A DNA stretch of 64,000 nucleotides, from assembly GCA_046566045.1 (NCBI GenBank), contig JBKHXL010000066.1, positions 26,985-90,984 on the forward strand. The letters run 5' to 3'. A program made the position numbers and the translations under genes. The notes under the pieces are model-generated. The model saw nothing but the letters and a program-made list of their open reading frames with translations. It was not told the DNA's origin and searched no databases. This document shows, one piece after another, positions 1 to 64,000 of the stretch; the first letter of the stretch is position 1; the number at the start of each line of letters is the position of its first letter. The DNA comes from Candidatus Limnocylindria bacterium (GTDB lineage: Bacteria; Chloroflexota; Limnocylindria; Limnocylindrales; CSP1-4).

Positions 1-131
1 ACTGCCCCATCTGCGACGAGCCGGCGCTCGTCGAGGCGGCCCTGGCCGCCGTCGAGTGCGAGGCTTGCGGCCGCCTGGAGCTGGCTGCGGACCTCGCCAC
101 CGACCGAACCGAGCTCGCCGTCGCCGCCTGA
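1..131 (+). CDS. 3' end of a small zinc-ribbon-type protein (partial, start outside window)
   Basis: The in-frame reading is CPICDEPALVEAALAAVECEACGRLELAADL...AVAA*, with two CxxC pairs and TGA at 129-131. No family assignment is possible. Confidence 0.3.
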   Translation, partial: CPICDEPALVEAALAAVECEACGRLELAADLATDRTELAVAA

Positions 132-211
132 TGCCGGGCGCGGGTAACGGCCTTGACTTCGGGTCGCGTCCCGACCGCCCCCGGCGGCGCCGGCCCACCT
201 ACGATGTGCGC

Positions 212-898
212 ATGGACGACCACAGCGCCGCCGGGGCGCTCATCGATGCCGGGCGCCGCCTGGGCGCTCGCGGCCTGATCTCGGCCGGTGAGGGCAACCT
301 GTCCGTCCGGCTCGATCGGGACCGGATCCTGGTCACCCCGACGGGAGCGCGCAAGGACGACCTGACCGAGGACGACCTTGTCGTGATCCGGCCCGCGCAC
401 GCACCCCGGGAGGCTCGCTCGCCGGCGGGACTCGGGCCCACCTCGGACCTCGCCATCCACCTGGCCATCCACGCCGCGCGGCCGGACATCGGCGCCGTGG
501 CCCATGCGCACCTGCCGGCCTCGATGGCGCTGACGCTGGCGGGCGAGGTCCCCGATCCGGTCGCCCTCCCGGAGACCGCGCTGCTGCTGCCCCGTCTGCC
601 GTTTGTGTCGTTCGGCGAGATGGGCGGCGACGAGCTGGCGGCCCGGATCGCCGCCGCGCTGACGGAGCCACCCGAGCCACTGCCTCGCGCCGTCCTCCTC
701 GAGCGGCACGGGGCCGTGGCGATCGGCGACGGCCCGGCCCAGGCGGTCGACCGGCTGGAGCTGATCGAGGTCCTGTGCCGCACCTGGCGCGATGCGCTCC
801 TGCTTCGGGCGGCGCGCGGCGCGGTCGGCCCGGCCGCTATCCTCGGGATGCCCATGGACGCTGCGGCGTCGCAACGCGATGCATCGGAGGGATCATGA
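212..898 (+). CDS. class II aldolase/adducin-domain protein (FucA/MtnB-like)
   Basis: ORF 56-898, with the start moved to the internal ATG at 212 (MDDHSAAG). GEGNLSVRL...ILVTPTG and the His-rich HLAIHAARPDIGAVAHAHLPAS are typical of the class II aldolase fold. The stop overlaps the next gene's start (ATGA). Confidence 0.8.
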   Translation: MDDHSAAGALIDAGRRLGARGLISAGEGNLSVRLDRDRILVTPTGARKDDLTEDDLVVIRPAHAPREARSPAGLGPTSDLAIHLAIHAARPDIGAVAHAHLPASMALTLAGEVPDPVALPETALLLPRLPFVSFGEMGGDELAARIAAALTEPPEPLPRAVLLERHGAVAIGDGPAQAVDRLELIEVLCRTWRDALLLRAARGAVGPAAILGMPMDAAASQRDASEGS

Positions 899-1593
899 AC
901 ACGCGCGCCTACGTCGCCGAGCTGCTCGGGACGTTCCTGTTCTTCGGGATCGGCTACCTGTCGGTCGCGGCCTTCGGCGGGACCGCGGGCGTGCCCGGCC
1001 TGCTCGTCGTGCCGTTCTCGTTCGGCTTCGGCCTGCTGGCCGCGATCTTCGCGTTCGGCCACGTGTCCGGCGGCCACTTCAATCCCGCGGTCACGATCGC
1101 CGCGGTCATCGACGGGCGGACGTCGGTGCAGGACGCCGCCGGCTACATCGTCGCCCAGGTCGTCGGCGCCATCGCGGCCGGCCTGTTCGTCCTGATCGCC
1201 ATCTCCCAGGACGCGGTCGCGGCCGGCACGACCCTGCCCGGCGATGGCGTGTCGGAGATCGGCGCCCTGATCATCGAGATCGTCCTGGCGGCCGGCTTCA
1301 TCGTCGTCATCCTCGCCGCCACCACGCACGCGCGTGCCCTCGCCCCGCTGGCCATCCCGCTCGCGCTCGTGGCCATCCACTTCGCGGCGGCGACGCTGTC
1401 CGGCGCGAGCGTCAACCCGGCCCGCTCGCTCGGCTCGGCCCTGGTCGGAGGGAACCTCGACTCGATCTGGATCTATCTCGTCGGCCCGACGATCGGTGGC
1501 GTGCTCGGCGCGCTCGTCTACCGGTTCGCGGCGTCCGAGGCGATGGAGCCGAGCGGGCCGACGGAGGCCCCGGCCGGCGGATCCGCCGCCTGA
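895..1593 (+). CDS. aquaporin / MIP-family channel
   Basis: Two NPA boxes (GGHFNPAVT, GASVNPARS) and a six-helix hydrophobic pattern. ATG at 895 lies inside ORF 775-1593. Confidence 0.9.
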   Translation: MNTRAYVAELLGTFLFFGIGYLSVAAFGGTAGVPGLLVVPFSFGFGLLAAIFAFGHVSGGHFNPAVTIAAVIDGRTSVQDAAGYIVAQVVGAIAAGLFVLIAISQDAVAAGTTLPGDGVSEIGALIIEIVLAAGFIVVILAATTHARALAPLAIPLALVAIHFAAATLSGASVNPARSLGSALVGGNLDSIWIYLVGPTIGGVLGALVYRFAASEAMEPSGPTEAPAGGSAA

Positions 1594-2651
1594 GGCGCGT
1601 CGCGCGGGTCCCCGGGCGCCCCACCCGCGACCGGGGCGGCCGCCCCCCGCGCACCGGGTTCGGCCAGCCAGCACGCCGCTGCCTGGCCGCCCCCGACATC
1701 GAACAGGGGTGGCGCTTCCTTCGTGCACCGGTCGAACGCGACCGGACAGCGCGGATGGAATCGGCACCCGGTCGGGATGTGGGCCGCGTCGGGGGTCTCG
1801 CCCTCGAGGATCGTCCGCTGCGCTCGCTCGCCGGGCGTCGGCGGATCCGGTGATGGCGAGACCGACACGAGGGCCTGCGTGTACGGGTTGCGCGGCGAGC
1901 GGATGACCTGCTCGGACGGCCCGATCTCCATGATCCGGCCGAGGTACATGACCGCGATGCGGTCGGCGATGACCCAGGCCAGCGACAGGTCGTGGGTGAT
2001 GAACAGGTAGGTCAGGCCGCGCTCCTTGCGCAGGTCGAGCATCAGCCGCAGCAGCTCGGTCCGGATCGACACGTCGAGCATGGAGACGGGCTCGTCGGCC
2101 ACGATCAGGTCGGGATCCATGACCAGGGCGCCGGCGATGACGACGCGCTGGCGCTGCCCGCCGGACAGCTCGTGCGGGTAGCGCAGGGCGTACTCGGCGG
2201 CCGGGCGCAGGCCGGCCGCATCGAGGGCCTCGAGCACCCGGCGATCGCGCTCCTCGCGGCTGAGCCGGTCGCCGACCGACAACGGCTCGGCCACGAAGTC
2301 GTAGATCGTCTGCTTGGGATTGAGCGTCTCGTACGGGTCCTGGAAGATCATCTGGACACGCTTGCGGTAGGCCCGCAGGGCGCGCGTCCCCCACAGCGTG
2401 CTGACGTCCTCGCCGGCGAACGTGATCCGGCCCGCGGTCTGGCGGGTGAGCTTGACGATGACCCGGCCGGCCGTGGTCTTGCCGCTCCCCGACTCGCCCA
2501 CCAGCGCGAGCACCTCGCCGGCCTCGAGCGTGAGGTCGATGCCGTCCACGGCCCGGACGAATCCAGCGGGACGGCGGGTGATGCTGTCGACGAGCCCGCC
2601 GCGAACGGGGAAGTGGACCTCGAGTCCCTCGATGCGGAGCAGCTCGCTCAT
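1518..2651 (-). CDS. oligopeptide/dipeptide ABC transporter ATP-binding protein (OppF/DppF type)
   Basis: Walker A GESGSGKTT, signature LSGGQRQR, Walker B LIVADEP, and the C-terminal oligopeptide-type Cys cluster CRFHPRCP. Start is [10 protein letters not shown] at 2651, overlapping the upstream stop (ATGA). Confidence 0.9.
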   Translation of the reverse strand: MSELLRIEGLEVHFPVRGGLVDSITRRPAGFVRAVDGIDLTLEAGEVLALVGESGSGKTTAGRVIVKLTRQTAGRITFAGEDVSTLWGTRALRAYRKRVQMIFQDPYETLNPKQTIYDFVAEPLSVGDRLSREERDRRVLEALDAAGLRPAAEYALRYPHELSGGQRQRVVIAGALVMDPDLIVADEPVSMLDVSIRTELLRLMLDLRKERGLTYLFITHDLSLAWVIADRIAVMYLGRIMEIGPSEQVIRSPRNPYTQALVSVSPSPDPPTPGERAQRTILEGETPDAAHIPTGCRFHPRCPVAFDRCTKEAPPLFDVGGGQAAACWLAEPGARGAAAPVAGGAPGDPRDAPQAADPPAGASVGPLGSIASDAANR

Positions 2652-3805
2652 CGGACCACCCTGTCCAGTGCCACGACCTCGGTGGCGCCGTCCGCGCCCG
2701 GCGGGTAGAGGTGGCAGGCCACGCGCACGCCGTCGTCGAAGCGGACCTCCGGCGGGACCGTCTCGCTGCACACCGGCATGACCGCCGGGCAGCGCGCCGC
2801 GAAGGCGCAGCCGGGCGGCGGATGGCGCAGGTCCGGAGGCGTGCCGGGGATGACGTCGAGCGTCCGCCGGTCGGCCCGGATGTTGGGGAAGGCCGACACG
2901 AGCTTCTGCGTGTACGGGTGCCGCGGCGCGTTGAAGACCCGGTGCACCGGGCCCTCCTCGGCGACCATGCCGGCGTACATCACGAGCACCCGGTCGCACG
3001 TCTCGGCCAGCACCGACAGGTCGTGGGTGATGAGGATGAGCGACAGGCCGAGCTCGTGGCGGAGCTGCTCGAGCAGCTGCAGGATCTGGGCCTGGACCAT
3101 GACATCGAGGGCCGTCGTCGGCTCGTCGCCGATGACCACGGCCGGGTCGCAGGCGAGGGCCATCGCGATCATCGCCCGCTGGCGCATCCCGCCCGACAGC
3201 TCGTGCGGGTAGGCCGACCCGCGCTTGCGCGGGATGCCGACGAGCTCGAGCAGGTCGCCCGCCCGCTTGCGCGAGCTCGACCGGTCGAGGCCCAGGCGCA
3301 GCTCGACCGGCTCGGCGATCTGGTCGCGCACCCGCTGGACCGGGTTGAGCGCGTTCATCGCGCCCTGGAAGACGATGGCGATCTCGCGCCAGCGGTAGCG
3401 CTCCAGCTGGCGCTCGGTCTTGGGCACGAGGTCGATGCCATACAGGTTCACCGACCCGCCGGCGATCCGCGCGTTCGACGGCAGCAGGCCGACCAGTGAG
3501 AGGGCCGTGGTGGTCTTGCCGCAGCCGGATTCGCCGGCGATCCCGAGCGCTTCCCCGTCGTCCAGCGCGAAGTCCACGCCGCGGACGGCCTGGACGGTCC
3601 CGTTGGGCAGGCTGAAGTGGACCTTGAGGTCGTGCACCTCGAGCAGGCGCGCCCCCGGATCGGCCTGCTTCGGCAGCGGCCACTGGCGTCGCCCCCGGAC
3701 GGTCGTGCGCTCGGCCGCGGCAGCGGCTTCGGCGACTGCCGCCTCGTCGGTCAGCGCCGTGCTGCCACCCCGGGCGGTGCGGTCCATCGGGTCCGTGGCG
3801 GTCAT
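2648..3805 (-). CDS. oligopeptide/dipeptide ABC transporter ATP-binding protein (OppD/DppD type)
   Basis: [24 protein letters not shown]. Start is MTATDPMD at 3805, overlapping the permease stop by 4 nt. Confidence 0.9.
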
Positions 3806-4752
3806 CGGCGTCCACGCAGCTTCGGATTGAGGATGTCGTCGAGGGCGCCCCCGACCAGCGTGAACGCGAGCACCACCAGCACGATCGCCACGCCGGGCGG
3901 GGCGATGACCCACCACGCTCCGAGGCTCGCGGCGCCGTCCGACTGCGCCTGGTTGAGCAGCTGACCCCAGGACGGCTGGAACGGATCGCCCAGGCCGATG
4001 AACGACAACGTGGTCTCGGTCAGGACCGCGCCGGCGAAGGTCAGGACGGTGTTGGCCACGATGAGGTTGACCACGTTCGGCAGGATGTGCCGTCGCATGA
4101 TCCAGCCGGAGCCCGCCCCGACGACGCGCGACCGGTCCACGAAGGCGCGCTCCCGCAGCGACAGCGTCTGGCTGCGGATGATCCGGGCGGTCGACGCCCA
4201 CGACGTGATGCCGATGACGATGACGATGACGACGAGGGTCACGCGCATCCCCAGGAACTCCGCCTGGGAGCCGATGAGCTCGATGAGGATCGGGGCCAGG
4301 ATGAGCGCCAGCACGAACGTCGGCAGGACCAGGAAGAAGTCGGTCAGGCGCATCAGGACCGTGTCCACCATCCCGCCGAGGAAGCCGCTGACGATCCCGA
4401 TGACGGCTCCGATGAAGACCGTGATGACCGTGGCCAGCAGGCCGATGATCATCGACACGCGCGTGCCGTGGATGGTCAGGTTGAGGACGTCGCGACCCTG
4501 CCGGTCCGTGCCGAACAGGTGCAGCCCGGACGGCGAGTCGAAGCGCTGGCCCGAGGCCGACACGACCGTCTCGAGCGGACCCGCGATCAGATCCGGCGCG
4601 ATCGCCAGCACCGTGAAGACGATCAGGATGATGCCCCCGACGAGGCCGTCGCGCCGACCGGCGATGCCGGCCAGCCCCGACCCCATCCGGGCGAGCTGGT
4701 CGCGGATGCGCCGACGCCGGATCTGCCCGCCCAGGACCTGTCCCGCGGTCAC
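3802..4752 (-). CDS. peptide ABC transporter permease (DppC/OppC type)
   Basis: Polytopic hydrophobic profile and an EAA-like loop (LSLRERAFVDRSRVVGAGSGWIMRRHILPN). GTG start at 4752 overlaps the upstream stop (GTGA). Confidence 0.85.
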   Translation of the reverse strand: MTAGQVLGGQIRRRRIRDQLARMGSGLAGIAGRRDGLVGGIILIVFTVLAIAPDLIAGPLETVVSASGQRFDSPSGLHLFGTDRQGRDVLNLTIHGTRVSMIIGLLATVITVFIGAVIGIVSGFLGGMVDTVLMRLTDFFLVLPTFVLALILAPILIELIGSQAEFLGMRVTLVVIVIVIGITSWASTARIIRSQTLSLRERAFVDRSRVVGAGSGWIMRRHILPNVVNLIVANTVLTFAGAVLTETTLSFIGLGDPFQPSWGQLLNQAQSDGAASLGAWWVIAPPGVAIVLVVLAFTLVGGALDDILNPKLRGRR

Positions 4753-5723
4753 GTCCGGACCCTCGGGTCGAGCAGGCTGTAGACCAGGTCGGCCAGCAGG
4801 TTGGCCACGACGACCGACACCGCCAGGAGCAGGAAGATGCCCTGCAGGACCGGGTAATCGCGCGCCGACAGGGCGTCGACCGTGAGCGTCCCGATGCCGG
4901 GCCAGTTGAACACGACCTCGGCGGTGATCGCCCCGGCGATGACGTAGCCGAACTGGATGGCCACGATGGTCACGGCCGGCAGCATCGCGTTGGGCAGGGC
5001 GTGCGTGCGCAGGATGCGCCCGTCGCGCAGGCCCTTGGCCCGGGCCGTCTGGACATAGTCCTCCGACAGCGTCTCGATGATCGATGAGCGCATCAGGATC
5101 GAGTACAGCCCGATGAGGCCCAGCGACACGGTCGCCAGCGGCAGGACGAGGTGGTGCCCGAAATCGAGCAACTGGTCGGTGAAGGACGCGAACTGCCGCC
5201 CCGGGGTGAGCATCCCGAAGGTCGGGAACCAGCCGAGCGTCGAGGCGAAGATGACCAGCAGGAACATGCCCAGCACGAAGTACGGCGTCGAGTACAGCAC
5301 GAGCGACACGCCGTTGCCGATGTAGTCGACCGGCCCGCCGCGTCGCCAACCCGCGTACGCCCCGAGGCCCATGCCGACGACGATGGCGATGATCTCGCCC
5401 AGCCCGAACAGGATGATCGTCGGCCAGATGCGGCTGCCGATGACCTCCGTGACCGGCTGGCCACGGTACTTGTACGACAGCCCGAAGTCGCCCTGCGCCG
5501 TGCTCCCGATGAAGGCCACGAGCTGGTCCGGGATGAGCGGCTTGTCGAGGCCCCACTTGGCGCGCAGGTCGGCCTTGACCTCGGCCGAGATGTTGGGGTT
5601 CCGGGTCAGGATGCGCTCGGGTGAACCCGGCATCATCCGGAACAGGATGAAGTTCAGGACGACGATGAACAGGATCGTGAAGAGGGCCTGGACCAGGCGC
5701 CGGGCGAGGAATCCCGACCCCAT
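4749..5723 (-). CDS. peptide ABC transporter permease (DppB/OppB type)
   Basis: N-terminus LARRLVQALFTILFIVVLNFILFRMMPG is typical of the family. EAA loop YVQTARAKGLRDGRILRTHALPNA. Confidence 0.9.
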   Translation of the reverse strand: MGSGFLARRLVQALFTILFIVVLNFILFRMMPGSPERILTRNPNISAEVKADLRAKWGLDKPLIPDQLVAFIGSTAQGDFGLSYKYRGQPVTEVIGSRIWPTIILFGLGEIIAIVVGMGLGAYAGWRRGGPVDYIGNGVSLVLYSTPYFVLGMFLLVIFASTLGWFPTFGMLTPGRQFASFTDQLLDFGHHLVLPLATVSLGLIGLYSILMRSSIIETLSEDYVQTARAKGLRDGRILRTHALPNAMLPAVTIVAIQFGYVIAGAITAEVVFNWPGIGTLTVDALSARDYPVLQGIFLLLAVSVVVANLLADLVYSLLDPRVRT

Positions 5724-5809
5724 GGTCGCGGGCCGATCAGCGGGCGGGGGTCGCGGTCACGCGACCCCCGCGAGGGCACGTCATGGCGGTGCGGGTCGGG
5801 ACCCGCTCG

Positions 5810-7705
5810 TCACTCGTCCCCCAGGGCGGCGCTCCGGCGCCGCCGGACCAGCACGAGTCCCACGACGGCCAGGATCACCACGGCGATGACGACGATGAGC
5901 AGCGGGGTGCTGTCCCCCGTCGTGCCCGGCGTCGTCGGTTCGGCCGACGGCGCGGCCGTCGGCGCGGTCCCGTCGGTGGCTGCCGGGGTGGCGCTGGGTT
6001 CCGCGCTCCCGGCGAGCTGGAGCTGGGTGTAGCCGTACGGCCCGTAGCCGAACAGCGGCGTGCCCTCGTCCGGCTGGTTCACCCAGTTGGTGAAGCGGTC
6101 CGAGCGGTACGCGTGCAGGGCGGCGTCGTAGTACAGGATGTGGTACGGCGCCTCGTCGTAGAAGATCTGCTGCATCTCGTCGATGGCGGCCTTGCGGGCC
6201 TCCGGCGTCGTGGCCTCGTTCTGCTCGACGAACAGCTCGTCGTAGCGCGGGTTGCAGTACAGGCTGTCGCTCGATCCGCCGATCTGGTCGCAGGTCAGGA
6301 TCTCGAGCAGCGAGTTCGGGTCGACATCACCGGCCCAGCCCCAGATGAACAGGTCGTAGTCGGCCTTGTAGTCGGCCTCCGGATCGGCTTCCGGCGGCAG
6401 CATCAGGTCGATCAGCGTGTCGGAGTCGTACTGGGCCGAGTTGACCGAGATGCCGAGGTCAGCCCACCACGTGGTGATGAACTCGGCCGAGGTCGCGTAC
6501 GTCGTGTCCGAGTCAGGGAAGACGAGGTCGAGGACGATCGGGTTGCCCTCCTTGTCGAGGCGACGACCCTGGCCGTCGAGCACGTAGCCGGCGGCCTCGA
6601 GCTTCTGGGCGGCCATGGCCAGGTCGAACGTGCGCGGGGAGGCCGGCGGCGTGTGCCACTTCGTCTGGAACGGCGGGACCTGGGTGGTGCCCACCTCGCC
6701 GTAGCCGCCCAGCACGCGGTCGACCAGGAGCTCCTTGTCGATGGCGTAGCCGAGGGCGTCGCGGAAGGCGGCGTCGGCCAGCGCGGGCGTCGACGGTCCG
6801 CCGCCCTCGATGGTCCTGCCGGTCGTGCCGTAGGCGTTGAAGCCCAGCTCCGTGAAGCCGTTGGCGGTGCCGGCCACGGTCGTGATGGCCGGGTCGGAGG
6901 CGAGCTGGTCGAACTGGTCGGACAGCAGGTTCTGGGCGTAGTCGAGCTCACCGTTGCGGAGCGCCTGCGCCATGGTGTCCTCGGTCTCGAAGAACTGCAT
7001 GACGATCTCGTCGGCGGCGAGCTCGGTGCGGAAGTTGGGGTTCTTGGTGAAGCGCACGAACTGGCCGGTCTGCCACTCCTGCGCCTGGTACGGGCCGGAC
7101 CCGACGATCGGCGGGTCGAACTGGTCGTCGCAGATGGTCGCGGCCTTGTCCGCCCAGATGTGGGCCGGGATGATCGGCACGTAGGTGGACAGGATCCGGT
7201 CGTTCGGCCGGTCGAGCGTGACCACCAGCGTCTGCGGATCGGGCGCGCTCACGGCGCTGACCGCCGCGTTCGTCAGGTACGGGTCGATGTAGCCGAGGCA
7301 CAGCGCCCCGGCGTCGGAGGCGACGGCGTCGAGGAGCAGCTGGAGCGAGAACCGGGCGTCCTCGGACGTCGCCGGGGTGCCGTCGCTCCACAGCTTGTCG
7401 GCGGCGATCTTGAACGTGTACTCGTCGCCGGCGTCATTGGCCGTCCACGAATCCACGAAGCCCGGCACGGGCTCGAGCTGCTGGCCGAAGCCGACGAGCA
7501 GCTCGTAGTTCAGGGTGAAGACCTCGAACCCGACCACCAGCGCGGTCTGGTACGGGTTCATCGAATCCAGGTCCTGGCCCGTGCCCACGCGGAGCACGTT
7601 CGAGGTCTGCGCCGTCGCCGTCCCGGCGACCGGGATCAACAGGGCGGCCACCAGGCCGATGGCGGTCAGGGTGCGGCCCATCCGGGCTCGCGGGGATGAT
7701 CGCAT
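5810..7705 (-). CDS. ABC transporter substrate-binding protein, family 5 (peptide/nickel type) with C-terminal membrane anchor
   Basis: ATG at 7705 is preceded by GAGGAGG-n5. Signal-like N-terminus LTAIGLVAALLIPVAGTATAQ without a lipobox Cys. SBP_bac_5-like body. The C-terminus has a Thr/Pro/Ala linker, a hydrophobic helix and RRRR. Confidence 0.85.
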   Translation of the reverse strand: MRSSPRARMGRTLTAIGLVAALLIPVAGTATAQTSNVLRVGTGQDLDSMNPYQTALVVGFEVFTLNYELLVGFGQQLEPVPGFVDSWTANDAGDEYTFKIAADKLWSDGTPATSEDARFSLQLLLDAVASDAGALCLGYIDPYLTNAAVSAVSAPDPQTLVVTLDRPNDRILSTYVPIIPAHIWADKAATICDDQFDPPIVGSGPYQAQEWQTGQFVRFTKNPNFRTELAADEIVMQFFETEDTMAQALRNGELDYAQNLLSDQFDQLASDPAITTVAGTANGFTELGFNAYGTTGRTIEGGGPSTPALADAAFRDALGYAIDKELLVDRVLGGYGEVGTTQVPPFQTKWHTPPASPRTFDLAMAAQKLEAAGYVLDGQGRRLDKEGNPIVLDLVFPDSDTTYATSAEFITTWWADLGISVNSAQYDSDTLIDLMLPPEADPEADYKADYDLFIWGWAGDVDPNSLLEILTCDQIGGSSDSLYCNPRYDELFVEQNEATTPEARKAAIDEMQQIFYDEAPYHILYYDAALHAYRSDRFTNWVNQPDEGTPLFGYGPYGYTQLQLAGSAEPSATPAATDGTAPTAAPSAEPTTPGTTGDSTPLLIVVIAVVILAVVGLVLVRRRRSAALGDE

Positions 7706-7872
7706 CGATTCCTCCTCGTGCGGGCCCATGGGTCCTCCCCGGGCCTCCGGGATCGCCCCCCTCGGCCGATCCGCGCTCGACCCTTTCGGGCCGGGCTGTC
7801 GGGTACCTTGGCACACGCGCGCGGCCGGTGCAATTCGGGGCTCGCACCGTGCGCCCCGATCGAGGTCGGCGG

Positions 7873-9072
7873 TCAGATCATCCAGGACGTCGCGGGGTCG
7901 TCCTCGAGCAGGATCGGCCGGTCGATGCGGAACGCCCCGAGCTCGCCATCGCTCGGCGACGCCCCATCGAGGCTCAGCTCCACGAGGATGCGCCCGAGCA
8001 CGCTGGCGTACTTGAACGCGTGGGCGGCACCGAGCCCGACCACCACGCCGGGCGCCTCCGGCAGGCGGTCCACCACGAAGTCCCGGTCCGGGGTCAGGGT
8101 GTACAGGCAGGTCCGGGTCAGGATCGGCGGCCCGACGCTGCCCGGCAGGTGCTCAGCCAGGAAGGCGCCGACCCGGGCGAACGCCGCGGGGTCGGGCTCG
8201 AAGTCGCGCGTCGCGGGCGTCGTCGGCTGCCCGCCACAGTCCTGGGCCGCCTTGGGCCCGGCCTCGCCGTACGTCGGGAAGCCGTAGAACGACGGGTCGT
8301 CCATCCAGATCCAGACGGGAAAGCGGTCGGGCGCGAAGGCCTGCGGGTCGGGCGCGGCGTAGTACGTCACCTGCTCCTTGGTGATGGTCAGGGGCAGGCG
8401 ACGCCCGAACGGCGCGAGGAGGTCGTTGGTCCAGGCATCGGCCGTGACGATCACCCGACCGGCGCCGAGCGTGCGCCCGCCGGCATCCACCTCGTACGCG
8501 CCACCGGCGACCGCCCGGATGGCCGTCACGGGCATGTCGCCGAGGAGCGTGGCGCCGCGCCTCGTGGCCGAGCCCCGGTGGGCGGCGTTGCCCCGGAACG
8601 GGTCGGCCAGGCCGCCCTGCGGCTGGTACATCGACACGACGTCGTCGTCGAGCCGCCACTGCGGCCAGCGGCGCATGGTCTCGGCGGCGTCGAGGACCTC
8701 GAACGGGACGTCCTCGGCGGTCAGGCTGCCGGTGTAGTCGGCCATCGGGATGGCCGGGTCGGCCGGCCACAGGTCGAGGCCGCCCGTGATGGTGACGATG
8801 GGCGGTCCACCCGCCTCGGCCTGGACCTCCGCCCAGGTCGCGTAGGCGCGTTTCGCCAGGCGCACGTACTCGGGTCGGTGATAGGACAGGCGGATGATCC
8901 GGCTGTGGTCGGCCGAGGCGCCGTTGGCGTGGCCGATCCCGTAGCGCTCGAGCCCGAGGACGCGCACGCCGCGCCGGGTCGAGGCCCAGTAGGCGGCTCC
9001 CGACCCAAGGGCGCCCAGGCCGACGACGATGACGTCCCAGTCGGTGCGGTCGAGGGCGGTCGCGTCGGTCAC
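7873..9072 (-). CDS. FAD-dependent oxidoreductase, monomeric sarcosine oxidase / N-methyltryptophan oxidase-like
   Basis: DWDVIVVGLGALGSGAAYW dinucleotide-binding motif, and GLGAAHAFKYASVLG near the C-terminus as in the MSOX family. The start (GTG 9072) is uncertain. Confidence 0.8.
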   Translation of the reverse strand: MTDATALDRTDWDVIVVGLGALGSGAAYWASTRRGVRVLGLERYGIGHANGASADHSRIIRLSYHRPEYVRLAKRAYATWAEVQAEAGGPPIVTITGGLDLWPADPAIPMADYTGSLTAEDVPFEVLDAAETMRRWPQWRLDDDVVSMYQPQGGLADPFRGNAAHRGSATRRGATLLGDMPVTAIRAVAGGAYEVDAGGRTLGAGRVIVTADAWTNDLLAPFGRRLPLTITKEQVTYYAAPDPQAFAPDRFPVWIWMDDPSFYGFPTYGEAGPKAAQDCGGQPTTPATRDFEPDPAAFARVGAFLAEHLPGSVGPPILTRTCLYTLTPDRDFVVDRLPEAPGVVVGLGAAHAFKYASVLGRILVELSLDGASPSDGELGAFRIDRPILLEDDPATSWMI

Positions 9073-9229
9073 CGCGCGATGGTAGGGGCCGGCCCCGGCC
9101 GACCGCGCTCCCGTCGCGCGGCCCGCGTCGAGGGCCACCGGTCGTGCGCCCACGTCCACGGTCCCGGCAGCCGGAGCCGGCCGGACCGTGGGGCCCGATG
9201 AACACGCGCAGGGACGTGGAGACCCGCGC

Positions 9230-9859
9230 TCACGCCGCGTCACCGGTGTCCGACGGCGTCCGTCCCGTGGCCTCCGACGACGTGACCGCACCGCCGGCGA
9301 TGGCGAGCTGCCGAGCCAGGGCCACGCGCTCGATGGCGACGACGCTGAGGACGTCGTGGATCGTGCCGTCGAGGGTCATCCCGAGGGCCTCGGCGAAGGG
9401 CACCCAGCGCAGCTCGAGCGACTCGCTCGGCTCGGGCGAGGCCGGGCCGTGGGTCAGGCCGGTGGCCAGGAACAGGACCGCCCGCTCGTCGGTGATGGAG
9501 TTGGACAGGGTCAGGCGGGCCAGCTCCACCCAGCGCGACGCCTCGAGGCCGGTCTCCTCGCGCAGCTCCCGCTGCGCCCCCTCGAGGGCGGACTCCCCCG
9601 CCGGGACGCCGCCCTCCGGGATCTCCCAGCTGACCTCGTCGAGCGGGTAGCGGTGCTGGCCGACGAGCACGGTCCGGTCCTGCTCGTCGAGGGCGATGAC
9701 CCCGACCGCGAGGTTGGCGAAGTGGACGACCCCGTAGATGCCGTCGCTGCCGTCGGGCCGCACGACCTCGTCGTGCCAGACGGTCAGCCACGGGTTCTCG
9801 TACGCGGTGCGGCGGGAGCGCCGCTCGAGGCGGCGCGGGTCGGCGTCCATCGCCGCCAT
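9230..9859 (-). CDS. NUDIX hydrolase (ADP-ribose pyrophosphatase-like)
   Basis: Nudix box GGVPAGESALEGAQRELREETGL. Start is MAAMDADP at 9859. Confidence 0.85.
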   Translation of the reverse strand: MAAMDADPRRLERRSRRTAYENPWLTVWHDEVVRPDGSDGIYGVVHFANLAVGVIALDEQDRTVLVGQHRYPLDEVSWEIPEGGVPAGESALEGAQRELREETGLEASRWVELARLTLSNSITDERAVLFLATGLTHGPASPEPSESLELRWVPFAEALGMTLDGTIHDVLSVVAIERVALARQLAIAGGAVTSSEATGRTPSDTGDAA

Positions 9860-9918
9860 CGTCGCATGGCGCGGTCGCCCGGGCCGCGCCGGCCGACCGG
9901 GCCCGTAGACTCGCGGGC

Positions 9919-11994
9919 GTGACCGACGCCGGGCGATCCGCCAGCCAGCCGCGCTTCGCCGTCGACGTGACGTGGGACCTCGCCGTCCCGGCCCGCGACG
10001 GCACGCGGCTGTCGGCCAACCTCTGGCGGCCGCGCACCGCCGAGCCCGTGCCGGCCATCCTCGAGCTGATCCCGTACGGCAAGGACAACTGGCGGCGCGC
10101 GACCGACGAGGCGCACGGGCGCTGGTTCGCGGAGCGCGGCTACGCGCTGTGCCGGCTCGATGTCCGGGGGACCGGGTCGTCCGGCGGGGTGGCCCTCGAC
10201 GAGTACAGCGCCGACGAGACGCGCGACGGCTACGACGCCGTCGAGTGGCTGGCCGAGCAGCCATGGTGCGATGGCAGCATCGGCATGTGGGGCATCAGCT
10301 ACGGCGGCTTCACGGCCATCCAGGTCGCCGCCATGCGGCCGCCGCACCTTCGCGCCATCGTGCCGGTCATGGCGACCGACGACCGCTACCTCGACGACGT
10401 CCACTACCGGGGCGGCTGCGTCACGGTCAGCGAGCTGTCGCAGTACGCGGTGAGCCAGGTGGCGATGAACGCGATGCCACCCGACGCCGGGTCCCGTGGG
10501 CCGGGCTGGCGCGACGACTGGCGGGCGCGCCTGGAGGCGACGTCGCCATGGCTGTTCACGTGGCTGCGCGAGCAGACCGACGGGCCGTACTGGCGCCGGG
10601 GCTCCCTCGCGCCGCACTACGACGCGATCGAGGCGGCCATCCTCAACGTCGGCGGCTGGCAGGACTCGTACGTGGATCCCGCCTTCCGGATGCAGGCGCG
10701 CTGCGCGGCGCCCTCGCACACGCTCGTCGGTCCGTGGCACCACAGCTGGCCGCATGACGCCGAGCCCGGTCCCAACCTGGACGGGCTGCACGAGTTCCTG
10801 CGCTTCTTCGACCGCCATCTGCGGGGCGAAGCCAACGGCTGGGACGAGGAGCCGCCGGTCGTCTGGTTCGAGCGCGACTGGTCGCCGCCGGAGCCGTTCC
10901 CCAGGGCGGTGGCGGGTCGCTGGCGGGCGGCCAGCGCGTACCCGCACCCCGAGACCCGGACGCTCGCGCTGGCGCTCGGCGACGCGACCCTCGGCCCCGA
11001 CCCGGTCGAGGGCGCGGACCGATTCCGGCACCGCCCCACGGCCGGCACCCGCGGACCGCTGTCGTGGGGATCGGGCGGTCCACCCAACGGCCTGGCCCGG
11101 GACCTGCGCCCGGACGAGGCCGCCGGCCCGACCTACACGACGGAGCCGCTGCCCGGGGCGGTCGAGGTGCTCGGGGTCCCGGAGGTGGTCCTCCACGTCT
11201 CGGTCGACGCGCCGGTCGCCACGCTGACCGTCCGGCTGGGCGACGTCGCCCCCGACGGGACGGTGGCGCTGGTCAGCGCCGGCGTGCTGAACCTGACCCA
11301 TCGCCGCTCGCACGCGACACCCGAACCGTTGCCGCCGGGCGCCGTCGAGGCCGTCATCGTCCCGCTCCGGACGGCCGGCTACCGCTGGGCCGCGGGCCAC
11401 CGGATCCGGGTCGCCGTCGCCTCGTCGCTGTGGCCGGTGATCTGGCCCTCCCCGTATCCCGCCACGCTGACGATCCACCGCGGACCCACCACGCCGTCCC
11501 GGCTCGAGCTGCCGGTCATCCCGGCGGCCGGGGGTCCGGGCGACGCCGCCGTCCCGCCGTTCCGCCTCGAACCGCCGGCGCTGGAGCGGCCCGTCGCCGA
11601 CCCACTCGACGGAGGTCCGCCGGGGCGCGACGACGAGCCGGTCTGGCGCGTCGAGGAGGACGTCATCGCCGGGACGGTCACCGTCCACATCCACGGCGGC
11701 GGGGAGGCGATCGTCCCGGACGGCCGTCGTCTGTACGCGGCGGAGACCCTGCGGATGACCGCCGCGGACGCGGATCCGGCCCACGCCTCGCTCGATGCCG
11801 ACGTCGTCTACCGCTGGCAGGAGTTCGACCCGGCGCGCGGCGGCGCCCTGACGCCCATCGAGATCCGTGCGGTCGCCCGCCAGACGAGCGACGTCGAGGC
11901 GTTCGAGCTCGAGGTCGACCTCCGGGTCGAGCTGGACGGCGAGCGGTTCTTCGAGCGCGCGTGGTCGGAGCGCATCCCCCGCCGGCTGGTCTGA
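9919..11994 (+). CDS. CocE/NonD family hydrolase (X-Pro dipeptidyl-peptidase S15-like)
   Basis: LDVRGTGSSGG, the nucleophile elbow GISYGG, and a long C-terminal beta-sandwich-type region. GTG start. Confidence 0.85.
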   Translation: MTDAGRSASQPRFAVDVTWDLAVPARDGTRLSANLWRPRTAEPVPAILELIPYGKDNWRRATDEAHGRWFAERGYALCRLDVRGTGSSGGVALDEYSADETRDGYDAVEWLAEQPWCDGSIGMWGISYGGFTAIQVAAMRPPHLRAIVPVMATDDRYLDDVHYRGGCVTVSELSQYAVSQVAMNAMPPDAGSRGPGWRDDWRARLEATSPWLFTWLREQTDGPYWRRGSLAPHYDAIEAAILNVGGWQDSYVDPAFRMQARCAAPSHTLVGPWHHSWPHDAEPGPNLDGLHEFLRFFDRHLRGEANGWDEEPPVVWFERDWSPPEPFPRAVAGRWRAASAYPHPETRTLALALGDATLGPDPVEGADRFRHRPTAGTRGPLSWGSGGPPNGLARDLRPDEAAGPTYTTEPLPGAVEVLGVPEVVLHVSVDAPVATLTVRLGDVAPDGTVALVSAGVLNLTHRRSHATPEPLPPGAVEAVIVPLRTAGYRWAAGHRIRVAVASSLWPVIWPSPYPATLTIHRGPTTPSRLELPVIPAAGGPGDAAVPPFRLEPPALERPVADPLDGGPPGRDDEPVWRVEEDVIAGTVTVHIHGGGEAIVPDGRRLYAAETLRMTAADADPAHASLDADVVYRWQEFDPARGGALTPIEIRAVARQTSDVEAFELEVDLRVELDGERFFERAWSERIPRRLV

Positions 11995-12003
11995 GCGACG
12001 GGC

Positions 12004-13515
12004 CTACCCGAGCAGCGGGCCAACCGCCGCGGCGATCGCCGCCCGCGTCGCGTCGGTGTCGTAGCGCAGGAGCGGATCGGGCTCCAGCGTGACCTCCTGG
12101 CGCCGGCCGTCGCGCTGGACGTACAGGACCGGGTAGATGGCCCCGCTCCCGTCGGCCTCGAGCGTCACCGCCACGCCGTCGGCCCGGTGGTCGTCGAGCA
12201 GGTGCGTGAGCGGCTGGACGCCGTCGTCCACCAGGCCGAGCTCGGGATCGCGCGTCACGGCCCAGGCGAGGTAGCCCTTCTGGTGGAACAGCTCGGGCGA
12301 TTCGGCGAGCTCGATGGCGATCCGCCCGACGAGGTCGGCGGCCGCGATCGGCGGCCGCGATCGGACGACGCCGAAGCGCGAGGCGGCGATGTGGCCGGCC
12401 AGCAGGCGGGCGTTGTAGCGCGCGCCGTGGACCGCGCCCGAGTTGCTCGGCATGCCGTGCTTGCCCAGGCCCTTGGACCCCTGGCCGATCGTCCCGGCGA
12501 AGAAGATCCCGGGTACGGCCTGGCTCTCCCACCACGGCGTCTGGGCCGGGAGCCGGCTCGCCCCGAACGTGGTCACGCCCAGGTCCGGCAGGTCGAGCAG
12601 GGGCGACACGAACCCGGTCGCCGAGATGACGTCGTCGACCTCGATCGCGAGGTCCGCCCCGCCGTCCGAGCGGCGGACGTGGACGAGCAGCGCGCCGTCG
12701 CCGGACGGTTCGATGCGATCGATCGACGCGTCGAGGATGGCCACCCCGCCGCCCAGCACGTGGTCCTCGAACGGCTGGACGTAGCGAGCCCGGACGCCGA
12801 CCAGCGAGCGGGTGTCCACCGACAGCTTGGCACGCGACGGCGACGCCAGCACGAGCTGGCGCGCCCACGGCAGGAGGCCGCTGGCCAGCTCGAAGCCGGA
12901 GTTCTGCTTGCCCACGATGAACACCCGGCGACCCGCGTAGGTGGGGGCCGAGCGGACGTCCGCGTAGTGGTGGGCGTGCTCCATGCCCGGGCCGGGCGGC
13001 GTGTACGGCTCGGCCACGCCCACGGCCACGACCAGCACCTCGCAGCGATAGGTCCCGTCGGTCGTCTCGACCACGAACCGCTCCCCATCCGGGCCGGCCT
13101 CGCGCCGTGTCCCGGTCCACGTGCAGCCGTAGCGCACCGGCAGACCGGTCCGCTCGACGAACGCCGCCAGGTTCGCCTCCATCTCCGGTCTCGACGGGAA
13201 GTACGAGGTGCCGTCCATCAGCTCGGGCTGGATGGCCCGGGCGGCCGGGTCGTCGGTCAGCAGGCTGTTCCAGTCGTAGCGCTCGTAGGCGCGCGACCCG
13301 CGCTCGACGGGCGCGTGCGGCTTGGTCCACGACAGCAGACGCTGGAAGAACGGCCAGCGGCGGAACATCCCGCCCGGTCCCGGGTCGGACGAGATGGTGG
13401 CGTGGGCCACGCCGAGGGCGCGCAGCGACGACGAGACCTGCAGGCCGCCGGGGCCCGATCCGATGACGACGACCGGGTAGTCGCCCGGTGGGAACGGCGG
13501 GATCAGCTCCGCCAT
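12004..13515 (-). CDS. FAD/NAD(P)-binding oxidoreductase (pyridine-nucleotide-disulfide / flavin-monooxygenase-like), 503 aa
   Basis: Two dinucleotide-binding motifs (VVVIGSGPGG and VFIVGKQNSGFE). Start is MAELIPP at 13515, 13 nt inside the upstream cNMP-binding gene. Confidence 0.75.
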   Translation of the reverse strand: MAELIPPFPPGDYPVVVIGSGPGGLQVSSSLRALGVAHATISSDPGPGGMFRRWPFFQRLLSWTKPHAPVERGSRAYERYDWNSLLTDDPAARAIQPELMDGTSYFPSRPEMEANLAAFVERTGLPVRYGCTWTGTRREAGPDGERFVVETTDGTYRCEVLVVAVGVAEPYTPPGPGMEHAHHYADVRSAPTYAGRRVFIVGKQNSGFELASGLLPWARQLVLASPSRAKLSVDTRSLVGVRARYVQPFEDHVLGGGVAILDASIDRIEPSGDGALLVHVRRSDGGADLAIEVDDVISATGFVSPLLDLPDLGVTTFGASRLPAQTPWWESQAVPGIFFAGTIGQGSKGLGKHGMPSNSGAVHGARYNARLLAGHIAASRFGVVRSRPPIAAADLVGRIAIELAESPELFHQKGYLAWAVTRDPELGLVDDGVQPLTHLLDDHRADGVAVTLEADGSGAIYPVLYVQRDGRRQEVTLEPDPLLRYDTDATRAAIAAAVGPLLG

Positions 13516-13925
13516 CGGTTCGCGGCTCGCAGGCGGCGCGCCTGTGCCTGGAGCATCCGGTACATCACCCGCGGGTGGTCCACGAGGAACGCCTCGACGG
13601 CCGGGCCGGCCAGGACGAGGCAGCGCAGCGGTCGGGCCGCCACCACGTCGGCGATGGGCGCCTCGCCGAGCAGGATGGAGACCTCGCCGAAGAAGTCGCC
13701 CCGTCCCAGGTGCGCCCGATCCTGGCCGTCCACCTGGACGACCGCTTCGCCGTCCACGATGACGTGGAACGCCGACCCGCTCAGCCCCTGGCGCAGGACC
13801 CGCTCCCCCTCCGCGTAGGCGACCTCCTCGAAGGTATGAGCGATGCGCGCGAGCTGTGGCGAGGTCAGGTCGGCGAACAGGCCGAAACCGGCGATCGCGT
13901 CGATCAGCTCCTCGCGTCCGGGCAT
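13503..13925 (-). CDS. stand-alone cyclic-nucleotide-binding (CNB) domain protein, 140 aa, degenerate phosphate-binding cassette
   Basis: CNB fold signature GDFFGEVSILLGEAPIADVVA. The usual PR[ST]A arginine is Ile here. Confidence 0.85.
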   Translation of the reverse strand: MPGREELIDAIAGFGLFADLTSPQLARIAHTFEEVAYAEGERVLRQGLSGSAFHVIVDGEAVVQVDGQDRAHLGRGDFFGEVSILLGEAPIADVVAARPLRCLVLAGPAVEAFLVDHPRVMYRMLQAQARRLRAANRWRS

Positions 13926-13965
13926 GCGCCCATGGTGCCATGCTGGCCCAGTGCGCGGAAGCCCG

Positions 13966-14003
13966 CGGCGGACGCGGTCCGCTCACCGGCGGACGCGGTC
14001 CGC
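13966..14003. promoter_or_regulatory. two identical 17-nt palindrome-containing boxes (candidate operators) between the divergent CNB genes
   Basis: CGGCGGACGCGGTCCGC occurs at 13966-13982 and 13987-14003 (21-nt register). Each copy contains the perfect palindrome GCGGAC-GCG-GTCCGC. Confidence 0.5.
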
Positions 14004-14035
14004 CTTGACGCTCGGGCGGGCACGGCGCAGCATCC

Positions 14036-14488
14036 ATGCCATTCGAGCTGGAGGACCGCATGACCATCACCACCGATCGCCGGACGGCGCTGCTCGCCGC
14101 GACCCCGTTGTTCGCGGCCGTCGATCCCGACGGCCTCGAGCGCATCGCGGCGCGGACGGTCGACGTCGACTTCCCGAGCGGCCACGTCATCGCCCGCCAG
14201 GGCGAGATCGGGACCGGCTTCTTCCTCGTCGTCAGCGGCCAGGTCCGTGTGGTGCGCGGGGGCGAGACCGTGGCCACGCTGGGACCCGGTGAGTTCTTCG
14301 GCGAGCTGTCGATCCTCGACGGCAAGCCCCGGACCGCCCAGGTGGTGGCCGCCGAGCCGACCGTCTGCCTCGCCCTCGCCTCGTGGGACTTCGAGGCGAT
14401 CGTGGCGGAGCAGCCGGCCGTCGCCCTGGCCGTGCTGCGCGGCCTGGCCACCCGCCTGCGCTCCCTGACGGAGGCGCACCACCACTGA
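14036..14488 (+). CDS. stand-alone cyclic-nucleotide-binding (CNB) domain protein, ~142-150 aa
   Basis: Canonical cassette GEFFGELSILDGKPRTAQVVA. An alternative ATG lies at 14060. Confidence 0.85.
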   Translation: MPFELEDRMTITTDRRTALLAATPLFAAVDPDGLERIAARTVDVDFPSGHVIARQGEIGTGFFLVVSGQVRVVRGGETVATLGPGEFFGELSILDGKPRTAQVVAAEPTVCLALASWDFEAIVAEQPAVALAVLRGLATRLRSLTEAHHH

Positions 14489-14510
14489 CCCGGAGGCCGA
14501 GGAGCACGCC

Positions 14511-17276
14511 ATGGACGGTGCGGCCGATCGGCCGAGCGGGACGGTCACCTGCCTGTTCACCGATATCGAGGGATCGACCCGGCTCGAGCTCGATATCGGG
14601 ACGGGTCCCTACCGGACCATCCGCGAGCGCCATCGGGAGCTGCTCCGGGCGGCGTTCTCGAGCCACTTCGGCCACGAGCAGGGCACCGAGGGCGACTCGT
14701 TCTTCGTGATCTTCCCGCGGGCGACCGACGCCGTCGCCGCCGCCGTGGCCGGCCAGCGCGCCCTGGCCGCCGAGCCGTGGCCGGACGGGATCGCCGTGCG
14801 CGTGCGCATGGGCCTGCACACCGGCGACGTCGAGCGTGTCGGCGACGACGTCATCGGGCACGCCATCAACCGGGCGGCCCGCATCAGTGCCGCGGCCCAT
14901 GGCGGCCAGGTCCTCGTCTCGAGGGCGACCCGCGCGCTGGTCGAGGACGTCCTGCCCGCGGGCGTCACCTGGCGCGACCTCGGGGAGCACCGGCTGAAGG
15001 ACCTGCGCGAGCCGGAGCGCCTCAGCCAGCTCGTCATCGAGGGCCTCGACGACCGGTTCCCGCCGCCGCGCACGCTCGACGCGCGGCCCAACAACCTGCC
15101 CACCCAGCTGACCAGCTTCATCGGGCGCGAGCGGGAAGTGGCCGAGGTCGGGGCCCTGCTCGACGGGGCGCGCCTGGTCTCGCTCATCGGGCCGGGCGGC
15201 ACGGGCAAGACCCGCCTGTCGCTGCAGGTCGCGGCGGACGTCGCCGAGCGCTTCCCGGACGGGGTCTGGTTCGTCGCCCTCGACGCCGTCCGCGACCCGG
15301 CCCTGGTCGTCGCGACGGTCGCCCGGACGATGGGCCTGGCCGAGATCGGGGCGCGCAGTGCGCTCGACGTGGTCGCCGACGCGGTGGGCGCCGGCGCGGT
15401 GCTCCTCGTCCTCGACAACGTCGAGCAGGTCGTGGACGCCGGCCCCGACATCGCCGAGCTGCTGCGCCGCTGCCCGAACCTGCGCGTCCTGGTCACGACG
15501 CGCATCGCCCTGCGCGTCTCCGGGGAGCAGCAGTACCCCGTGCCGGGCCTGCCGGCTCCTCCCGACCCGAGCCGGCTGTCGGCGATGGACCGGCAGAACC
15601 TGGCCCCCGAGCTGCGCGAGGCCGATCCCGCCACCATCGGGTCGTTCGAGGCGGTCCGCCTGTTCGTCACCCGCGCCGCCGCCATCCGGCCCGGCTTCGC
15701 GGTGACCGCGGCCAACGCCGCGGCCGTGTCGGCCATCGCCGCGCGCCTGCACGGCATGCCGCTCGCCATCGAGCTCGCCGCGGCCCGCATCAAGCTGCTC
15801 AGCCCGGACCAGATCCTGGGGCGCCTCGATCACCACCTGGCCGTGCTGAGCGCCGGGTCACGGGACCTGCCGGAGCGGCAGCAGACGCTGCGCGGCGCCA
15901 TCGCCTGGAGCTACGAGCTGCTGGACGACGGGGCCAAGCTCCTGCTCGACCGGCTGTCCACGTTCCGCGGCGGGTTCACCCTGGAGCTGGCCGAGACGGT
16001 GTGCGGGCCGGCGAGCGACATCGGCGGCGACATCGTGGAGCGCATCGGCGAGCTCGTGGACCAGAGCCTCATCCGGCATGACCGGGATACGGCGGACGAT
16101 GGGGACCCCGACGTGGAGCCGCGCTGCGCGATGCTCGAGACCATCCGGGAGTACGCCGCCGAGATGCTCGAGGCGCGCGGCGAGACCGACGCGCTGGCCC
16201 GGCGCCATGCCACGGCCGTGCTGGCCATCGCCGAGGCGGCCGTGCCCCACCTGCGCGGACCCGAACAGCGACGCTGGCTCGACCGCCTGGAGCGCGAGCA
16301 CGACAACATCCGGGCCGCCATCGAGTGGGCGACCGACCGGCCCGTGCCGGACCTCGCCGTGCGCCTGGGCGTGGCCAGCTGGCGGTTCTGGCAGCAGCGC
16401 GGCTACCTCAAGGAGGCTCGCGCCCGGCTCGAGCGGATGGCCGAGCAGGGCTGGGACCTCGAACCGCTCGACCGGGCCCACTTCGCCGAGGCGCTCGGCG
16501 GGGTCGTGTACTGGCAGTCGGACCACGCTGCGGCGGTCCGCTGGTACGACGAGGCGCTGGCCATCCACGAGCGCCTGGGCGACCGGGCCGAGATCGCCAA
16601 CGCCCTGTACAACCGGGCCTACGCCGACATGGTCGCGCTGATGGACCGGACGGCGTCGAGGAAGGACCTGGAGCACGGTCGGGAGCTGATGGAGCGGGGC
16701 CTCGCGCTGTACCGGGAGCTCGGCGACACCGGCGGTGAGGGCAACCTCCTGTGGGGCCTCGGCAGCTTCGAGTTCTTCACCGGCGCCCCCGCTGCGGCCG
16801 AGGGCTGGTACCGCCGCTCACTCGACCTGCACCGGGCCGCCGGCGACCACACCATGGAAGCCTGGTCGCTCCACATGCTCGCCCTCGCCCAGGCCGGGCA
16901 GCGCCACTGGGCCGAGGCTGGCACGAACGCGCGGCACGCCCTCCGCCACTTCCGCGACGCGGGCGACATCGCCGGGGTCACGCTCGTCCTCGACGACCTC
17001 GCGCTGGTCGCCGTGGCCGACGGTGACGAGGAGCGGGCCGGCCGCCTGTGGGGCGCCGCGCGGCGGCTCCAGTCGGCCACCGGCGCCGCCGTGGGCGACT
17101 ACATCGACACCAACAAGGACCTGCTCGGCGTGGCCACCCCGCCGGACGTGATCGAGCCGGCACGCCTGGAGCAGTTCGCCGCCGAGGGGTCGGCGATGGG
17201 GCTCGACGAGCTGGTCGACTACGCGCTGGCCGGCGATGATGGGGGCCTGCACGAGCCGCACCCGGAGGCGCCATGA
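14511..17276 (+). CDS. class III nucleotidyl cyclase - STAND (NB-ARC-like) NTPase - TPR protein, 921 aa
   Basis: Cyclase motifs FTDIEGST, GDSFFVIF, GHAINRAARI. P-loop GPGGTGKTRL and Walker B VLLVLDNVEQ. C-terminal TPR-like repeats (ALYNRAYADM, EGNLLWGLGSFEFFTG, EAWSLHMLALAQAG). No LuxR-type HTH seen. Confidence 0.9.
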   Translation: MDGAADRPSGTVTCLFTDIEGSTRLELDIGTGPYRTIRERHRELLRAAFSSHFGHEQGTEGDSFFVIFPRATDAVAAAVAGQRALAAEPWPDGIAVRVRMGLHTGDVERVGDDVIGHAINRAARISAAAHGGQVLVSRATRALVEDVLPAGVTWRDLGEHRLKDLREPERLSQLVIEGLDDRFPPPRTLDARPNNLPTQLTSFIGREREVAEVGALLDGARLVSLIGPGGTGKTRLSLQVAADVAERFPDGVWFVALDAVRDPALVVATVARTMGLAEIGARSALDVVADAVGAGAVLLVLDNVEQVVDAGPDIAELLRRCPNLRVLVTTRIALRVSGEQQYPVPGLPAPPDPSRLSAMDRQNLAPELREADPATIGSFEAVRLFVTRAAAIRPGFAVTAANAAAVSAIAARLHGMPLAIELAAARIKLLSPDQILGRLDHHLAVLSAGSRDLPERQQTLRGAIAWSYELLDDGAKLLLDRLSTFRGGFTLELAETVCGPASDIGGDIVERIGELVDQSLIRHDRDTADDGDPDVEPRCAMLETIREYAAEMLEARGETDALARRHATAVLAIAEAAVPHLRGPEQRRWLDRLEREHDNIRAAIEWATDRPVPDLAVRLGVASWRFWQQRGYLKEARARLERMAEQGWDLEPLDRAHFAEALGGVVYWQSDHAAAVRWYDEALAIHERLGDRAEIANALYNRAYADMVALMDRTASRKDLEHGRELMERGLALYRELGDTGGEGNLLWGLGSFEFFTGAPAAAEGWYRRSLDLHRAAGDHTMEAWSLHMLALAQAGQRHWAEAGTNARHALRHFRDAGDIAGVTLVLDDLALVAVADGDEERAGRLWGAARRLQSATGAAVGDYIDTNKDLLGVATPPDVIEPARLEQFAAEGSAMGLDELVDYALAGDDGGLHEPHPEAP

Positions 17277-17695
17277 CCGCCGCGATCCCACCCATCGACC
17301 GCATCGTCGCGGTCCCGGTCCGCGCTGCGACGGCGTGGGCGGCCATCACCGACCCTGATCGCATCGCGGAGTGGTTCACCGACGCGTCGCCGCTCGGCCG
17401 GCCGGGCGACGCCTACCGCCTCGACTTCGGCGACGGCAGCGTGGTCGAGGGCGAGGTCGTCGCGGTCGAGCCTCGCCGCTCGTTCGCCCACACGTGGCAC
17501 TGGGCCGGAGCCCCCGACAGCGAGACGACGACCGTCCGCTGGTCGGTCGAGGCATCCGGCGAGGGGGCCACCATCCGGCTGGTCCACGACGGTTGGGCGG
17601 AGGCGGGCCTGGACCGCCAGGCACGCGACGACCACGACGACTACTGGGTGGGCTACGTGGAGGATCTCGAGGCGGTCCTGCGCGGCCAGCGATGA
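17273..17695 (+). CDS. SRPBCC/AHSA1-like small ligand-binding protein
   Basis: 140 aa. IVAVPVRAATAWAAITDPDRIAEWF pattern. ATGA overlap with the cyclase gene. Confidence 0.7.
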   Translation: MTAAIPPIDRIVAVPVRAATAWAAITDPDRIAEWFTDASPLGRPGDAYRLDFGDGSVVEGEVVAVEPRRSFAHTWHWAGAPDSETTTVRWSVEASGEGATIRLVHDGWAEAGLDRQARDDHDDYWVGYVEDLEAVLRGQR

Positions 17696-17732
17696 CCGGC
17701 CGGCCCGGCCCGCGTCGGACGGCCGCTCGGGC

Positions 17733-17738
17733 TAGACT
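17733..17738 (+). promoter_or_regulatory. possible -10 element (TAGACT) for a near-leaderless thyX transcript
   Basis: TANNNT hexamer 9 nt upstream of the ATG at 17748. No Shine-Dalgarno sequence is evident. Speculative. Confidence 0.25.
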
Positions 17739-17747
17739 GGCGCTCCG

Positions 17748-18584
17748 ATGAACGAGAAGACCGGCATCCCGAAGAACCCCGGGCGACGCGAGCTCGGCAT
17801 GTCCGCGACGCTGCTCTTCCCGAACCGCGAGATCGTCGAGCAGTACTACGTGCCGGTCATCTACACGGCCTGCCGCACGTGCTACTCGGAGGAGGCCCCG
17901 GAGTCGATCTTCCGACGAGCGGTCGACGGCGACTTCGACCAGCACAAGATGCAGAAGCTCATCTCCTCGGTCATCGAGAGCGGCCACGGCTCGACCATCG
18001 AGCACATCGTCTTCACCTTCGCCATCACCGGCGTCTCGCGCACGCTGTCGCACCAGCTCGTGCGCCATCGCGCGGGCGTGGCGTTCGACCAGCAGAGCCA
18101 GCGCTACGTGAAGTACAAGGGCGCGGCGACGATGCTCCCCCACTCCATCGCCGAGGGCGACCCGGACCTGCGTGCCCGCTACGAGGCGCAGGTCGATGGC
18201 GCGCTCGACCTGTACGGCGAGATGGTCGGCGCGGGCGTGCCCGGCGAGGACGCCCGCTTCGTCTTCCCCAACGGCACGCGCACGAACCTGGTCATGACCA
18301 CCAACCTGCGGGCGCTCATCCACATGTCCGGGCTGCGCCTGTGCACCATGGCCCAGTGGGAGATCCGCCGGCTGTTCCAGCTCATCCGCCACGAGATCTT
18401 CGGCGTGTCGCCGTTCCTCGGCTCGTTCCTCGCGCCCAAGTGCGTCCCGCTGGGCTACTGCGACGAGTTCAACAACCGCGACGGGCACTGCCCCATCCGG
18501 CCGCACAAGGACCGGGTCCTGGAGGCGTGGCAGGAGAAGGCGACCGCCGCCCGGGCCGCCGGGCGGGAACTGCGCCAGGTCTGA
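17748..18584 (+). CDS. thyX: FAD-dependent thymidylate synthase
   Basis: ThyX motif LVRHRAGVAFDQQSQRY, and HGSTIEHIVFTFAI. Confidence 0.9.
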   Translation: MNEKTGIPKNPGRRELGMSATLLFPNREIVEQYYVPVIYTACRTCYSEEAPESIFRRAVDGDFDQHKMQKLISSVIESGHGSTIEHIVFTFAITGVSRTLSHQLVRHRAGVAFDQQSQRYVKYKGAATMLPHSIAEGDPDLRARYEAQVDGALDLYGEMVGAGVPGEDARFVFPNGTRTNLVMTTNLRALIHMSGLRLCTMAQWEIRRLFQLIRHEIFGVSPFLGSFLAPKCVPLGYCDEFNNRDGHCPIRPHKDRVLEAWQEKATAARAAGRELRQV

Positions 18585-18593
18585 CCGGCGGGT

Positions 18594-19463
18594 TCAGCCG
18601 TCAGTGAGGTCGGCCAGGAAGCGGCGGATGACCCGGGCCAGGCGGGGCCCCGCGGTCAGACCGGCCTCCAGCACCTCCTCGTGGGTCAGCGGCGCGCCGC
18701 TGTAGCCCGCTCCGGCGTTCGTGACCAGCGAGACGCCGCACACCTCCAGTCCGACCCAGCGCGCCGCGATGCACTCGAGCACGGTCGACATCCCGACCGC
18801 GTGCCCGCCCAGGCCGGCGAGCATGCGCACCTCGGCCGGGGTCTCGTAGGTGGGGCCGGTCAGGCCGACGTAGATGCCCTCCTCGAGGGCGACGTCCTCC
18901 GCCCGGCCGGCCTCGTGCAGCCGCTGGCGCAGGCGCGGGCTCCACGCGTCGGTCAGGTCCGGGAAGCGCGCGCCCAGCTCGTCCGCGTTGGGGCCCATCA
19001 GGGGCGATCGTCCGGTCAGGTTGATGTGGTCGCGCATGACCATCAGCGTGCCCGGACCGAAGCTCGGATCCAGGCCGCCGGCGGCATTCGTCAGCACCAC
19101 GATCCGGGCCCCGAGCGCGTGGAACAGCAGGACCGGCTGGACGACCAGCCCGGGCGCGTTGCCCTCGTACAGGTGGAAGCGGCCCTGGAGCATGATCACG
19201 GTCCGGCCGCCGAGCCGGCCGAGCAGCAGGCGGCCGGCGTGGCCCGGGGCGGTCGCGGCGGGCCAACCGGGCAGCTCGCCGAACGGGATGGCGACTGCCG
19301 CCTCCAGGTCGTCGGCCAGGCCACCCAGGCCCGAGCCGAGGACGATGCCCACCTCGGGCACGAGGTCGGTGCGCTCGCGGACGGCGGCCGCCAGGGCGGC
19401 GATCCGGGCGGGCTGTTCGGCGGGCGCGATGGGCCGGGACGGGTCCACGGGTTCGGTCGACAT
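18594..19463 (-). CDS. punA: purine nucleoside phosphorylase (PNP family 2)
   Basis: GSGLGG, LTGPTYETPAEV, AVGMSTVLE. Start is MSTEPVD at 19463. Confidence 0.9.
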   Translation of the reverse strand: MSTEPVDPSRPIAPAEQPARIAALAAAVRERTDLVPEVGIVLGSGLGGLADDLEAAVAIPFGELPGWPAATAPGHAGRLLLGRLGGRTVIMLQGRFHLYEGNAPGLVVQPVLLFHALGARIVVLTNAAGGLDPSFGPGTLMVMRDHINLTGRSPLMGPNADELGARFPDLTDAWSPRLRQRLHEAGRAEDVALEEGIYVGLTGPTYETPAEVRMLAGLGGHAVGMSTVLECIAARWVGLEVCGVSLVTNAGAGYSGAPLTHEEVLEAGLTAGPRLARVIRRFLADLTDG

Positions 19464-19526
19464 GGGGTGCCTCCTGTTCGCCGACAGGATACGGACGCGA
19501 CGGCGGGCCGGGGTGGGGTCCCGGGG

Positions 19527-19610
19527 CCGGCGGGGCGCGGCGGGGCGAGCGCCCGGACGCGGCGCCGGCGGGGCGCGGCGGGGCGAGCGTCCGGACGCGG
19601 CGCCGGCGGG
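19527..19610. repeat. 38-nt tandem direct repeat, 2.2 copies
   Basis: CCGGCGGGGCGCGGCGGGGCGAGCG[C/T]CCGGACGCGGCG occurs at 19527-19564 and 19565-19602 (1 mismatch), then a partial CCGGCGGG. Confidence 0.85.
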
Positions 19611-19865
19611 TCTGGAGGGTGGGGCGTCGCCCGGGCCCCGTCCGCCCGACGGGAGTATCGACACCGGGATGCCGATCACGTCCCATCGGGCGTGGCCTGC
19701 GCCGCCCGGCCGCGGTGAGACGGTCGGACCGTCGCGGGCAACGAAGCGCCCGAAGCGACCGGCGGCGAAACGGCTGGTCCTTGATGCGATCTCGGTCCTG
19801 CGTTCCTGTCGGCCCCTTCGGGCACGACCAACGATATGGCCCGGCCACGGGACGGGTCAACGCGC

Positions 19866-19941
19866 TTATCCACCAACTTCGCGATCGGGCCGCGCGGGTT
19901 ATCCACCACCTTCACGAACCTGTGGACGACGTTGTGGACGG
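19866..19941. promoter_or_regulatory. cluster of four DnaA-box-like 9-mers (two direct, two inverted)
   Basis: TTATCCACC at 19866-19874 and 19899-19907. On the other strand, TCGTCCACA (19921-19929) and CCGTCCACA (19933-19941). Confidence 0.45.
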
Positions 19942-19962
19942 CCCGCCCGAGGCGCGGTCCGC

Positions 19963-21003
19963 TCAGCCGCCCATCGCGAACATCTCGATCCTGGGCAGGT
20001 CCGGGCGAGCCTCGCGGTCGCTCGTGGCCAGGGCGCGCAGCTCGGAGTACCGGTCGTCCCGCGCCCGCCACGCGTCGGCGAGGAACGCGACGAGGCCCTC
20101 GTCGGTCGTCGCGCCGTCGCGCAGGACCGCCCGGACGTCGAGGCCGGCCACCGCGAACAGGCACGTGTACAGCTGGCCGTCGGCCGACAGCCGGGCGCGG
20201 GTGCAGTCGCGGCAGAACGGCATCGTCACCGAGGAGATGATCCCGAACTCGCCGGCACCGTCGAGGTAGCGCCAGCGGCCGGCCACCTCCCCGCGATAGC
20301 CGGGCTCGGCCGGCTCGGCCGGCCACTCGGCCGTGACCAGGTCGCGCAGCTCGGCCGCCGGGACGACCTCGTCGAGCCGCCAGCCGTTCGAGTGACCGAC
20401 GTCCATGTACTCGATGAAGCGGAGGGTCACGCCGATGTCGCGCGCCCAGCGGGCCATCGGCACGATGGACGCCTCATTGACCCCGCGGCGCACGACCATG
20501 TTGACCTTGAGCGGGGTGAGGCCCGCCGCCAGGGCCGCGTCCACGCCGTCGAGCACGCGGGCGACCGGGAAGTCGATCCCGTTCATCGCCCCGAACACCG
20601 CGTCGTCGAGCGAATCGAGGCTGACCGTGACCCGCTGCAGGCCGGCGTCCGCGAGCGGCTGAGCCAGCGCGCGCAGGGCGGCGCCGTTCGTCGTCAGGGT
20701 CAGGTCGAGCGGCCGCCCGTCGGCCGTGCGCAGCGCCGCCAGGCGCTCGATGAGGACCGGCAGGTCGCGCCGCACGAGCGGCTCCCCGCCGGTGATGCGC
20801 AGCTTCTCGACGCCGAGCGCGGCGAACGCGCGCGCCGCCCGCTCGATCTCCTCGAAGGACAGCACCTGGTCGCGCGGCAGGAACGCGTAGTCGCGCCCGA
20901 AGACCTCCCTGGGCATGCAGTACGTGCACCGGAAGTTGCAGCGGTCGGTGACGGAGATGCGCAGGTCGTGGAGCGGCCGGCCGAGTCGATCGAGGGCTGA
21001 CAT
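19963..21003 (-). CDS. moaA: GTP 3',8-cyclase (molybdenum cofactor biosynthesis protein A)
   Basis: Radical-SAM CNFRCTYC, C-terminal Cys cluster [14 protein letters not shown], and a terminal GG. Confidence 0.95.
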
Positions 21004-21190
21004 GAGGCCGCCTATCCTACCCCCGAAGTCCGGTGCGCCCCGGCGACGGCGCCCCGTCCGGTACGACCGGCGCGGACCGCTGGTACCACTAGCGGACTCC
21101 ACCGGACCCTCCCCCGCTGGCACGATGCCGCCACGTCCCGAATCCGCGGTGCGACCGCGCGACCTCAGTCGGGCTGCAGAGGATCACGCC

Positions 21191-22510
21191 ATGGCCACCA
21201 CCGATGCGAAGCCCGGTTTCCGGCTCCCCTGGAGCGCCGATCGCGGCCACGAGTCGGCGGCCGTCGACACGCCGACCACGGCGGAGGGCGTGGTCGATGC
21301 CACCCTGGAGAGCGAGGTCGAGCCGCCAGCCATGATCGACACCCCCACCTTCGAGGCCGGCGACCGGTCCGCGTCCGCCGCGCAGGCTGGCCCGCCCGGT
21401 CCGCCCGCCACGCCCGCCACGCCCGCCACGCCGGCGCGCAAGCCGAACAAGCTGATGGCCGACCTGACCCGCGCCATGCAGGCCGCAGCCGAGCAGGCCC
21501 GGACCGACGCGCTCGAGCGCCTGGGAGCCGACGCCAAGACGTTCATCGAGTCGATCCACGCCGCGTCGTCGACCCAGGCGACCGAGCTGCGCCGCAGGGC
21601 CGACGACGACGTCGCCGCGATCCGCGAGTGGTCGAAGGCGGAGATCGCCCGGATCCGCGAGGAGACGGAGCGGCGCATCGGCGACCGCAAGGCGGCCCTC
21701 GAGCAGGAGATCGACGCCCATGCCGCCGCCATCGAGGGGCGGATCGAGCGCGTCCAGGCACGCGTCGCCGCGTTCGAGGCGGAGATGGCCGCCTTCTTCG
21801 AGCATCTGACCGGCGAGGACGATCCGACCCGGCTGGCCGCCATGGCCGAACAGCTCCCGGAGCCGCCGACGTTCGACCTCGAGGCCGACGCCGAGAGCGG
21901 GGCCGAGGCCTGGGCCGCCGCCGAGCCGCCGCCGCCGGCGCCCGGGGCGTGGACCGGACCCGAGGCGGCGGTGACGATCGCGACCGAGCCCGCCGCCGAC
22001 GCGCACCCGTTCACCGAGGCCGAGGCGAGCGTCGACGCGGAGGCCGGGGCAGGACCGACCGGCGACGACCACACCGACGCGTGGCCCAGCGCCGACGTCG
22101 CGATCGACTTCGCCGCGGCCGAGGCCGAGGCCGCCGCCTTCGACGGCGCCGACCTCGAGACCGTCGAGGCGCCGGTCCTGGCCGACGACGCGCTCGCCGC
22201 GCGCCTGGCGGCCCTGACCCCGATCCACGGGTCGGACGGCGAGACCAGCACCACCCGCGTGGTCGTGCTGGGCCTCGTGAGCGTGGCCAGCATCGCCGGC
22301 TTCAAGCGTCTCCTCACGCGCGCCGCCGGCGTGACGTCGGTCGGCGTGTCGTCCGGCCCGGACGGGGAGTTCGTGTTCGCCGTGACCCACGCCACCGACC
22401 TCGACCTGGCCGCCACGATCACCTCGCTGCCGGGCTTCGGGGCCCGGGTGACCGGCGCGGCCGAGGGCACCCTCTCGGTGACGGCGCGCGACCCCGAGAC
22501 CGAGGCCTGA
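21191..22510 (+). CDS. hypothetical coiled-coil protein with acidic disordered middle and small C-terminal alpha/beta domain
   Basis: ATG at 21191 follows AGAGGA-n7. PATPATPATPA repeat, and a long Ala/Glu/Arg heptad-like helix (ATELRRRADDDVAAIREWSKAEIARIREETERRIGDRKAALEQEI). No family recognised. Confidence 0.6.
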   Translation: MATTDAKPGFRLPWSADRGHESAAVDTPTTAEGVVDATLESEVEPPAMIDTPTFEAGDRSASAAQAGPPGPPATPATPATPARKPNKLMADLTRAMQAAAEQARTDALERLGADAKTFIESIHAASSTQATELRRRADDDVAAIREWSKAEIARIREETERRIGDRKAALEQEIDAHAAAIEGRIERVQARVAAFEAEMAAFFEHLTGEDDPTRLAAMAEQLPEPPTFDLEADAESGAEAWAAAEPPPPAPGAWTGPEAAVTIATEPAADAHPFTEAEASVDAEAGAGPTGDDHTDAWPSADVAIDFAAAEAEAAAFDGADLETVEAPVLADDALAARLAALTPIHGSDGETSTTRVVVLGLVSVASIAGFKRLLTRAAGVTSVGVSSGPDGEFVFAVTHATDLDLAATITSLPGFGARVTGAAEGTLSVTARDPETEA

Positions 22511-22674
22511 CCCGACGGCCCGGCCGGCCATCGTCATCGCCCTGCCGCGCGCCGAGGCCGCGCCAGCGGTGGCGCCGGCGCCGCGGTCCGCGTTCGGACT
22601 CTTCCACCGACGCAGGGCGACCGCCCGGGCCTGAACGCTCGGCACACGACACCGACGGGGCCGACACGGCACAC

Positions 22675-22706
22675 GACCCCCGCCCGGCGGACGCCGGGCG
22701 GGGGTC
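22675..22706. terminator. GC-rich perfect hairpin between convergent genes (candidate bidirectional intrinsic terminator)
   Basis: CCCCCGCCCGGCG (22677-22689) pairs with CGCCGGGCGGGGG (22692-22704), extended by GA/TC. There is no clean U-tract, as is common in high-GC genomes. Confidence 0.5.
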
Positions 22707-22750
22707 GGTCGTTGGTCGGCGGGCCCACAGGACCCGCGTGCGTCGGTGGG

Positions 22751-23440
22751 TCAGGCGCCCATCCCGGCGGCCCGCGGCTTGAGGGCCAGGGCCGGCTCGC
22801 GCTCCGCGCGGCTGACCCAGACGAGGCCGGCACCGGCGAGGATGAAGGCGAACCCGACGCCCGCGAACAGGCCGGACAGGCCGAGACCGAGCTGGAGGGC
22901 GCTGGCGGTCACGGTCCCGACGCCGAGCTCGGCGATCAGGGCATGCGCCACGCCGGTCCAGGCCTGCGCCCGGGCCGGGCCCTCGAGCGGATGGGCCCGA
23001 TCGAAGTCCGCCCAGTAGCGGCCGTCGACCGCGAACTCGTAGGTACCGGCCTTGAACACCTCGCCCTTGTACTCGACGTCCTCCGGCAGGACGATCGTCT
23101 GCGTGCTGTTCAGGGTGTGGTAGGCGACCGTCGCCATCTGGTACATGTACTCGGTGCCGGTGTTGACGAGTGGATCGTTCGGGTCGAGCTCCGCCGCCTG
23201 GACCGGATAGCCCCACTCGTCGGTGAGCAGGGTCATGATCGCCTGGGCGCCGGCGACCTCGCCGCGATCGACCAGCTGGCCATCCTCGTTGTAGCTCAGG
23301 GTGACGCCCTGGGCTGCGCTGAATGCGCTCAGGGAGCGCATCCCTTCCTGCACCTTGAACAGACTGAATGCGCCGGCGGCGACGAAGACGATGCCGAGGA
23401 CGCCGAGGATGGCGCCAAGCGTGCGAAGACGTCCGTTCAT
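22751..23440 (-). CDS. hypothetical bitopic membrane protein (N- and C-terminal TM helices, ~150-aa extracytoplasmic domain)
   Basis: MNGRLRTLGAILGVLGIVFVAAGAF at the N-terminus and GLGLSGLFAGVGFAFILAGAGLVWV at the C-terminus. AGAAGGGA RBS. Confidence 0.6.
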   Translation of the reverse strand: MNGRLRTLGAILGVLGIVFVAAGAFSLFKVQEGMRSLSAFSAAQGVTLSYNEDGQLVDRGEVAGAQAIMTLLTDEWGYPVQAAELDPNDPLVNTGTEYMYQMATVAYHTLNSTQTIVLPEDVEYKGEVFKAGTYEFAVDGRYWADFDRAHPLEGPARAQAWTGVAHALIAELGVGTVTASALQLGLGLSGLFAGVGFAFILAGAGLVWVSRAEREPALALKPRAAGMGA

Positions 23441-23454
23441 GATCCCGTTCCCTT

Positions 23455-23493
23455 CTGTGGTCGGACCTGGGTGGTGTTGCGGTTCGACCACAG
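23455..23493 (-). promoter_or_regulatory. 9-bp perfect inverted repeat abutting the RBS of the membrane-protein gene
   Basis: CTGTGGTCG (23455-23463) and CGACCACAG (23485-23493) are separated by a 21-nt spacer. On the mRNA strand the 3' arm runs straight into AAGGGA-n7-ATG. Confidence 0.35.
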
Positions 23494-23548
23494 ACTCGCG
23501 CGATCGGGGCGTCGTGCCATGTGACGCGGGGCACCTCGTGAGGGCCGT

Positions 23549-23574
23549 TGTGCCCCCCCGCCGAGAGGGGCACA
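23549..23574 (-). terminator. hairpin downstream of the acs-hypothetical pair
   Basis: TGTGCCCC (23549-23556) and GGGGCACA (23567-23574) form an 8-bp stem with a 10-nt loop, 59 nt after the stop at 23633. Confidence 0.3.
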
Positions 23575-23632
23575 GGTCACATCCCGGTCGGGACCTCGCG
23601 CGGGTCGGCCGGGGCGCATCGGGTGCGGGGGA

Positions 23633-24280
23633 TCAGCGGGAGCTGCGGTCCGAGTAGGACACGCCGCCCAGCGAGGCGCCCGGCAGGCGCTGGTGGCGCT
23701 CACCGGTCCGGCGGTCGACCTGCTCCACGCCGCGCAGGTAGAACCGGTTGACGAGGATCGCGTCGATCGTCTCGCCGATCGGCACCTCGCCCAGCGAGGC
23801 GGTCGCGTCGACGATCGGCACGAACATCTCGGTCGCCCGGTCGAGCAGCCGGTCCGGCTCGGAGCCCGGGTACAGGTAGACCGTGCCGATGACCCGGTAC
23901 GGCGGGACCTCGAGTCCGACGTCGTAGGCGATCTTGTGGACCTTGTGGGCCGCCCGCTCGGTCTCCGTGATGGGCGGCAGCGAGCCCTCGCCGGCCAGCA
24001 CGATGACCAGGTCGTACGGGTCGACCGACTGGAGGCCCGGCGCCGGCGTCAGCGGCTCCGAGCCGTCCGCCGGGGCCCACAGGACCTCGGAGATGGGGAT
24101 CGCCTCGCGCCGGTTCAGGGCGTCGGACAGCCGGCCGGCGACGTGCATCCGGCCGACGATGCGCCACTCCTCGGTCAGGCCGTCGAACGGCACCGACCGC
24201 CCGGGCAGGGCGTCGGCGGCAGCGACCGGGGACGTGGGCTTGGGCTGCTCCTTGCGCCGGCGGAAGACGTCGAACGGCAC
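23633..24280 (-). CDS. hypothetical protein (215 aa) immediately downstream of acs
   Basis: GTG at 24280 follows a GGGAGCC RBS, 10 nt after the acs stop. Balanced composition. No recognisable domain. Confidence 0.55.
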   Translation of the reverse strand: MPFDVFRRRKEQPKPTSPVAAADALPGRSVPFDGLTEEWRIVGRMHVAGRLSDALNRREAIPISEVLWAPADGSEPLTPAPGLQSVDPYDLVIVLAGEGSLPPITETERAAHKVHKIAYDVGLEVPPYRVIGTVYLYPGSEPDRLLDRATEMFVPIVDATASLGEVPIGETIDAILVNRFYLRGVEQVDRRTGERHQRLPGASLGGVSYSDRSSR

Positions 24281-24290
24281 GGTCGGCTCC

Positions 24291-26258
24291 CTACTCCTCG
24301 GTCCCGCCGGTGTGGTCGCGGATCGTCTCCACGACGGTCGCATCGGCGAGCGTGGTCGTATCGCCGAGCGTGCGCCCTTCGGCGAGGTCGCGCAAGAGCC
24401 GGCGCATGATCTTGCCCGAACGCGTCTTGGGCAGATCGGGCACGAACATCAGGTACTTGGGCCGGGCGATCGGGCCGATGACGTAGGCCACGTGCTCGCG
24501 CAGTTGCACAGCCAGCGCGTCGGACGGCTCCTGGCCCGCGCGCAGGATCACGTAGGCGAAGATCGCCTCGCCGCTGATGTCATCCTTCTTGCCGACGACG
24601 GCGGCCTCCGCCACGGACCGATGGTCGACCAGGGCCGACTCCACCTCGGTCGTCGAGATGCGATGGCCGGCCACGTTCATCACGTCGTCGACCCGGCCGA
24701 GCAGCCAGTAGTAGCCGTCCTCGTCGCGCTTCGCCCCGTCGCCCGCGAAGTAGCGCCCCTCGAAGCGGCTCCAGTACGTCTGCCTGTAGCGCTCCGGGTC
24801 GCCGTAGATGCCGCGCAGCATGGCCGGCCACGGCCGGGTGAGCACGAGGTAGCCGCCGCCGCCGAGCGGCACGGAGCGGCCCTCGTTGTCGACCACGTCG
24901 GCGCCGATCCCCGGGAACGGGAAGGTGGCGCTGCCGGGCTTGGTCGTGGTGACGCCGGGCAGGGGCGTGATGAGGATCTGCCCGGTCTCCGTCTGCCACC
25001 AGGTGTCCACGACCGGGACGCGGCCCCCGCCGATGTGCTCCCGGTACCACTGCCAGGCCTCCGGGTTGATCGGCTCGCCGACCGAGCCCAGCACGCGCAG
25101 CGTGGACAGGTCGTGCGCGGCCGGCCACTGCTCGCCCTGCTTCATGAACGCCCGGATCGCGGTCGGGGCGCAGTACAGGATGGTGACCCGGTAGTCCTCG
25201 ACGATCTGCCACCAGCGATCCCAGGCCGGGGTGTCCGGCGCGCCCTCGTACAGGATCCCGGTCGTGGCATTGGCCAGCGGCCCGTAGACGATGTAGCTGT
25301 GGCCGGTCACCCAGCCGATGTCGGCCGCGCACCAGTACACGTCGTCGGGCTTGATGTCGAAGACCATCGCGTGGCTGTAGCTCGTTCCGAGCAGGTAGCC
25401 CGCGGTCGTATGCAGGATGCCCTTGGGCTTGGCCGTGGTGCCGCTCGTGTAGAGCAGGTAGAGCATGTGCTCGCTGTCGACCGGGACCGGCGGGCAGTCG
25501 TCGCTCTGGCGCTCGACGATGTCGTGCCACCAGTGGTCGCGACCCTCGACCATGTGCACGCCGTGGCCCGTCCGGTTGACGACGATCGAGGCCTCGATGG
25601 TGGGCGTGTCGGCGAGCGCCTCGTCGGCGTGATGCTTGAGTCCGACCTCCTTGCCGCGCCGGTAGCCGCCGTCGGCGGTGATCAGGACCTTCGCCCCGCA
25701 GTCGTTGATGCGGCCGCCGAGCGCCTCCGCGGAGAAGCCCCCGAAGACGACCGTGTGCGGCGCCCCGATGCGGGCGCAGGCGAGCATCGCGATCGGCAGC
25801 TCGGGGATCATCGGCATGTAGATCGCGACGCGGTCGCCCGCCTGCACGCCGAGCTCCTTGAGCGCGTTGGCCGCCTTGCTCACCTCGCGCTGGAGGTCGC
25901 GGAAGGTCAGCGTCCGGGTGTCGCCGGGCTCGCCGATCCAGTGGTAGGCCACCTTGTCGCCGAGGCCGCGCTCGACGTGCCGGTCGACGCAGTTGTAGCT
26001 GACGTTGAGCTGCCCGCCGTCGAACCAGCGGGCGAACGGGAGGTCCCACGCCAGCGTCGTCTCGAACGGCGTGACCCAGTCGAGCCGCTCGCGCGCCAGC
26101 CTGGCCCAGAACGCCTCGTAGTCGGCCTCCGCCTCCTCGTAGAGCGACGCCTTGGCGTTCGCCTGGGCGGCGAATGCCGGGTCGGGCGGATACGTCCGGC
26201 GCTCGGCGAGGAGGTTCTCGATCTCGGGGGACGGACTGGCACTGGGGTCGACGGTCAC
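24291..26258 (-). CDS. acs: acetyl-CoA synthetase (acetate-CoA ligase)
   Basis: [14 protein letters not shown]-binding motif, WWQTETG, a C-terminal [11 protein letters not shown], and full-length (655 aa) Acs architecture. Confidence 0.95.
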
Positions 26259-26358
26259 GCTCGCATCCCTCGGCGTCGGCGGGTGGCTGGCCGGCCCATC
26301 CTACCGCGCGACGTGCGCCCGCGACCACCCGGGCCCGCCGCCGCGGCCCGCCGCCGGG

Positions 26359-27315
26359 TCAATCGCGGTCGTCGGTGTCGCCGCCGCCGGCGGCGTCGGC
26401 CGGCGCGCCCTGCCCCGCCAGCGGCGCCGTCCCGGCGTCGGCCGGATCGCGCGACAGGACGACGCGCTGCGGGCGCGGGATCTCGATCCCGTTGGCCTCC
26501 AGCGCAGCCAGCAGGCGCTTGCGGAACTCGCCGCCGGCGGCCCACTGTTCAGCGGCCCGCACGCTGCCCAGGATCTTGAGGGTGACGCCGTACTCGCTCA
26601 GGGCCTCGACCCGTTCGACCCGTGGGGCCTCCAGGATCCTGCGCTTCCAGAGCGGGTCGTCGCGCATCGCCGTGCCGACCGCGTCGACGACGGTGATGGC
26701 CCGCTCGATGTCCGTGCCGTAGGCGAGGGTGACGTCCTGGTTGATGCGCGCCCAGACCCGGGTCAGGTTGCTGGCGACCGTGATCTCGCCGTTCGGGACG
26801 GTGTGCACCACGCCATCGAGGTCGCGCAGGGTGGTCCGTCGCAGGGTGAAGTCCTCGACCGTCCCGGCCACCCCGGCCAGGCGCACGACGTCGCCCTTGG
26901 CGAACTGGTTCTCGACCAGGATCAACGCCCCGTTCAGGTAGTCGCGCACGAGCGCCTGCGCCCCGAAGCCGACGGCGATGCCGACCACGCCGAGTCCGGC
27001 GATGGCCGGGCCGATGTTGAGGCCGAGCTGGGCCATGATCATCAGCGCGGCCACGATCAGCACGAAGGCGCGGATGGCGCGCGCACCGAACTCGTCGAGC
27101 GTGTCCATGCGCTTCTTGAGCTCGACCGCGGACAGCTCCTGGGCCGTCCCCTCGCTCGCCTCGCGGTCCATCAGCGCCTTGACCACGCCGCGCACGGCCA
27201 CGCTGGCCAGGCGCATGGCCACGAGGGCCGCGATCAGGATCGCGATGAGCGGCAGGGCCTCACCTGTGGTGAAGGCGATGATGTCGCTCCACGGGGCCTT
27301 GGACAGGTCGGGCAT
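26359..27315 (-). CDS. mechanosensitive ion channel (MscS family)
   Basis: TM3-like GLGVVGIAVGFGAQALVRDYLNG, followed by a beta-domain (GDVVRLAGVAGTVEDFTLRRTTLRDLDGVVHTVPNG). Confidence 0.9.
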   Translation of the reverse strand: MPDLSKAPWSDIIAFTTGEALPLIAILIAALVAMRLASVAVRGVVKALMDREASEGTAQELSAVELKKRMDTLDEFGARAIRAFVLIVAALMIMAQLGLNIGPAIAGLGVVGIAVGFGAQALVRDYLNGALILVENQFAKGDVVRLAGVAGTVEDFTLRRTTLRDLDGVVHTVPNGEITVASNLTRVWARINQDVTLAYGTDIERAITVVDAVGTAMRDDPLWKRRILEAPRVERVEALSEYGVTLKILGSVRAAEQWAAGGEFRKRLLAALEANGIEIPRPQRVVLSRDPADAGTAPLAGQGAPADAAGGGDTDDRD

Positions 27316-27369
27316 GGACGTAGGGTATCGGACCGGGCGAGCCCGCCGGTGGCGCTGTCCGCCGGGGCG

Positions 27370-28182
27370 TCAGGCGGAGGCCGGGACCTGGCCCGGCGCG
27401 GCCGTCGGACGCTCGGGGACCGTGCCGCCGAGCCGGACCGTGATGGCCGCCGCCGTCTCGCGCGCCTGGGCGGCGAGCTCCGGGATGCGCCGGGGCGTGA
27501 GGCGGAAGGCCGGCCCCCAGATGTCGACCGCGGCGACCACGTTGCCGCGCGCGTCGTGGATCGGCGCGGCGACCGCGTTCAGGCCCAGCTCGTACTCCCC
27601 GATCGCGGTGGAATAGCCGCGGCGGCGGATGCGCGCCAGCTCCTCCAGCAGGGGCTCGAGCTCGGTGATGGTCCGCTCCGTGTAGGCCACCAGGCCGCGC
27701 CTCACCATGCGCAGGACCTCGCGCTCGGCCAGGGCCGACAGGAGGACCTTGCCCGACGCCACACAGTGGAGCGGGGTGGCGCGACCGGTCCAGTCGCCCA
27801 CCGCGATCAGGTTCGGGCCGTCCACCTGGGCGACCGTCAGGAGCGCCTCGCCGTCGAGGATCCCGACGCCGGTCGTCTCGTGGGTCAGGCGAGCCAGCCG
27901 CTCGAGCTCGGGCGTGGCGATGCCGCGCAGGTCGAGGGTCCGCTCGGCCTTCTCCGCAAGACGGATGACCACGAGACCGAGTCGGTACTTGCCGGTCTCG
28001 TCGTCCTGCTCGACGAGTCCACGCTTCTGGAGCGTGGCGAGGAGCCGCGACGCCGTGGACTTGTGCAGCCCGAGCCGTCGAGCGAGCTCGGTCACGCCCG
28101 CCTCGCCCTGGGACTCACCGAGGGCCAGCAGGAGCGCCGCCGCGCGATCGACCGACCGGACGGCGTTGCCGTCGAGGACCAT
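27370..28182 (-). CDS. IclR-family transcriptional regulator
   Basis: wHTH VTELARRLGLHKSTASRLLATLQKRG plus an IclR effector domain. Start is MVLDGNAV at 28182. Confidence 0.9.
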   Translation of the reverse strand: MVLDGNAVRSVDRAAALLLALGESQGEAGVTELARRLGLHKSTASRLLATLQKRGLVEQDDETGKYRLGLVVIRLAEKAERTLDLRGIATPELERLARLTHETTGVGILDGEALLTVAQVDGPNLIAVGDWTGRATPLHCVASGKVLLSALAEREVLRMVRRGLVAYTERTITELEPLLEELARIRRRGYSTAIGEYELGLNAVAAPIHDARGNVVAAVDIWGPAFRLTPRRIPELAAQARETAAAITVRLGGTVPERPTAAPGQVPASA

Positions 28183-28202
28183 GGTCGACGTCCTCGCCGC
28201 GG

Positions 28203-29603
28203 TCAGGCGTCGCCGGGCGCCGCATCCCCACCGGGGGATCGCGGCGCGGAGCTGCCCTGGCTGCGGGCGTCGAGGGCGGCCTGGAGCGAGTCCTCGAAGG
28301 CGGTCAGGACGCGGTCCACGATGTCGCCGGTCGCGTGCGCCTCGCACATGAACCACGGTTCGCGCGAATCGGGCTCGGGCATCGCACCGCGGGCATGCAT
28401 CCCGATGGCGATCGCGTCGTACAGCTGGTGGTCGGTCGTCGCCCAGTCGCGGTACTCGCTGGCCTCCTCCTCGCGGAACATGATCCCGAACATCGAGGGG
28501 TGGCCGGTGAAGTGGTACGGGATGCCGACCGGGTTGAGGATCTCGCGCAGGCCGTCCTGCATCCGCCGGCCGGTGGCGTGGACGGTCTCGAGGGCCGGGG
28601 TGTCGCGGATGATCTCCAGGGTCTTGACCGCGGCGGCGGCCGCGACGCGGTTGCCCGCGTACGTCCCGCCGTGGCTGACGTGGTCCGGCAGCATGGCCAT
28701 GATCTCGGCCCTGCCGCCGAAGGCCGCCGCCGGATAGCCGTTGCCCATCGCCTTGGCGAACGTCGCCAGATCGGGGGTGATGCCGAAGAACTCGGCCGCG
28801 CCGCCCCGGGCGAAGCGAAAGCCCGTCTTGACCTCGTCGAAGATGAGCAGGATGCCGAACTCCTCGGTCAGCGCCCGCATCTCCTTGTGGAAGCCGGGCC
28901 GGGGCATGATCCCCTGGGCATTGCCGAGGACGGGCTCCACGATGATCGCCGCGATCTCCTCGCCGCGCTGCTCGAACAGCGTGCGCAGGCGGTCGATGCG
29001 GTTGTAGCGAGCCGGGATGATCGTCTCGGCCACGGCGCTCGGGATGCCTCGACCCCAGGCCAGCGCGACCGGCGCATCGGCATCACCGAGCTCGGACATG
29101 TCGTCCGGCCCGACCGAGATGAGCGCGTAGTCGTGGACGCCGTGGTACTGGCCCTCGAACTTCACGATCTTCTCGCGCCCGGTGTAGGCCCGCGCGATGC
29201 GCATGGCGTGCATCGTGGCCTCCGTCCCGGACACGGTCATCCGCGCCTTGTCCACCCAGCCGGTCAGCTCCTTGACCAGCTCCATCGCCCTGACCTCGTC
29301 CTCCGAGGTCAGGCTGAAGCTCACGCCGCGACGCATCCGCTCGTTGACGTAGTCGTCGACCCGCTCGTCGTTGTGCCCGAGGATGACCGGCCCATAGCCC
29401 ATCCGCAGGTCGACGTACTCGTTGCCGTCGATGTCCCAGACCATGCCGCCCTTGCCCCGGTCGACGTAGATCGTGGAATCGCCCCACGCCCGGAAGTTGG
29501 AGTCGGTGCCACCGGGCAGCGTCTCGAGCGCCCGCCGGTACATGGCGGTCTGCTCGTCGCGGCGCAGGGACGGGGTGGTGCGGGTCGTCGGTCCGGCGGT
29601 CAT
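28203..29603 (-). CDS. class III (omega/GSA-type) aminotransferase
   Basis: LIFDEVKTGFR PLP-lysine motif, and SGTEATMHAMRIARAYTG. Confidence 0.9.
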   Translation of the reverse strand: MTAGPTTRTTPSLRRDEQTAMYRRALETLPGGTDSNFRAWGDSTIYVDRGKGGMVWDIDGNEYVDLRMGYGPVILGHNDERVDDYVNERMRRGVSFSLTSEDEVRAMELVKELTGWVDKARMTVSGTEATMHAMRIARAYTGREKIVKFEGQYHGVHDYALISVGPDDMSELGDADAPVALAWGRGIPSAVAETIIPARYNRIDRLRTLFEQRGEEIAAIIVEPVLGNAQGIMPRPGFHKEMRALTEEFGILLIFDEVKTGFRFARGGAAEFFGITPDLATFAKAMGNGYPAAAFGGRAEIMAMLPDHVSHGGTYAGNRVAAAAAVKTLEIIRDTPALETVHATGRRMQDGLREILNPVGIPYHFTGHPSMFGIMFREEEASEYRDWATTDHQLYDAIAIGMHARGAMPEPDSREPWFMCEAHATGDIVDRVLTAFEDSLQAALDARSQGSSAPRSPGGDAAPGDA

Positions 29604-29854
29604 GCGAGCCTCGTGGATGCGGGTCGGGTCGGGCGTCCGGACCGGTCCGTGGGACGGTCGTTGCGCGATGCGGGACGCGAGTCCGGCCATCGTGCCACAC
29701 GCCGGATCGCGTCGTCAACGCGACATTCGTCCTGGAGCCGCGCATCTGCTGCGAATCGACGCCGATCCGCCCGCGCTCCGCCCGAGATGCGCACGAGGGC
29801 GGGGCACGACAACCGGCACGGGCGCCGGCGCCTGCCCCGTGGCACCATGCCGGC

Positions 29855-31261
29855 ATGGCCCCCGACCACGAGTCCTTCCGGACCGACCACATCTACTGGC
29901 TGCGCGATGCGGCCCCGGCCGGGACCGGCGATCCTCCGCTCGCGCCGGGCGAGGCATGCGAGGCGGACGTGGCCGTCGTCGGCGGCGGGTTCACCGGCCT
30001 GTGGACGGCCATCGCCCTGACCGACACCGACCCCTCGCTGCGGGTCGTCGTCCTGGAGCAGGCGACCGTGGCCTTCGGCGCCAGCGGCCGCAACGGCGGC
30101 TTCTGCCAGGCCAGCCTGACCCACGGCCTGGCCAACGGCATCCGCCACTTCCCCGAGGAGCTGGATCGGCTCGAGCGGGAGGGCGCCGACAACATCCGCG
30201 CGCTCATCGAGTTCACGCGGGCGCACGGCATCGAGTGCGACCTGGAGGCGACCGGCACGATCGCCTTCGCCGACCAGCCCTACCAGGTGGACGAGTTCCG
30301 GGCGTGGGTCGACGAGGCCGCCGCGTACGGGGCGCGGACCGAGTTCTGGGACCGCGACCGCGCCCGGGCGGAGGTCCACTCGCCGCTCTGGCTGGCGGCC
30401 CTCCATGACCCACCGGGCGATGACCTGCTGCTCGACCCGGCGAAGCTCTGCCGCGGGATCGCGCGGGTCGCCCGCGAGCGCGGCGTGCGCATCCACGAGC
30501 ACACCCGGGTGACCGGCGTGGCGCGCCGGGCCGGCGGGGTGACGGTCGCCACCGAGGCGGGCGCGACCGTGCGGGCGGATCAGGTGGTCGTGGCCACCTC
30601 GGCGTACTCGGCCTGGCTGCGAAGGCTGTCGCCGCTGTTCGTGCCCGTGTACGACTACGCGCTGGTGTCGGAGCCGCTCACCGACGCGCAGCGCGCGGCG
30701 ATCGGCTGGGCCGGTCGTCAGGGCCTGAGCGATGCGAACAACCAGTTCCACTACTTCCGGCTGACCGCCGACGACCGGATCCTGTGGGGCGGCTACGACG
30801 CCATCCACTATCGCGGCAGCCGGGTGGACCCGGCGCTCGACTCGCGACCGGCCACGTTCGAGCGCCTGGAGGCGCAGTTCTTCCGAGCCTTCCCGCAGCT
30901 CGAGGGGCTGGGATTCCCGTATCGCTGGGGCGGTGCCATCGACACGACGTCGCGGTTCACCGTGACGTTCGGCCAGACGATGGGCGGCCGCGTGACCTAC
31001 GCCCTCGGCTACACGGGCCTCGGGGTCGGGGCCAGCCGGTGGGCCGCAGGCGTCGTGCGCGACTTCATCCTCCGCCCCGACGAGGATCGCCTGCGGCTGC
31101 GCCTCGTGTCGTCGCCGCCCATCCCGTTCCCGCCGGAGCCGCTGCGCTCGTTCGCGGTGGACACGGTCCGCGGGGAGCTGGACCGGGCCGATCGCGAGGA
31201 GGGGCGGCGCAGCCTCATCCTGCGCTCGCTCGACGCCGTGGGGATCGGCTTCGACTCGTAG
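29855..31261 (+). CDS. FAD-dependent oxidoreductase (DAO family, gamma-glutamylputrescine-oxidase-like)
   Basis: VAVVGGGFTGLWTA and GASGRNGG. Divergent from the aminotransferase gene. Confidence 0.85.
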   Translation: MAPDHESFRTDHIYWLRDAAPAGTGDPPLAPGEACEADVAVVGGGFTGLWTAIALTDTDPSLRVVVLEQATVAFGASGRNGGFCQASLTHGLANGIRHFPEELDRLEREGADNIRALIEFTRAHGIECDLEATGTIAFADQPYQVDEFRAWVDEAAAYGARTEFWDRDRARAEVHSPLWLAALHDPPGDDLLLDPAKLCRGIARVARERGVRIHEHTRVTGVARRAGGVTVATEAGATVRADQVVVATSAYSAWLRRLSPLFVPVYDYALVSEPLTDAQRAAIGWAGRQGLSDANNQFHYFRLTADDRILWGGYDAIHYRGSRVDPALDSRPATFERLEAQFFRAFPQLEGLGFPYRWGGAIDTTSRFTVTFGQTMGGRVTYALGYTGLGVGASRWAAGVVRDFILRPDEDRLRLRLVSSPPIPFPPEPLRSFAVDTVRGELDRADREEGRRSLILRSLDAVGIGFDS

Positions 31262-31455
31262 TCCCGGGCGCGGCGCCGGGGGTCAGCCCGGTGCGCCTGG
31301 CCCCGATGCTCGCCCGGCGTACATCCCAGCGGGGGAATCGTCGCTGGGACCCGTGCCGGGGCCCCTCCCCCGCCCTGGTGGCCGCGCGGCGAGCACTGCG
31401 GCGGTGGACGGCGCGCCGCGGATCGTTCCCCCGCCCATGCGTTCGCCCAGAGGAC

Positions 31456-31499
31456 GGGGAGGCCCGGCAGACCGGGCGGGGAGGCCGCGCAGACCGGGC
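31456..31499. repeat. 22-nt tandem duplication
   Basis: GGGGAGGCCCGGCAGACCGGGC is followed by GGGGAGGCCGCGCAGACCGGGC (20/22 identical), in the 309-nt convergent intergenic region. Confidence 0.8.
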
Positions 31500-31570
31500 G
31501 GGCGGGCCGGAGGCGAGCCGGACGCGGGACAGCGACACCGCGGGGGACGCACCACCTCGTTCCCGCGACG

Positions 31571-33271
31571 TCAGGCGGGGGTCGCGACCCAGGTCGGCAG
31601 CTCGCGGGCCAGCGTGGCCAGCGGCAGGGATCCATGGCCCAGCACCTGGTCGTGGAACTCGCGCAGGTCGAACGCGGCCCCGTCGCGCTCGGTGATCTGG
31701 CGGCGGAGGGCCTCGATCTGGCGCTGGCCGAGCTTGTAGGTCAGGGCCTGGCCGGGCCAGCAGATGTAGCGGTCGGTCTCGATGACCGCGTCGGTCTCGG
31801 ACAGGCCGGCGCCGAGCAGGAAGTCGATCGAGCGCTGGCGCTCCCAGCGCAGGGCGTGCATGCCGGTGTCGACCACGAGCCGCGCAGCCCGCCAGGCCTG
31901 CGCATCGAGCATGCCGAGCCGCTCGCCCTCGTCGCGGTACAGGCCCATCTCGTCCGCGAGGCGCTCGCTGTAGAGGCCCCAGCCCTCCACGTAGGCGCCA
32001 CCGACCATCCGCGCGCCGAGGCGGCGGAAGCGGTTGAGGCGCTCGTTCTCCATCTCCAGGGTGATCTGGAAGTGGTGGCCTGGAGCCGCCTCGTGGTACG
32101 TCGTCGAGGCGAGCTTCGAGTACAGCCGGCTGGGGAGGTCGTAGCCGTTGGCGTAGTAGATCCCGTCGCGCTGGCCGTCGCCCGACGGCGGGTAGTAGTA
32201 CGCGAACGGAGCGTCCTTCTCCTTGTACGACTCGACCGCGCGGACCTCGCAGCCGGCGCGCGGCAGCCGCCCGAAGAAGCGCGGCGCGGCGGCCATCGCC
32301 CGCTCGATGTCCTCCGTCGCCCGGGCGATCAGCTCGTCCTTCGTGCTGGGGTGGTTGGCCGGGTCCGCGTCGAGTCGGGCCCGGAACGCCGCAACGTGAT
32401 CCCCGAAGCCCGCCTGGCGCGCGACCTCGCGGCGCTCCTCGTCGATCGACTCGAGCTCCTCCAGGCCGATCCGGTGGATGGCCTCGGGCTCGAGCTCGAG
32501 CGTCGTCCAGCTCCGGATCGCGGTCCGGTACAGCGCGTCGCCGGCCGGCGCGGACCAGAGGCCCGGCTCCTCGCGGCTGGCATGGCGGTACTCGCCGCGC
32601 AGGGTGTCGAGGAAGGCGCGATCGGCCGGGTACACGACATCGCGCACGATCTCGCGCACGATCTCGCGGTCCGCCTCCGACGCCCCGATGAGGCTGCCCG
32701 GGATGATCGCGTCCTCGATCGGGATGGCGAGCATCCGCTCGATCTGGGCGATCGTCCGCTCGGTCACGACCGTCGGCGCGGTGAGGCCCGTGGACAGCGC
32801 CTCGCGCAGGGTCCCCTCGTGCGCGGCCATGAACGCCGGGTACGCGTGCAGCCGAGCGATGAACGCCTCGAGCCGCTCCGGCGTGTCGACCGGCTGGAAC
32901 TGGGTCATCTGCGGCATCAGGTGCTGCGGCCCGCCCATCTGGTCGACGACGCGCAGCTGGTGGAAGCCCTGGTCGTCCTCCTCCATGTGCAGTTCCGCGA
33001 TGACCTGCAGCATGTCGCGCGTGATGCGGTCCTCGGTCGACAGGCCGTCGACCGGGATGGCGGCCGCCTCGGCCGCGGTGCGCGCCATCAGCGCCCGGAC
33101 CCGGGCCCGACCCGTGGGCGAGGGGTCCTCCAGCTGGTCCGCCCAGCGGTCATCGCCGTAGAACGTGGCCGTCGTGGGATTGGCCTCCAGGATCCCCTCC
33201 CAGAAGCGATCGGCGAGCGCGTTGACGGCGGCGCCCGGATCGTCCGGGCGGGCCTCGAGCGGATCGGACAT
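31571..33271 (-). CDS. DUF885-family protein
   Basis: The HEAAPGHHFQ motif and the overall ~565-aa length are typical of DUF885. Confidence 0.8.
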   Translation of the reverse strand: MSDPLEARPDDPGAAVNALADRFWEGILEANPTTATFYGDDRWADQLEDPSPTGRARVRALMARTAAEAAAIPVDGLSTEDRITRDMLQVIAELHMEEDDQGFHQLRVVDQMGGPQHLMPQMTQFQPVDTPERLEAFIARLHAYPAFMAAHEGTLREALSTGLTAPTVVTERTIAQIERMLAIPIEDAIIPGSLIGASEADREIVREIVRDVVYPADRAFLDTLRGEYRHASREEPGLWSAPAGDALYRTAIRSWTTLELEPEAIHRIGLEELESIDEERREVARQAGFGDHVAAFRARLDADPANHPSTKDELIARATEDIERAMAAAPRFFGRLPRAGCEVRAVESYKEKDAPFAYYYPPSGDGQRDGIYYANGYDLPSRLYSKLASTTYHEAAPGHHFQITLEMENERLNRFRRLGARMVGGAYVEGWGLYSERLADEMGLYRDEGERLGMLDAQAWRAARLVVDTGMHALRWERQRSIDFLLGAGLSETDAVIETDRYICWPGQALTYKLGQRQIEALRRQITERDGAAFDLREFHDQVLGHGSLPLATLARELPTWVATPA

Positions 33272-33358
33272 GCGTGGAGTGGTCTCCCCAGGTGGCGCGG
33301 TGGACCGCGGCCAGCGGACGTCGCGAGCCACGGTCGACCGGGCGACCGTCTCGGGGCG

Positions 33359-36220
33359 CTAGGGTACCGCGGGACCACTGCCGCCGCCGAACAGCGGCAT
33401 CTGCTCCCCGCTGCGCTCCACCAGCGGATCGAGCCCGAGCAGCGGCTCGAGCGCGGCCAGGTCGGGCGGGTCCATGGCCAGGAACGTGCGCAGGTGGTCC
33501 CACTTGATGACGTTCCATCCGCCGCCGTCCATGGCGGCGCGGAGCAGCGGCGAGCGCTCGAGCTTGTGGCGGACCAGCTCGGTCCGCTCCGGGGCGATGG
33601 CCAGGAACCGGACGAGGCGGTCGTTCGGCCCGAGTCGCGCATGGCGGCGCAGGAGCGTCTCCCCGAGGATCGCCGTCCACTCGACCTCGAACAGGAGCGC
33701 GACCTTGCCGCGCACGTACCAGATGACGTCGACCTCGGCGAGGTCGTCGACCGGTCGAGCGATGCTCCCCAGGTAGGCCTGCCGCTCGCGCTCGTCGAGC
33801 AGGTCGCCGAGCGTGCCGCGGCCGTGGCGGCGGCCCTGCTCCCGCTCGCCGATCCACACGCGCATGCCGAGACGGTGCCCGGCGTCGACCAGCCGGGCGA
33901 TCAGCTCGGCGTGCTCCTGGCTGCGTCGCAGCAGGTCGTCCGCCGTGGCCAGTCGGTCCGCGCTGCCCGTCCGGCTCCGGTAGCTGGCCAGGCAGGCCCG
34001 GACCAGCGTCTCGTCGGGCAGGTCGTGGCCGGTGTACAGCGTGGCGATCCGCTCGAAGAAGGCGGCCTCGTTCAGCGGCCCGCCGGTCGACAGGAGCGAG
34101 AAGACCGACCACTCGACCCGGTCGGCCAGGGGCGGCGCGGCCGTCTCCTGGTCCGCCTGGTCGCCGAGCCACCAGCGGCCGGGTTCGATCTCGCGCAGGC
34201 GGACCTGTCCCGGCCGCGAGAACTCGTCGCGGATCAGCCGGACGAGGCGCTCGACCGGGTCCGGCCGGCCCGCCGCGTCCACCCCGCTCGATGCCACCGT
34301 GCCGGCGATCGCGGAACCGGAGCCCACGGCCCGGGTCGTGCCGCGCGCCGGACCGGATCGAGCGGGGCCATCGGCTCCGACGTCCGACCCGGGGTCGGCG
34401 GCGCGGCCCGCATCGGAGCTGGGCTCCGCGCCGGACCGGTCGTCGCGTGCGGCGGCTCCCGCGTCGGCAGGGTCGCCGGCGTCGGTCGTGGCCGGCGCGG
34501 ACATCGACCCGACCGCCAGGCGACGAAGGTGGCCCGACCGGTCGAGGGCGACGAGCACCTCGCCGAACAGCCGCTCGAAGCGGGCCGGCTCGCCGCGGGC
34601 CCGCAGCGTCTCGACCGCGGCCTCGGTCACGATGCGGCGCGCCTCGTACTCGGAGAACGGCCGCCGGTCGAACCGCTCGGGTGGGGCGAACAGGCCCGGG
34701 CCCGGCACGAGGTCCGGATCGCCCGGACCGTCGGCGACGGGCGGCAGGCCGACATTCGCGCGGGTCCGCGGACCGGGCGGCAGGGCCGCCCCCGGCGGGA
34801 TCGCCTCGACCACGCTGGGTGCGTCGTCGCCCGGCTCGGCCAGCCGGGCCGCGACCAGCCGGAAGCCGGCCGATGCGGCGCCGATGACGACCGCCGCGAG
34901 CGCGTCCGGACCGCCGTCCACGAACTGGACGAGCCGCCCGTCGCGAGCCATCGCCGGCGCGACCGCAGTCAGGGACCGGCCGAGGGCGACGGCCTGCCAC
35001 GACCACGGGCTGCGCAGGGCCGGGCTGGCCAACGCGTCCACCGGCAGCAGCCCGGCCGCCTCGCGGCCCAGGGTCCAGGCGGTCCCATGGTAGGCCAGGG
35101 CCAGGCGGTCGAGGTCGGGGCGGAGGGCGGGCTGGCCCAGCACGAGCCGGACCCGCGGATCGCCGGCTCGACCGTCGCCGATGGTCCGGATGGCCGACGG
35201 GCTGGCGTTGGCCAGGACGGCCGTCGCGGTCCCCTCGCCGAGCGCGCGCAGATCCTCCCCGAGGCGGGCCTGGACCGGTCCGACGAGGCCGCCCTCCAGA
35301 CGCTGGACGAATCCCCGCACCAGCCGGAAGCCGTCCTCGAAGGCGCTCCACGGGTTGCGCTCGTGCCACACGCCGCCAGCCGGCAGACGGACGTGCCCGC
35401 CCTGGACGCGCAGGGTCGCGACCCGGCCCGTGCCGCTCGCCAGCCGGGTCGACGGCAGCAGCGCGTGAAGCATGGCCAGGCGCAGGGCGGCCAGGACCGG
35501 GGCCGCGCGCAGGTCGGTCTCGATGCGCTCCATGATCCCGACCAGGGCCACGAGCTGGCGGGGCACGTGCAGGTCGAGCAGCTCGTCCACCAGGCGTGGC
35601 GCGCCGTCCACCGTCGGGAATCGATCGCGGGCCCAGGCCAGCGCCTCGTCGTAGCCGGTCCGCGCCACGGCCCGCGCGACGTCCTCCGGGTCGAGCGGCG
35701 CGTCGCGCAGCTCCGCCCCGCCGCGCTGGTCGCGGCACACGACGCAGCGGTAGTGACGCCGGGTCGGGACGGCCGCGCCGGCGGCGTCCGGGTCCCCGCC
35801 CTTCTCGGACGGGAGCGCCCACGTGACGGCGTCCGCCACGAGCATGCGGCCACACGTCGCGCAACGGGTGGCGTACAGGTCCCCGAGCGAGACCTTCAGG
35901 CTGGACTCGCCGCGGGGCGACGCGGCCATGCCCTGGAACGCCGCGTCGAGATGGCGCACGTCCGGCGGACGCAGCACGACCTCCGCGAGCATCCGCGTCA
36001 GCGGGCTGGACTCGATCGAGACGGCGCGGCGCTGGCGGTCCACCGCGCCGCGGGCGACCCAGCCCCCGCGCCCGGCGAGGTCGACGACGACGTCGCCGGG
36101 TCCCGTGTGCGCCTCGACGCGGGCGGCGATGAGCGCGGGCGCCGGCGGTGGCGCCAGGCGATCGAACGCGGGCAGGATGTACCCGCTGTCAGCCCGCGTG
36201 GATCCGCTCCGGCCGCTCAT
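33359..36220 (-). CDS. 953-aa multidomain protein: degenerate DNA-methyltransferase-like N-terminal module with Zn-ribbon, disordered linker, C-terminal PD-(D/E)xK-like module (function unknown)
   Basis: HTGPGDVVVDLAGRGGWVARGAV...RRAVSIESSP resembles the motif-I end of N6A/N4C methyltransferases. Ribbon CATCGR...YRCVVCRD. C-terminus HAELIARL...EVDVIWYVRGKVALLFEVEWT. Its composition is far more protein-like than the overlapping shadow ORFs. Confidence 0.7.
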   Translation of the reverse strand: MSGRSGSTRADSGYILPAFDRLAPPPAPALIAARVEAHTGPGDVVVDLAGRGGWVARGAVDRQRRAVSIESSPLTRMLAEVVLRPPDVRHLDAAFQGMAASPRGESSLKVSLGDLYATRCATCGRMLVADAVTWALPSEKGGDPDAAGAAVPTRRHYRCVVCRDQRGGAELRDAPLDPEDVARAVARTGYDEALAWARDRFPTVDGAPRLVDELLDLHVPRQLVALVGIMERIETDLRAAPVLAALRLAMLHALLPSTRLASGTGRVATLRVQGGHVRLPAGGVWHERNPWSAFEDGFRLVRGFVQRLEGGLVGPVQARLGEDLRALGEGTATAVLANASPSAIRTIGDGRAGDPRVRLVLGQPALRPDLDRLALAYHGTAWTLGREAAGLLPVDALASPALRSPWSWQAVALGRSLTAVAPAMARDGRLVQFVDGGPDALAAVVIGAASAGFRLVAARLAEPGDDAPSVVEAIPPGAALPPGPRTRANVGLPPVADGPGDPDLVPGPGLFAPPERFDRRPFSEYEARRIVTEAAVETLRARGEPARFERLFGEVLVALDRSGHLRRLAVGSMSAPATTDAGDPADAGAAARDDRSGAEPSSDAGRAADPGSDVGADGPARSGPARGTTRAVGSGSAIAGTVASSGVDAAGRPDPVERLVRLIRDEFSRPGQVRLREIEPGRWWLGDQADQETAAPPLADRVEWSVFSLLSTGGPLNEAAFFERIATLYTGHDLPDETLVRACLASYRSRTGSADRLATADDLLRRSQEHAELIARLVDAGHRLGMRVWIGEREQGRRHGRGTLGDLLDERERQAYLGSIARPVDDLAEVDVIWYVRGKVALLFEVEWTAILGETLLRRHARLGPNDRLVRFLAIAPERTELVRHKLERSPLLRAAMDGGGWNVIKWDHLRTFLAMDPPDLAALEPLLGLDPLVERSGEQMPLFGGGSGPAVP

Positions 36221-36259
36221 CGCACGGCGGATGCTAGCCCACCGCGGGCCCTGGCCGGG

Positions 36260-37117
36260 TCACGCCTCGTCGAGGTCGTCGTCCTCGGCCTCGAAGGCCT
36301 CGTCGGTCGTGGACTCCGGCGGCAGGACGCGGTCGAGGTCCTCGATCTCCTCGTCCTCCTCGTCGTCCTCGAGGTCCTCTTCCAGCTCCATCTCCTCGCG
36401 CACGAGGGTGCCCTTGGTGTACGGGCGCAGGTCGGTCGACTTGGCGGCGGTCGGGAAACTGACCTTGCCGTAGTTGGACGGGTCCTGGAAGATCTCGCGG
36501 ATGATCAGGCGGACGTCCTTGTCGCCGAGGCTGGTGACGCCGGCCGCGTACTTGTTGCCGTCGGCGATGAGCTTGAGCAGGCGCGCCGCGACGCGCGGCT
36601 CGACCACGCCGATGCGCACGCCGTTGCTGATCGCGATCAGGCGACCCCGTTCGGGCGTCAGCTCGACGTAGTCGCCCGGGTTGACCTGGGCGAGCTCCTT
36701 GGGCGAGGCGAGGTCGGTCAGGAAGGCGAACCCGGTCTTGCCGGTCTCCTCGACGAAGATGCTGACCGGGGCCTTGCTGCCCTCCATCGCCGGCACGGTC
36801 TTCTTGCCGGCGGCGTTGAGCAGCATCTTGAGCCGGTCGATGTTGCGCTCGGCGATGCGGTTGGTCGGATCGAGGGCGAGCGCGGTCTGGTAGTGCTCGC
36901 GCGCCTCGCCGAGCATGCCCAGCTCCCAGAGCGCCTTGGCCAGGCGGTTCTCCGCCTCGACGTCGGGCCCGAGCTCCAGCAGCCGGCGGTTGGTGGCGGC
37001 CGCCTCGTCCCACTGCGCGGCGGTGGCCTGGGCGATCGCCTGCTCGGCGAGCTGCCGCTTGGTGCGGATGAGGTTGACGGGACTCTGGGCGTTCGTCTCG
37101 ACGTCGGGGAAGGTCAC
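36260..37117 (-). CDS. TPR-repeat protein with central small beta-barrel (HIRAN-like?) segment and poly-acidic C-terminal tail
   Basis: GTG start follows AAAGGAA. TPR-like EAENRLAKALWELGMLGEAREHYQTALALDP. NPGDYVELTPERGRLIAISNGVRIGVVEPRVAARLLKLIADG. 27 of the last 46 residues are Asp/Glu. Confidence 0.75.
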   Translation of the reverse strand: MTFPDVETNAQSPVNLIRTKRQLAEQAIAQATAAQWDEAAATNRRLLELGPDVEAENRLAKALWELGMLGEAREHYQTALALDPTNRIAERNIDRLKMLLNAAGKKTVPAMEGSKAPVSIFVEETGKTGFAFLTDLASPKELAQVNPGDYVELTPERGRLIAISNGVRIGVVEPRVAARLLKLIADGNKYAAGVTSLGDKDVRLIIREIFQDPSNYGKVSFPTAAKSTDLRPYTKGTLVREEMELEEDLEDDEEDEEIEDLDRVLPPESTTDEAFEAEDDDLDEA

Positions 37118-37532
37118 GGGTGATCGGTTCCTTTCGGGGCGGGCGGCGTCTCGCGGTCGCGTCTGTCAGGCACGCGTCGACGCGGGACGGGATCCGGGTT
37201 CGCGAACGGTCTTTCTAGCACGGGTCGGCCCGCCGGTCAAACGCCGTGGCGGTCCGGTATCCGCATCGTGGCCGTCCGCCACGCCCTGGGCTCGAACTCG
37301 GCCGTTCCTACCAAACGCCAGCCGGGGTGGCCGTAGCCGGCGACCCTTGGCCATGCGCCACGCACCGCGACGTCTGGCAGGACGCGATCAGCGACCGGAG
37401 CGTGCGCATCCTCGGTCGCCCGGTCGGTCCTCGTCCAGCGCCACCACCAGTGGCGTATGGGCGGGACCGCAGGCGGTCGATCGGTCGCCGGCGCGAGACC
37501 TCGATCTCCGCGACAGGCGCGCGCCGCCGCGC

Positions 37533-38387
37533 TCAACCGCGCAGGAGCAGGTTCCAGGCGATGACCGCGACGCCGAGGATCCCGAGCAGCGCCGTCTGCC
37601 AGATCCAGCGCGCTTCGCGGCGCCGGGCCGGGGTCGCCCCGTGGACGGCGTCCCACAGGTAGAAGGCGAGGGTCAGCAGGGCGGGGCCCAGCAGGCGCGG
37701 GATCTCCATCGCCCGGACGGCCGCCGCGCCGATGGCGATGGCGGCCCCGTAGGTCGCCGCCGACCACAGCACGTCACGGACGCTGACGAGCCTGAGCGCC
37801 GCCACCCGGAAGCCGAGCAGCGCCGCGATCACCGCGTCCCCGGCGGCGAGCGCGATCAGGTCCGACTCGCGCAGCGGACCGCCGGCGGCACCCTCCGCGC
37901 CCGGCTGGGCAAGGCCCCCGAGGACGGTCGCGCCGACCCCAACGAAGCCCAGGAAGCCGACCAGCAGGACGGTGACCAGGACCGCCGCCCGGGCGTCGTC
38001 GTCGATGGGCGCGTCGTCGGCGCTGGCCAGGCGGGCCTCCAGGGCGAGGCTGCGCCCGACGATGACGTAGGTCAGGAGCAGGGCCGGGGCGAGCCACAGC
38101 CCGAACGGCACGAGCCGGATGGCGCCGACACAGGCGATGGCGGCCACGGACGGGATGATCAGGGACTCGACCGGGACGCCCAGCGTCCGGCCGCTGCGAG
38201 CGGCCTCGTCGCCGAGCACCTGGAGCACCCCGAGAAGGGTGGCGCCAAGGAGCAGGATCGCGACCAGCCAGACGACCGGTGGCTCGACCAGGCGCGACAG
38301 CCCGACCACGACCACGGCCGCCAGGGCCAGGTCGCGACGGGCCAGGCGATCGATGCTCATCGGGCCGATGGTAGGCGAGGCGCTCAT
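37533..38387 (-). CDS. hypothetical polytopic membrane protein (284 aa)
   Basis: Several hydrophobic helices. ATG at 38387 overlaps the polX stop (ATGA). Confidence 0.65.
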   Translation of the reverse strand: MSASPTIGPMSIDRLARRDLALAAVVVVGLSRLVEPPVVWLVAILLLGATLLGVLQVLGDEAARSGRTLGVPVESLIIPSVAAIACVGAIRLVPFGLWLAPALLLTYVIVGRSLALEARLASADDAPIDDDARAAVLVTVLLVGFLGFVGVGATVLGGLAQPGAEGAAGGPLRESDLIALAAGDAVIAALLGFRVAALRLVSVRDVLWSAATYGAAIAIGAAAVRAMEIPRLLGPALLTLAFYLWDAVHGATPARRREARWIWQTALLGILGVAVIAWNLLLRG

Positions 38388-40294
38388 ACCCGGTCCGGTT
38401 TGCCGGCCACCCACGCGAGCAGATCGGCCCGCGACCGGGTGTTGAGGACGCGGTCGGGCCCGACCCACGCCCGGCGGGCCTGGCTGACGCCCCACTCGAG
38501 GTGCTCGAACTCGCCGGTCTTGTGCGCGTCGGAATCGATCGACAGCAGGCAGCCGACCTCGACCGCGCGCCGGGCGCGCTCGACGGCGAGGTCCAGGCGA
38601 TGGGGCGAGCCGTTCATCTCGAGGACCGTGCCGGTCCGCGCGGCCTCCGCGTAGACAAGGTCCCAGTCCAGATCCAGGTCATCGCGGCCGTTGATCATCC
38701 GGCCCGACGGGTGGGCGATGAGGTCCACGTGCGGGCTGCGGATGCCGTTGAGGGTCCGCCGGGTCAGCTCCGCTCGCGTCTGGCGCCGGGACACGTGGAC
38801 GGACGCGACGACGACGTCGAAGCGAGCCAGCAGATCGTCGTCGTAGTCGAGCGTGCCGTCGGCCCGGATCTCCAGCTCGCAGCCGTGCAGCAGCCGGAAG
38901 CCCTCGGGCGGGGTCTCCGGCGGCGCGGTCCCGGCGGCCTCCTCCGCCGCGAAGCGGGCGTTGAGCTCGGCGATCACGGAGCGCTGGAGCTCGACCCGGT
39001 CCGGGGTGAGACCGCGGGCGATGGCCAGACTCTGCGAGTGGTCGGTCAGGACCTGGTAGGCGTGGCCGCGACGGCGGGCCGTCTCGGCCATGACCTCGAT
39101 CGAGTGGACCCCGTCCGACCAGTCGGAGTGGCTGTGCAGGTCGCCGCGCAGGTCGGCCAGCGTGACCAGCGGCGGCAGGGTGCCGGCGAGGGCCGCCTCG
39201 ATCTCGCCGCGATCCTCGCGCAGCTCCGGCTCGATGAAGGGCAGCCCCAGGAACGCGTAGGCCTCCGCTTCCGTGGCGAACGTCCGCAGCTCCGCGTCCG
39301 CGCCGGTCAGCGGCTGGCCCGCTGCGTCGATGCGCAGGAAGCCCTTCTCCGACAGGCTCCAGCCCATGTCCCGGGCGCGCTCGCGCAGCCGGACGTTGTG
39401 CTCCTTGGAGCCGGTGAAGTGGATGCGATACGTGCCGGCCGCACCGGGCGGCACGATCATGAGGTCCACCTGGGGTCCGCGCAGCAGGGCGATGGCCGCC
39501 TTGTGGCCGCCGCGGTTGATGACCGTGTCCACCACACCCAGGGTGGTGAAGCGCTCGATCAGCGCGGGACCGTCGGACGTCTCGGCCAGCAGGTCCAGGT
39601 CGCCGATCGATTCGCGTCGCCGCCGGAACGAGCCCGCCGGCTCGATCCAGGTCGTGCCGGGCGTGTCGGCGAGGGCCGCGATGATCCCGTCGAGGTGCTC
39701 GCGCGCTCGATGCAGGAGCAGCCGGTCGGGGCGCGCCTCCAGCCGGGCGATGCCCTCGATGATGAGCTGCTCGGTCTTGGCCGACAGCCCCCTGATCGCC
39801 CGCAGCTGACCCGCCTCGGCGGCGTGGCGCAGGTCCTCCATCGAGTCGATCCCGAGCTCGGCGTGGATGACCCGGACCGTCCTGGGCCCGAGGCCCGGCA
39901 GGCGCAGCAGGTCCACCAGCCCGGGCGGCACCTCGGCGGCGAGTCGATCGTAGAAGGCCAGACGCCCGGTCCTGGCCAGCTCGGCGATCTTGTCGCTGAT
40001 GGCCGGACCGACGCCCGGGATGCGCGGCGGCGTGCCCGCCCGGTAGGCGGCCACGAGATCGATCGGCGAGCGGCCGATGGTGTCGGCCGCCCGGTGATAG
40101 GCCACCGTCTTGAACACCAGCTCGCCCTTGATCTCGAGCATGTCGCCGATGTCGTGGAAGATCCGGGCGAGGTCCCCGTTGGTCAGCGGCCGGTCACCAC
40201 GGCCGAGGGCGTCGGGGTCGGCGTCGGGGAGATCGTGGGCGTCGACCGGCGCCGTGTCGGCCGGGTCGTCCGGAGCGTCGGACGGCGTGTTCAC
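38384..40294 (-). CDS. polX: DNA polymerase/3'-5' exonuclease PolX (Pol-beta-like core + PHP domain)
   Basis: HhH regions (IPGVGPAISDKI, LPGLGPRTVRVI), nucleotidyltransferase GSFRRRRESIGDLDLL, and PHP HSHSDWSDG. GTG start overlaps the upstream stop (GTGA). Confidence 0.9.
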   Translation of the reverse strand: MNTPSDAPDDPADTAPVDAHDLPDADPDALGRGDRPLTNGDLARIFHDIGDMLEIKGELVFKTVAYHRAADTIGRSPIDLVAAYRAGTPPRIPGVGPAISDKIAELARTGRLAFYDRLAAEVPPGLVDLLRLPGLGPRTVRVIHAELGIDSMEDLRHAAEAGQLRAIRGLSAKTEQLIIEGIARLEARPDRLLLHRAREHLDGIIAALADTPGTTWIEPAGSFRRRRESIGDLDLLAETSDGPALIERFTTLGVVDTVINRGGHKAAIALLRGPQVDLMIVPPGAAGTYRIHFTGSKEHNVRLRERARDMGWSLSEKGFLRIDAAGQPLTGADAELRTFATEAEAYAFLGLPFIEPELREDRGEIEAALAGTLPPLVTLADLRGDLHSHSDWSDGVHSIEVMAETARRRGHAYQVLTDHSQSLAIARGLTPDRVELQRSVIAELNARFAAEEAAGTAPPETPPEGFRLLHGCELEIRADGTLDYDDDLLARFDVVVASVHVSRRQTRAELTRRTLNGIRSPHVDLIAHPSGRMINGRDDLDLDWDLVYAEAARTGTVLEMNGSPHRLDLAVERARRAVEVGCLLSIDSDAHKTGEFEHLEWGVSQARRAWVGPDRVLNTRSRADLLAWVAGKPDRV

Positions 40295-41562
40295 GCCGCG
40301 ACGACGCGGTCGCGACCGCCGCGCTTGGCTCGGTACATGGCTCGGTCCGCGGTGGCGATGAGGTCCTCGATGGGCGCGTCCGGCTCGGTCGCGACGGCGA
40401 CCCCGACCGACACGCTCACGCCATCCACGCCGTGCTCGCGCAGATCCAGGTTGCGCACGGCGGCGCGGATGCGCTCGCCGACCTCGATGGCGACGCCCGG
40501 ATCCGGGTTGCGCAGCAGGACCACGAACTCCTCCCCGCCGAAGCGCGCCGGGACGTCGTCCTCGCGCACGGCCGTGACGATCGCCGCGGCCACGGCGCGC
40601 AGGACCTCGTCACCCACGCCGTGTCCATGGGTGTCGTTGAGCACCTTGAACCTGTCGATGTCGACCATCAGGATCCCGACCGCGTCGCCGGACCGGCGGC
40701 GCCTGGCCGACAGCGAGACGTACTCGTCGAAGTAGCGCCGGTTGGGCAGGCCGGTCAGGGCATCGGTCGACGCCCTGGCCTCCGCGTCGAGGACCGAGTA
40801 CGCGCGGGCCAGCGCGGCCGAGGCCTCGGAGGCGGCAGCGTCCAGCATCCGCTGGGTCGCCTCCGGCCAGGGTCCCGTCCGCCGCGAGAGGACGATCGCG
40901 CCGATGGCGCCCCCAGCGGCCGTGAGCGGCGCCGCGATGGGATGCATCAGGCCGTAGACCGTGCGCAGGCGCCGGGCGATGCGGGCGGGCGAGTCCTCGC
41001 CGCCGGCCGCCTCCAGGTCATCGAGGGGGAGCAGCGTCGTGCTGTCCGGGACTCCGGGTCGGGAACTGACCAGGCGCGCCTCCAGGACGCTGGCGTCCGG
41101 TCGTCGACGGACGAGCACGATGTGGTCGGCGCCGGTCACGTCGCCCAACTCCTCGACGATGGCCGAGACGATGGCGTCCGGCGACACCGATCGTGACAGG
41201 CCGGACAGGATCCGTGCGAACGAGGCCGCCTCACCGGCCCGACGCCGCTCGACGTCGGCCATGCCCGTGGCGTACACGCGCACGGCGACGCCGGCCACGA
41301 GGAGGAGGAGCAGGAGGATCCAGTCGAGCGGCCGGCCGCCGTCGTCGGCGACCGACAGGAGCACGATGCCGGCGATGCCGATCGCTGCCGCGAGGAAGAC
41401 CTGCCAGGCCCGGCGGATGCGCTGATCCGACGGTGTCCGAGGTTCGGGCGGTCGCTGATGCGGTGCGGTCACGTCGGAAGTGAAGGATGGCGGTCCGGAC
41501 GGTCCACGTCCACTCCCCGGAGGGGTACGGTCGGCGATCCGGGACCAGTACTTCTGGGTCAT
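40291..41562 (-). CDS. membrane-anchored diguanylate cyclase (TM - GAF-like - GGDEF)
   Basis: Active site RFGGEEF, with the I-site REDD five residues upstream. Two N-terminal TM helices. Confidence 0.9.
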   Translation of the reverse strand: MTQKYWSRIADRTPPGSGRGPSGPPSFTSDVTAPHQRPPEPRTPSDQRIRRAWQVFLAAAIGIAGIVLLSVADDGGRPLDWILLLLLLVAGVAVRVYATGMADVERRRAGEAASFARILSGLSRSVSPDAIVSAIVEELGDVTGADHIVLVRRRPDASVLEARLVSSRPGVPDSTTLLPLDDLEAAGGEDSPARIARRLRTVYGLMHPIAAPLTAAGGAIGAIVLSRRTGPWPEATQRMLDAAASEASAALARAYSVLDAEARASTDALTGLPNRRYFDEYVSLSARRRRSGDAVGILMVDIDRFKVLNDTHGHGVGDEVLRAVAAAIVTAVREDDVPARFGGEEFVVLLRNPDPGVAIEVGERIRAAVRNLDLREHGVDGVSVSVGVAVATEPDAPIEDLIATADRAMYRAKRGGRDRVVAA

Positions 41563-41578
41563 CCGGCGGGCCGGCCGC

Positions 41579-41644
41579 GGGACCGGAGGCGGCGTGGGCC
41601 GGTGGCGAGGGCCGGTAGCGTGGGACCGGAGGCGTGGGACCGGA
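41579..41644. repeat. three copies of GGGACCGGA in the spacer between the two diguanylate cyclase genes
   Basis: Copies at 41579-41587, 41622-41630 and 41636-41644. The last two belong to a 14-nt-period tandem duplication of the 13-nt unit GCGTGGGACCGGA (copies at 41618-41630 and 41632-41644, separated by a single G). Confidence 0.6.
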
Positions 41645-41685
41645 CGCGCGCGGGATCGGAGGCGAGCCCCTCGCCCGGGGATCGA

Positions 41686-43854
41686 TCAGGCGGCCGCGCC
41701 GTCCGATGCGGCTGCGGCCTCGTGGCCGCCGTCACGCTTGACCCGGTAGAGCGCCGCGTCAGCTGCGGCGATGAGGTCCGTCGCCGTCCGGGCATCGGCC
41801 GGGAAGGTCGCGACGCCGATGGACCCGGCCAGCGGCACGGGGCCGCGCTGTTCCCCGACGAAGGGCTGATCGCGGAAGGCCCCGAGGATCCGCTGGGCCG
41901 CCGTGCGCGCCTCCTCGGAGTCGGTGTCGGGCAGGATGACCGCGAACTCGTCGCCGCCGTAACGCGCCGGGATATCCGACGCGCGCAGGGTCGATCGGAT
42001 GAGCTCGGAGCACCACACCAGGAGGCGGTCGCCGAACAGGTGCCCGAATGTGTCGTTGACCAGCTTGAAGTCGTCGAGGTCGAGCATGAGCAGGCTCAGC
42101 GGTCGCCGTGCGCGCTGGGAGCGCACGACCTCCTCTCCAAGGCGCTCGTGCAGGAATCGGTGGTTGTAGAAGCCGGTCAGCGGGTCCCGGTCGGCGAGCT
42201 TGCGCGCGTCCTCGTACAGGCGAGCGTTCTCGAGCGCCATGGCGGCCTCGTTGGCCATCGTCCGGGCAAGGTCCAGTTGCTCGCCGTCCCAGCGTCGCGG
42301 GCCGCGCGAGAACAGCTCGACGAGACCGATCGACTGGCCCTTGGCGACGAGCGGCAGCATCGCCAGCATCTGGTTGCCGTCGCGCGTGAGGAGCTCGACC
42401 TCGGCAGCGTCCGCACGCGGGTCGAGGGCATCGATGATGACCGTCTCCTGGCGCTCCAGCGCGCGCAGGGTCTCCGGGAAGCCCTCGACCAGGAAGTACG
42501 GCTCCAGCTTGTCGATCCCCAGGGCGGGGTAGTAGCCCAGTGACTCGACCCGGCCGGTCGGCCGGTCCCAGTAGCTGATGGCGCATTCGTCGGCATGCAA
42601 CGCCATGGCGAGATGGCCCGCGATCAGGTTCGCGACCTGGCGAGGATCCAGGCTCCCGGACAGGTCGCTCGACATGGCCAGCAGGCGGCGCAGCTCACCC
42701 GCAAGTTCCCGTGAGCGGGTCAGCAGTCGGGCCGACTCGAGCGCGGTGGCCGCCTGGTCGGCGAGGATCGTCAGGAGCTGCAGGTCGACCTCGGTGAAGC
42801 CGTCGAGCCCAAGGCGCGACAGGGTGATCACGCCGACGGTCACACCGTCGTAGGCCATGGGGACCACCAGCATCGACTCATCGATGTCGTCGGTGCCGGC
42901 CATCGGCTGGCCGCGCGGGTCGGCGGCGGCGTCGTTGACCAGGAGCGGCTCACCATGGAGCGCCACCCAACCGGTGAATCCCTCGCCGACCCGGCAGCGC
43001 AGCAGCGCCGGATCGACATGCTCGAAGGCGCCGACGCGTCCCTCGACGGCGATCGGCACGACCTCGTCGGGTGGCTGGATCAGGTGCACCCGCGCGTTGT
43101 GGTACTCGATGATGCGGCGCGCCTCCTCCACGACGGTCCGACCGACACCCTCCACCGAGCCGGCCCGCGTCAGGCGTGCCGAGGCGGCCTGGAGGGTGGC
43201 CAGCTGGGTGGCGCGCTGCTCGGTCTGGGCGAACAGCTCCGCGTTGGTCAGGGCGATCGCGACGTGGTTCGCCAGCGTGGCCATGAAGGCCACGTCGCCT
43301 CCGCTCCAGGCGCGCGGGACGGCGGTGCAGGCTTTGAGTGCACCGATCACCTGTCCGTCGTGGATGAGCGGCGCCGCGATCGCGCCCGCCCAGTGGACCG
43401 ACGGCTCGTAGCGGTCCATGCCGTGGCTCGGGTCCGTTCGGGCGTCGTTCCAGGTCGTGACCCGGCCGTTGCGGACGACCTGGCCGGCCCAGCCCTCGTC
43501 GAGGACGAGTTCGGGCAGGCGGGCGGCCGTGGCGTCATCGATCCCGGCCCACGCTGCGACGCGCAGCCGACCGCCATCGAGGACGCGGATGGTGACGTTG
43601 TCCGCGTGCAGGCCCCAGCAGGTCTCGTCGACGATCATGCGCAGGAGCGCGCCCCGATCGTGCGACGCCGCCAGGCGCTCGGCGATGCCCAGGACCGTGT
43701 CGAGGCGGTCGGCCAGTTCCGCCTCGAGCGACCGGGGCGGCGCAGCGGCCGAGCCGCCAAGGAGTCGGCGGAAGAGCGCCGGCCGCGCTGACCGGGCAGC
43801 CGGGGACGACCGCCCCGCGGGGGGCGTCGAGGTGGGGCCGTTCCGCGCGCTCAT
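41686..43854 (-). CDS. multi-GAF diguanylate cyclase (GAF x3 - GGDEF)
   Basis: RYGGDEF with I-site RASD. Repeated GAF-like segments. Start is MSARNGPT at 43854 (uncertain). Confidence 0.9.
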   Translation of the reverse strand: MSARNGPTSTPPAGRSSPAARSARPALFRRLLGGSAAAPPRSLEAELADRLDTVLGIAERLAASHDRGALLRMIVDETCWGLHADNVTIRVLDGGRLRVAAWAGIDDATAARLPELVLDEGWAGQVVRNGRVTTWNDARTDPSHGMDRYEPSVHWAGAIAAPLIHDGQVIGALKACTAVPRAWSGGDVAFMATLANHVAIALTNAELFAQTEQRATQLATLQAASARLTRAGSVEGVGRTVVEEARRIIEYHNARVHLIQPPDEVVPIAVEGRVGAFEHVDPALLRCRVGEGFTGWVALHGEPLLVNDAAADPRGQPMAGTDDIDESMLVVPMAYDGVTVGVITLSRLGLDGFTEVDLQLLTILADQAATALESARLLTRSRELAGELRRLLAMSSDLSGSLDPRQVANLIAGHLAMALHADECAISYWDRPTGRVESLGYYPALGIDKLEPYFLVEGFPETLRALERQETVIIDALDPRADAAEVELLTRDGNQMLAMLPLVAKGQSIGLVELFSRGPRRWDGEQLDLARTMANEAAMALENARLYEDARKLADRDPLTGFYNHRFLHERLGEEVVRSQRARRPLSLLMLDLDDFKLVNDTFGHLFGDRLLVWCSELIRSTLRASDIPARYGGDEFAVILPDTDSEEARTAAQRILGAFRDQPFVGEQRGPVPLAGSIGVATFPADARTATDLIAAADAALYRVKRDGGHEAAAASDGAAA

Positions 43855-43990
43855 CACCGGCCATCGTCCCACCCGGACCGCCGTCGGAGCGCCCGCCAGC
43901 GGTACCGGTCGGGGAGGTACGGAGGTCCGGTGTGACGAGCCACGCGACCGGCGCAGGTACCATGGCGCGGGACACCGAGAGGGAGGGACG

Positions 43991-45988
43991 ATGACCGACG
44001 AGCCGCGCGACCCAGACGCGGTCGCGACCAGGACGATGCGCTGGCGGTTCGCGACACCAGGCTGGCTGATCACGATCCTGGACATCATCGCGTCGCTCGT
44101 GGCTGCCATCGCGGCGCTGGCGATCCGCTTCGACACGACCGACCTGACCACGGCCGTGGCCCCCTACCTGCCGGCGGTCCTGCTGCCGGTCCTGATCCGG
44201 CCGTTGGTCCTCGCGGCGCTCGGCCTTCATCGGCGGGAGTGGCGCTACGCGTCCGTGCGCGACATGGTCGACCTCGTGCGCGCGGTCATCATCGGCTCCG
44301 CCATCATCGCGGCCGTCTTCGTCGTCATGTCGGCCGTCGACGCCCCCGGGACCAATCCGTTCCCGCGCTCGTTCTTCCTGCTCGAGCCCGTGCTCTTCCT
44401 GGCCCTGACCGCGAGCATCCGGATCGTGGCCCGCAGCACTCTCGAGCGCTCCGCGGGTCGCGAGACCAAGCACGCGGAGGTCCGAACGCTGGTGTACGGC
44501 GCCGGGAACGCCGGGTCCATCGTGGCCAGGATGGCCACGCCGGCCGGCCTGCGAGGCATGCGCATCGTCGGCTTCGTCGACGATGACCGCCGCAAGCACG
44601 GTTCGCGACTCCTTGGCCATCGGGTCTACGGCGGCCTGGACGACCTCGAGTCCGCGGTCGCGCGGTCGGGCGCCGAGCAGCTGCTGATCGCCATCCCATC
44701 CGCGGCAGCCAGGCCGGTGCGTCGCGCCGTGGAGGCAGCGCGGGACCTGGGGCTGACCGTCAAGATCGTGCCGCCGCTGCGCGACATGGTGACCGGGCAC
44801 TTCCAGGTCACCGGGATCCGCTCGGTCAACGTCGAGGACCTGCTGCGCCGGGCCCCGATCACGATCGACTACGAGGCGGTCGCGGGCTCCATCAACGGTG
44901 CGTCGGTCGTGGTGACCGGCGGCGGCGGATCCGTGGGCAGCGAGCTCGTCCGGCAGATCCTGAGCCTCGGGCCACGCGTGCTCACGGTCGTGGAGCACAA
45001 CGAGTGGGCACTCTGGAGCGTCGAGCGCGACATCGCCGCCATGCGTCGCGAGGCCGACGGGGTCCACGTGGTCGCAGCACTCGCCGACGTGCGCTCGATG
45101 CATGCCCTGACCGCCGTGCTGCACACGGCCAGACCCGACGTCGTCTTCCACGCGGCTGCGCTCAAGCACGTCCCGTATGTCGAGTCCTACCCGTCCGAGG
45201 GCGTGCTGACGAACGTGCTCGGCACGCGCAACGTGCTGCGCGCCTGTGAGGACATGGGCATCGCGCGCTTCACGCTCATCTCGACGGACAAGGCGGTCGA
45301 GCCGGTCAGCGTGATGGGCGCGACGAAACGGTTGGCCGAGCAGCTCACGGTCGCGGCCGGTCATCGCACGCAGCGCGCCTACGCCGCCGTGCGCTTCGGC
45401 AACGTGCTCGGGTCGAGTGGCAGCGTCGTGCCGCTCCTGCAGCGCCAGCTCGACGATGGCCTGCCCCTGACCATCACCAATCCGGATGCGACCCGCTACT
45501 TCATGACCATCGCCGAGGCCGTCAGCCTGATCCTGGAAGCCGCCGCCGATCCCTCGCCGGGCGACGTGCATGTCCTGGACATGGGTGAGCCGGTCAAGAT
45601 CATGGACCTTGCCCGCGACCTGATCAGGCTCAACGGCATGAACATCGACGATGTGCCCATCAACGTGACCGGCCTGCGACCCGGCGAGCGCCTGCACGAG
45701 AAGCTCTTCTACGATGACGAGGTCGCCGAGCGGACCCGACACCCCGGCATCCTTCGAGCGGCCCGGAGCAGTTCCGCGGCCATCGAGGCGCAGATCGAGG
45801 CCTTCGTGGACGAGGTGGTGGTCGCTGCCACCGCGCACGATGATGCCGCGGTACGTGCGCTGCTGCGCCGGTCCGCCGCCCTTACCGGGATGACCAGCGA
45901 GGCCGCGCTGTCGACCTTCGGCGCCATCGCCGCGGCGGAGGCTCAGGCGCTGATCGCCGGCGCGCCGCACGGACGGCCGAACGCCTGA
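43991..45988 (+). CDS. membrane-bound polysaccharide biosynthesis protein CapD/WbpM/PglF type (UDP-HexNAc 4,6-dehydratase-like)
   Basis: GGGAGGGA RBS. N-terminal TM helices. Rossmann motifs YGAGNAG and VVVTGGGGSVGSEL. VMGATKRLAE. Confidence 0.9.
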   Translation: MTDEPRDPDAVATRTMRWRFATPGWLITILDIIASLVAAIAALAIRFDTTDLTTAVAPYLPAVLLPVLIRPLVLAALGLHRREWRYASVRDMVDLVRAVIIGSAIIAAVFVVMSAVDAPGTNPFPRSFFLLEPVLFLALTASIRIVARSTLERSAGRETKHAEVRTLVYGAGNAGSIVARMATPAGLRGMRIVGFVDDDRRKHGSRLLGHRVYGGLDDLESAVARSGAEQLLIAIPSAAARPVRRAVEAARDLGLTVKIVPPLRDMVTGHFQVTGIRSVNVEDLLRRAPITIDYEAVAGSINGASVVVTGGGGSVGSELVRQILSLGPRVLTVVEHNEWALWSVERDIAAMRREADGVHVVAALADVRSMHALTAVLHTARPDVVFHAAALKHVPYVESYPSEGVLTNVLGTRNVLRACEDMGIARFTLISTDKAVEPVSVMGATKRLAEQLTVAAGHRTQRAYAAVRFGNVLGSSGSVVPLLQRQLDDGLPLTITNPDATRYFMTIAEAVSLILEAAADPSPGDVHVLDMGEPVKIMDLARDLIRLNGMNIDDVPINVTGLRPGERLHEKLFYDDEVAERTRHPGILRAARSSSAAIEAQIEAFVDEVVVAATAHDDAAVRALLRRSAALTGMTSEAALSTFGAIAAAEAQALIAGAPHGRPNA

Positions 45989-45994
45989 CCCGGA

Positions 45995-47008
45995 TCAGGG
46001 AGTGGCCGGCGTGTCCATCCCGCTGCGCCGCTCGACCAGGGCCGCGTAGAGCACCCCCGCCCCGAGCAGGGCGAGCAGTGCCACGAGCTGGGCCGGGCCG
46101 GGCATGGCTGGCCAGGCGACGGCGAGCAGTCCTGCCGAACCCGTAGCGCCCACATACCCGGCCGCGACGGCGCGATGGGAGGCACCGCCCTGCACGGCGC
46201 GCTGGTACAGGTGCTCACGGTGACCCGCGAACACGTCCTTGCGGGCACGGGCCCGACGCACGAGCGTGAACCCGGTGTCGAACAGCAGCGGGGCGGCCAC
46301 GATCAGGGCGGGCATCACGTCCACCGGCCCGTCGCGGGCCATCAGCAGCGCGGCACCGAGCATGAGGCCCAGGAAGTGGCTCCCGACGTCGCCCATGAAG
46401 ATGGACGCCGGCGCCCAGTTCCAGGCGAGGAACCCGGCGCACGCCGCGGCCAGCGGCACGACCAGCGGCCAGCCCGGGGCGCCGACCACGGCGATGAGCG
46501 CGACGGCCGCGACCAGGCTGACGCCACCGACGAGGCCGTCGATGCCGTCCATGAAGTTGACGGCGTTGACCAGCGCCGTGAGGCCGAGGGTCGCCACGAC
46601 GACGGCCGCGGGCCCGTCGATGAGCAGCCCCACGTCGCCGATCGCGAGTCGGAGCGACGGCCCGATGGCGACAGCCACGACAGCACTCGCCGCGAGCTGG
46701 GCCAGGTACTTGCCGAGGACGCTGGTCCGCCACAGGTCATCGGTCAGGCCCACCGCGGCCAGCGCGACCGCGGCGGCCATGACGATCACCGCGACGGGAT
46801 CGCCCGGGCCGTCCGCGACCAGCCAGCCGGTGGCGGCCCCGGCGGCGATGCCGAGGCCGCCGATGCGGGGTGTCGGGATCACGTGCGAGCTGCGCTCGTT
46901 GGGCACATCGAGCAGGCTCCGGCGTCGAGCGATCGCCTCGACGATGCGCGTGACCGCGGCGGCCGTCACGGCGGCAACGACGACGACGAGGAGCCAGCGC
47001 TCGATCAT
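45995..47008 (-). CDS. polyprenyl-phosphate HexNAc-1-phosphate transferase (MraY/WecA/WbpL family)
   Basis: NFMDGIDGL motif, IFMGDVGS, and an 11-TM-like profile. Confidence 0.9.
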   Translation of the reverse strand: MIERWLLVVVVAAVTAAAVTRIVEAIARRRSLLDVPNERSSHVIPTPRIGGLGIAAGAATGWLVADGPGDPVAVIVMAAAVALAAVGLTDDLWRTSVLGKYLAQLAASAVVAVAIGPSLRLAIGDVGLLIDGPAAVVVATLGLTALVNAVNFMDGIDGLVGGVSLVAAVALIAVVGAPGWPLVVPLAAACAGFLAWNWAPASIFMGDVGSHFLGLMLGAALLMARDGPVDVMPALIVAAPLLFDTGFTLVRRARARKDVFAGHREHLYQRAVQGGASHRAVAAGYVGATGSAGLLAVAWPAMPGPAQLVALLALLGAGVLYAALVERRSGMDTPATP

Positions 47009-47952
47009 CGCGCCGGCGTCCGGTGGGCGTCGCGGTACCACGTCGCGATCCGCTCGAGCGCGGTCTCGAGCGGATACGGTGGCTCGAACCCGGTCGCCTC
47101 GACGAACGCGGCGGTCGAGTACGAGACCGAGCTCGTCAGCGTCTCGATCCGGACCGGGTCGAGCAGCGGCAGTCGCCCCATCCGCCGGCTCAGGGCAGTC
47201 TCCACGCGCCCCAGGCTGCGAACGGCCAGCGTCGGAACGGGCACGACGGGCGCGCGCCCGCGACCCAGTGCGCGAGCCAGGGTCGTGACGATCCGGCGCA
47301 GGGGGTAGGACTCCGCATCGCCGACGATGAAGGTCCGCCCACCCGCGGTCGGCTGCTCCACCAGGAGGTCCACCGCGGCCACGAGATTGCCGACGTAGCT
47401 GAAGGGCACGAGCGCCGAGCCACCGCCCACCACCGGGATGACGGGCAGGTCGGACAGGCGGCACAGGAGTGCCGCGAGGCCCCGTCCCTCGCCGAAGATG
47501 GACGTCGGACGGACGATCGTGACCGGCACGCCGCCCGCCTCGGCGAGCAGCGCGACCTCGCCGTCGCGCTTGCTCTGGCCGTATGGGGTCCGGGGCGGAA
47601 GCAGATCGTCCTCCCGGATCATCCGGCCGGTCCGGTGGCCCATGGCCGCGACGCTGCTGAGATGGATGACGTGATCGACGCCGACAGCCGCCGCGGCCCG
47701 GCCCAGCATCCGGACCGCCTCGACGTTGTCCCGGCGCAGGCGGCGCAGGCCGGATGGAGACGTATCCGTCGCGGCGGCATAGCCCGCCGCGTTGATCACG
47801 ATGTCGCCTCGCTGCAGGTACGACGCGACCGCCTCGCCGGAGGCCAGATCGACCTCGCCACGCGTCGGAGCGACGACATCCCGGCCGAGTCCGCCACGAA
47901 GTGCCGTCCCGATGAAGCCGGCTCCGCCGAAGAGGACGACCCTGCCCGTCAC
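47005..47952 (-). CDS. NAD-dependent sugar epimerase/dehydratase (SDR extended family)
   Basis: LFGGAGFIGTAL and YGQSKRDGE (YxxxK). GTGA overlap with the upstream gene and ATGA overlap with the downstream gene. Confidence 0.85.
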   Translation of the reverse strand: MTGRVVLFGGAGFIGTALRGGLGRDVVAPTRGEVDLASGEAVASYLQRGDIVINAAGYAAATDTSPSGLRRLRRDNVEAVRMLGRAAAAVGVDHVIHLSSVAAMGHRTGRMIREDDLLPPRTPYGQSKRDGEVALLAEAGGVPVTIVRPTSIFGEGRGLAALLCRLSDLPVIPVVGGGSALVPFSYVGNLVAAVDLLVEQPTAGGRTFIVGDAESYPLRRIVTTLARALGRGRAPVVPVPTLAVRSLGRVETALSRRMGRLPLLDPVRIETLTSSVSYSTAAFVEATGFEPPYPLETALERIATWYRDAHRTPAR

Positions 47953-49196
47953 GTCGCCCCGGGAGCGACGGTCCGCAGCAGATCGCCGAGCTGGCGCCCG
48001 GTGACATCGATGCTGTACCGCTCGCGCACGAGCGCCTGGCCGCGCCGTCCCATCGCCGCACGCTCCTCGGGGGAGCACGCCAGCAGGTCGGCCAGCGCGG
48101 CAGCCAGCGATCGCGCCGAGCCTGGATCGTAGGTCCGGCCGGCGTCAGCCTCCGCGACGGGGGTGTCGGGCAGCCGCGAGGCGAGCAGGACCGGGCGGCC
48201 GGCCGCCAGGTAGTCGAAGAGCTTGTTCGGGCTGAGGCCGTACGCATACACCGCGGCATCGGCGAACGACACCAGGAGTGCCGACGCCCTGGCCAGGGCC
48301 GCAGGGATCGCGGCCTTGGCGATCGGCGGATGGAACGCCAGGTGGGCATGCCCGCGCGCCGCGGCAGCCGCCACGAGCGCGTCATGCCGTCCACCATCGC
48401 CGATCAGGACGACGGCCAGGCTGGCGTAGGTCGCCGGCTCCTCGTCGCGCAGCAGATCCATGGCCTCGAGGACCAGATCGAGGCCATTGGAAACGCCCTG
48501 CGCGCCCGCGTACATGACGATCTGGCGACCCTCGAAGCTGGCGAGGATCGCCTCCAGGCTGGCCGGGAGCGGTTCGACCGGGCCGTCGGTGGGACCTGCC
48601 GAGGCGTTGGGGATATGGACACAGCGGCCCGGGTCCGTGCCCATCTCCCCGACCCGGCGGTGGGCATGCGGCGGAACGATGACGATCCGATCCGCCACGC
48701 GGTAACACACGCGCTCCACCAGTTCGAGGGCCCGATGGACGAGGCCGCCGGCTCGGACGGCGCCGAGGTCCACCAGGGCCGACGGCCAGAGGTCCCTGAC
48801 CTCGAACAGGTAGGGCACGCCGAAGCGGCGGGCGACGAGCGCGCCGACGAGCCCGGCAAGGAGGTGCGGCGACGAGCCCATGACCACGTCGGGTCGGTGG
48901 TCCAGGCGAAGCGCGGTCCACGTGGCCCGCAGCGAGTACGCCAGCATCGATCGGATGCGCTGCCCGTCGTTGGCGCGATACGACCCCGTGTCCAGCCACA
49001 CGAAGCGCACACCGTCGTGCACGCTGCGGGAGGTCCGCCGGCTCCCCGACGCGTCACGCGTCAGGTAGTTGAAGCGGGATGCGATGACCGTCACGTCGTG
49101 ACCCTGGCGGACGAGCGCGGCGCCGAGGTCACCGTGTCGGGTGATGCCCGACGCCCCTGCCGGCAAGCCATACTGATTGACGATGACGAGATGCAT
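47949..49196 (-). CDS. glycosyltransferase (GT-B fold, GT4/WbuB-like)
   Basis: N-terminus MHLVIVNQY...GITRHGDLG, and FEVRDLWP, as in the WbuB-like GT4 group. Confidence 0.85.
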   Translation of the reverse strand: MHLVIVNQYGLPAGASGITRHGDLGAALVRQGHDVTVIASRFNYLTRDASGSRRTSRSVHDGVRFVWLDTGSYRANDGQRIRSMLAYSLRATWTALRLDHRPDVVMGSSPHLLAGLVGALVARRFGVPYLFEVRDLWPSALVDLGAVRAGGLVHRALELVERVCYRVADRIVIVPPHAHRRVGEMGTDPGRCVHIPNASAGPTDGPVEPLPASLEAILASFEGRQIVMYAGAQGVSNGLDLVLEAMDLLRDEEPATYASLAVVLIGDGGRHDALVAAAAARGHAHLAFHPPIAKAAIPAALARASALLVSFADAAVYAYGLSPNKLFDYLAAGRPVLLASRLPDTPVAEADAGRTYDPGSARSLAAALADLLACSPEERAAMGRRGQALVRERYSIDVTGRQLGDLLRTVAPGAT

Positions 49197-49205
49197 GCGA
49201 GCGGG

Positions 49206-50510
49206 ATGGTAGCAAGGCCCCGTCGGCCGGGGTTCGTCCGAACCGTCGCGATCCTCGCCGGCGGGGCCGCCGGCGCCCAGCTCATCACTGCGGGCGTGTC
49301 GCCATTCCTGACGAGGCTGTACAGCCCGGTGGAGATCGGCCAGTTGGGCCTGTTCCTGGCATTCGTCCAGGTGGCCACCGTCGCCACGTCGCTGCGCTAC
49401 GAGCAGGCGGTCGTCATCCCGGCCAGGACGGCGGATGCGGCCCGACTGGTCGGACTGGCCATCGGCCTGGTACCGATGGTGAGCCTCATCAGTGCTGCCC
49501 TGCTGGCCGCCCTCATCCTCCTCGATGTCGGCGGCTACGGCACGCTGCCCCTGGTGGCGGCGCCGCTGGCCGGCTTGGGCCTGGCGGGCTTCGGGATCCT
49601 GACCGTCCTGCGCTACTGGCTCATCCGAAGCGACGCCTACCGGATGATCTCCCAGGTCCAGGTCGTCCAGAGCGCCGGCCGTGCGATCGCGCAGGTCGGC
49701 TTCGGCCTGCTGTCCGGCGGCGTCCTCGGACTACTGGTGGGCGACATCCTCGGCCGGCTCCTGGGGCTGTCGGGCGCGATCCGCTCTGCGGGCGCTGCGG
49801 CCATGGCAGCGCGACGCCTGCCGGGCCTGAGCACGGCCGCGATGGCCCGAGCGTACTGGCGCTTCCCGGCGCTCGGGGTGCCGTCCTCGCTGCTCAACGC
49901 CGCCGCAGCCAGTCTGCCCGTGCCCCTGGTCGCCGCCTCGTACGACCTCACGATGGCGGGCTACCTGGCCCTGGTCCAGCGAGTCCTGGGACTGCCGCTC
50001 AGCGTGATCGGAGCAAGTGTCGGCGACGCCACGCTCGCCCGAGTCGCCGAGCACGCGCGATCCGACCCACGGGCGGCGTTGCCCCTGTTCCGTCGACTGG
50101 CCATCGCCCTGTTCCTGGTCGGCCTGCCGATCGCGATCGGGCTCGCCGTGCTTGGTCCATGGGCGTTCGGGATCGTGTTCGGCCCGGCATGGGGGACCGC
50201 GGGGGTGGTGGCGGCGCACATGGCCCCATGGCTCGTCTCGGCGCTGATCGTCAGCCCGCTCAGCCGGGTCGCCGTCGTCTACCAGGCGCAGCGGACCAAG
50301 CTCGTGTACGACGTCCTGGCCCTCGCGGCGGTCGTGGTGAGCATCGCCGGCGGGGCAGCAGCCGGCCTGGACGCGCTGGAGGCCATCCGCCTGCTCGCCG
50401 TGCTGCAGACGGCCGCCTACGCCGTCTACCTGCTCGTGCTGTACCGGGTGGTGTCCCGTCACGCAGCGGCGCCGATTCCGGCGGATCACGACGAAACGAC
50501 CGGACGGTAG
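49206..50510 (+). CDS. polysaccharide flippase (Wzx / MOP superfamily)
   Basis: Highly hydrophobic, ~12 predicted helices. LTRLYSPVEIGQLGLFLAF is typical of a Wzx N-terminus. The start is ambiguous (ATG 49191 or 49206). Confidence 0.75.
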   Translation: MVARPRRPGFVRTVAILAGGAAGAQLITAGVSPFLTRLYSPVEIGQLGLFLAFVQVATVATSLRYEQAVVIPARTADAARLVGLAIGLVPMVSLISAALLAALILLDVGGYGTLPLVAAPLAGLGLAGFGILTVLRYWLIRSDAYRMISQVQVVQSAGRAIAQVGFGLLSGGVLGLLVGDILGRLLGLSGAIRSAGAAAMAARRLPGLSTAAMARAYWRFPALGVPSSLLNAAAASLPVPLVAASYDLTMAGYLALVQRVLGLPLSVIGASVGDATLARVAEHARSDPRAALPLFRRLAIALFLVGLPIAIGLAVLGPWAFGIVFGPAWGTAGVVAAHMAPWLVSALIVSPLSRVAVVYQAQRTKLVYDVLALAAVVVSIAGGAAAGLDALEAIRLLAVLQTAAYAVYLLVLYRVVSRHAAAPIPADHDETTGR

Positions 50511-50522
50511 ACTAGGTCCATC

Positions 50523-51143
50523 ATGCCCATCACCATCGCCCACACGGCGATCGTGGGCCCCCGCGTGGAACTCGGCGATGACTCGGTCATCGAGGAGTTC
50601 GTGGTGTTGGGCTCCTCCGCTTCCGACGACGTGTCCGTCCTCACCATCGGCGCCGGTGCCCGGATCCGTTCGCACACCGTCATCTACGTGGCCAACCGGA
50701 TCGGCCGGCGCTTCCAGACCGGCCACGGCGCGATGGTCCGCGAGGCCAACGTCATCGGCGACGACGTGAGCATCGGGACGCACAGCATCGTGGAGCACCA
50801 TGTCTCGATCGGCGACGGGGTCCGCATCCACTCGAACGCGTTCGTGCCGGAGTTCACGACCATCGAGGCGGGTGCCTGGATCGGCCCCTCGGTCACCCTC
50901 ACCAACGCCCGCTATCCGCAGAGCCCGGCCGCCAAGCATGACCTCCGCGGCCCGGTCATCAGGTCCGGCGCCAGGATCGGGGCGAACGCGACCATCCTGC
51001 CCGGGGTCGTCGTCGGGCCGGGCGCGCTGGTCGGCGCAGGCAGCGTCGTGGTCCGGGACGTTCCCGACGGTGCCGTCGTCGTCGGCAACCCGGCCCGGAT
51101 CGTCCGATACGTGACGGATATCGAGGCCTACCGTGCACGCTGA
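50523..51143 (+). CDS. hexapeptide-repeat N-acetyltransferase (WbpD/LbH type)
   Basis: Left-handed beta-helix repeats (IGDDVSIGTHSIVEHHVSIGDGVRIHSNAFV ...). Confidence 0.85.
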   Translation: MPITIAHTAIVGPRVELGDDSVIEEFVVLGSSASDDVSVLTIGAGARIRSHTVIYVANRIGRRFQTGHGAMVREANVIGDDVSIGTHSIVEHHVSIGDGVRIHSNAFVPEFTTIEAGAWIGPSVTLTNARYPQSPAAKHDLRGPVIRSGARIGANATILPGVVVGPGALVGAGSVVVRDVPDGAVVVGNPARIVRYVTDIEAYRAR

Positions 51144-51168
51144 CCCGGTCGAGGGCGAGAGGAGCACC

Positions 51169-52269
51169 ATGCGGGTCCAGCTGGTGGATCTTGGGGCGCA
51201 GTATCGATCCATCCGCCCGGAGATCGACGCGGCCATCCAGCGCGTGCTGGACACCACCAGCTTCATCCTTGGCGACGAGGTGCATCGGTTCGAGACCGCC
51301 TGGGCACGGCACGTCGGAGCCGGTGGTGCGGTCGGTGTCAGTTCCGGGACCGCGGCCATCGAACTGGCGCTTCGCGCCCTGGGCGTGCGCCCGGGCGACG
51401 AGGTCATCACGGCTGCCCACACGTTCATCGCGACGGCCGAGGCGATCACCAACGCCGGCGCACGTCCGGTCTTCGCCGACATCGACCCGGCCACGTTCGC
51501 GATCGACCCCGACCACGTCGAGGATCTCATCACGCCCAGGACGCGCGCGGTGCTGCCCGTCCACCTGTACGGGCACCCGGCCGATATGGGCGCGCTCATG
51601 GACATCGCCGCCAGGCACGACCTGTGGGTGATCGAGGACGCGGCCCAGGCCCATGGGGCGGCCATCGGCCAGCGGCCGGTCGGCAGCATCGGGCACCTCG
51701 CGTGCTTCAGCTTCTACCCGGGCAAGAACCTCGGCGCCTACGGCGACGCGGGGGCCGTCACCGGCAACGACCCCGTCGTGCTGGACCGTGTCCGCCGCCT
51801 CCGCGACCACGGGCGGACCACCAAGTACGAGCACGTCGAGGTCGGCTTCGCCGAGCGGATCGATGCCCTGCAGGCGGCCATCCTGGCGGCCAAGCTGCCG
51901 CACCTCGAGGCCTGGACGGAGGCGCGCCGACGGCATGCGCGACGGTATGTCGAGCTCCTGTCGGAGGCGGGCGTGACGGTCCCGACCGAGCAGCGCGGCG
52001 TTCGCCACGTCTACCACCTGTTCGTCGTGCGCTCGGCGCGCCGCGATGACCTGCTCGAGCACCTGCGGGAAGCCGGCGTCATGGCCGGCATCCACTACCC
52101 CATCCCGCTGCACCGCCAACCGGCCTACGTCGCGCTCGGCTACGGTGACGTGTCACTGCCGCATACGGAGCGTGCCGCAGCCGAGGTCCTCTCGCTGCCG
52201 ATCTACCCGGAACTGCCGGACGACGCCATCGCGCACGTCGCCGCCACCGTGCGCAGCGGGCCGGCATGA
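51169..52269 (+). CDS. DegT/DnrJ/EryC1/StrS-family sugar aminotransferase (WbpE-like)
   Basis: SFYPGKNLGAYGDAG PLP-lysine motif. Start is MRVQLVDLG. Confidence 0.9.
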   Translation: MRVQLVDLGAQYRSIRPEIDAAIQRVLDTTSFILGDEVHRFETAWARHVGAGGAVGVSSGTAAIELALRALGVRPGDEVITAAHTFIATAEAITNAGARPVFADIDPATFAIDPDHVEDLITPRTRAVLPVHLYGHPADMGALMDIAARHDLWVIEDAAQAHGAAIGQRPVGSIGHLACFSFYPGKNLGAYGDAGAVTGNDPVVLDRVRRLRDHGRTTKYEHVEVGFAERIDALQAAILAAKLPHLEAWTEARRRHARRYVELLSEAGVTVPTEQRGVRHVYHLFVVRSARRDDLLEHLREAGVMAGIHYPIPLHRQPAYVALGYGDVSLPHTERAAAEVLSLPIYPELPDDAIAHVAATVRSGPA

Positions 52270-53282
52270 CGGTCCGCCTGGCGCAGGTCGGTCTCGGCTA
52301 CTGGGGGCCCAACCTTGCTCGCAACCTGGCCGCCGTCGAGGGCGGCGAGTTGGCGGTGCTGTGCGACGCGGACGTGGGCCGCCTGGAGCGGATGTCCAGG
52401 CAGCTGCCGGGCCCGCGCCTCGTCACCGACTACGCCGACGTGCTCGCCGACGACACCATCGATGGCGTCGTCCTGGCCACCCCGGTCGATACCCACTTCC
52501 GGCTCGCGAGCGCCGCGCTGAAGGCCGGCAAGCACGTCCTCGTCGAGAAGCCACTGGCGACCACGAGCGCCGACTGCGAGGAACTCATCGCCCTGGCCGA
52601 TGCGCGCGACCTGCGGCTGATGGTCGGGCACGTGTTCGTCTACAACCCAGCCGTGCGCCGGGTCAAGGAGCTCATCGACGGCGGCGAGCTGGGCGACATC
52701 CAGTACATCTACTCCCAGCGACTCAATCTCGGCCAGGTCCGCCAGGACATCAACGCCATGTGGAACTTCGCCCCACACGACATCTCGATCCTGTGCGATT
52801 GGCTCGACGCCGAGCCGACCGACGTGACGGCGCGCGGCTTTGCGTACGTCCAGCCCGGCATCGAGGACGTCGTGTTCATGACGATGGCCTTTCCGGGCGG
52901 TGTCGGGGCCAATGTCCACATCAGCTGGCTGGACCCGCTCAAGGTCCGGCGCATGACCGTCGTCGGCAGCGAAAAGATGGTCGTCTACGACGACGTGAGC
53001 GCGGACGCCAAGATCACGATCTACGACCGGGGTGTGACCAAGCGACCGATGCATGCCTCCGAGGGCCTCGGTGCCTACCGCACCTTCGGCGAGTTCCAGT
53101 TGCTCCTGCGCGCCGGCGACGTGCTCATCCCGAAGCTGGAGTTCACGGAGCCGCTCAAGATCGAGTGCCAGCACTTCGTCGACTGCATCCGGAGCGGAGC
53201 GACGCCTCGGTCGGACGGACGGCAGGGGCTGCGCGTCGTGCGCACGCTCGAGGCTGCCCAGCGCGCGATGGCCAGAGCCTGA
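52266..53282 (+). CDS. Gfo/Idh/MocA-family sugar-nucleotide dehydrogenase (WbpB-like)
   Basis: VGLGYWGPNLARN Rossmann motif and the VLVEKPLA motif. ATGA overlap with the aminotransferase gene. Confidence 0.9.
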   Translation: MTVRLAQVGLGYWGPNLARNLAAVEGGELAVLCDADVGRLERMSRQLPGPRLVTDYADVLADDTIDGVVLATPVDTHFRLASAALKAGKHVLVEKPLATTSADCEELIALADARDLRLMVGHVFVYNPAVRRVKELIDGGELGDIQYIYSQRLNLGQVRQDINAMWNFAPHDISILCDWLDAEPTDVTARGFAYVQPGIEDVVFMTMAFPGGVGANVHISWLDPLKVRRMTVVGSEKMVVYDDVSADAKITIYDRGVTKRPMHASEGLGAYRTFGEFQLLLRAGDVLIPKLEFTEPLKIECQHFVDCIRSGATPRSDGRQGLRVVRTLEAAQRAMARA

Positions 53283-54385
53283 TGTTCGACCGGGGCGGCT
53301 CAGATGAGCATGTCACCCGGGCGGTTGCCGGCGCCGACCAGGATCAGCCCGTGCGCGCCAACTTGCGTCTACTCCTGATAACGAGCCTCTATCCGACCTC
53401 TGACCGGCCTGATGCGGGACCGTTCGTGGAACAGCGCGTCCGGAAGGCACGAGCGTTCGGAGCCGACGTTCGGGTCGTGGCGGCGAAGACCTATCGCGGG
53501 TCGGTCGTCGTTCGATATCTCAGGCTGGCGTTCGCCGCATGCACCTCGCGAGGGCGCTTCGACGGAGTCGAGACGCACGCCCTCTTTCCGACCGGACTGA
53601 TCGGGATGACGGCGGCTCGCTTGCGATCGATCCCGCACGTCGTGTACGCCCATGGCAGCGACGTCGCGATATCTGCGCAACGGTCCTGGCTCCATCGACG
53701 CCTCGCCCGACTCGTGGCGAGGTCAGCGGCATGCGTCGTCACCAACTCGGAGCACACCGCCGCCATCGTCAGACGACTCGGCGTCGAGCCTCACGTCATC
53801 TCGCCCGGGGTGGACACGACCCACTTTCGGCCGGGTGGGCGACGGGCGGCCAGGGAGGTGACGGCGTTGCCGCAGGGTGCGCGCATCGCCTTGTTCTGCG
53901 GTCGGATGATCGAGTCGAAGGGCGCCGTTACCTTCGCCGAGGCGCTGACGGCCCTCGACGGGTGGCTCGGCGTGATGGTCGGCAGCGGTGAACTCGTGCC
54001 CGACATCCAGCGGCGGTTTCCGGCGATCCGCATCGTCGGCGCCGTTCCGACCGAAGCCGTGCCGGTCTGGATGCAGAGCGCTGATGTGGTCGTCGTGCCG
54101 TCCCACCGAGAGGGCTTGGGATTGGTGGCAGTGGAAGCGCTGGCCTGTGGCGTACCGGTCATCGCGAGCCGGGTGGGTGGTCTCGTCGAATCCATCCAGG
54201 ATGGGCGCACCGGCATCCTCATCCCGCCCGACGACGCCAACGCGATCCGCAACGCGCTGCGAGCCCTGGAAGACGACGACCTGAGGGGGCGGTTCGCGGC
54301 AGCTGCGCCGGCCAGCATCGCCCATCACTCGCTCGATCGATCCACGGAATCGATGGCCGCACTCTGGCGATCCGTGATCGGCTGA
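53282..54385 (+). CDS. glycosyltransferase family 1/4 (GT-B)
   Basis: SHREGLGLVAVEALACGVPVIAS (EX7E region). ATG 53282 overlaps the upstream TGA. An alternative GTG at 53351 (VRANLRLLLITS) would give a more typical N-terminus. Confidence 0.85.
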   Translation: MFDRGGSDEHVTRAVAGADQDQPVRANLRLLLITSLYPTSDRPDAGPFVEQRVRKARAFGADVRVVAAKTYRGSVVVRYLRLAFAACTSRGRFDGVETHALFPTGLIGMTAARLRSIPHVVYAHGSDVAISAQRSWLHRRLARLVARSAACVVTNSEHTAAIVRRLGVEPHVISPGVDTTHFRPGGRRAAREVTALPQGARIALFCGRMIESKGAVTFAEALTALDGWLGVMVGSGELVPDIQRRFPAIRIVGAVPTEAVPVWMQSADVVVVPSHREGLGLVAVEALACGVPVIASRVGGLVESIQDGRTGILIPPDDANAIRNALRALEDDDLRGRFAAAAPASIAHHSLDRSTESMAALWRSVIG

Positions 54386-54629
54386 TCCGGCGCGGGAGAC
54401 CGTCGGGCGGCGATCCCCCTGCCATTCGTCGCTCCGATCGGACTCTCGAACAGCAGCAGCACGAGCGACTTCACGAGGCAGGTCAGGCGTTCGATCGACA
54501 GGCACACCGTCGAGCGTCTTCGTGTTTTCCTTTCGCCCCTGGGCACTCTATCGTCCGCACTACGATGGTTGAATCGATGGCTCGAAGGACCCGGCCCGCT
54601 CCGGTGTCGAACGCGAAGAACCGGTCCTG

Positions 54630-56129
54630 ATGCCAGCGCCTGCGGGATCACTCCGCACCAGCGTTCTTGTGTCGAGGATCCCGAGCGTCGGACGCGACTC
54701 GGCCGTTCTGGCACCGAGCTACGTCGTTCCCGGTCTGGCGTCGCTCCTGTCGATCCCCGTCTTGTTCGCGACCCTCGGCCCCGCCCAGTACGGGATCCTC
54801 GCACTGATCCTCGCGGTCGCCAACGGCGTACCGCAGTTGACGACAGGCTGGCTTGAGGCAGTCGTGGTTCGGTTCGCCCACCGGCCAGAGTTCCAACTGC
54901 CCGTCCGAGGCGTCGTCGCCGCCCTGCTCGGGTCATGCCTGATGGGTGGCGTCCTATCGGCCGTCTTCATCCCAGCCGCGGACATCGTCGTGGCCGCTTC
55001 CACGGCGCTCTTGACCGGCACCATCGGTGCCTATCTCGTCGCGATAGCGCGCCTGCAGGCGTTGCTGCGTTTCCGCATGGTCAGCGTCGGGACGGTCGTG
55101 CGCGCGATCGTCGGTACGGTGGGATCCGTCGCCCTGGCGTTCGCCTTCGGCACCGCCGTGGCCGCGGCTGTCGGACTCGCGATCGGGTTCGGTCTAGGGA
55201 CCGCTGTGCTTGTCATGGCAACGTCGAACGCTGCCAAGACCGCCGCCGCGGAAGCGCATGTCAAGCCCGAGCCGCCCGGTGAGTCTCGGCGCGACATCGC
55301 CGGGTACGGTCTCGGCTCTCTGGCTGTGGCGAGTCTCCTGTACGTGCTATCCGTGAGCGATCGCTTCGTGTTGTCGAGCTTTCGTCCGCTAGACGAAGTC
55401 GGTGTCTACGCGGCGACGTATGGGATCGTCGACCTGGTCTTTCGGCTCGTACCGTCCGTTCTATTCGTCGTCGTCCGGCCGCGGGTGTTTCGCGCATGGG
55501 ATCGCGGTGACGCGCCCCGCGTGCTGTCGTTGGTGGTCCTCGCAGCGCAGCTGCTCGGCTGGATCCTCGCACTGCTGTCGATCAGCGTGATCCTCATCGC
55601 GAAATATGGCGACGTCCTCCCGATCGACGTCAGGCTGGCAGGGCCGATCGCGATCGGGCTCGCGGCCTTCATAGCCTCGACGACCTTTGGTCTGGTTTAC
55701 GGCGCTGGGCTCCGACAAGGTCGTCTCGCCATCCATCTCGCTCTCGCGGCGGCGCTGAACGTCGGACTCAACCTCGTCGTCGTTCCGACCCTGGGCCCAT
55801 TCGGTGCCGCTGCGACCACCGCGATCAGCTACGGCGCCCTGCTTGCGATGAATCTGTGGGCGCTCCGGGGGATCATGCCGATGTCCGACGATAGCGGTCT
55901 ACGAATCTGGGCCGTTTGTTTCCTTGCCACCGTCGCCAACGGCGTGCTCGCCGGCACGGACCTGTGGCCCGCCGTTGCCGTCGTCTCCACGCTCATCCTG
56001 CTGGCCCTCGCGCCAAACTTGGCGCGGCTGGTGCGTACCTTCATCCGGTCCCAGGCCACCGAGGCGTCTGATCCCAGCTTGGTCGCGTCCGAACGGCTCG
56101 GCGGTGCGTCAGGGCGGCCGATGGAATAG
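54630..56129 (+). CDS. second polysaccharide flippase (Wzx / MOP superfamily)
   Basis: 499 aa and very hydrophobic. The pattern resembles lipopolysaccharide-biosynthesis/Wzx proteins. Confidence 0.75.
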   Translation: MPAPAGSLRTSVLVSRIPSVGRDSAVLAPSYVVPGLASLLSIPVLFATLGPAQYGILALILAVANGVPQLTTGWLEAVVVRFAHRPEFQLPVRGVVAALLGSCLMGGVLSAVFIPAADIVVAASTALLTGTIGAYLVAIARLQALLRFRMVSVGTVVRAIVGTVGSVALAFAFGTAVAAAVGLAIGFGLGTAVLVMATSNAAKTAAAEAHVKPEPPGESRRDIAGYGLGSLAVASLLYVLSVSDRFVLSSFRPLDEVGVYAATYGIVDLVFRLVPSVLFVVVRPRVFRAWDRGDAPRVLSLVVLAAQLLGWILALLSISVILIAKYGDVLPIDVRLAGPIAIGLAAFIASTTFGLVYGAGLRQGRLAIHLALAAALNVGLNLVVVPTLGPFGAAATTAISYGALLAMNLWALRGIMPMSDDSGLRIWAVCFLATVANGVLAGTDLWPAVAVVSTLILLALAPNLARLVRTFIRSQATEASDPSLVASERLGGASGRPME

Positions 56130-56960
56130 GGCGAGCTTGCCGGACGGCGCGGCACCCGTACGCAGGAGCACGCCGTCGAGCCCGTACAGCATCGGGCCCA
56201 GCCAGTGGGCGTTGGCGGGAAGGATCCGGCAGACGGCCACGACCGCGATCCACGATGCACGCCAGAACCGATACCACCGGCGAGTCGCTCCTTCGATCGG
56301 ATTGTTGGCCATGACCGCGTAGGGCTCGACGACGGCCAGGCTCAGTCCGGTCGCCACCAGTCGGTCGACGTACCGTTCCAGCGGACGTGCCCTTGATGAC
56401 ATCGTTGCGTCGAACGGTCGTTCGAAGGACGCATCGAACAGGATCGGCTCCGCGAGCAGCAACGAACCACCCGGGGCCACCAGCCGGCCGATGTTCTCAA
56501 GCGCCCGGTCGAACCGCGACTCATCGGTGATGTGCAACAGGACGTTGTGGCAATCCACGAGATCGTACGAACCGACGGCGGTCGGGTCGAGCTCGCTGAT
56601 GTCGGCAACGTCGAACCGACCATCGGGGTAGCGGCGGTTCAGTGCCTCGACGGCGATCTCGGAGAGGTCGCACCCGTCGATCTGGGTCACGCCGAGGGTG
56701 CGCCAATGGTCCACCCAGTACCCCGTGCCGGCACCGACTTCGTACATGCGCGTCCCGGCGCGGGGTAGTCCTGCGCGAATCGCCAGCCGCGTCACCGAGC
56801 GTGCCCAGGAACGGTACAGCCAACGATTCAGTGTCGCCGGTAAGCCAGACTGGCCGACCGCCGAGAGACCGCCTCGTTCGTGGAGCTTCCGCCAATAGAC
56901 CCTCGGCTGATATGGGACGGTGCTCGGAGCCGACGACGGAGGCTGGTCGTTGTCCGTCAT
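56109..56960 (-). CDS. class I SAM-dependent methyltransferase
   Basis: Motif I MYEVGAGTGYW, then an acidic motif II region (DGCDLSEIAV) and post-II YDLVDCHNVLLH. Confidence 0.8.
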   Translation of the reverse strand: MTDNDQPPSSAPSTVPYQPRVYWRKLHERGGLSAVGQSGLPATLNRWLYRSWARSVTRLAIRAGLPRAGTRMYEVGAGTGYWVDHWRTLGVTQIDGCDLSEIAVEALNRRYPDGRFDVADISELDPTAVGSYDLVDCHNVLLHITDESRFDRALENIGRLVAPGGSLLLAEPILFDASFERPFDATMSSRARPLERYVDRLVATGLSLAVVEPYAVMANNPIEGATRRWYRFWRASWIAVVAVCRILPANAHWLGPMLYGLDGVLLRTGAAPSGKLALFHRPP

Positions 56961-58564
56961 GCTCGTTCGCCCGGCCCGCCCGGCGGCCGATCACCCGACC
57001 CCCGATCGGTCATGGGCGGGCTGGCGGCCGCAGCCGGCCGGGCGGTGATCATCCCCATGGCCAGGGCCCAGTACAGGCTCGCAAAGGTCAGGCCGCCGAG
57101 CAGGAGCGTTTCCAGAGTCCCCCCGACGACGATCGCGGCGGCGGCTGCGACAAGGGCCCACATCGACGGCTCCGTCAGGCGCCGCTCGACAGACCAGCGG
57201 CGCACGATGGTCAAGCCGGTGGCGACGACGATAGCCAGTACCGCCACGAGCCCGATGACGCCCATCTCGAGCGTCGTGCGAAGCCATGCGCTGTGCGACG
57301 TCAGACCGCGGTAGTAGGCGTTCGCGCCGGTCAGGAACGGTGCCAGGGCCTCAGCATTCGTACCGGGCCCATAGCCCGTCAGGGGCCGCCCGAGGATCGC
57401 CTCCACGCTCGCGGCCCAGATGATGCCCCGGCTGCTCGACTCAGCCCCGCCACGAACCGCGGCCGGAGGCGGCTCGGGGGTCGCTCCACCGGTGGCGGGT
57501 GCTTGGGGCAGCGCCACGTGGTTCACGACGTCTTCCTCCGTCTTGTCCGGTACGACATCGCCATAGCGTGTCTCGGCGATGTCGTACCTCGCGTTGGCGC
57601 CGATCGTGTTCGTCAGGAGCCCTGCCAGCATGACGCCCAGGACGACGAATGCGCCAACGGCAGCTCCATCGACAAACGATCGCCGCGGCAGTCCGGATCC
57701 GCGCGACCTGGCGCGCTCGACGACGATGACGGAGAAGACGAGCGCGCCCATGAGCGCCACGAACCAACCGGTGCGCGACATCGTCATGAGGATGGCCACG
57801 ATGATCAACGCGATCCCGAACGGCATGGCGCGGCGAGTTCGTGGTCCGACCATCCGCCGGATGGCCAGCAGCGAGAACAACGCGATCGACAGATTGAACG
57901 CCTGGTACCCAGGGGCCAAGTACGGTCCAGAGGCGCGCGGGATGATCAGGCCCGTGAGCGATTCACCAAGGCGAAGTTCCGTGATCAAGTATCTACCTAG
58001 GGGATCACCGAACGCCGGAACAGGACCGAGAAGCCACAGAGCAAGGCTCGCCGCGGCCAGCACGAGGCCGATGACCCCCGCGGTCGCCGCGAGTGCGAAA
58101 CGAGCCGTGACCGTCGTCAGCAGCGTTGGCGCAGCGATGAATGCGGTGCCGAGGGACAGGATGATCCCCCCAAGGTACGTCAGGCTCAGCCGCTGATCGG
58201 TCGACGTGATCGTCGAGATCCCCGCGGCAACCACATAGGCAACCAGCAGGATCGCCACGCTCCGCTCCGGCACCTGAAGCCGGTCGCGCCGATAGAGGCA
58301 CAGCGCAAGGGTTGCGACGCTGGTTGTCATGCAGATCAGCGTCGGGATATACCGACTCTCGGCGGGCAAGATCGGTGACCCCATCAACGCAGCGGCAAAC
58401 AGGAGAGCAAGGATCGGTGCCTCTGGTCGCCAGCCACTGGATAGGATGGCGCCGAGCGCAACGATCACCACCGCGAGCAGGACCGTCGGTCCTGATCCGA
58501 TCGGGCCGGCCAACCAGCTCGTCAGGACCGCTGCAGTCGCCAAGCTCGCTCCGCCAAGGACCAT
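56957..58564 (-). CDS. O-antigen ligase/polymerase-like membrane protein (Wzy_C domain)
   Basis: Polytopic, with the MTMSRTGWF segment and a large external loop. Stop overlaps the methyltransferase start (ATGA). The start is uncertain: ATG 58564, or further upstream up to 58804. Confidence 0.75.
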   Translation of the reverse strand: MVLGGASLATAAVLTSWLAGPIGSGPTVLLAVVIVALGAILSSGWRPEAPILALLFAAALMGSPILPAESRYIPTLICMTTSVATLALCLYRRDRLQVPERSVAILLVAYVVAAGISTITSTDQRLSLTYLGGIILSLGTAFIAAPTLLTTVTARFALAATAGVIGLVLAAASLALWLLGPVPAFGDPLGRYLITELRLGESLTGLIIPRASGPYLAPGYQAFNLSIALFSLLAIRRMVGPRTRRAMPFGIALIIVAILMTMSRTGWFVALMGALVFSVIVVERARSRGSGLPRRSFVDGAAVGAFVVLGVMLAGLLTNTIGANARYDIAETRYGDVVPDKTEEDVVNHVALPQAPATGGATPEPPPAAVRGGAESSSRGIIWAASVEAILGRPLTGYGPGTNAEALAPFLTGANAYYRGLTSHSAWLRTTLEMGVIGLVAVLAIVVATGLTIVRRWSVERRLTEPSMWALVAAAAAIVVGGTLETLLLGGLTFASLYWALAMGMITARPAAAASPPMTDRGSGDRPPGGPGERA

Positions 58565-58802
58565 CGCTCCGGCCGAACGCCCGTCCACTCCTGCCGCAGG
58601 CTGAGATCCGCGCGTACGGGACCATCGGGAAGACCCATCGACCGAGGGAGAGGCGTCGAGCGATCGCTGCTTGATAGCATTCACCGAAGGTACAGTCGAG
58701 CGTGAGCGGGCCGATTGTCGCAGGTTCGTGTCGCCATGCGTCAATTCTGGCGGTGCTGACACCCGAACGATGCCGACCTGGGCCTTCTGATACCCTCGAG
58801 CC

Positions 58803-60200
58803 ATGAGGATCATCGTCGTCGGCGCCGGATACGTCGGCCTGGTCACCGGGGTCTGCCTCGCCCGCACTGGTGAGCACGATGTAACGCTGGTCGAAACAGC
58901 GCCGAACCGCCTTGCTGAGCTCCAGGCCGGCATCATGCCGATCGAGGAGCCGGGGCTCGCCGCAGCGTACGCCGAGGCAGGCGATCGCGTTACCGTCGTC
59001 GGCTCCCTCGAGGCCGCCGAGGTTCCCGACCTCGTGTTCATCGCCGTTGGCACGCCCATCTCGGACACCGGCGAGTCGGATCTACGCCAGCTGCACTCCG
59101 CGACGACCGACCTGCGCAGGTGGCCTGACGTGGATGTCTCGGTCCGCAGCACACTCCCGCCTGGGCTGTCGGCCCGGCTTCCGCAGATGCTCGGTCGCAC
59201 CGACGGCGCCCGGCTCTCGACGAACCCGGAGTTCTTGCGCCAGGGCTCTGCCGTGCACGACTTCGAGCATCCATCTCGCATCATCTTCGGTCGCTTCCCC
59301 GAGACGACCGCTGCGCACCTCGCCGTGGTCGAGCGCGTGTACTCCGCCATCGAGGCCCCACGGCTGTACGTCGATGTCGCGGCGGCCGAGCTCATCAAGA
59401 ACGTCGCCAATGGCTTCCTCGCCCTGAAGCTCAGCTTCGTCAACGAGGTGGCGGCATTGTCCGAGGAGTACGGCGTCGAGGTCACCGAGGTCCTCGACGG
59501 GATCGGCCTGGATCCGCGGATCGGATCCGTCTACATGCGGCCGGGTCTCGGATTCGGCGGGTCATGCCTTCCGAAGGAGCTCCAGGTCCTCGCGTCGGCC
59601 GGTCGACGGCGCGGCCTATCGATGCACCTCTCCCGGGCGATAAGCCAGGTGAACGTCGAGCAGCAGGATCGGTTCGTCCGCCAGATCGTGGCGGAGATCC
59701 CGAAGCATGAGGGCCGGGTCGGACTGCTCGGATTGAGCTTCAAGGCCGACACGGACGACCTTCGCGGCTCACCTTCCCTGCACGTCGCACGCCGACTCCT
59801 TGAGGAAGGTGTGGTGGTGACTGCATTCGACCCGGCGGTTCGTCCGGATCGCGCGGTGTCCGCAGCGCCCGGCCTGCAGGTCGCGAGTCGCCCGGCGGAC
59901 GTCTTCGATGGCGCCGATGCCGTGGCCATCGGCACAGATTGGCCGCAGTTTGCGAATCTGCCTCTCGAGACACTCCGGGGCCGCATGCGGTACCCGCTCC
60001 TCTTCGATGGCCGCGGCCTGATCGCCGCCGCCGATGCCGCGGCGGCCGGCTTCCACTATCGAGGCGTTGGTCGTCAACCTCGGTCACCCATCGCCGCTGA
60101 GTCCGATCAGGGTGGGGCGGCCTCGGCATATCGACTGTCGTCGCCGAACAATTCGATCGACAGCGCGGCGAGCCTGGCCATGTCGAGGCGGAGGCGGTAG
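58803..60200 (+). CDS. UDP-sugar 6-dehydrogenase (UDP-glucose/GDP-mannose dehydrogenase family; Ugd/WbpA-like)
   Basis: IIVVGAGYVGLVTG and the catalytic Cys in GFGGSCLPKE. The last ~45 aa run antisense through the 3' end of the LCP gene. Confidence 0.9.
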   Translation: MRIIVVGAGYVGLVTGVCLARTGEHDVTLVETAPNRLAELQAGIMPIEEPGLAAAYAEAGDRVTVVGSLEAAEVPDLVFIAVGTPISDTGESDLRQLHSATTDLRRWPDVDVSVRSTLPPGLSARLPQMLGRTDGARLSTNPEFLRQGSAVHDFEHPSRIIFGRFPETTAAHLAVVERVYSAIEAPRLYVDVAAAELIKNVANGFLALKLSFVNEVAALSEEYGVEVTEVLDGIGLDPRIGSVYMRPGLGFGGSCLPKELQVLASAGRRRGLSMHLSRAISQVNVEQQDRFVRQIVAEIPKHEGRVGLLGLSFKADTDDLRGSPSLHVARRLLEEGVVVTAFDPAVRPDRAVSAAPGLQVASRPADVFDGADAVAIGTDWPQFANLPLETLRGRMRYPLLFDGRGLIAAADAAAAGFHYRGVGRQPRSPIAAESDQGGAASAYRLSSPNNSIDSAASLAMSRRRR

Positions 60201-61513
60201 TCGAAGACGTTCGGTCCTGTGGCCCGGACGGCGAAGGGAGGCCCGAGGACCTTCTGGACGACGTTCCCCGTATCGATCCCGAGCGCGATATCGATGAATT
60301 CGCCGACCCGGCCGGCCGGGAAGTTCGTATCGATCGTCTGACCGATCGCTCTGGTCAACTCCGGGATCCGCAAGAGGGTGTTCGACGTCGTGATCTCTTG
60401 TCGCAGGGCCAGCAGGAGCTGCTGTTGCCGCCGCGCCCGGCTGAAGTCGCTGTCCCCGACTCCCTTGCGCGTCCGCACATAGGCAAGCGCCTGCTCTCCG
60501 TCCAGGCGGTGCTCGCCGACCGACAGTCGGAACCCCATGCGGCCATCCGCCCAGCCATACGTGGGATCGTTGATCACGGTCTGGTTGTCGATGGTCACCC
60601 CCCCGACCGAATCGACCATCTGACGGAACCCGTCGAGGTCGATGGCCGCGTAATACTGGATCGGGACGCCGAGAAGGTGGCTGAGCGCTCCTGCCAACGT
60701 CGGCAGCGGCCCTTCCGGGAACTCCTCAGGGTGGTTGCGAGCCCAGGTCAGCAGGGAGTTGATCTTGCCCCGGAAGGTTCGGCCATCCGGCAACTCGAAG
60801 TCGGCGATGTCGCGCGGGAAGCTGACCATGGCGATCGAACCGTCGTGCGGGTCCACGCTGACCACGAGCAGCGTATCCGTCAAGGCCGTCTGTCGTGACT
60901 CCGAGGAGTCGATGCCGACGACCAGGACGTTGACTCGGGAGGTGGGGGTCTCGGGAGTCGAGAACGGCTGAGGTTGCACGTCCTGGCCCCCGATCACGAC
61001 TCCGCTGTTCGGTCCCGTGGACGCGGTGGCCTGGGGGACGACGGTCTCACCGACGAAGATGTCGCGGCCGGCCTCGTACATCGACCACGTTGCGGCCGCA
61101 ACCCACCCGTGGCTGCCCGCCACGACGACGGCAAGGATCACGAGCGCTACGGTGCCGCGACGTCGCTCCGGGGTGCCTGGCCGCGAAAGGCCGGTCATCG
61201 CTTCGGTCATGGCCACCACCCGCCAGACGGCAAGAAGCACGACCGTCACGCTGACGAGGATCGCACTCGACGGGTTGACGAAGAGCCCGACGAACGCGCC
61301 GAGGCCCTGGACCATGACTGCGGCGACGACGAGTGCGACGGCCACGGCAGGGGCCGCGAAGCCGATCGCCGCCCTGCGGCGGCCGGCGTACGCCTGACCC
61401 AGACCCGGAAACAGGAACGACAGGAACGCCGCCCCGGCGGCAGAGCGGCGTCGTGAAGTGGCGTCTCGGTCGGCTGGGCGCATGCGGGCGCGATGCGATC
61501 GGGGTCGGATCAA
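60107..61513 (-). CDS. LCP (LytR-CpsA-Psr) family glycopolymer transferase
   Basis: N-terminal TM helices, then VLVVGIDS...TDTLLVVSVDP, SFPRD and ALAYVRTRKG. An alternative ATG lies at 61483. Confidence 0.9.
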   Translation of the reverse strand: MIRPRSHRARMRPADRDATSRRRSAAGAAFLSFLFPGLGQAYAGRRRAAIGFAAPAVAVALVVAAVMVQGLGAFVGLFVNPSSAILVSVTVVLLAVWRVVAMTEAMTGLSRPGTPERRRGTVALVILAVVVAGSHGWVAAATWSMYEAGRDIFVGETVVPQATASTGPNSGVVIGGQDVQPQPFSTPETPTSRVNVLVVGIDSSESRQTALTDTLLVVSVDPHDGSIAMVSFPRDIADFELPDGRTFRGKINSLLTWARNHPEEFPEGPLPTLAGALSHLLGVPIQYYAAIDLDGFRQMVDSVGGVTIDNQTVINDPTYGWADGRMGFRLSVGEHRLDGEQALAYVRTRKGVGDSDFSRARRQQQLLLALRQEITTSNTLLRIPELTRAIGQTIDTNFPAGRVGEFIDIALGIDTGNVVQKVLGPPFAVRATGPNVFDYRLRLDMARLAALSIELFGDDSRYAEAAPP

Positions 61514-61621
61514 GGGCTAAGAGGCTCCCACGCGTGGACGGTTGGGCGCTATGGTCGCACAGGCCCTACCGGCACGCGTCGAGCCGACTCCCGTCGACCC
61601 GAGCCAGCAGGACCGGCCGAC

Positions 61622-62371
61622 CTACATCATCACCAGGCCGCCATCCACCGCGAGCACCTGGCCCGTGATGTAGGCCGCGTCGTCCGAGGCCAGGAAGGCC
61701 ACGGCCTGGGCGATCTCCTCCGGCGTCCCGAACCGTCCGAGCGGGGTGCGCTCGGTGATCTGGGCCTGGAGCGCGTCGGGCAGGTCCTGGGTCAGCTCGG
61801 TCAGCACGAATCCCGGCGCGACCGCGTTGACGGTGATGCCGCGCGAGGCGAGCTCGCGGGCGGTCGCCTTGGTCAGGCCGATGAGCCCGGCCTTCGCCGC
61901 ACTGTAGTTCGCCTGGCCGGTCTGGCCGGCCTGGCCGGACACCGAGGTGATGTTGATGATCCGCCCGGCGCGCGCCTTGAGCATCGGGCGGGTGACGGCC
62001 TTGGTCATCCAGAACGCCCCGGACAGGTTGGTGTCGATGACGTCGTTCCACGCCTCGGCGCTCATCCGCATGATCAGGTCGTCGCGGGTGATGCCGGCGT
62101 TGTTGACCAGGATGTCGACCTTGCCGAAGGCGTCGAGGACGGCCTTCACCACGCCCTCGGCCGAGGTCCCGTCGGCAGCGTCGGCCTGGACCGCCAGGGC
62201 GCGTCGGCCGAGCGCCTCGAGGGCGGCGACCGTGGCCTCGGCGGCGGCCGCGTTGCCGCGGTACGTGAACGCGACGTCCGCGCCCTGCGTGGCCAGGCGC
62301 AGCGCGATGGCGCGGCCGATGCCGCGCGACCCGCCCGTCACCAGCGCGCTCCTGCCGTCGAGTTCGATCAT
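61622..62371 (-). CDS. fabG: 3-oxoacyl-[ACP] reductase
   Basis: TGGSRGIG, NNAG, YSAAKAG (YxxxK). Confidence 0.95.
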   Translation of the reverse strand: MIELDGRSALVTGGSRGIGRAIALRLATQGADVAFTYRGNAAAAEATVAALEALGRRALAVQADAADGTSAEGVVKAVLDAFGKVDILVNNAGITRDDLIMRMSAEAWNDVIDTNLSGAFWMTKAVTRPMLKARAGRIINITSVSGQAGQTGQANYSAAKAGLIGLTKATARELASRGITVNAVAPGFVLTELTQDLPDALQAQITERTPLGRFGTPEEIAQAVAFLASDDAAYITGQVLAVDGGLVMM

Positions 62372-63576
62372 GCGTGGACTTCCGCTTGGGTGACCGCTGG
62401 TTCGTCCGGGACGACGTCGTCGAGGGGCACGTCGACCGGGCCGGGCCGGCGCATCAGTTCGACCAGGGCCGGCGGGATCGGGTCGACCGAGTCCCAGTCG
62501 ACCGGCAGGCGGACATGGACGTCCTCCGGCCGGACGGCGTCGTCGGCGCCGGCCCCGCGGGCCGGGTCGGCGGTCCAGGCGATGGTCGCCGCGCCGGATG
62601 TGAAGCCCGCCCCGAAGGCGACGATCGTGACGTGGTCGCCGATGCCCAGGCGGCCCTCGGCCACGGCCTCGGCCAGGGCGATCGGCACGGACGCCGCCGA
62701 GGTGTTGCCGTAGCGGTCGAGGTTGACGTACATCCGGTCCATCGGCAGGTCCAGGCCCTTGGCCACGGCCTCGACGATGCGGACGTTGGCCTGGTGCGGG
62801 ATGAACAGGGCGATGTCCGACGGCGCGAGGCCGGCCTTGCGGACCGACTCGAGGGCGGTCGTGGCCATCGTGCGGGTCGCGAAGCGGTACGTCTCGCGGC
62901 CCTCCATCCGGATGTAGTGCTCGCCGCGGGCGATCGTCTCGGCCGACGGCGGGCTCTTGGCCCCGCCGGCGGGCAGCCAGATCATGTAGGCCCCCTGCGG
63001 CTCGGTCGTCAGCTCGATGCCGAGGCCGCCGCCGGGCGCCTCGGACGCCGACAGCACGACCGCGCCGGCCCCGTCGCCGAACAGGATGCAGGTGCTCCGG
63101 TCGGTGTAGTCGAGGAAGCGGGTGAGCAGCTCCGCTCCGATGACCAGCACGTGGCGAGCCATGCCGCTCGTGATGTACGCCTGGGCCGTGGCATAGGCGT
63201 AGACGAAGCCGGAGCAGGCCGCCGACACGTCCATGGCCGCCGCCTTGTGGTTGCCGATGGCCTCCTTGACCAGGGCTGCCGTGGACGGCATCCAGTAGTC
63301 GGGGGTGAGCGTCGCCAGGATGATGATGTCGATGTCGTCGGGGTCGATCCCGGCGGTGTGGATGGCGCGCAGGGCGGCGACGGCGCCCATCGACGCGGTC
63401 GTCTCGTCAGCGGCCGCCACGCGGCGCTCGCGGATGCCCGTCCGGGCCACGATCCACTCGTCGTTCGTGTCGACCATCCGTTCCAGGTCGGCATTGGTCA
63501 GGACCTGGCTCGGGACGTAGCGCCCCCAGCCGGTGATGTGGGCGTTGACCACGGGACGCTCGGGTGACGTGCTCAC
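62368..63576 (-). CDS. fabH: beta-ketoacyl-[ACP] synthase III with ~68-aa C-terminal extension
   Basis: Cys-His-Asn triad contexts SAACSGF, PHQAN, GNTSAAS. GTG start overlaps the accB stop (GTGA). The typical family end (GAGFTSGAATIAW) is at aa ~334 of 402. Confidence 0.9.
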   Translation of the reverse strand: MSTSPERPVVNAHITGWGRYVPSQVLTNADLERMVDTNDEWIVARTGIRERRVAAADETTASMGAVAALRAIHTAGIDPDDIDIIILATLTPDYWMPSTAALVKEAIGNHKAAAMDVSAACSGFVYAYATAQAYITSGMARHVLVIGAELLTRFLDYTDRSTCILFGDGAGAVVLSASEAPGGGLGIELTTEPQGAYMIWLPAGGAKSPPSAETIARGEHYIRMEGRETYRFATRTMATTALESVRKAGLAPSDIALFIPHQANVRIVEAVAKGLDLPMDRMYVNLDRYGNTSAASVPIALAEAVAEGRLGIGDHVTIVAFGAGFTSGAATIAWTADPARGAGADDAVRPEDVHVRLPVDWDSVDPIPPALVELMRRPGPVDVPLDDVVPDEPAVTQAEVHA

Positions 63577-64000
63577 AGCGGTTCCACCTCGAGGAGGGGC
63601 TGCTTGGCCTTCACCAGCGTGCCGCTCTCCGGGATGACCCGGACGACCCGGCCGGCGAGGTCGGACTTGATCTCGTTGAACAGCTTCATGGCCTCGATCA
63701 GCCCGATGACCTGGCCGACCGCCACTTCCCCGCCGGCCTGGACGTAGGGCGCCGAGCCGGGCGCCGGCGACGCGTAGAAGATCCCCGTCAGGGGCGCCTT
63801 GACCGACGGGCGGCTGGGTGCCTCGCTCGAGGCCGCCCCGCCCGCGCCGGCCGATCCGGTCGCCGGGGCGCGGCTCGCCCCGCCACCGGCGTCCTCGCCG
63901 CCGCCCGTGACGACGACCGTCGAGGCGACCGCCGTCGGCTTGCGCAGGACGAGTTCCGTCGCGCCGGAGCCGATGGCCAGCTCGGACAGGTCGGAGCGCT
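63573..64000 (-). CDS. accB: biotin carboxyl carrier protein (partial, N-terminus outside window)
   Basis: The reverse-strand translation ends ...VAVGQVIGLIEAMKLFNEIKSDLAGRVVRVIPESGTLVKAKQPLLEVEPL*, with the EAMK biotinylation motif. A Pro/Ala/Gly linker lies upstream. Confidence 0.8.
   Translation of the reverse strand, partial: RSDLSELAIGSGATELVLRKPTAVASTVVVTGGGEDAGGGASRAPATGSAGAGGAASSEAPSRPSVKAPLTGIFYASPAPGSAPYVQAGGEVAVGQVIGLIEAMKLFNEIKSDLAGRVVRVIPESGTLVKAKQPLLEVEPL

Follow-up and report, generated by a model that had tools for sequence, protein, structure and literature searches.

The locus described here raises the question of whether two adjacent genes, a TPR gene (gene 1) and a large gene with enzyme-like domains (gene 2), form an undescribed defence module or serve another role in Limnocylindria. 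The window (the whole 64,000-nucleotide stretch of DNA that was analysed) was initially annotated as containing an orphan two-gene operon at this site. The two open reading frames and the 39-nt gap between them were as annotated, and they lie in the following surroundings:

37533..40294, minus strand: PolX (38384-40294; Pfam HHH_8/HHH_5/DNA_pol_B_thumb/PHP), followed by a hydrophobic protein of 283-320 aa (translation; synteny)
36260..37117, minus strand: gene 1, TPR protein, 285 aa (Pfam TPR_1/TPR_2)
33359..36220, minus strand: gene 2, pseudo-methyltransferase, Zn-ribbon, wHTH, NmeDI_C-like and clamp-binding-motif protein as predicted, 953 aa (ORF)
31571..33331, minus strand: DUF885 gene of the conserved block (Pfam DUF885, E 1.2e-153)

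Third-position GC was 0.93-0.96 in the ORFs of gene 1 and gene 2. Both are real genes, because each has hundreds of conserved homologues. The term orphan is wrong in the sense of an ORFan, as gene 2 has 1312 cluster representatives at E≤1e-3. An operon of just two genes is not established, since the co-oriented DUF885 gene begins 28 nt past gene 2. The AF2 model of gene 2 had a mean pLDDT of 83.3 and a pTM of 0.82, and the protein was divided as follows:

35873..36172, minus strand: N-lobe of the predicted pseudo-methyltransferase, residues 17-116 (PF01555 in distant homologues; PDB profile matches; hhalign to the DUF1156/COG1743 methylase P0420 and the active methyltransferase fusion P0419)
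35231..35872, minus strand: insertion with Zn ribbon, helical bundle and beta-hairpin, residues 117-330 (homologue residue counts; hhalign)
34781..35230, minus strand: C-lobe of the predicted pseudo-methyltransferase, residues 331-480 (hhalign to P0420 and P0419; alignment to 2zie/M.RsrI)
34652..34780, minus strand: loop, residues 481-523, mostly disordered by prediction (pLDDT <50 at 484-516)
34505..34651, minus strand: three-helix, wHTH-like module, residues 524-572 (AF2 helices 524-542, 548-561 and 564-570)
34268..34504, minus strand: variable, disordered Ala/Gly/Ser/Asp-rich linker, residues 573-651 (composition; pLDDT <50 at 584-648)
33941..34267, minus strand: helical, winged-helix-like region, residues 652-760 (AF2 secondary structure)
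33470..33940, minus strand: NmeDI_C/PD-(D/E)xK-like domain, residues 761-917 (PF27126; PADLOC REase_II; AF2 topology; MmcB-like fold matches)
33389..33403, minus strand: QMPLF, predicted beta-sliding-clamp-binding motif in the disordered tail, residues 940-944 (homologue C-termini)

Residues 17-564 are a COG1743-type DNA N6A/N4C methyltransferase module with a Zn-ribbon and helical insertion, in agreement with the initial annotation. Alignment of the gene 2 family by hhalign gave 99.5% probability with P0419 (E 2.4e-22, residues 17-564) and 96.3% with P0420 (E 1.5e-9, residues 43-457; motifs DPFCGGGS and TDPPYY), and both active enzymes aligned over the equivalent insertion. PF01555 matched distant homologues at its positions 160-215 (33.6 bits for P0350 against a gathering threshold of 26.7), and the A3 profile matched beta-class DNA methyltransferases in the PDB (2zie, 3.6e-7; M.RsrI, 1.5e-5). 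The AF2 model (pLDDT 83) matched a Pandoravirus N4C DNA methyltransferase (E 4.9e-5). A Foldseek search of the model against the PDB returned nothing at E<0.07; the top matches were nearly all SAM methyltransferases, none significant. With the COG1743/DUF1156 enzymes and P0419, gene 2 shares a Rossmann methyltransferase core running from motif I through the insertion to motif IV, as well as the Zn ribbon, the helical insertion and its 'TPRQ/N' arginine. Unlike COG1743/DUF1156 enzymes, it lacks the DUF1156 N-terminal domain, has (R/Q)xx for GxG and xPPx for DPPY, and has wHTH and NmeDI_C-like domains fused to it, along with a predicted clamp-binding tail.

The motifs reported earlier were found at their expected residues (HTGPGD at 38, CATCGR at 120, YRCVVCRD at 157, VLGQPALRPD at 360, HAELIARL at 770 and EVDVIWY at 829). 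The motif I relic VVVDLAGRGGW occupies residues 43-54 (nt 36059-36094), with Arg51 in place of the first Gly of GxG; position 51 was Arg in 33 and Gln in 16 of 52 homologues. The motif IV relic LVLGQPALRP (residues 359-368, nt 35117-35146) aligned with TDPPYY of P0420, TDPPF of P0419 and SPPY/DPPY of 2zie/M.RsrI; PP is retained, with no catalytic D/N/S and no aromatic residue left. Across the 52 sequences, position 363 was Q, A, S or R, and position 366 was variable and never aromatic. The motif degradation noted earlier for the source protein is thus family-wide by residue counts. Because the GxG glycine is replaced by Arg or Gln and DPPY is reduced to xPPx across the family, the N-terminal module appears to be a pseudo-methyltransferase, which should bind DNA without methylating it. 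The acidic residue of motif II that closes beta2 (E70 here, Asp in others) is partly kept, and some nucleotide binding by gene 2 is possible.

Conservation was high elsewhere in the module, including the DNA-recognition insertion. The four Zn-ribbon cysteines (C120, C123, C159 and C162; nt 35735-35863), R200 and R221 of the helical bundle, and E287 and W291 of the beta-hairpin (E287-x-N289-x-W291) were invariant in 52 of 52 diverse homologues, and N289 was found in 51. The loop at 481-523 is kept in Limnocylindria, with many invariant columns in alignment A1, and the R542-G-E544-P545 motif of the wHTH-like module was invariant in the homologue alignment. The Ala/Gly/Ser/Asp-rich linker of the initial annotation was found by composition; it is variable or missing in other classes. 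In the winged-helix-like region, E703 was near-invariant (51/52) and Y747 invariant.

The C-terminus, earlier described as nuclease-like, is a restriction-endonuclease-like domain. PF27126 (NmeDI_C) is a precomputed match on the gene 2 protein and its homologues, PADLOC gave a weak REase_II match (E 3.5e-4, residues 769-878), and the AF2 model has the alpha-beta-beta-beta-alpha-beta order of a full PD-(D/E)xK core. R.NmeDI (PADLOC REase_II model PDLC03534) is a type II restriction endonuclease of 351 aa, and the match of the gene 2 domain (residues ~769-878) falls on the second, C-terminal half of the REase_II profile of 351 positions. In contrast to R.NmeDI, gene 2 has no cognate active methylase, its candidate catalytic residues vary across the family, and the domain lies within a 953-aa multidomain protein. 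MmcB-like DNA repair proteins, which are also PD-(D/E)xK proteins, were the best small-domain fold match in BFVD (TM 0.41-0.46, probability 0.72-0.95), but the E values were non-significant (0.17-0.28) and no sequence match was found. Candidate catalytic residues are E769, D831, E845 and E847, accompanied by conserved R879 and K886. The beta3 motif varies across the family (EVEWT, VLTTK, VVLDS, VVRWR), and Lys is missing from the canonical position; nuclease activity is therefore doubtful even in the source protein.

The tail of gene 2 carries a predicted sliding-clamp-binding motif. Q-[LMI]-x-[LM]-F terminates approximately 95% of the homologues, and Qxx[LM][FLIMWV] was found within the last 16 aa of 193 of 202 complete C-termini. 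The strict motif was present in the tail of 132 of 147 proteins, with 0 occurrences elsewhere in those proteins. The bacterial beta-clamp-binding consensus is QL[S/D]LF or QxxLF (PMC12309361), and the QMPLF of gene 2 fits the second form. From the position and conservation of this five-residue pattern, we infer that the tail would bind the clamp.

Gene 2 is a core, chromosomal, vertically inherited Chloroflexota gene among housekeeping genes. Two pattern sets found the family in 380 and 543 species representatives, so that at least 543 Limnocylindria species genomes carry it, and it is near-universal among the sampled Limnocylindria at one fixed housekeeping locus. Homologues were also found in genomes labelled Ktedonobacteria, Anaerolineae, Caldilineae and Thermoflexales. 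The Limnocylindria block is fixed in the order PolX, membrane protein, TPR gene, gene 2 and DUF885, the last being present in nearly all loci that reach far enough, and the genes around the block are metabolic. The 415-nt spacing noted previously is correct and refers to the next upstream gene, the one after PolX. That hydrophobic ORF, which has no Pfam match, was listed as 37533-38495; translation probably begins only past the PolX stop codon. Repair-flavoured neighbours are PolX in Limnocylindria and a divergent recA-recX-rny cluster in 12 Anaerolineae loci. The adjacency of PolX and recA to gene 2 could merely reflect lineage synteny. Among the loci compared, no neighbour was conserved across classes, so genomic context constrains gene 2 function little.

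Three other explanations of the locus were weighed. The initial annotation had suggested an anti-phage or anti-plasmid module, in which an inactivated methylase would read foreign or modified DNA and guide the nuclease fused to it, and the TPR protein would be a regulator that mimics DNA or binds DNA ends. The parts of gene 2 do derive from restriction-modification stock, including the NmeDI-related C-terminus and the weak PADLOC matches (REase_II, 3.5e-4; MTase_II, 0.03), and methylases of the COG1743 type are found in DISARM-like operons (PMC7641849). Unlike those methylases, gene 2 belongs to the core chromosomal genes and lacks defence partners: neither a helicase nor DUF499 nor an active methylase was found near it in the window or at homologue loci, as the initial annotation had also observed for methylases and helicases. 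Searches with gene 2 gave nothing significant among plasmids (best E 0.5) and no match among phages, no mobile-element signs were seen around it, and the window contained no tRNA. To our knowledge, a conserved clamp-binding motif is not among the features of known defence nucleases. Given the missing plasmid, phage and partner matches, together with the fixed locus and the spread to other classes, we consider a defence function very improbable. An obligate two-component complex of gene 1 and gene 2, in which the acidic tail of gene 1 would mimic DNA and occupy the surface by which gene 2 binds DNA, also appears unlikely. Gene 1 comprises the following parts:

36818-37060, minus strand: TPR region, residues ~20-100 (Pfam TPR_1/TPR_2; PDB profile matches)
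36452-36769, minus strand: central domain, residues 117-222
36263-36400, minus strand: acidic tail, residues 240-285 (composition)

The TPR-like helices (TPR_1/TPR_2 match at residues 54-86) and the acidic tail (27 Asp/Glu in the last 46 residues, 59%) agreed with the initial annotation; the proposed HIRAN resemblance of the central segment was statistically unsupported (hhalign probability 0.4%), and PDB profiles matched the TPR part only. The two genes are co-oriented, 39 nt apart here and usually 60-200 nt elsewhere, and their adjacency holds throughout Limnocylindria even at 39-50% gene 2 identity; homologues of gene 1 are 87-93% identical, including the linear tail motif DLDRVLPPE-TTDEAFE. 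However, the same block retains PolX and DUF885, so this may be plain synteny, and conservation of the pair did not extend to other classes, where a TPR homologue was near gene 2 homologues in 0 of 55 loci. Several lineages have one to three genes on the opposite strand (1-4 kb) between the two, and the evolutionary rates of gene 1 and gene 2 differ strongly (~90% versus ~68% identity). Gene 1 encodes a TPR protein in its own right, extremely conserved and specific to Limnocylindria, which is a possible partner of gene 2. Somewhat less improbable is a scaffold or regulator that binds DNA without any catalysis, with both enzyme-derived domains dead and no DNA cleavage; examples would be a regulator of the replication cycle or a nucleoid factor, timed by the clamp in analogy to Hda, YabA or SeqA. 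The methyltransferase motifs are dead family-wide, and the beta3 acids are replaced in ~40% of diverse homologues, in spite of which D831, R879, the Zn ribbon, RGEP and the clamp motif remain conserved; homologue L126 has FLLQDG instead of FEVEWT, yet retains QLRLF. On the other hand, E769, D831, E845 and E847 vary little or not at all within Limnocylindria (alignment A1), which suggests that a metal site is retained there, and the domain has a full nuclease core topology in the model.

We slightly favour gene 2 as a domesticated single-chain restriction-modification-like enzyme, a clamp-tethered DNA reader and possibly a nuclease, in replication-coupled repair or maintenance. DnaN clamps that stay loaded on DNA after a fork has passed, or at a repair patch, would recruit it via its tail, and the pseudo-methylase module would read the DNA, be it the sequence, the modification state or a base that is flipped or damaged. 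The nuclease domain of the Limnocylindria/Ktedonobacteria-type branch retains E769/D831/E845/E847 and may nick or cut. Because these acids are replaced in many Anaerolineae-type members, the function common to the family would be clamp-tethered DNA binding, not cleavage. Type IIG/IIC enzymes (MmeI, BcgI-like) are single-chain methyltransferase-endonuclease fusions that, like gene 2, place DNA methyltransferase and PD-(D/E)xK modules on one polypeptide. Gene 2 differs in its apparently dead methylase, the order with methyltransferase first and nuclease last, the predicted clamp-binding tail, and a phylum-wide, vertical rather than patchy inheritance. NucS has a C-terminal clamp-binding peptide, and MutH is restriction-enzyme-like. 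The catalytic domain of NucS, a mismatch-repair nuclease, is RecB-like (PMC5290159). The likeness of gene 2 to NucS/EndoMS and MutH, restriction-enzyme-like nucleases in post-replicative repair, is a functional analogy only; gene 2 has four times the size and a predicted pseudo-methylase reader. The clamp motif, which is new here and had been missed in the initial annotation, favours repair or replication over defence, and the biological role of gene 2 is most likely replication-coupled DNA repair or maintenance rather than phage defence.

Two open reading frames lie next to each other on the minus strand of the window, which has a G+C content of about 73%:

36260-37117, minus strand: 285-aa ORF (gene 1), a TPR protein with an acidic tail
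33359-36220, minus strand: 953-aa ORF (gene 2), a pseudo-methyltransferase/Zn-ribbon/wHTH/NmeDI_C-like protein with a C-terminal QMPLF

Both are in one reading frame and are separated by a stop codon (TGA) and about 36-39 nt (window 36221-36262). A single split or readthrough gene was ruled out, as the gaps differ among genomes and some contain intervening genes. Both ORFs showed a GC3 of 0.93-0.96, the codon-position signature of real genes, and both had many conserved homologues. A 1829-aa antisense ORF (window 31634-37123, plus strand), which runs across a DUF885 gene, gene 2 and gene 1, was rejected as a high-G+C artefact: both the conservation and the GC3 signal lie with the genes on the sense strand. 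Scans for sigma-70 promoters and terminators found none, no tRNA was present in the window, and the Rfam scan gave only one match, at chance level. The initial annotation had described an orphan two-gene operon. The ORFs are indeed adjacent and co-oriented, but the DUF885 gene begins on the same strand only 28 nt past gene 2, and the two-gene operon is therefore an assumption. The 415-nt spacing reported upstream was borne out as the distance from gene 1 to the gene that comes after PolX.

The N-terminal half of gene 2 had been read as a degenerate COG1743-like methylase. Pfam and NCBIfam scans of the whole protein and its segments gave no match, nor did a PHROGs scan, and a PDB profile search with a Limnocylindria-only alignment returned nothing relevant. 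Distant members of the family, by comparison, had their own residues 20-80 matched to the motif I end of PF01555 (positions ~160-215), and one of them exceeded the gathering score. A profile of these distant members matched the beta-class DNA methyltransferases 2zie (3.6e-7) and M.RsrI (1.5e-5), followed by MboIIA, N4C methyltransferases, CcrM and PvuII; motif I was aligned, and motif IV with the next helix-strand more weakly. Using a 52-sequence cross-class alignment as the query of hhalign in profile-sequence mode, we obtained matches to P0420, a DUF1156/COG1743 "adenine-specific DNA methylase" (probability 96.3%, E 1.5e-9, gene 2 residues 43-457), and to the C-terminal methyltransferase module of the 1293-aa protein P0419 (probability 99.5%, E 2.4e-22, residues 17-564). 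An AF2 model built from the same kind of cross-class alignment of 52 sequences (mean pLDDT 83.3, pTM 0.82) contained a Rossmann core interrupted by the Zn-ribbon/helical insertion, and its best BFVD match was a Pandoravirus N4-cytosine DNA methyltransferase (E 4.9e-5, probability 1.0, 506 columns). Foldseek against the PDB with the full model gave no significant match (best E 0.076), and the top 50 were nearly all SAM methyltransferases, including E. coli Dam (~450 columns). A first AF2 model from a shallow alignment (34 sequences) was discarded, as its pLDDT was 57 and its Foldseek matches were meaningless. Taken together, the PF01555, PDB profile, hhalign and AF2/BFVD matches establish that the N-terminal module is homologous to the class-I Rossmann N6A/N4C DNA methyltransferase core.

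Like gene 2, P0420 and P0419 have a Zn ribbon and a helical insertion with a "TPRQ/N" arginine. Unlike gene 2, both retain intact motifs (DPFCGGGS and TDPPYY in P0420; DPFCGSGM and TDPPF in P0419), whereas gene 2 has DLAGRGGW and GQPALRP at the positions aligned to motifs I and IV. The first glycine of the motif I GxG (position 51), which is Gly in the active relatives, was replaced by Arg in 33 and by Gln in 16 of the 52 homologues. Across the same 52 diverse sequences the catalytic D/N/S position of motif IV (363) was Q, A, S or R, the aromatic position (366) was variable and never aromatic, and PP alone persisted. The reading as a degenerate COG1743-like methylase is thus confirmed, and its degeneration is shared by the entire gene 2 family, beyond this genome. 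DUF1156 (PF06634) was not matched by Pfam in gene 2; P0420 differs in carrying this domain at residues 14-68, and its hhalign match to gene 2 begins only at residue 159. P0419, from a JGI metagenome, joins an XRE HTH, a D12-class methyltransferase and a Zn-ribbon PF01555 methyltransferase in one chain. Among active proteins it is the nearest relative of the pseudo-methylase module, and it is a candidate for the ancestral active form.

The remaining details reported for gene 2 were all found as listed, namely the motif I-like string, both CxxC pairs, VLGQPALRPD and D-x13-ExE, and the Ala/Gly/Ser/Asp linker was present with a length of ~80 aa. The suggestion of a PD-(D/E)xK-like C-terminus was likewise upheld. 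In the precomputed Pfam annotation, gene 2 and most homologues carry PF27126 (NmeDI_C), and the PADLOC type II REase model PDLC03534 (REase_II) matched gene 2 residues 769-878 (profile 177-292 of 351, E 3.5e-4). R.NmeDI is a type II enzyme of 351 aa that cleaves on both sides of RCCGGY (PMC2095814). The AF2 core was alpha-beta-beta-beta-alpha-beta (H763-783, E787-790, E832-836, E840-847, H853-859 and E869-875; pLDDT ~90), in which E769 belongs to the first helix, D831 sits where strand two begins, and E845/E847 are part of strand three. The small-domain fold matches were to MmcB-like repair proteins, with non-significant E-values. A nuclease fold is thus supported for the C-terminus. D831 was kept in 51 of 52 sequences. 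E845 and E847, present in gene 2 as D-x13-ExE without the Lys, are replaced in ~40% of the family: the third-strand motif is EVEWT in Limnocylindria and Ktedonobacteria-type proteins and VLTTK, VVLDS or VVRWR elsewhere, and the canonical Lys of (D/E)xK is absent across these variants. Catalysis by the predicted nuclease domain is plausible in the Limnocylindria/Ktedonobacteria-type branch; judged from these motifs, it cannot be the common denominator of the whole family. Elsewhere in gene 2, a loop at residues 481-523 (window 34652-34780), PPGPRTRANVGLP...GLFAPPERF, is near-invariant within Limnocylindria but absent from other classes; most of it is predicted to be disordered, and it is a possible short linear interaction motif specific to this lineage.

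The feature that the initial annotation missed lies at the very end of gene 2. The family terminates in Q-[LMI]-x-[LM]-F, which is QMPLF at residues 940-944 of gene 2 and QLPLF, QIPLF, QLSLF, QLQLF and others in its homologues, at a distance of 0-10 residues from the C-terminus. The consensus for binding to the bacterial beta-clamp is QL[S/D]LF or QxxLF (PMC12309361). In the fetched loci, Qxx[LM][FLIMWV] occurred within the last 16 residues of 193 of the 202 complete C-termini, and 3 of the 9 counted as lacking the motif carried it slightly further upstream. The strict motif was found in the tail of 132 of 147 family proteins (mean length 907 aa), with 0 occurrences elsewhere in them, and it is lacking in P0419, the closest active methylase relative. 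AF2 placed the motif in a disordered segment, and the pLDDT of the gene 2 tail was <50 from residue 944. The tail therefore shows the pattern of a beta-clamp-binding motif, being exposed, terminal, disordered and conserved among orthologues. Because of the identity, position and conservation of this motif, we infer that the gene 2 protein would be recruited by DNA-loaded DnaN.

The closest homologues of gene 2 were 56-82% identical to it and were named Candidatus Limnocylindrales or Chloroflexota. An exhaustive profile search (E<=1e-3) yielded 1312 cluster representatives, which is at odds with "orphan" in the sense of an ORFan. One-genome-per-species collections were scanned twice, with a relative found in 380 and in 543 species genomes, and a third scan, seeded with distant relatives of 830-890 aa, showed that MAGs labelled Ktedonobacteria, Anaerolineae, Caldilineae and Thermoflexales carry the family. 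By tblastn, 72,556 plasmids gave no significant relative (chance-level matches only, E>=0.5), and 50,697 phage records gave none. The remaining genes of the window are metabolic and housekeeping genes. Gene 2 thus belongs to a vertically inherited core family and is neither an ORFan nor an island gene. Its members are named "hypothetical protein" in the source records, and a description of the family was not found in the literature on PF27126, DUF1156, COG1743 and Limnocylindria; the family is uncharacterised. A Chloroflexota-type homologue was also seen on six MAG contigs (L008, L071, L075, L124, L170 and L173) labelled Saccharimonadales, Actinomycetota, Verrucomicrobiia, Omnitrophota, Sulfotelmatobacter and Dormiibacterota. 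Apart from L124, these contigs also contain pieces of the Limnocylindria block, the TPR gene among them, with high identity, and the off-phylum labels probably reflect mis-binning or mislabelling in public genomes.

In Limnocylindria, the block PolX - hydrophobic protein - TPR - gene 2 - DUF885 was syntenic in essentially all loci and was kept in deep branches, where gene 2 is 39-50% and the TPR protein 68-80% identical. The gap between the TPR gene and gene 2 was usually 60-200 nt and reached 1-4 kb in a sizeable minority; an opposite-strand DinB_2 gene intervenes in one locus (L001), and another clade has two or three opposite-strand genes at this place. Three further features of the window were recorded beside this block:

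37533-38495, minus strand: hydrophobic, multi-pass-membrane-like protein without a Pfam match, directly after PolX and overlapping as listed; position kept in most Limnocylindria (32-76% identity), undetected in the deepest branches
40291-44151, minus strand: two tandem GAF-GGDEF diguanylate cyclases upstream of PolX, conserved in the syntenic block
14469-17276, plus strand: 935-aa adenylate/guanylate cyclase-AAA-TPR protein, elsewhere in the window

Among 55 loci from other classes, no homologue of TPR, PolX or DUF885 was found within 7 kb of gene 2 homologues, and we found no other neighbour common to the homologues across classes or the phylum. In 12 Anaerolineae loci (L126-L137, e.g. L126:2475-9268), recA-recX-rny divergently adjoins the gene 2 homologue. 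In non-Limnocylindria lineages, an HD-domain gene lies directly upstream of it in three related genomes only (four loci), and an OB-fold + HD gene (YhaM-like) does so in one further locus; L220:6208-6828 and L221:5723-6718 are examples of such upstream genes.

Gene 1 was 87-93% identical in a set of homologues for which the figure for gene 2 is ~68%. Its TPR helices were confirmed by a TPR match at residues 54-86, by Pfam scores above the cut-offs (TPR_2, 29 bits; TPR_1, 28.4 bits) and by PDB TPR matches down to 6.7e-33. The acidic tail, with D/E at 27 of the 46 final residues, was also as described, and it contains a fixed motif, DLDRVLPPE(S/A)TTDEAFE. Outside the TPR part there was no Pfam or PDB match. 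A resemblance to HIRAN (PF08797) had been suggested for the centre of the protein; Pfam gave no match to it at E<=10, and no HIRAN structure was present among the PDB profile matches. In hhalign against the HLTF HIRAN domain, the same segment was aligned at a probability of 0.4% (E 0.15), and similarity to HIRAN is therefore not supported at the level of sequence and profile.

With moderate confidence, we consider gene 2 to be most probably a domesticated single-chain R-M-like protein acting in replication-coupled repair or maintenance. Such a protein would have kept DNA recognition through its pseudo-methylase, Zn-ribbon and wHTH modules, may have kept or lost a working nuclease, and would have gained a tether to the clamp. 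The main rival is a purely non-catalytic, clamp-associated regulator, which is possible though on balance doubtful. It is in keeping with the one recA-adjacent Anaerolineae homologue that was translated (L126), in which the nuclease motif has decayed to FLLQDG and the C-terminal QLRLF is kept; the plausible catalysis of the Limnocylindria/Ktedonobacteria-type branch stands on the other side. The domesticated R-M-like protein could also be cast in a more specific form, as a beta-clamp-coupled surveillance endonuclease of Chloroflexota. In the wake of the fork, the dead methylase would flip bases out and check them for hemimethylation, mismatch or damage. Nicking of the DNA would fall to the NmeDI-like domain, and in Limnocylindria the TPR/acidic-tail protein would regulate gene 2. 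MutH and NucS/EndoMS would be functional analogues of it, evolutionarily unrelated. We regard this fuller scheme as quite improbable.

An obligate complex of the TPR protein and gene 2, which could be added to any of the other readings, is unlikely. The two genes are conserved neighbours throughout Limnocylindria, but in that one class only and within a wider syntenic block. A specific link between them is weakened by the 1-4 kb gaps and opposite-strand genes of some lineages, the count of 0 of 55 other-class loci with a TPR homologue nearby, the lack of any other neighbour common across classes, and the recA-recX-rny genes beside the 12 Anaerolineae homologues. A functional link between the two proteins is possible. 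A role in defence, which the initial annotation had entertained and which the REase_II match might recall, appears highly improbable: the locus is fixed in at least 543 species, and the family had no significant match on plasmids and none in the phage records. DISARM-like or R-M partners (helicase, DUF499 or an active cognate methylase) were not found at the locus, where the neighbours are PolX, the membrane protein, TPR, DUF885, DAO and an aminotransferase.

The kinds of protein to which gene 2 would belong, MTase-REase fusions and clamp clients, are already known. For annotation, proteins of the gene 2 family should not be named DNA methylases or defence genes. The clamp claim is directly testable, as it concerns a five-residue motif and homologues are found in contigs labelled Ktedonobacter and Anaerolinea, genera with cultured members. 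Chloroflexota abound in soil and freshwater, and most of them have not been cultivated. If the prediction holds, the gene 2 family would be a clear case, in several Chloroflexota classes, of the capture of an R-M-type enzyme for housekeeping DNA metabolism, in which methylation chemistry was dropped, DNA recognition was retained and a tether to the replisome clamp was gained. The bacterial sliding clamp would then gain a new client, and the family would offer a way into replication-coupled repair in Chloroflexota.
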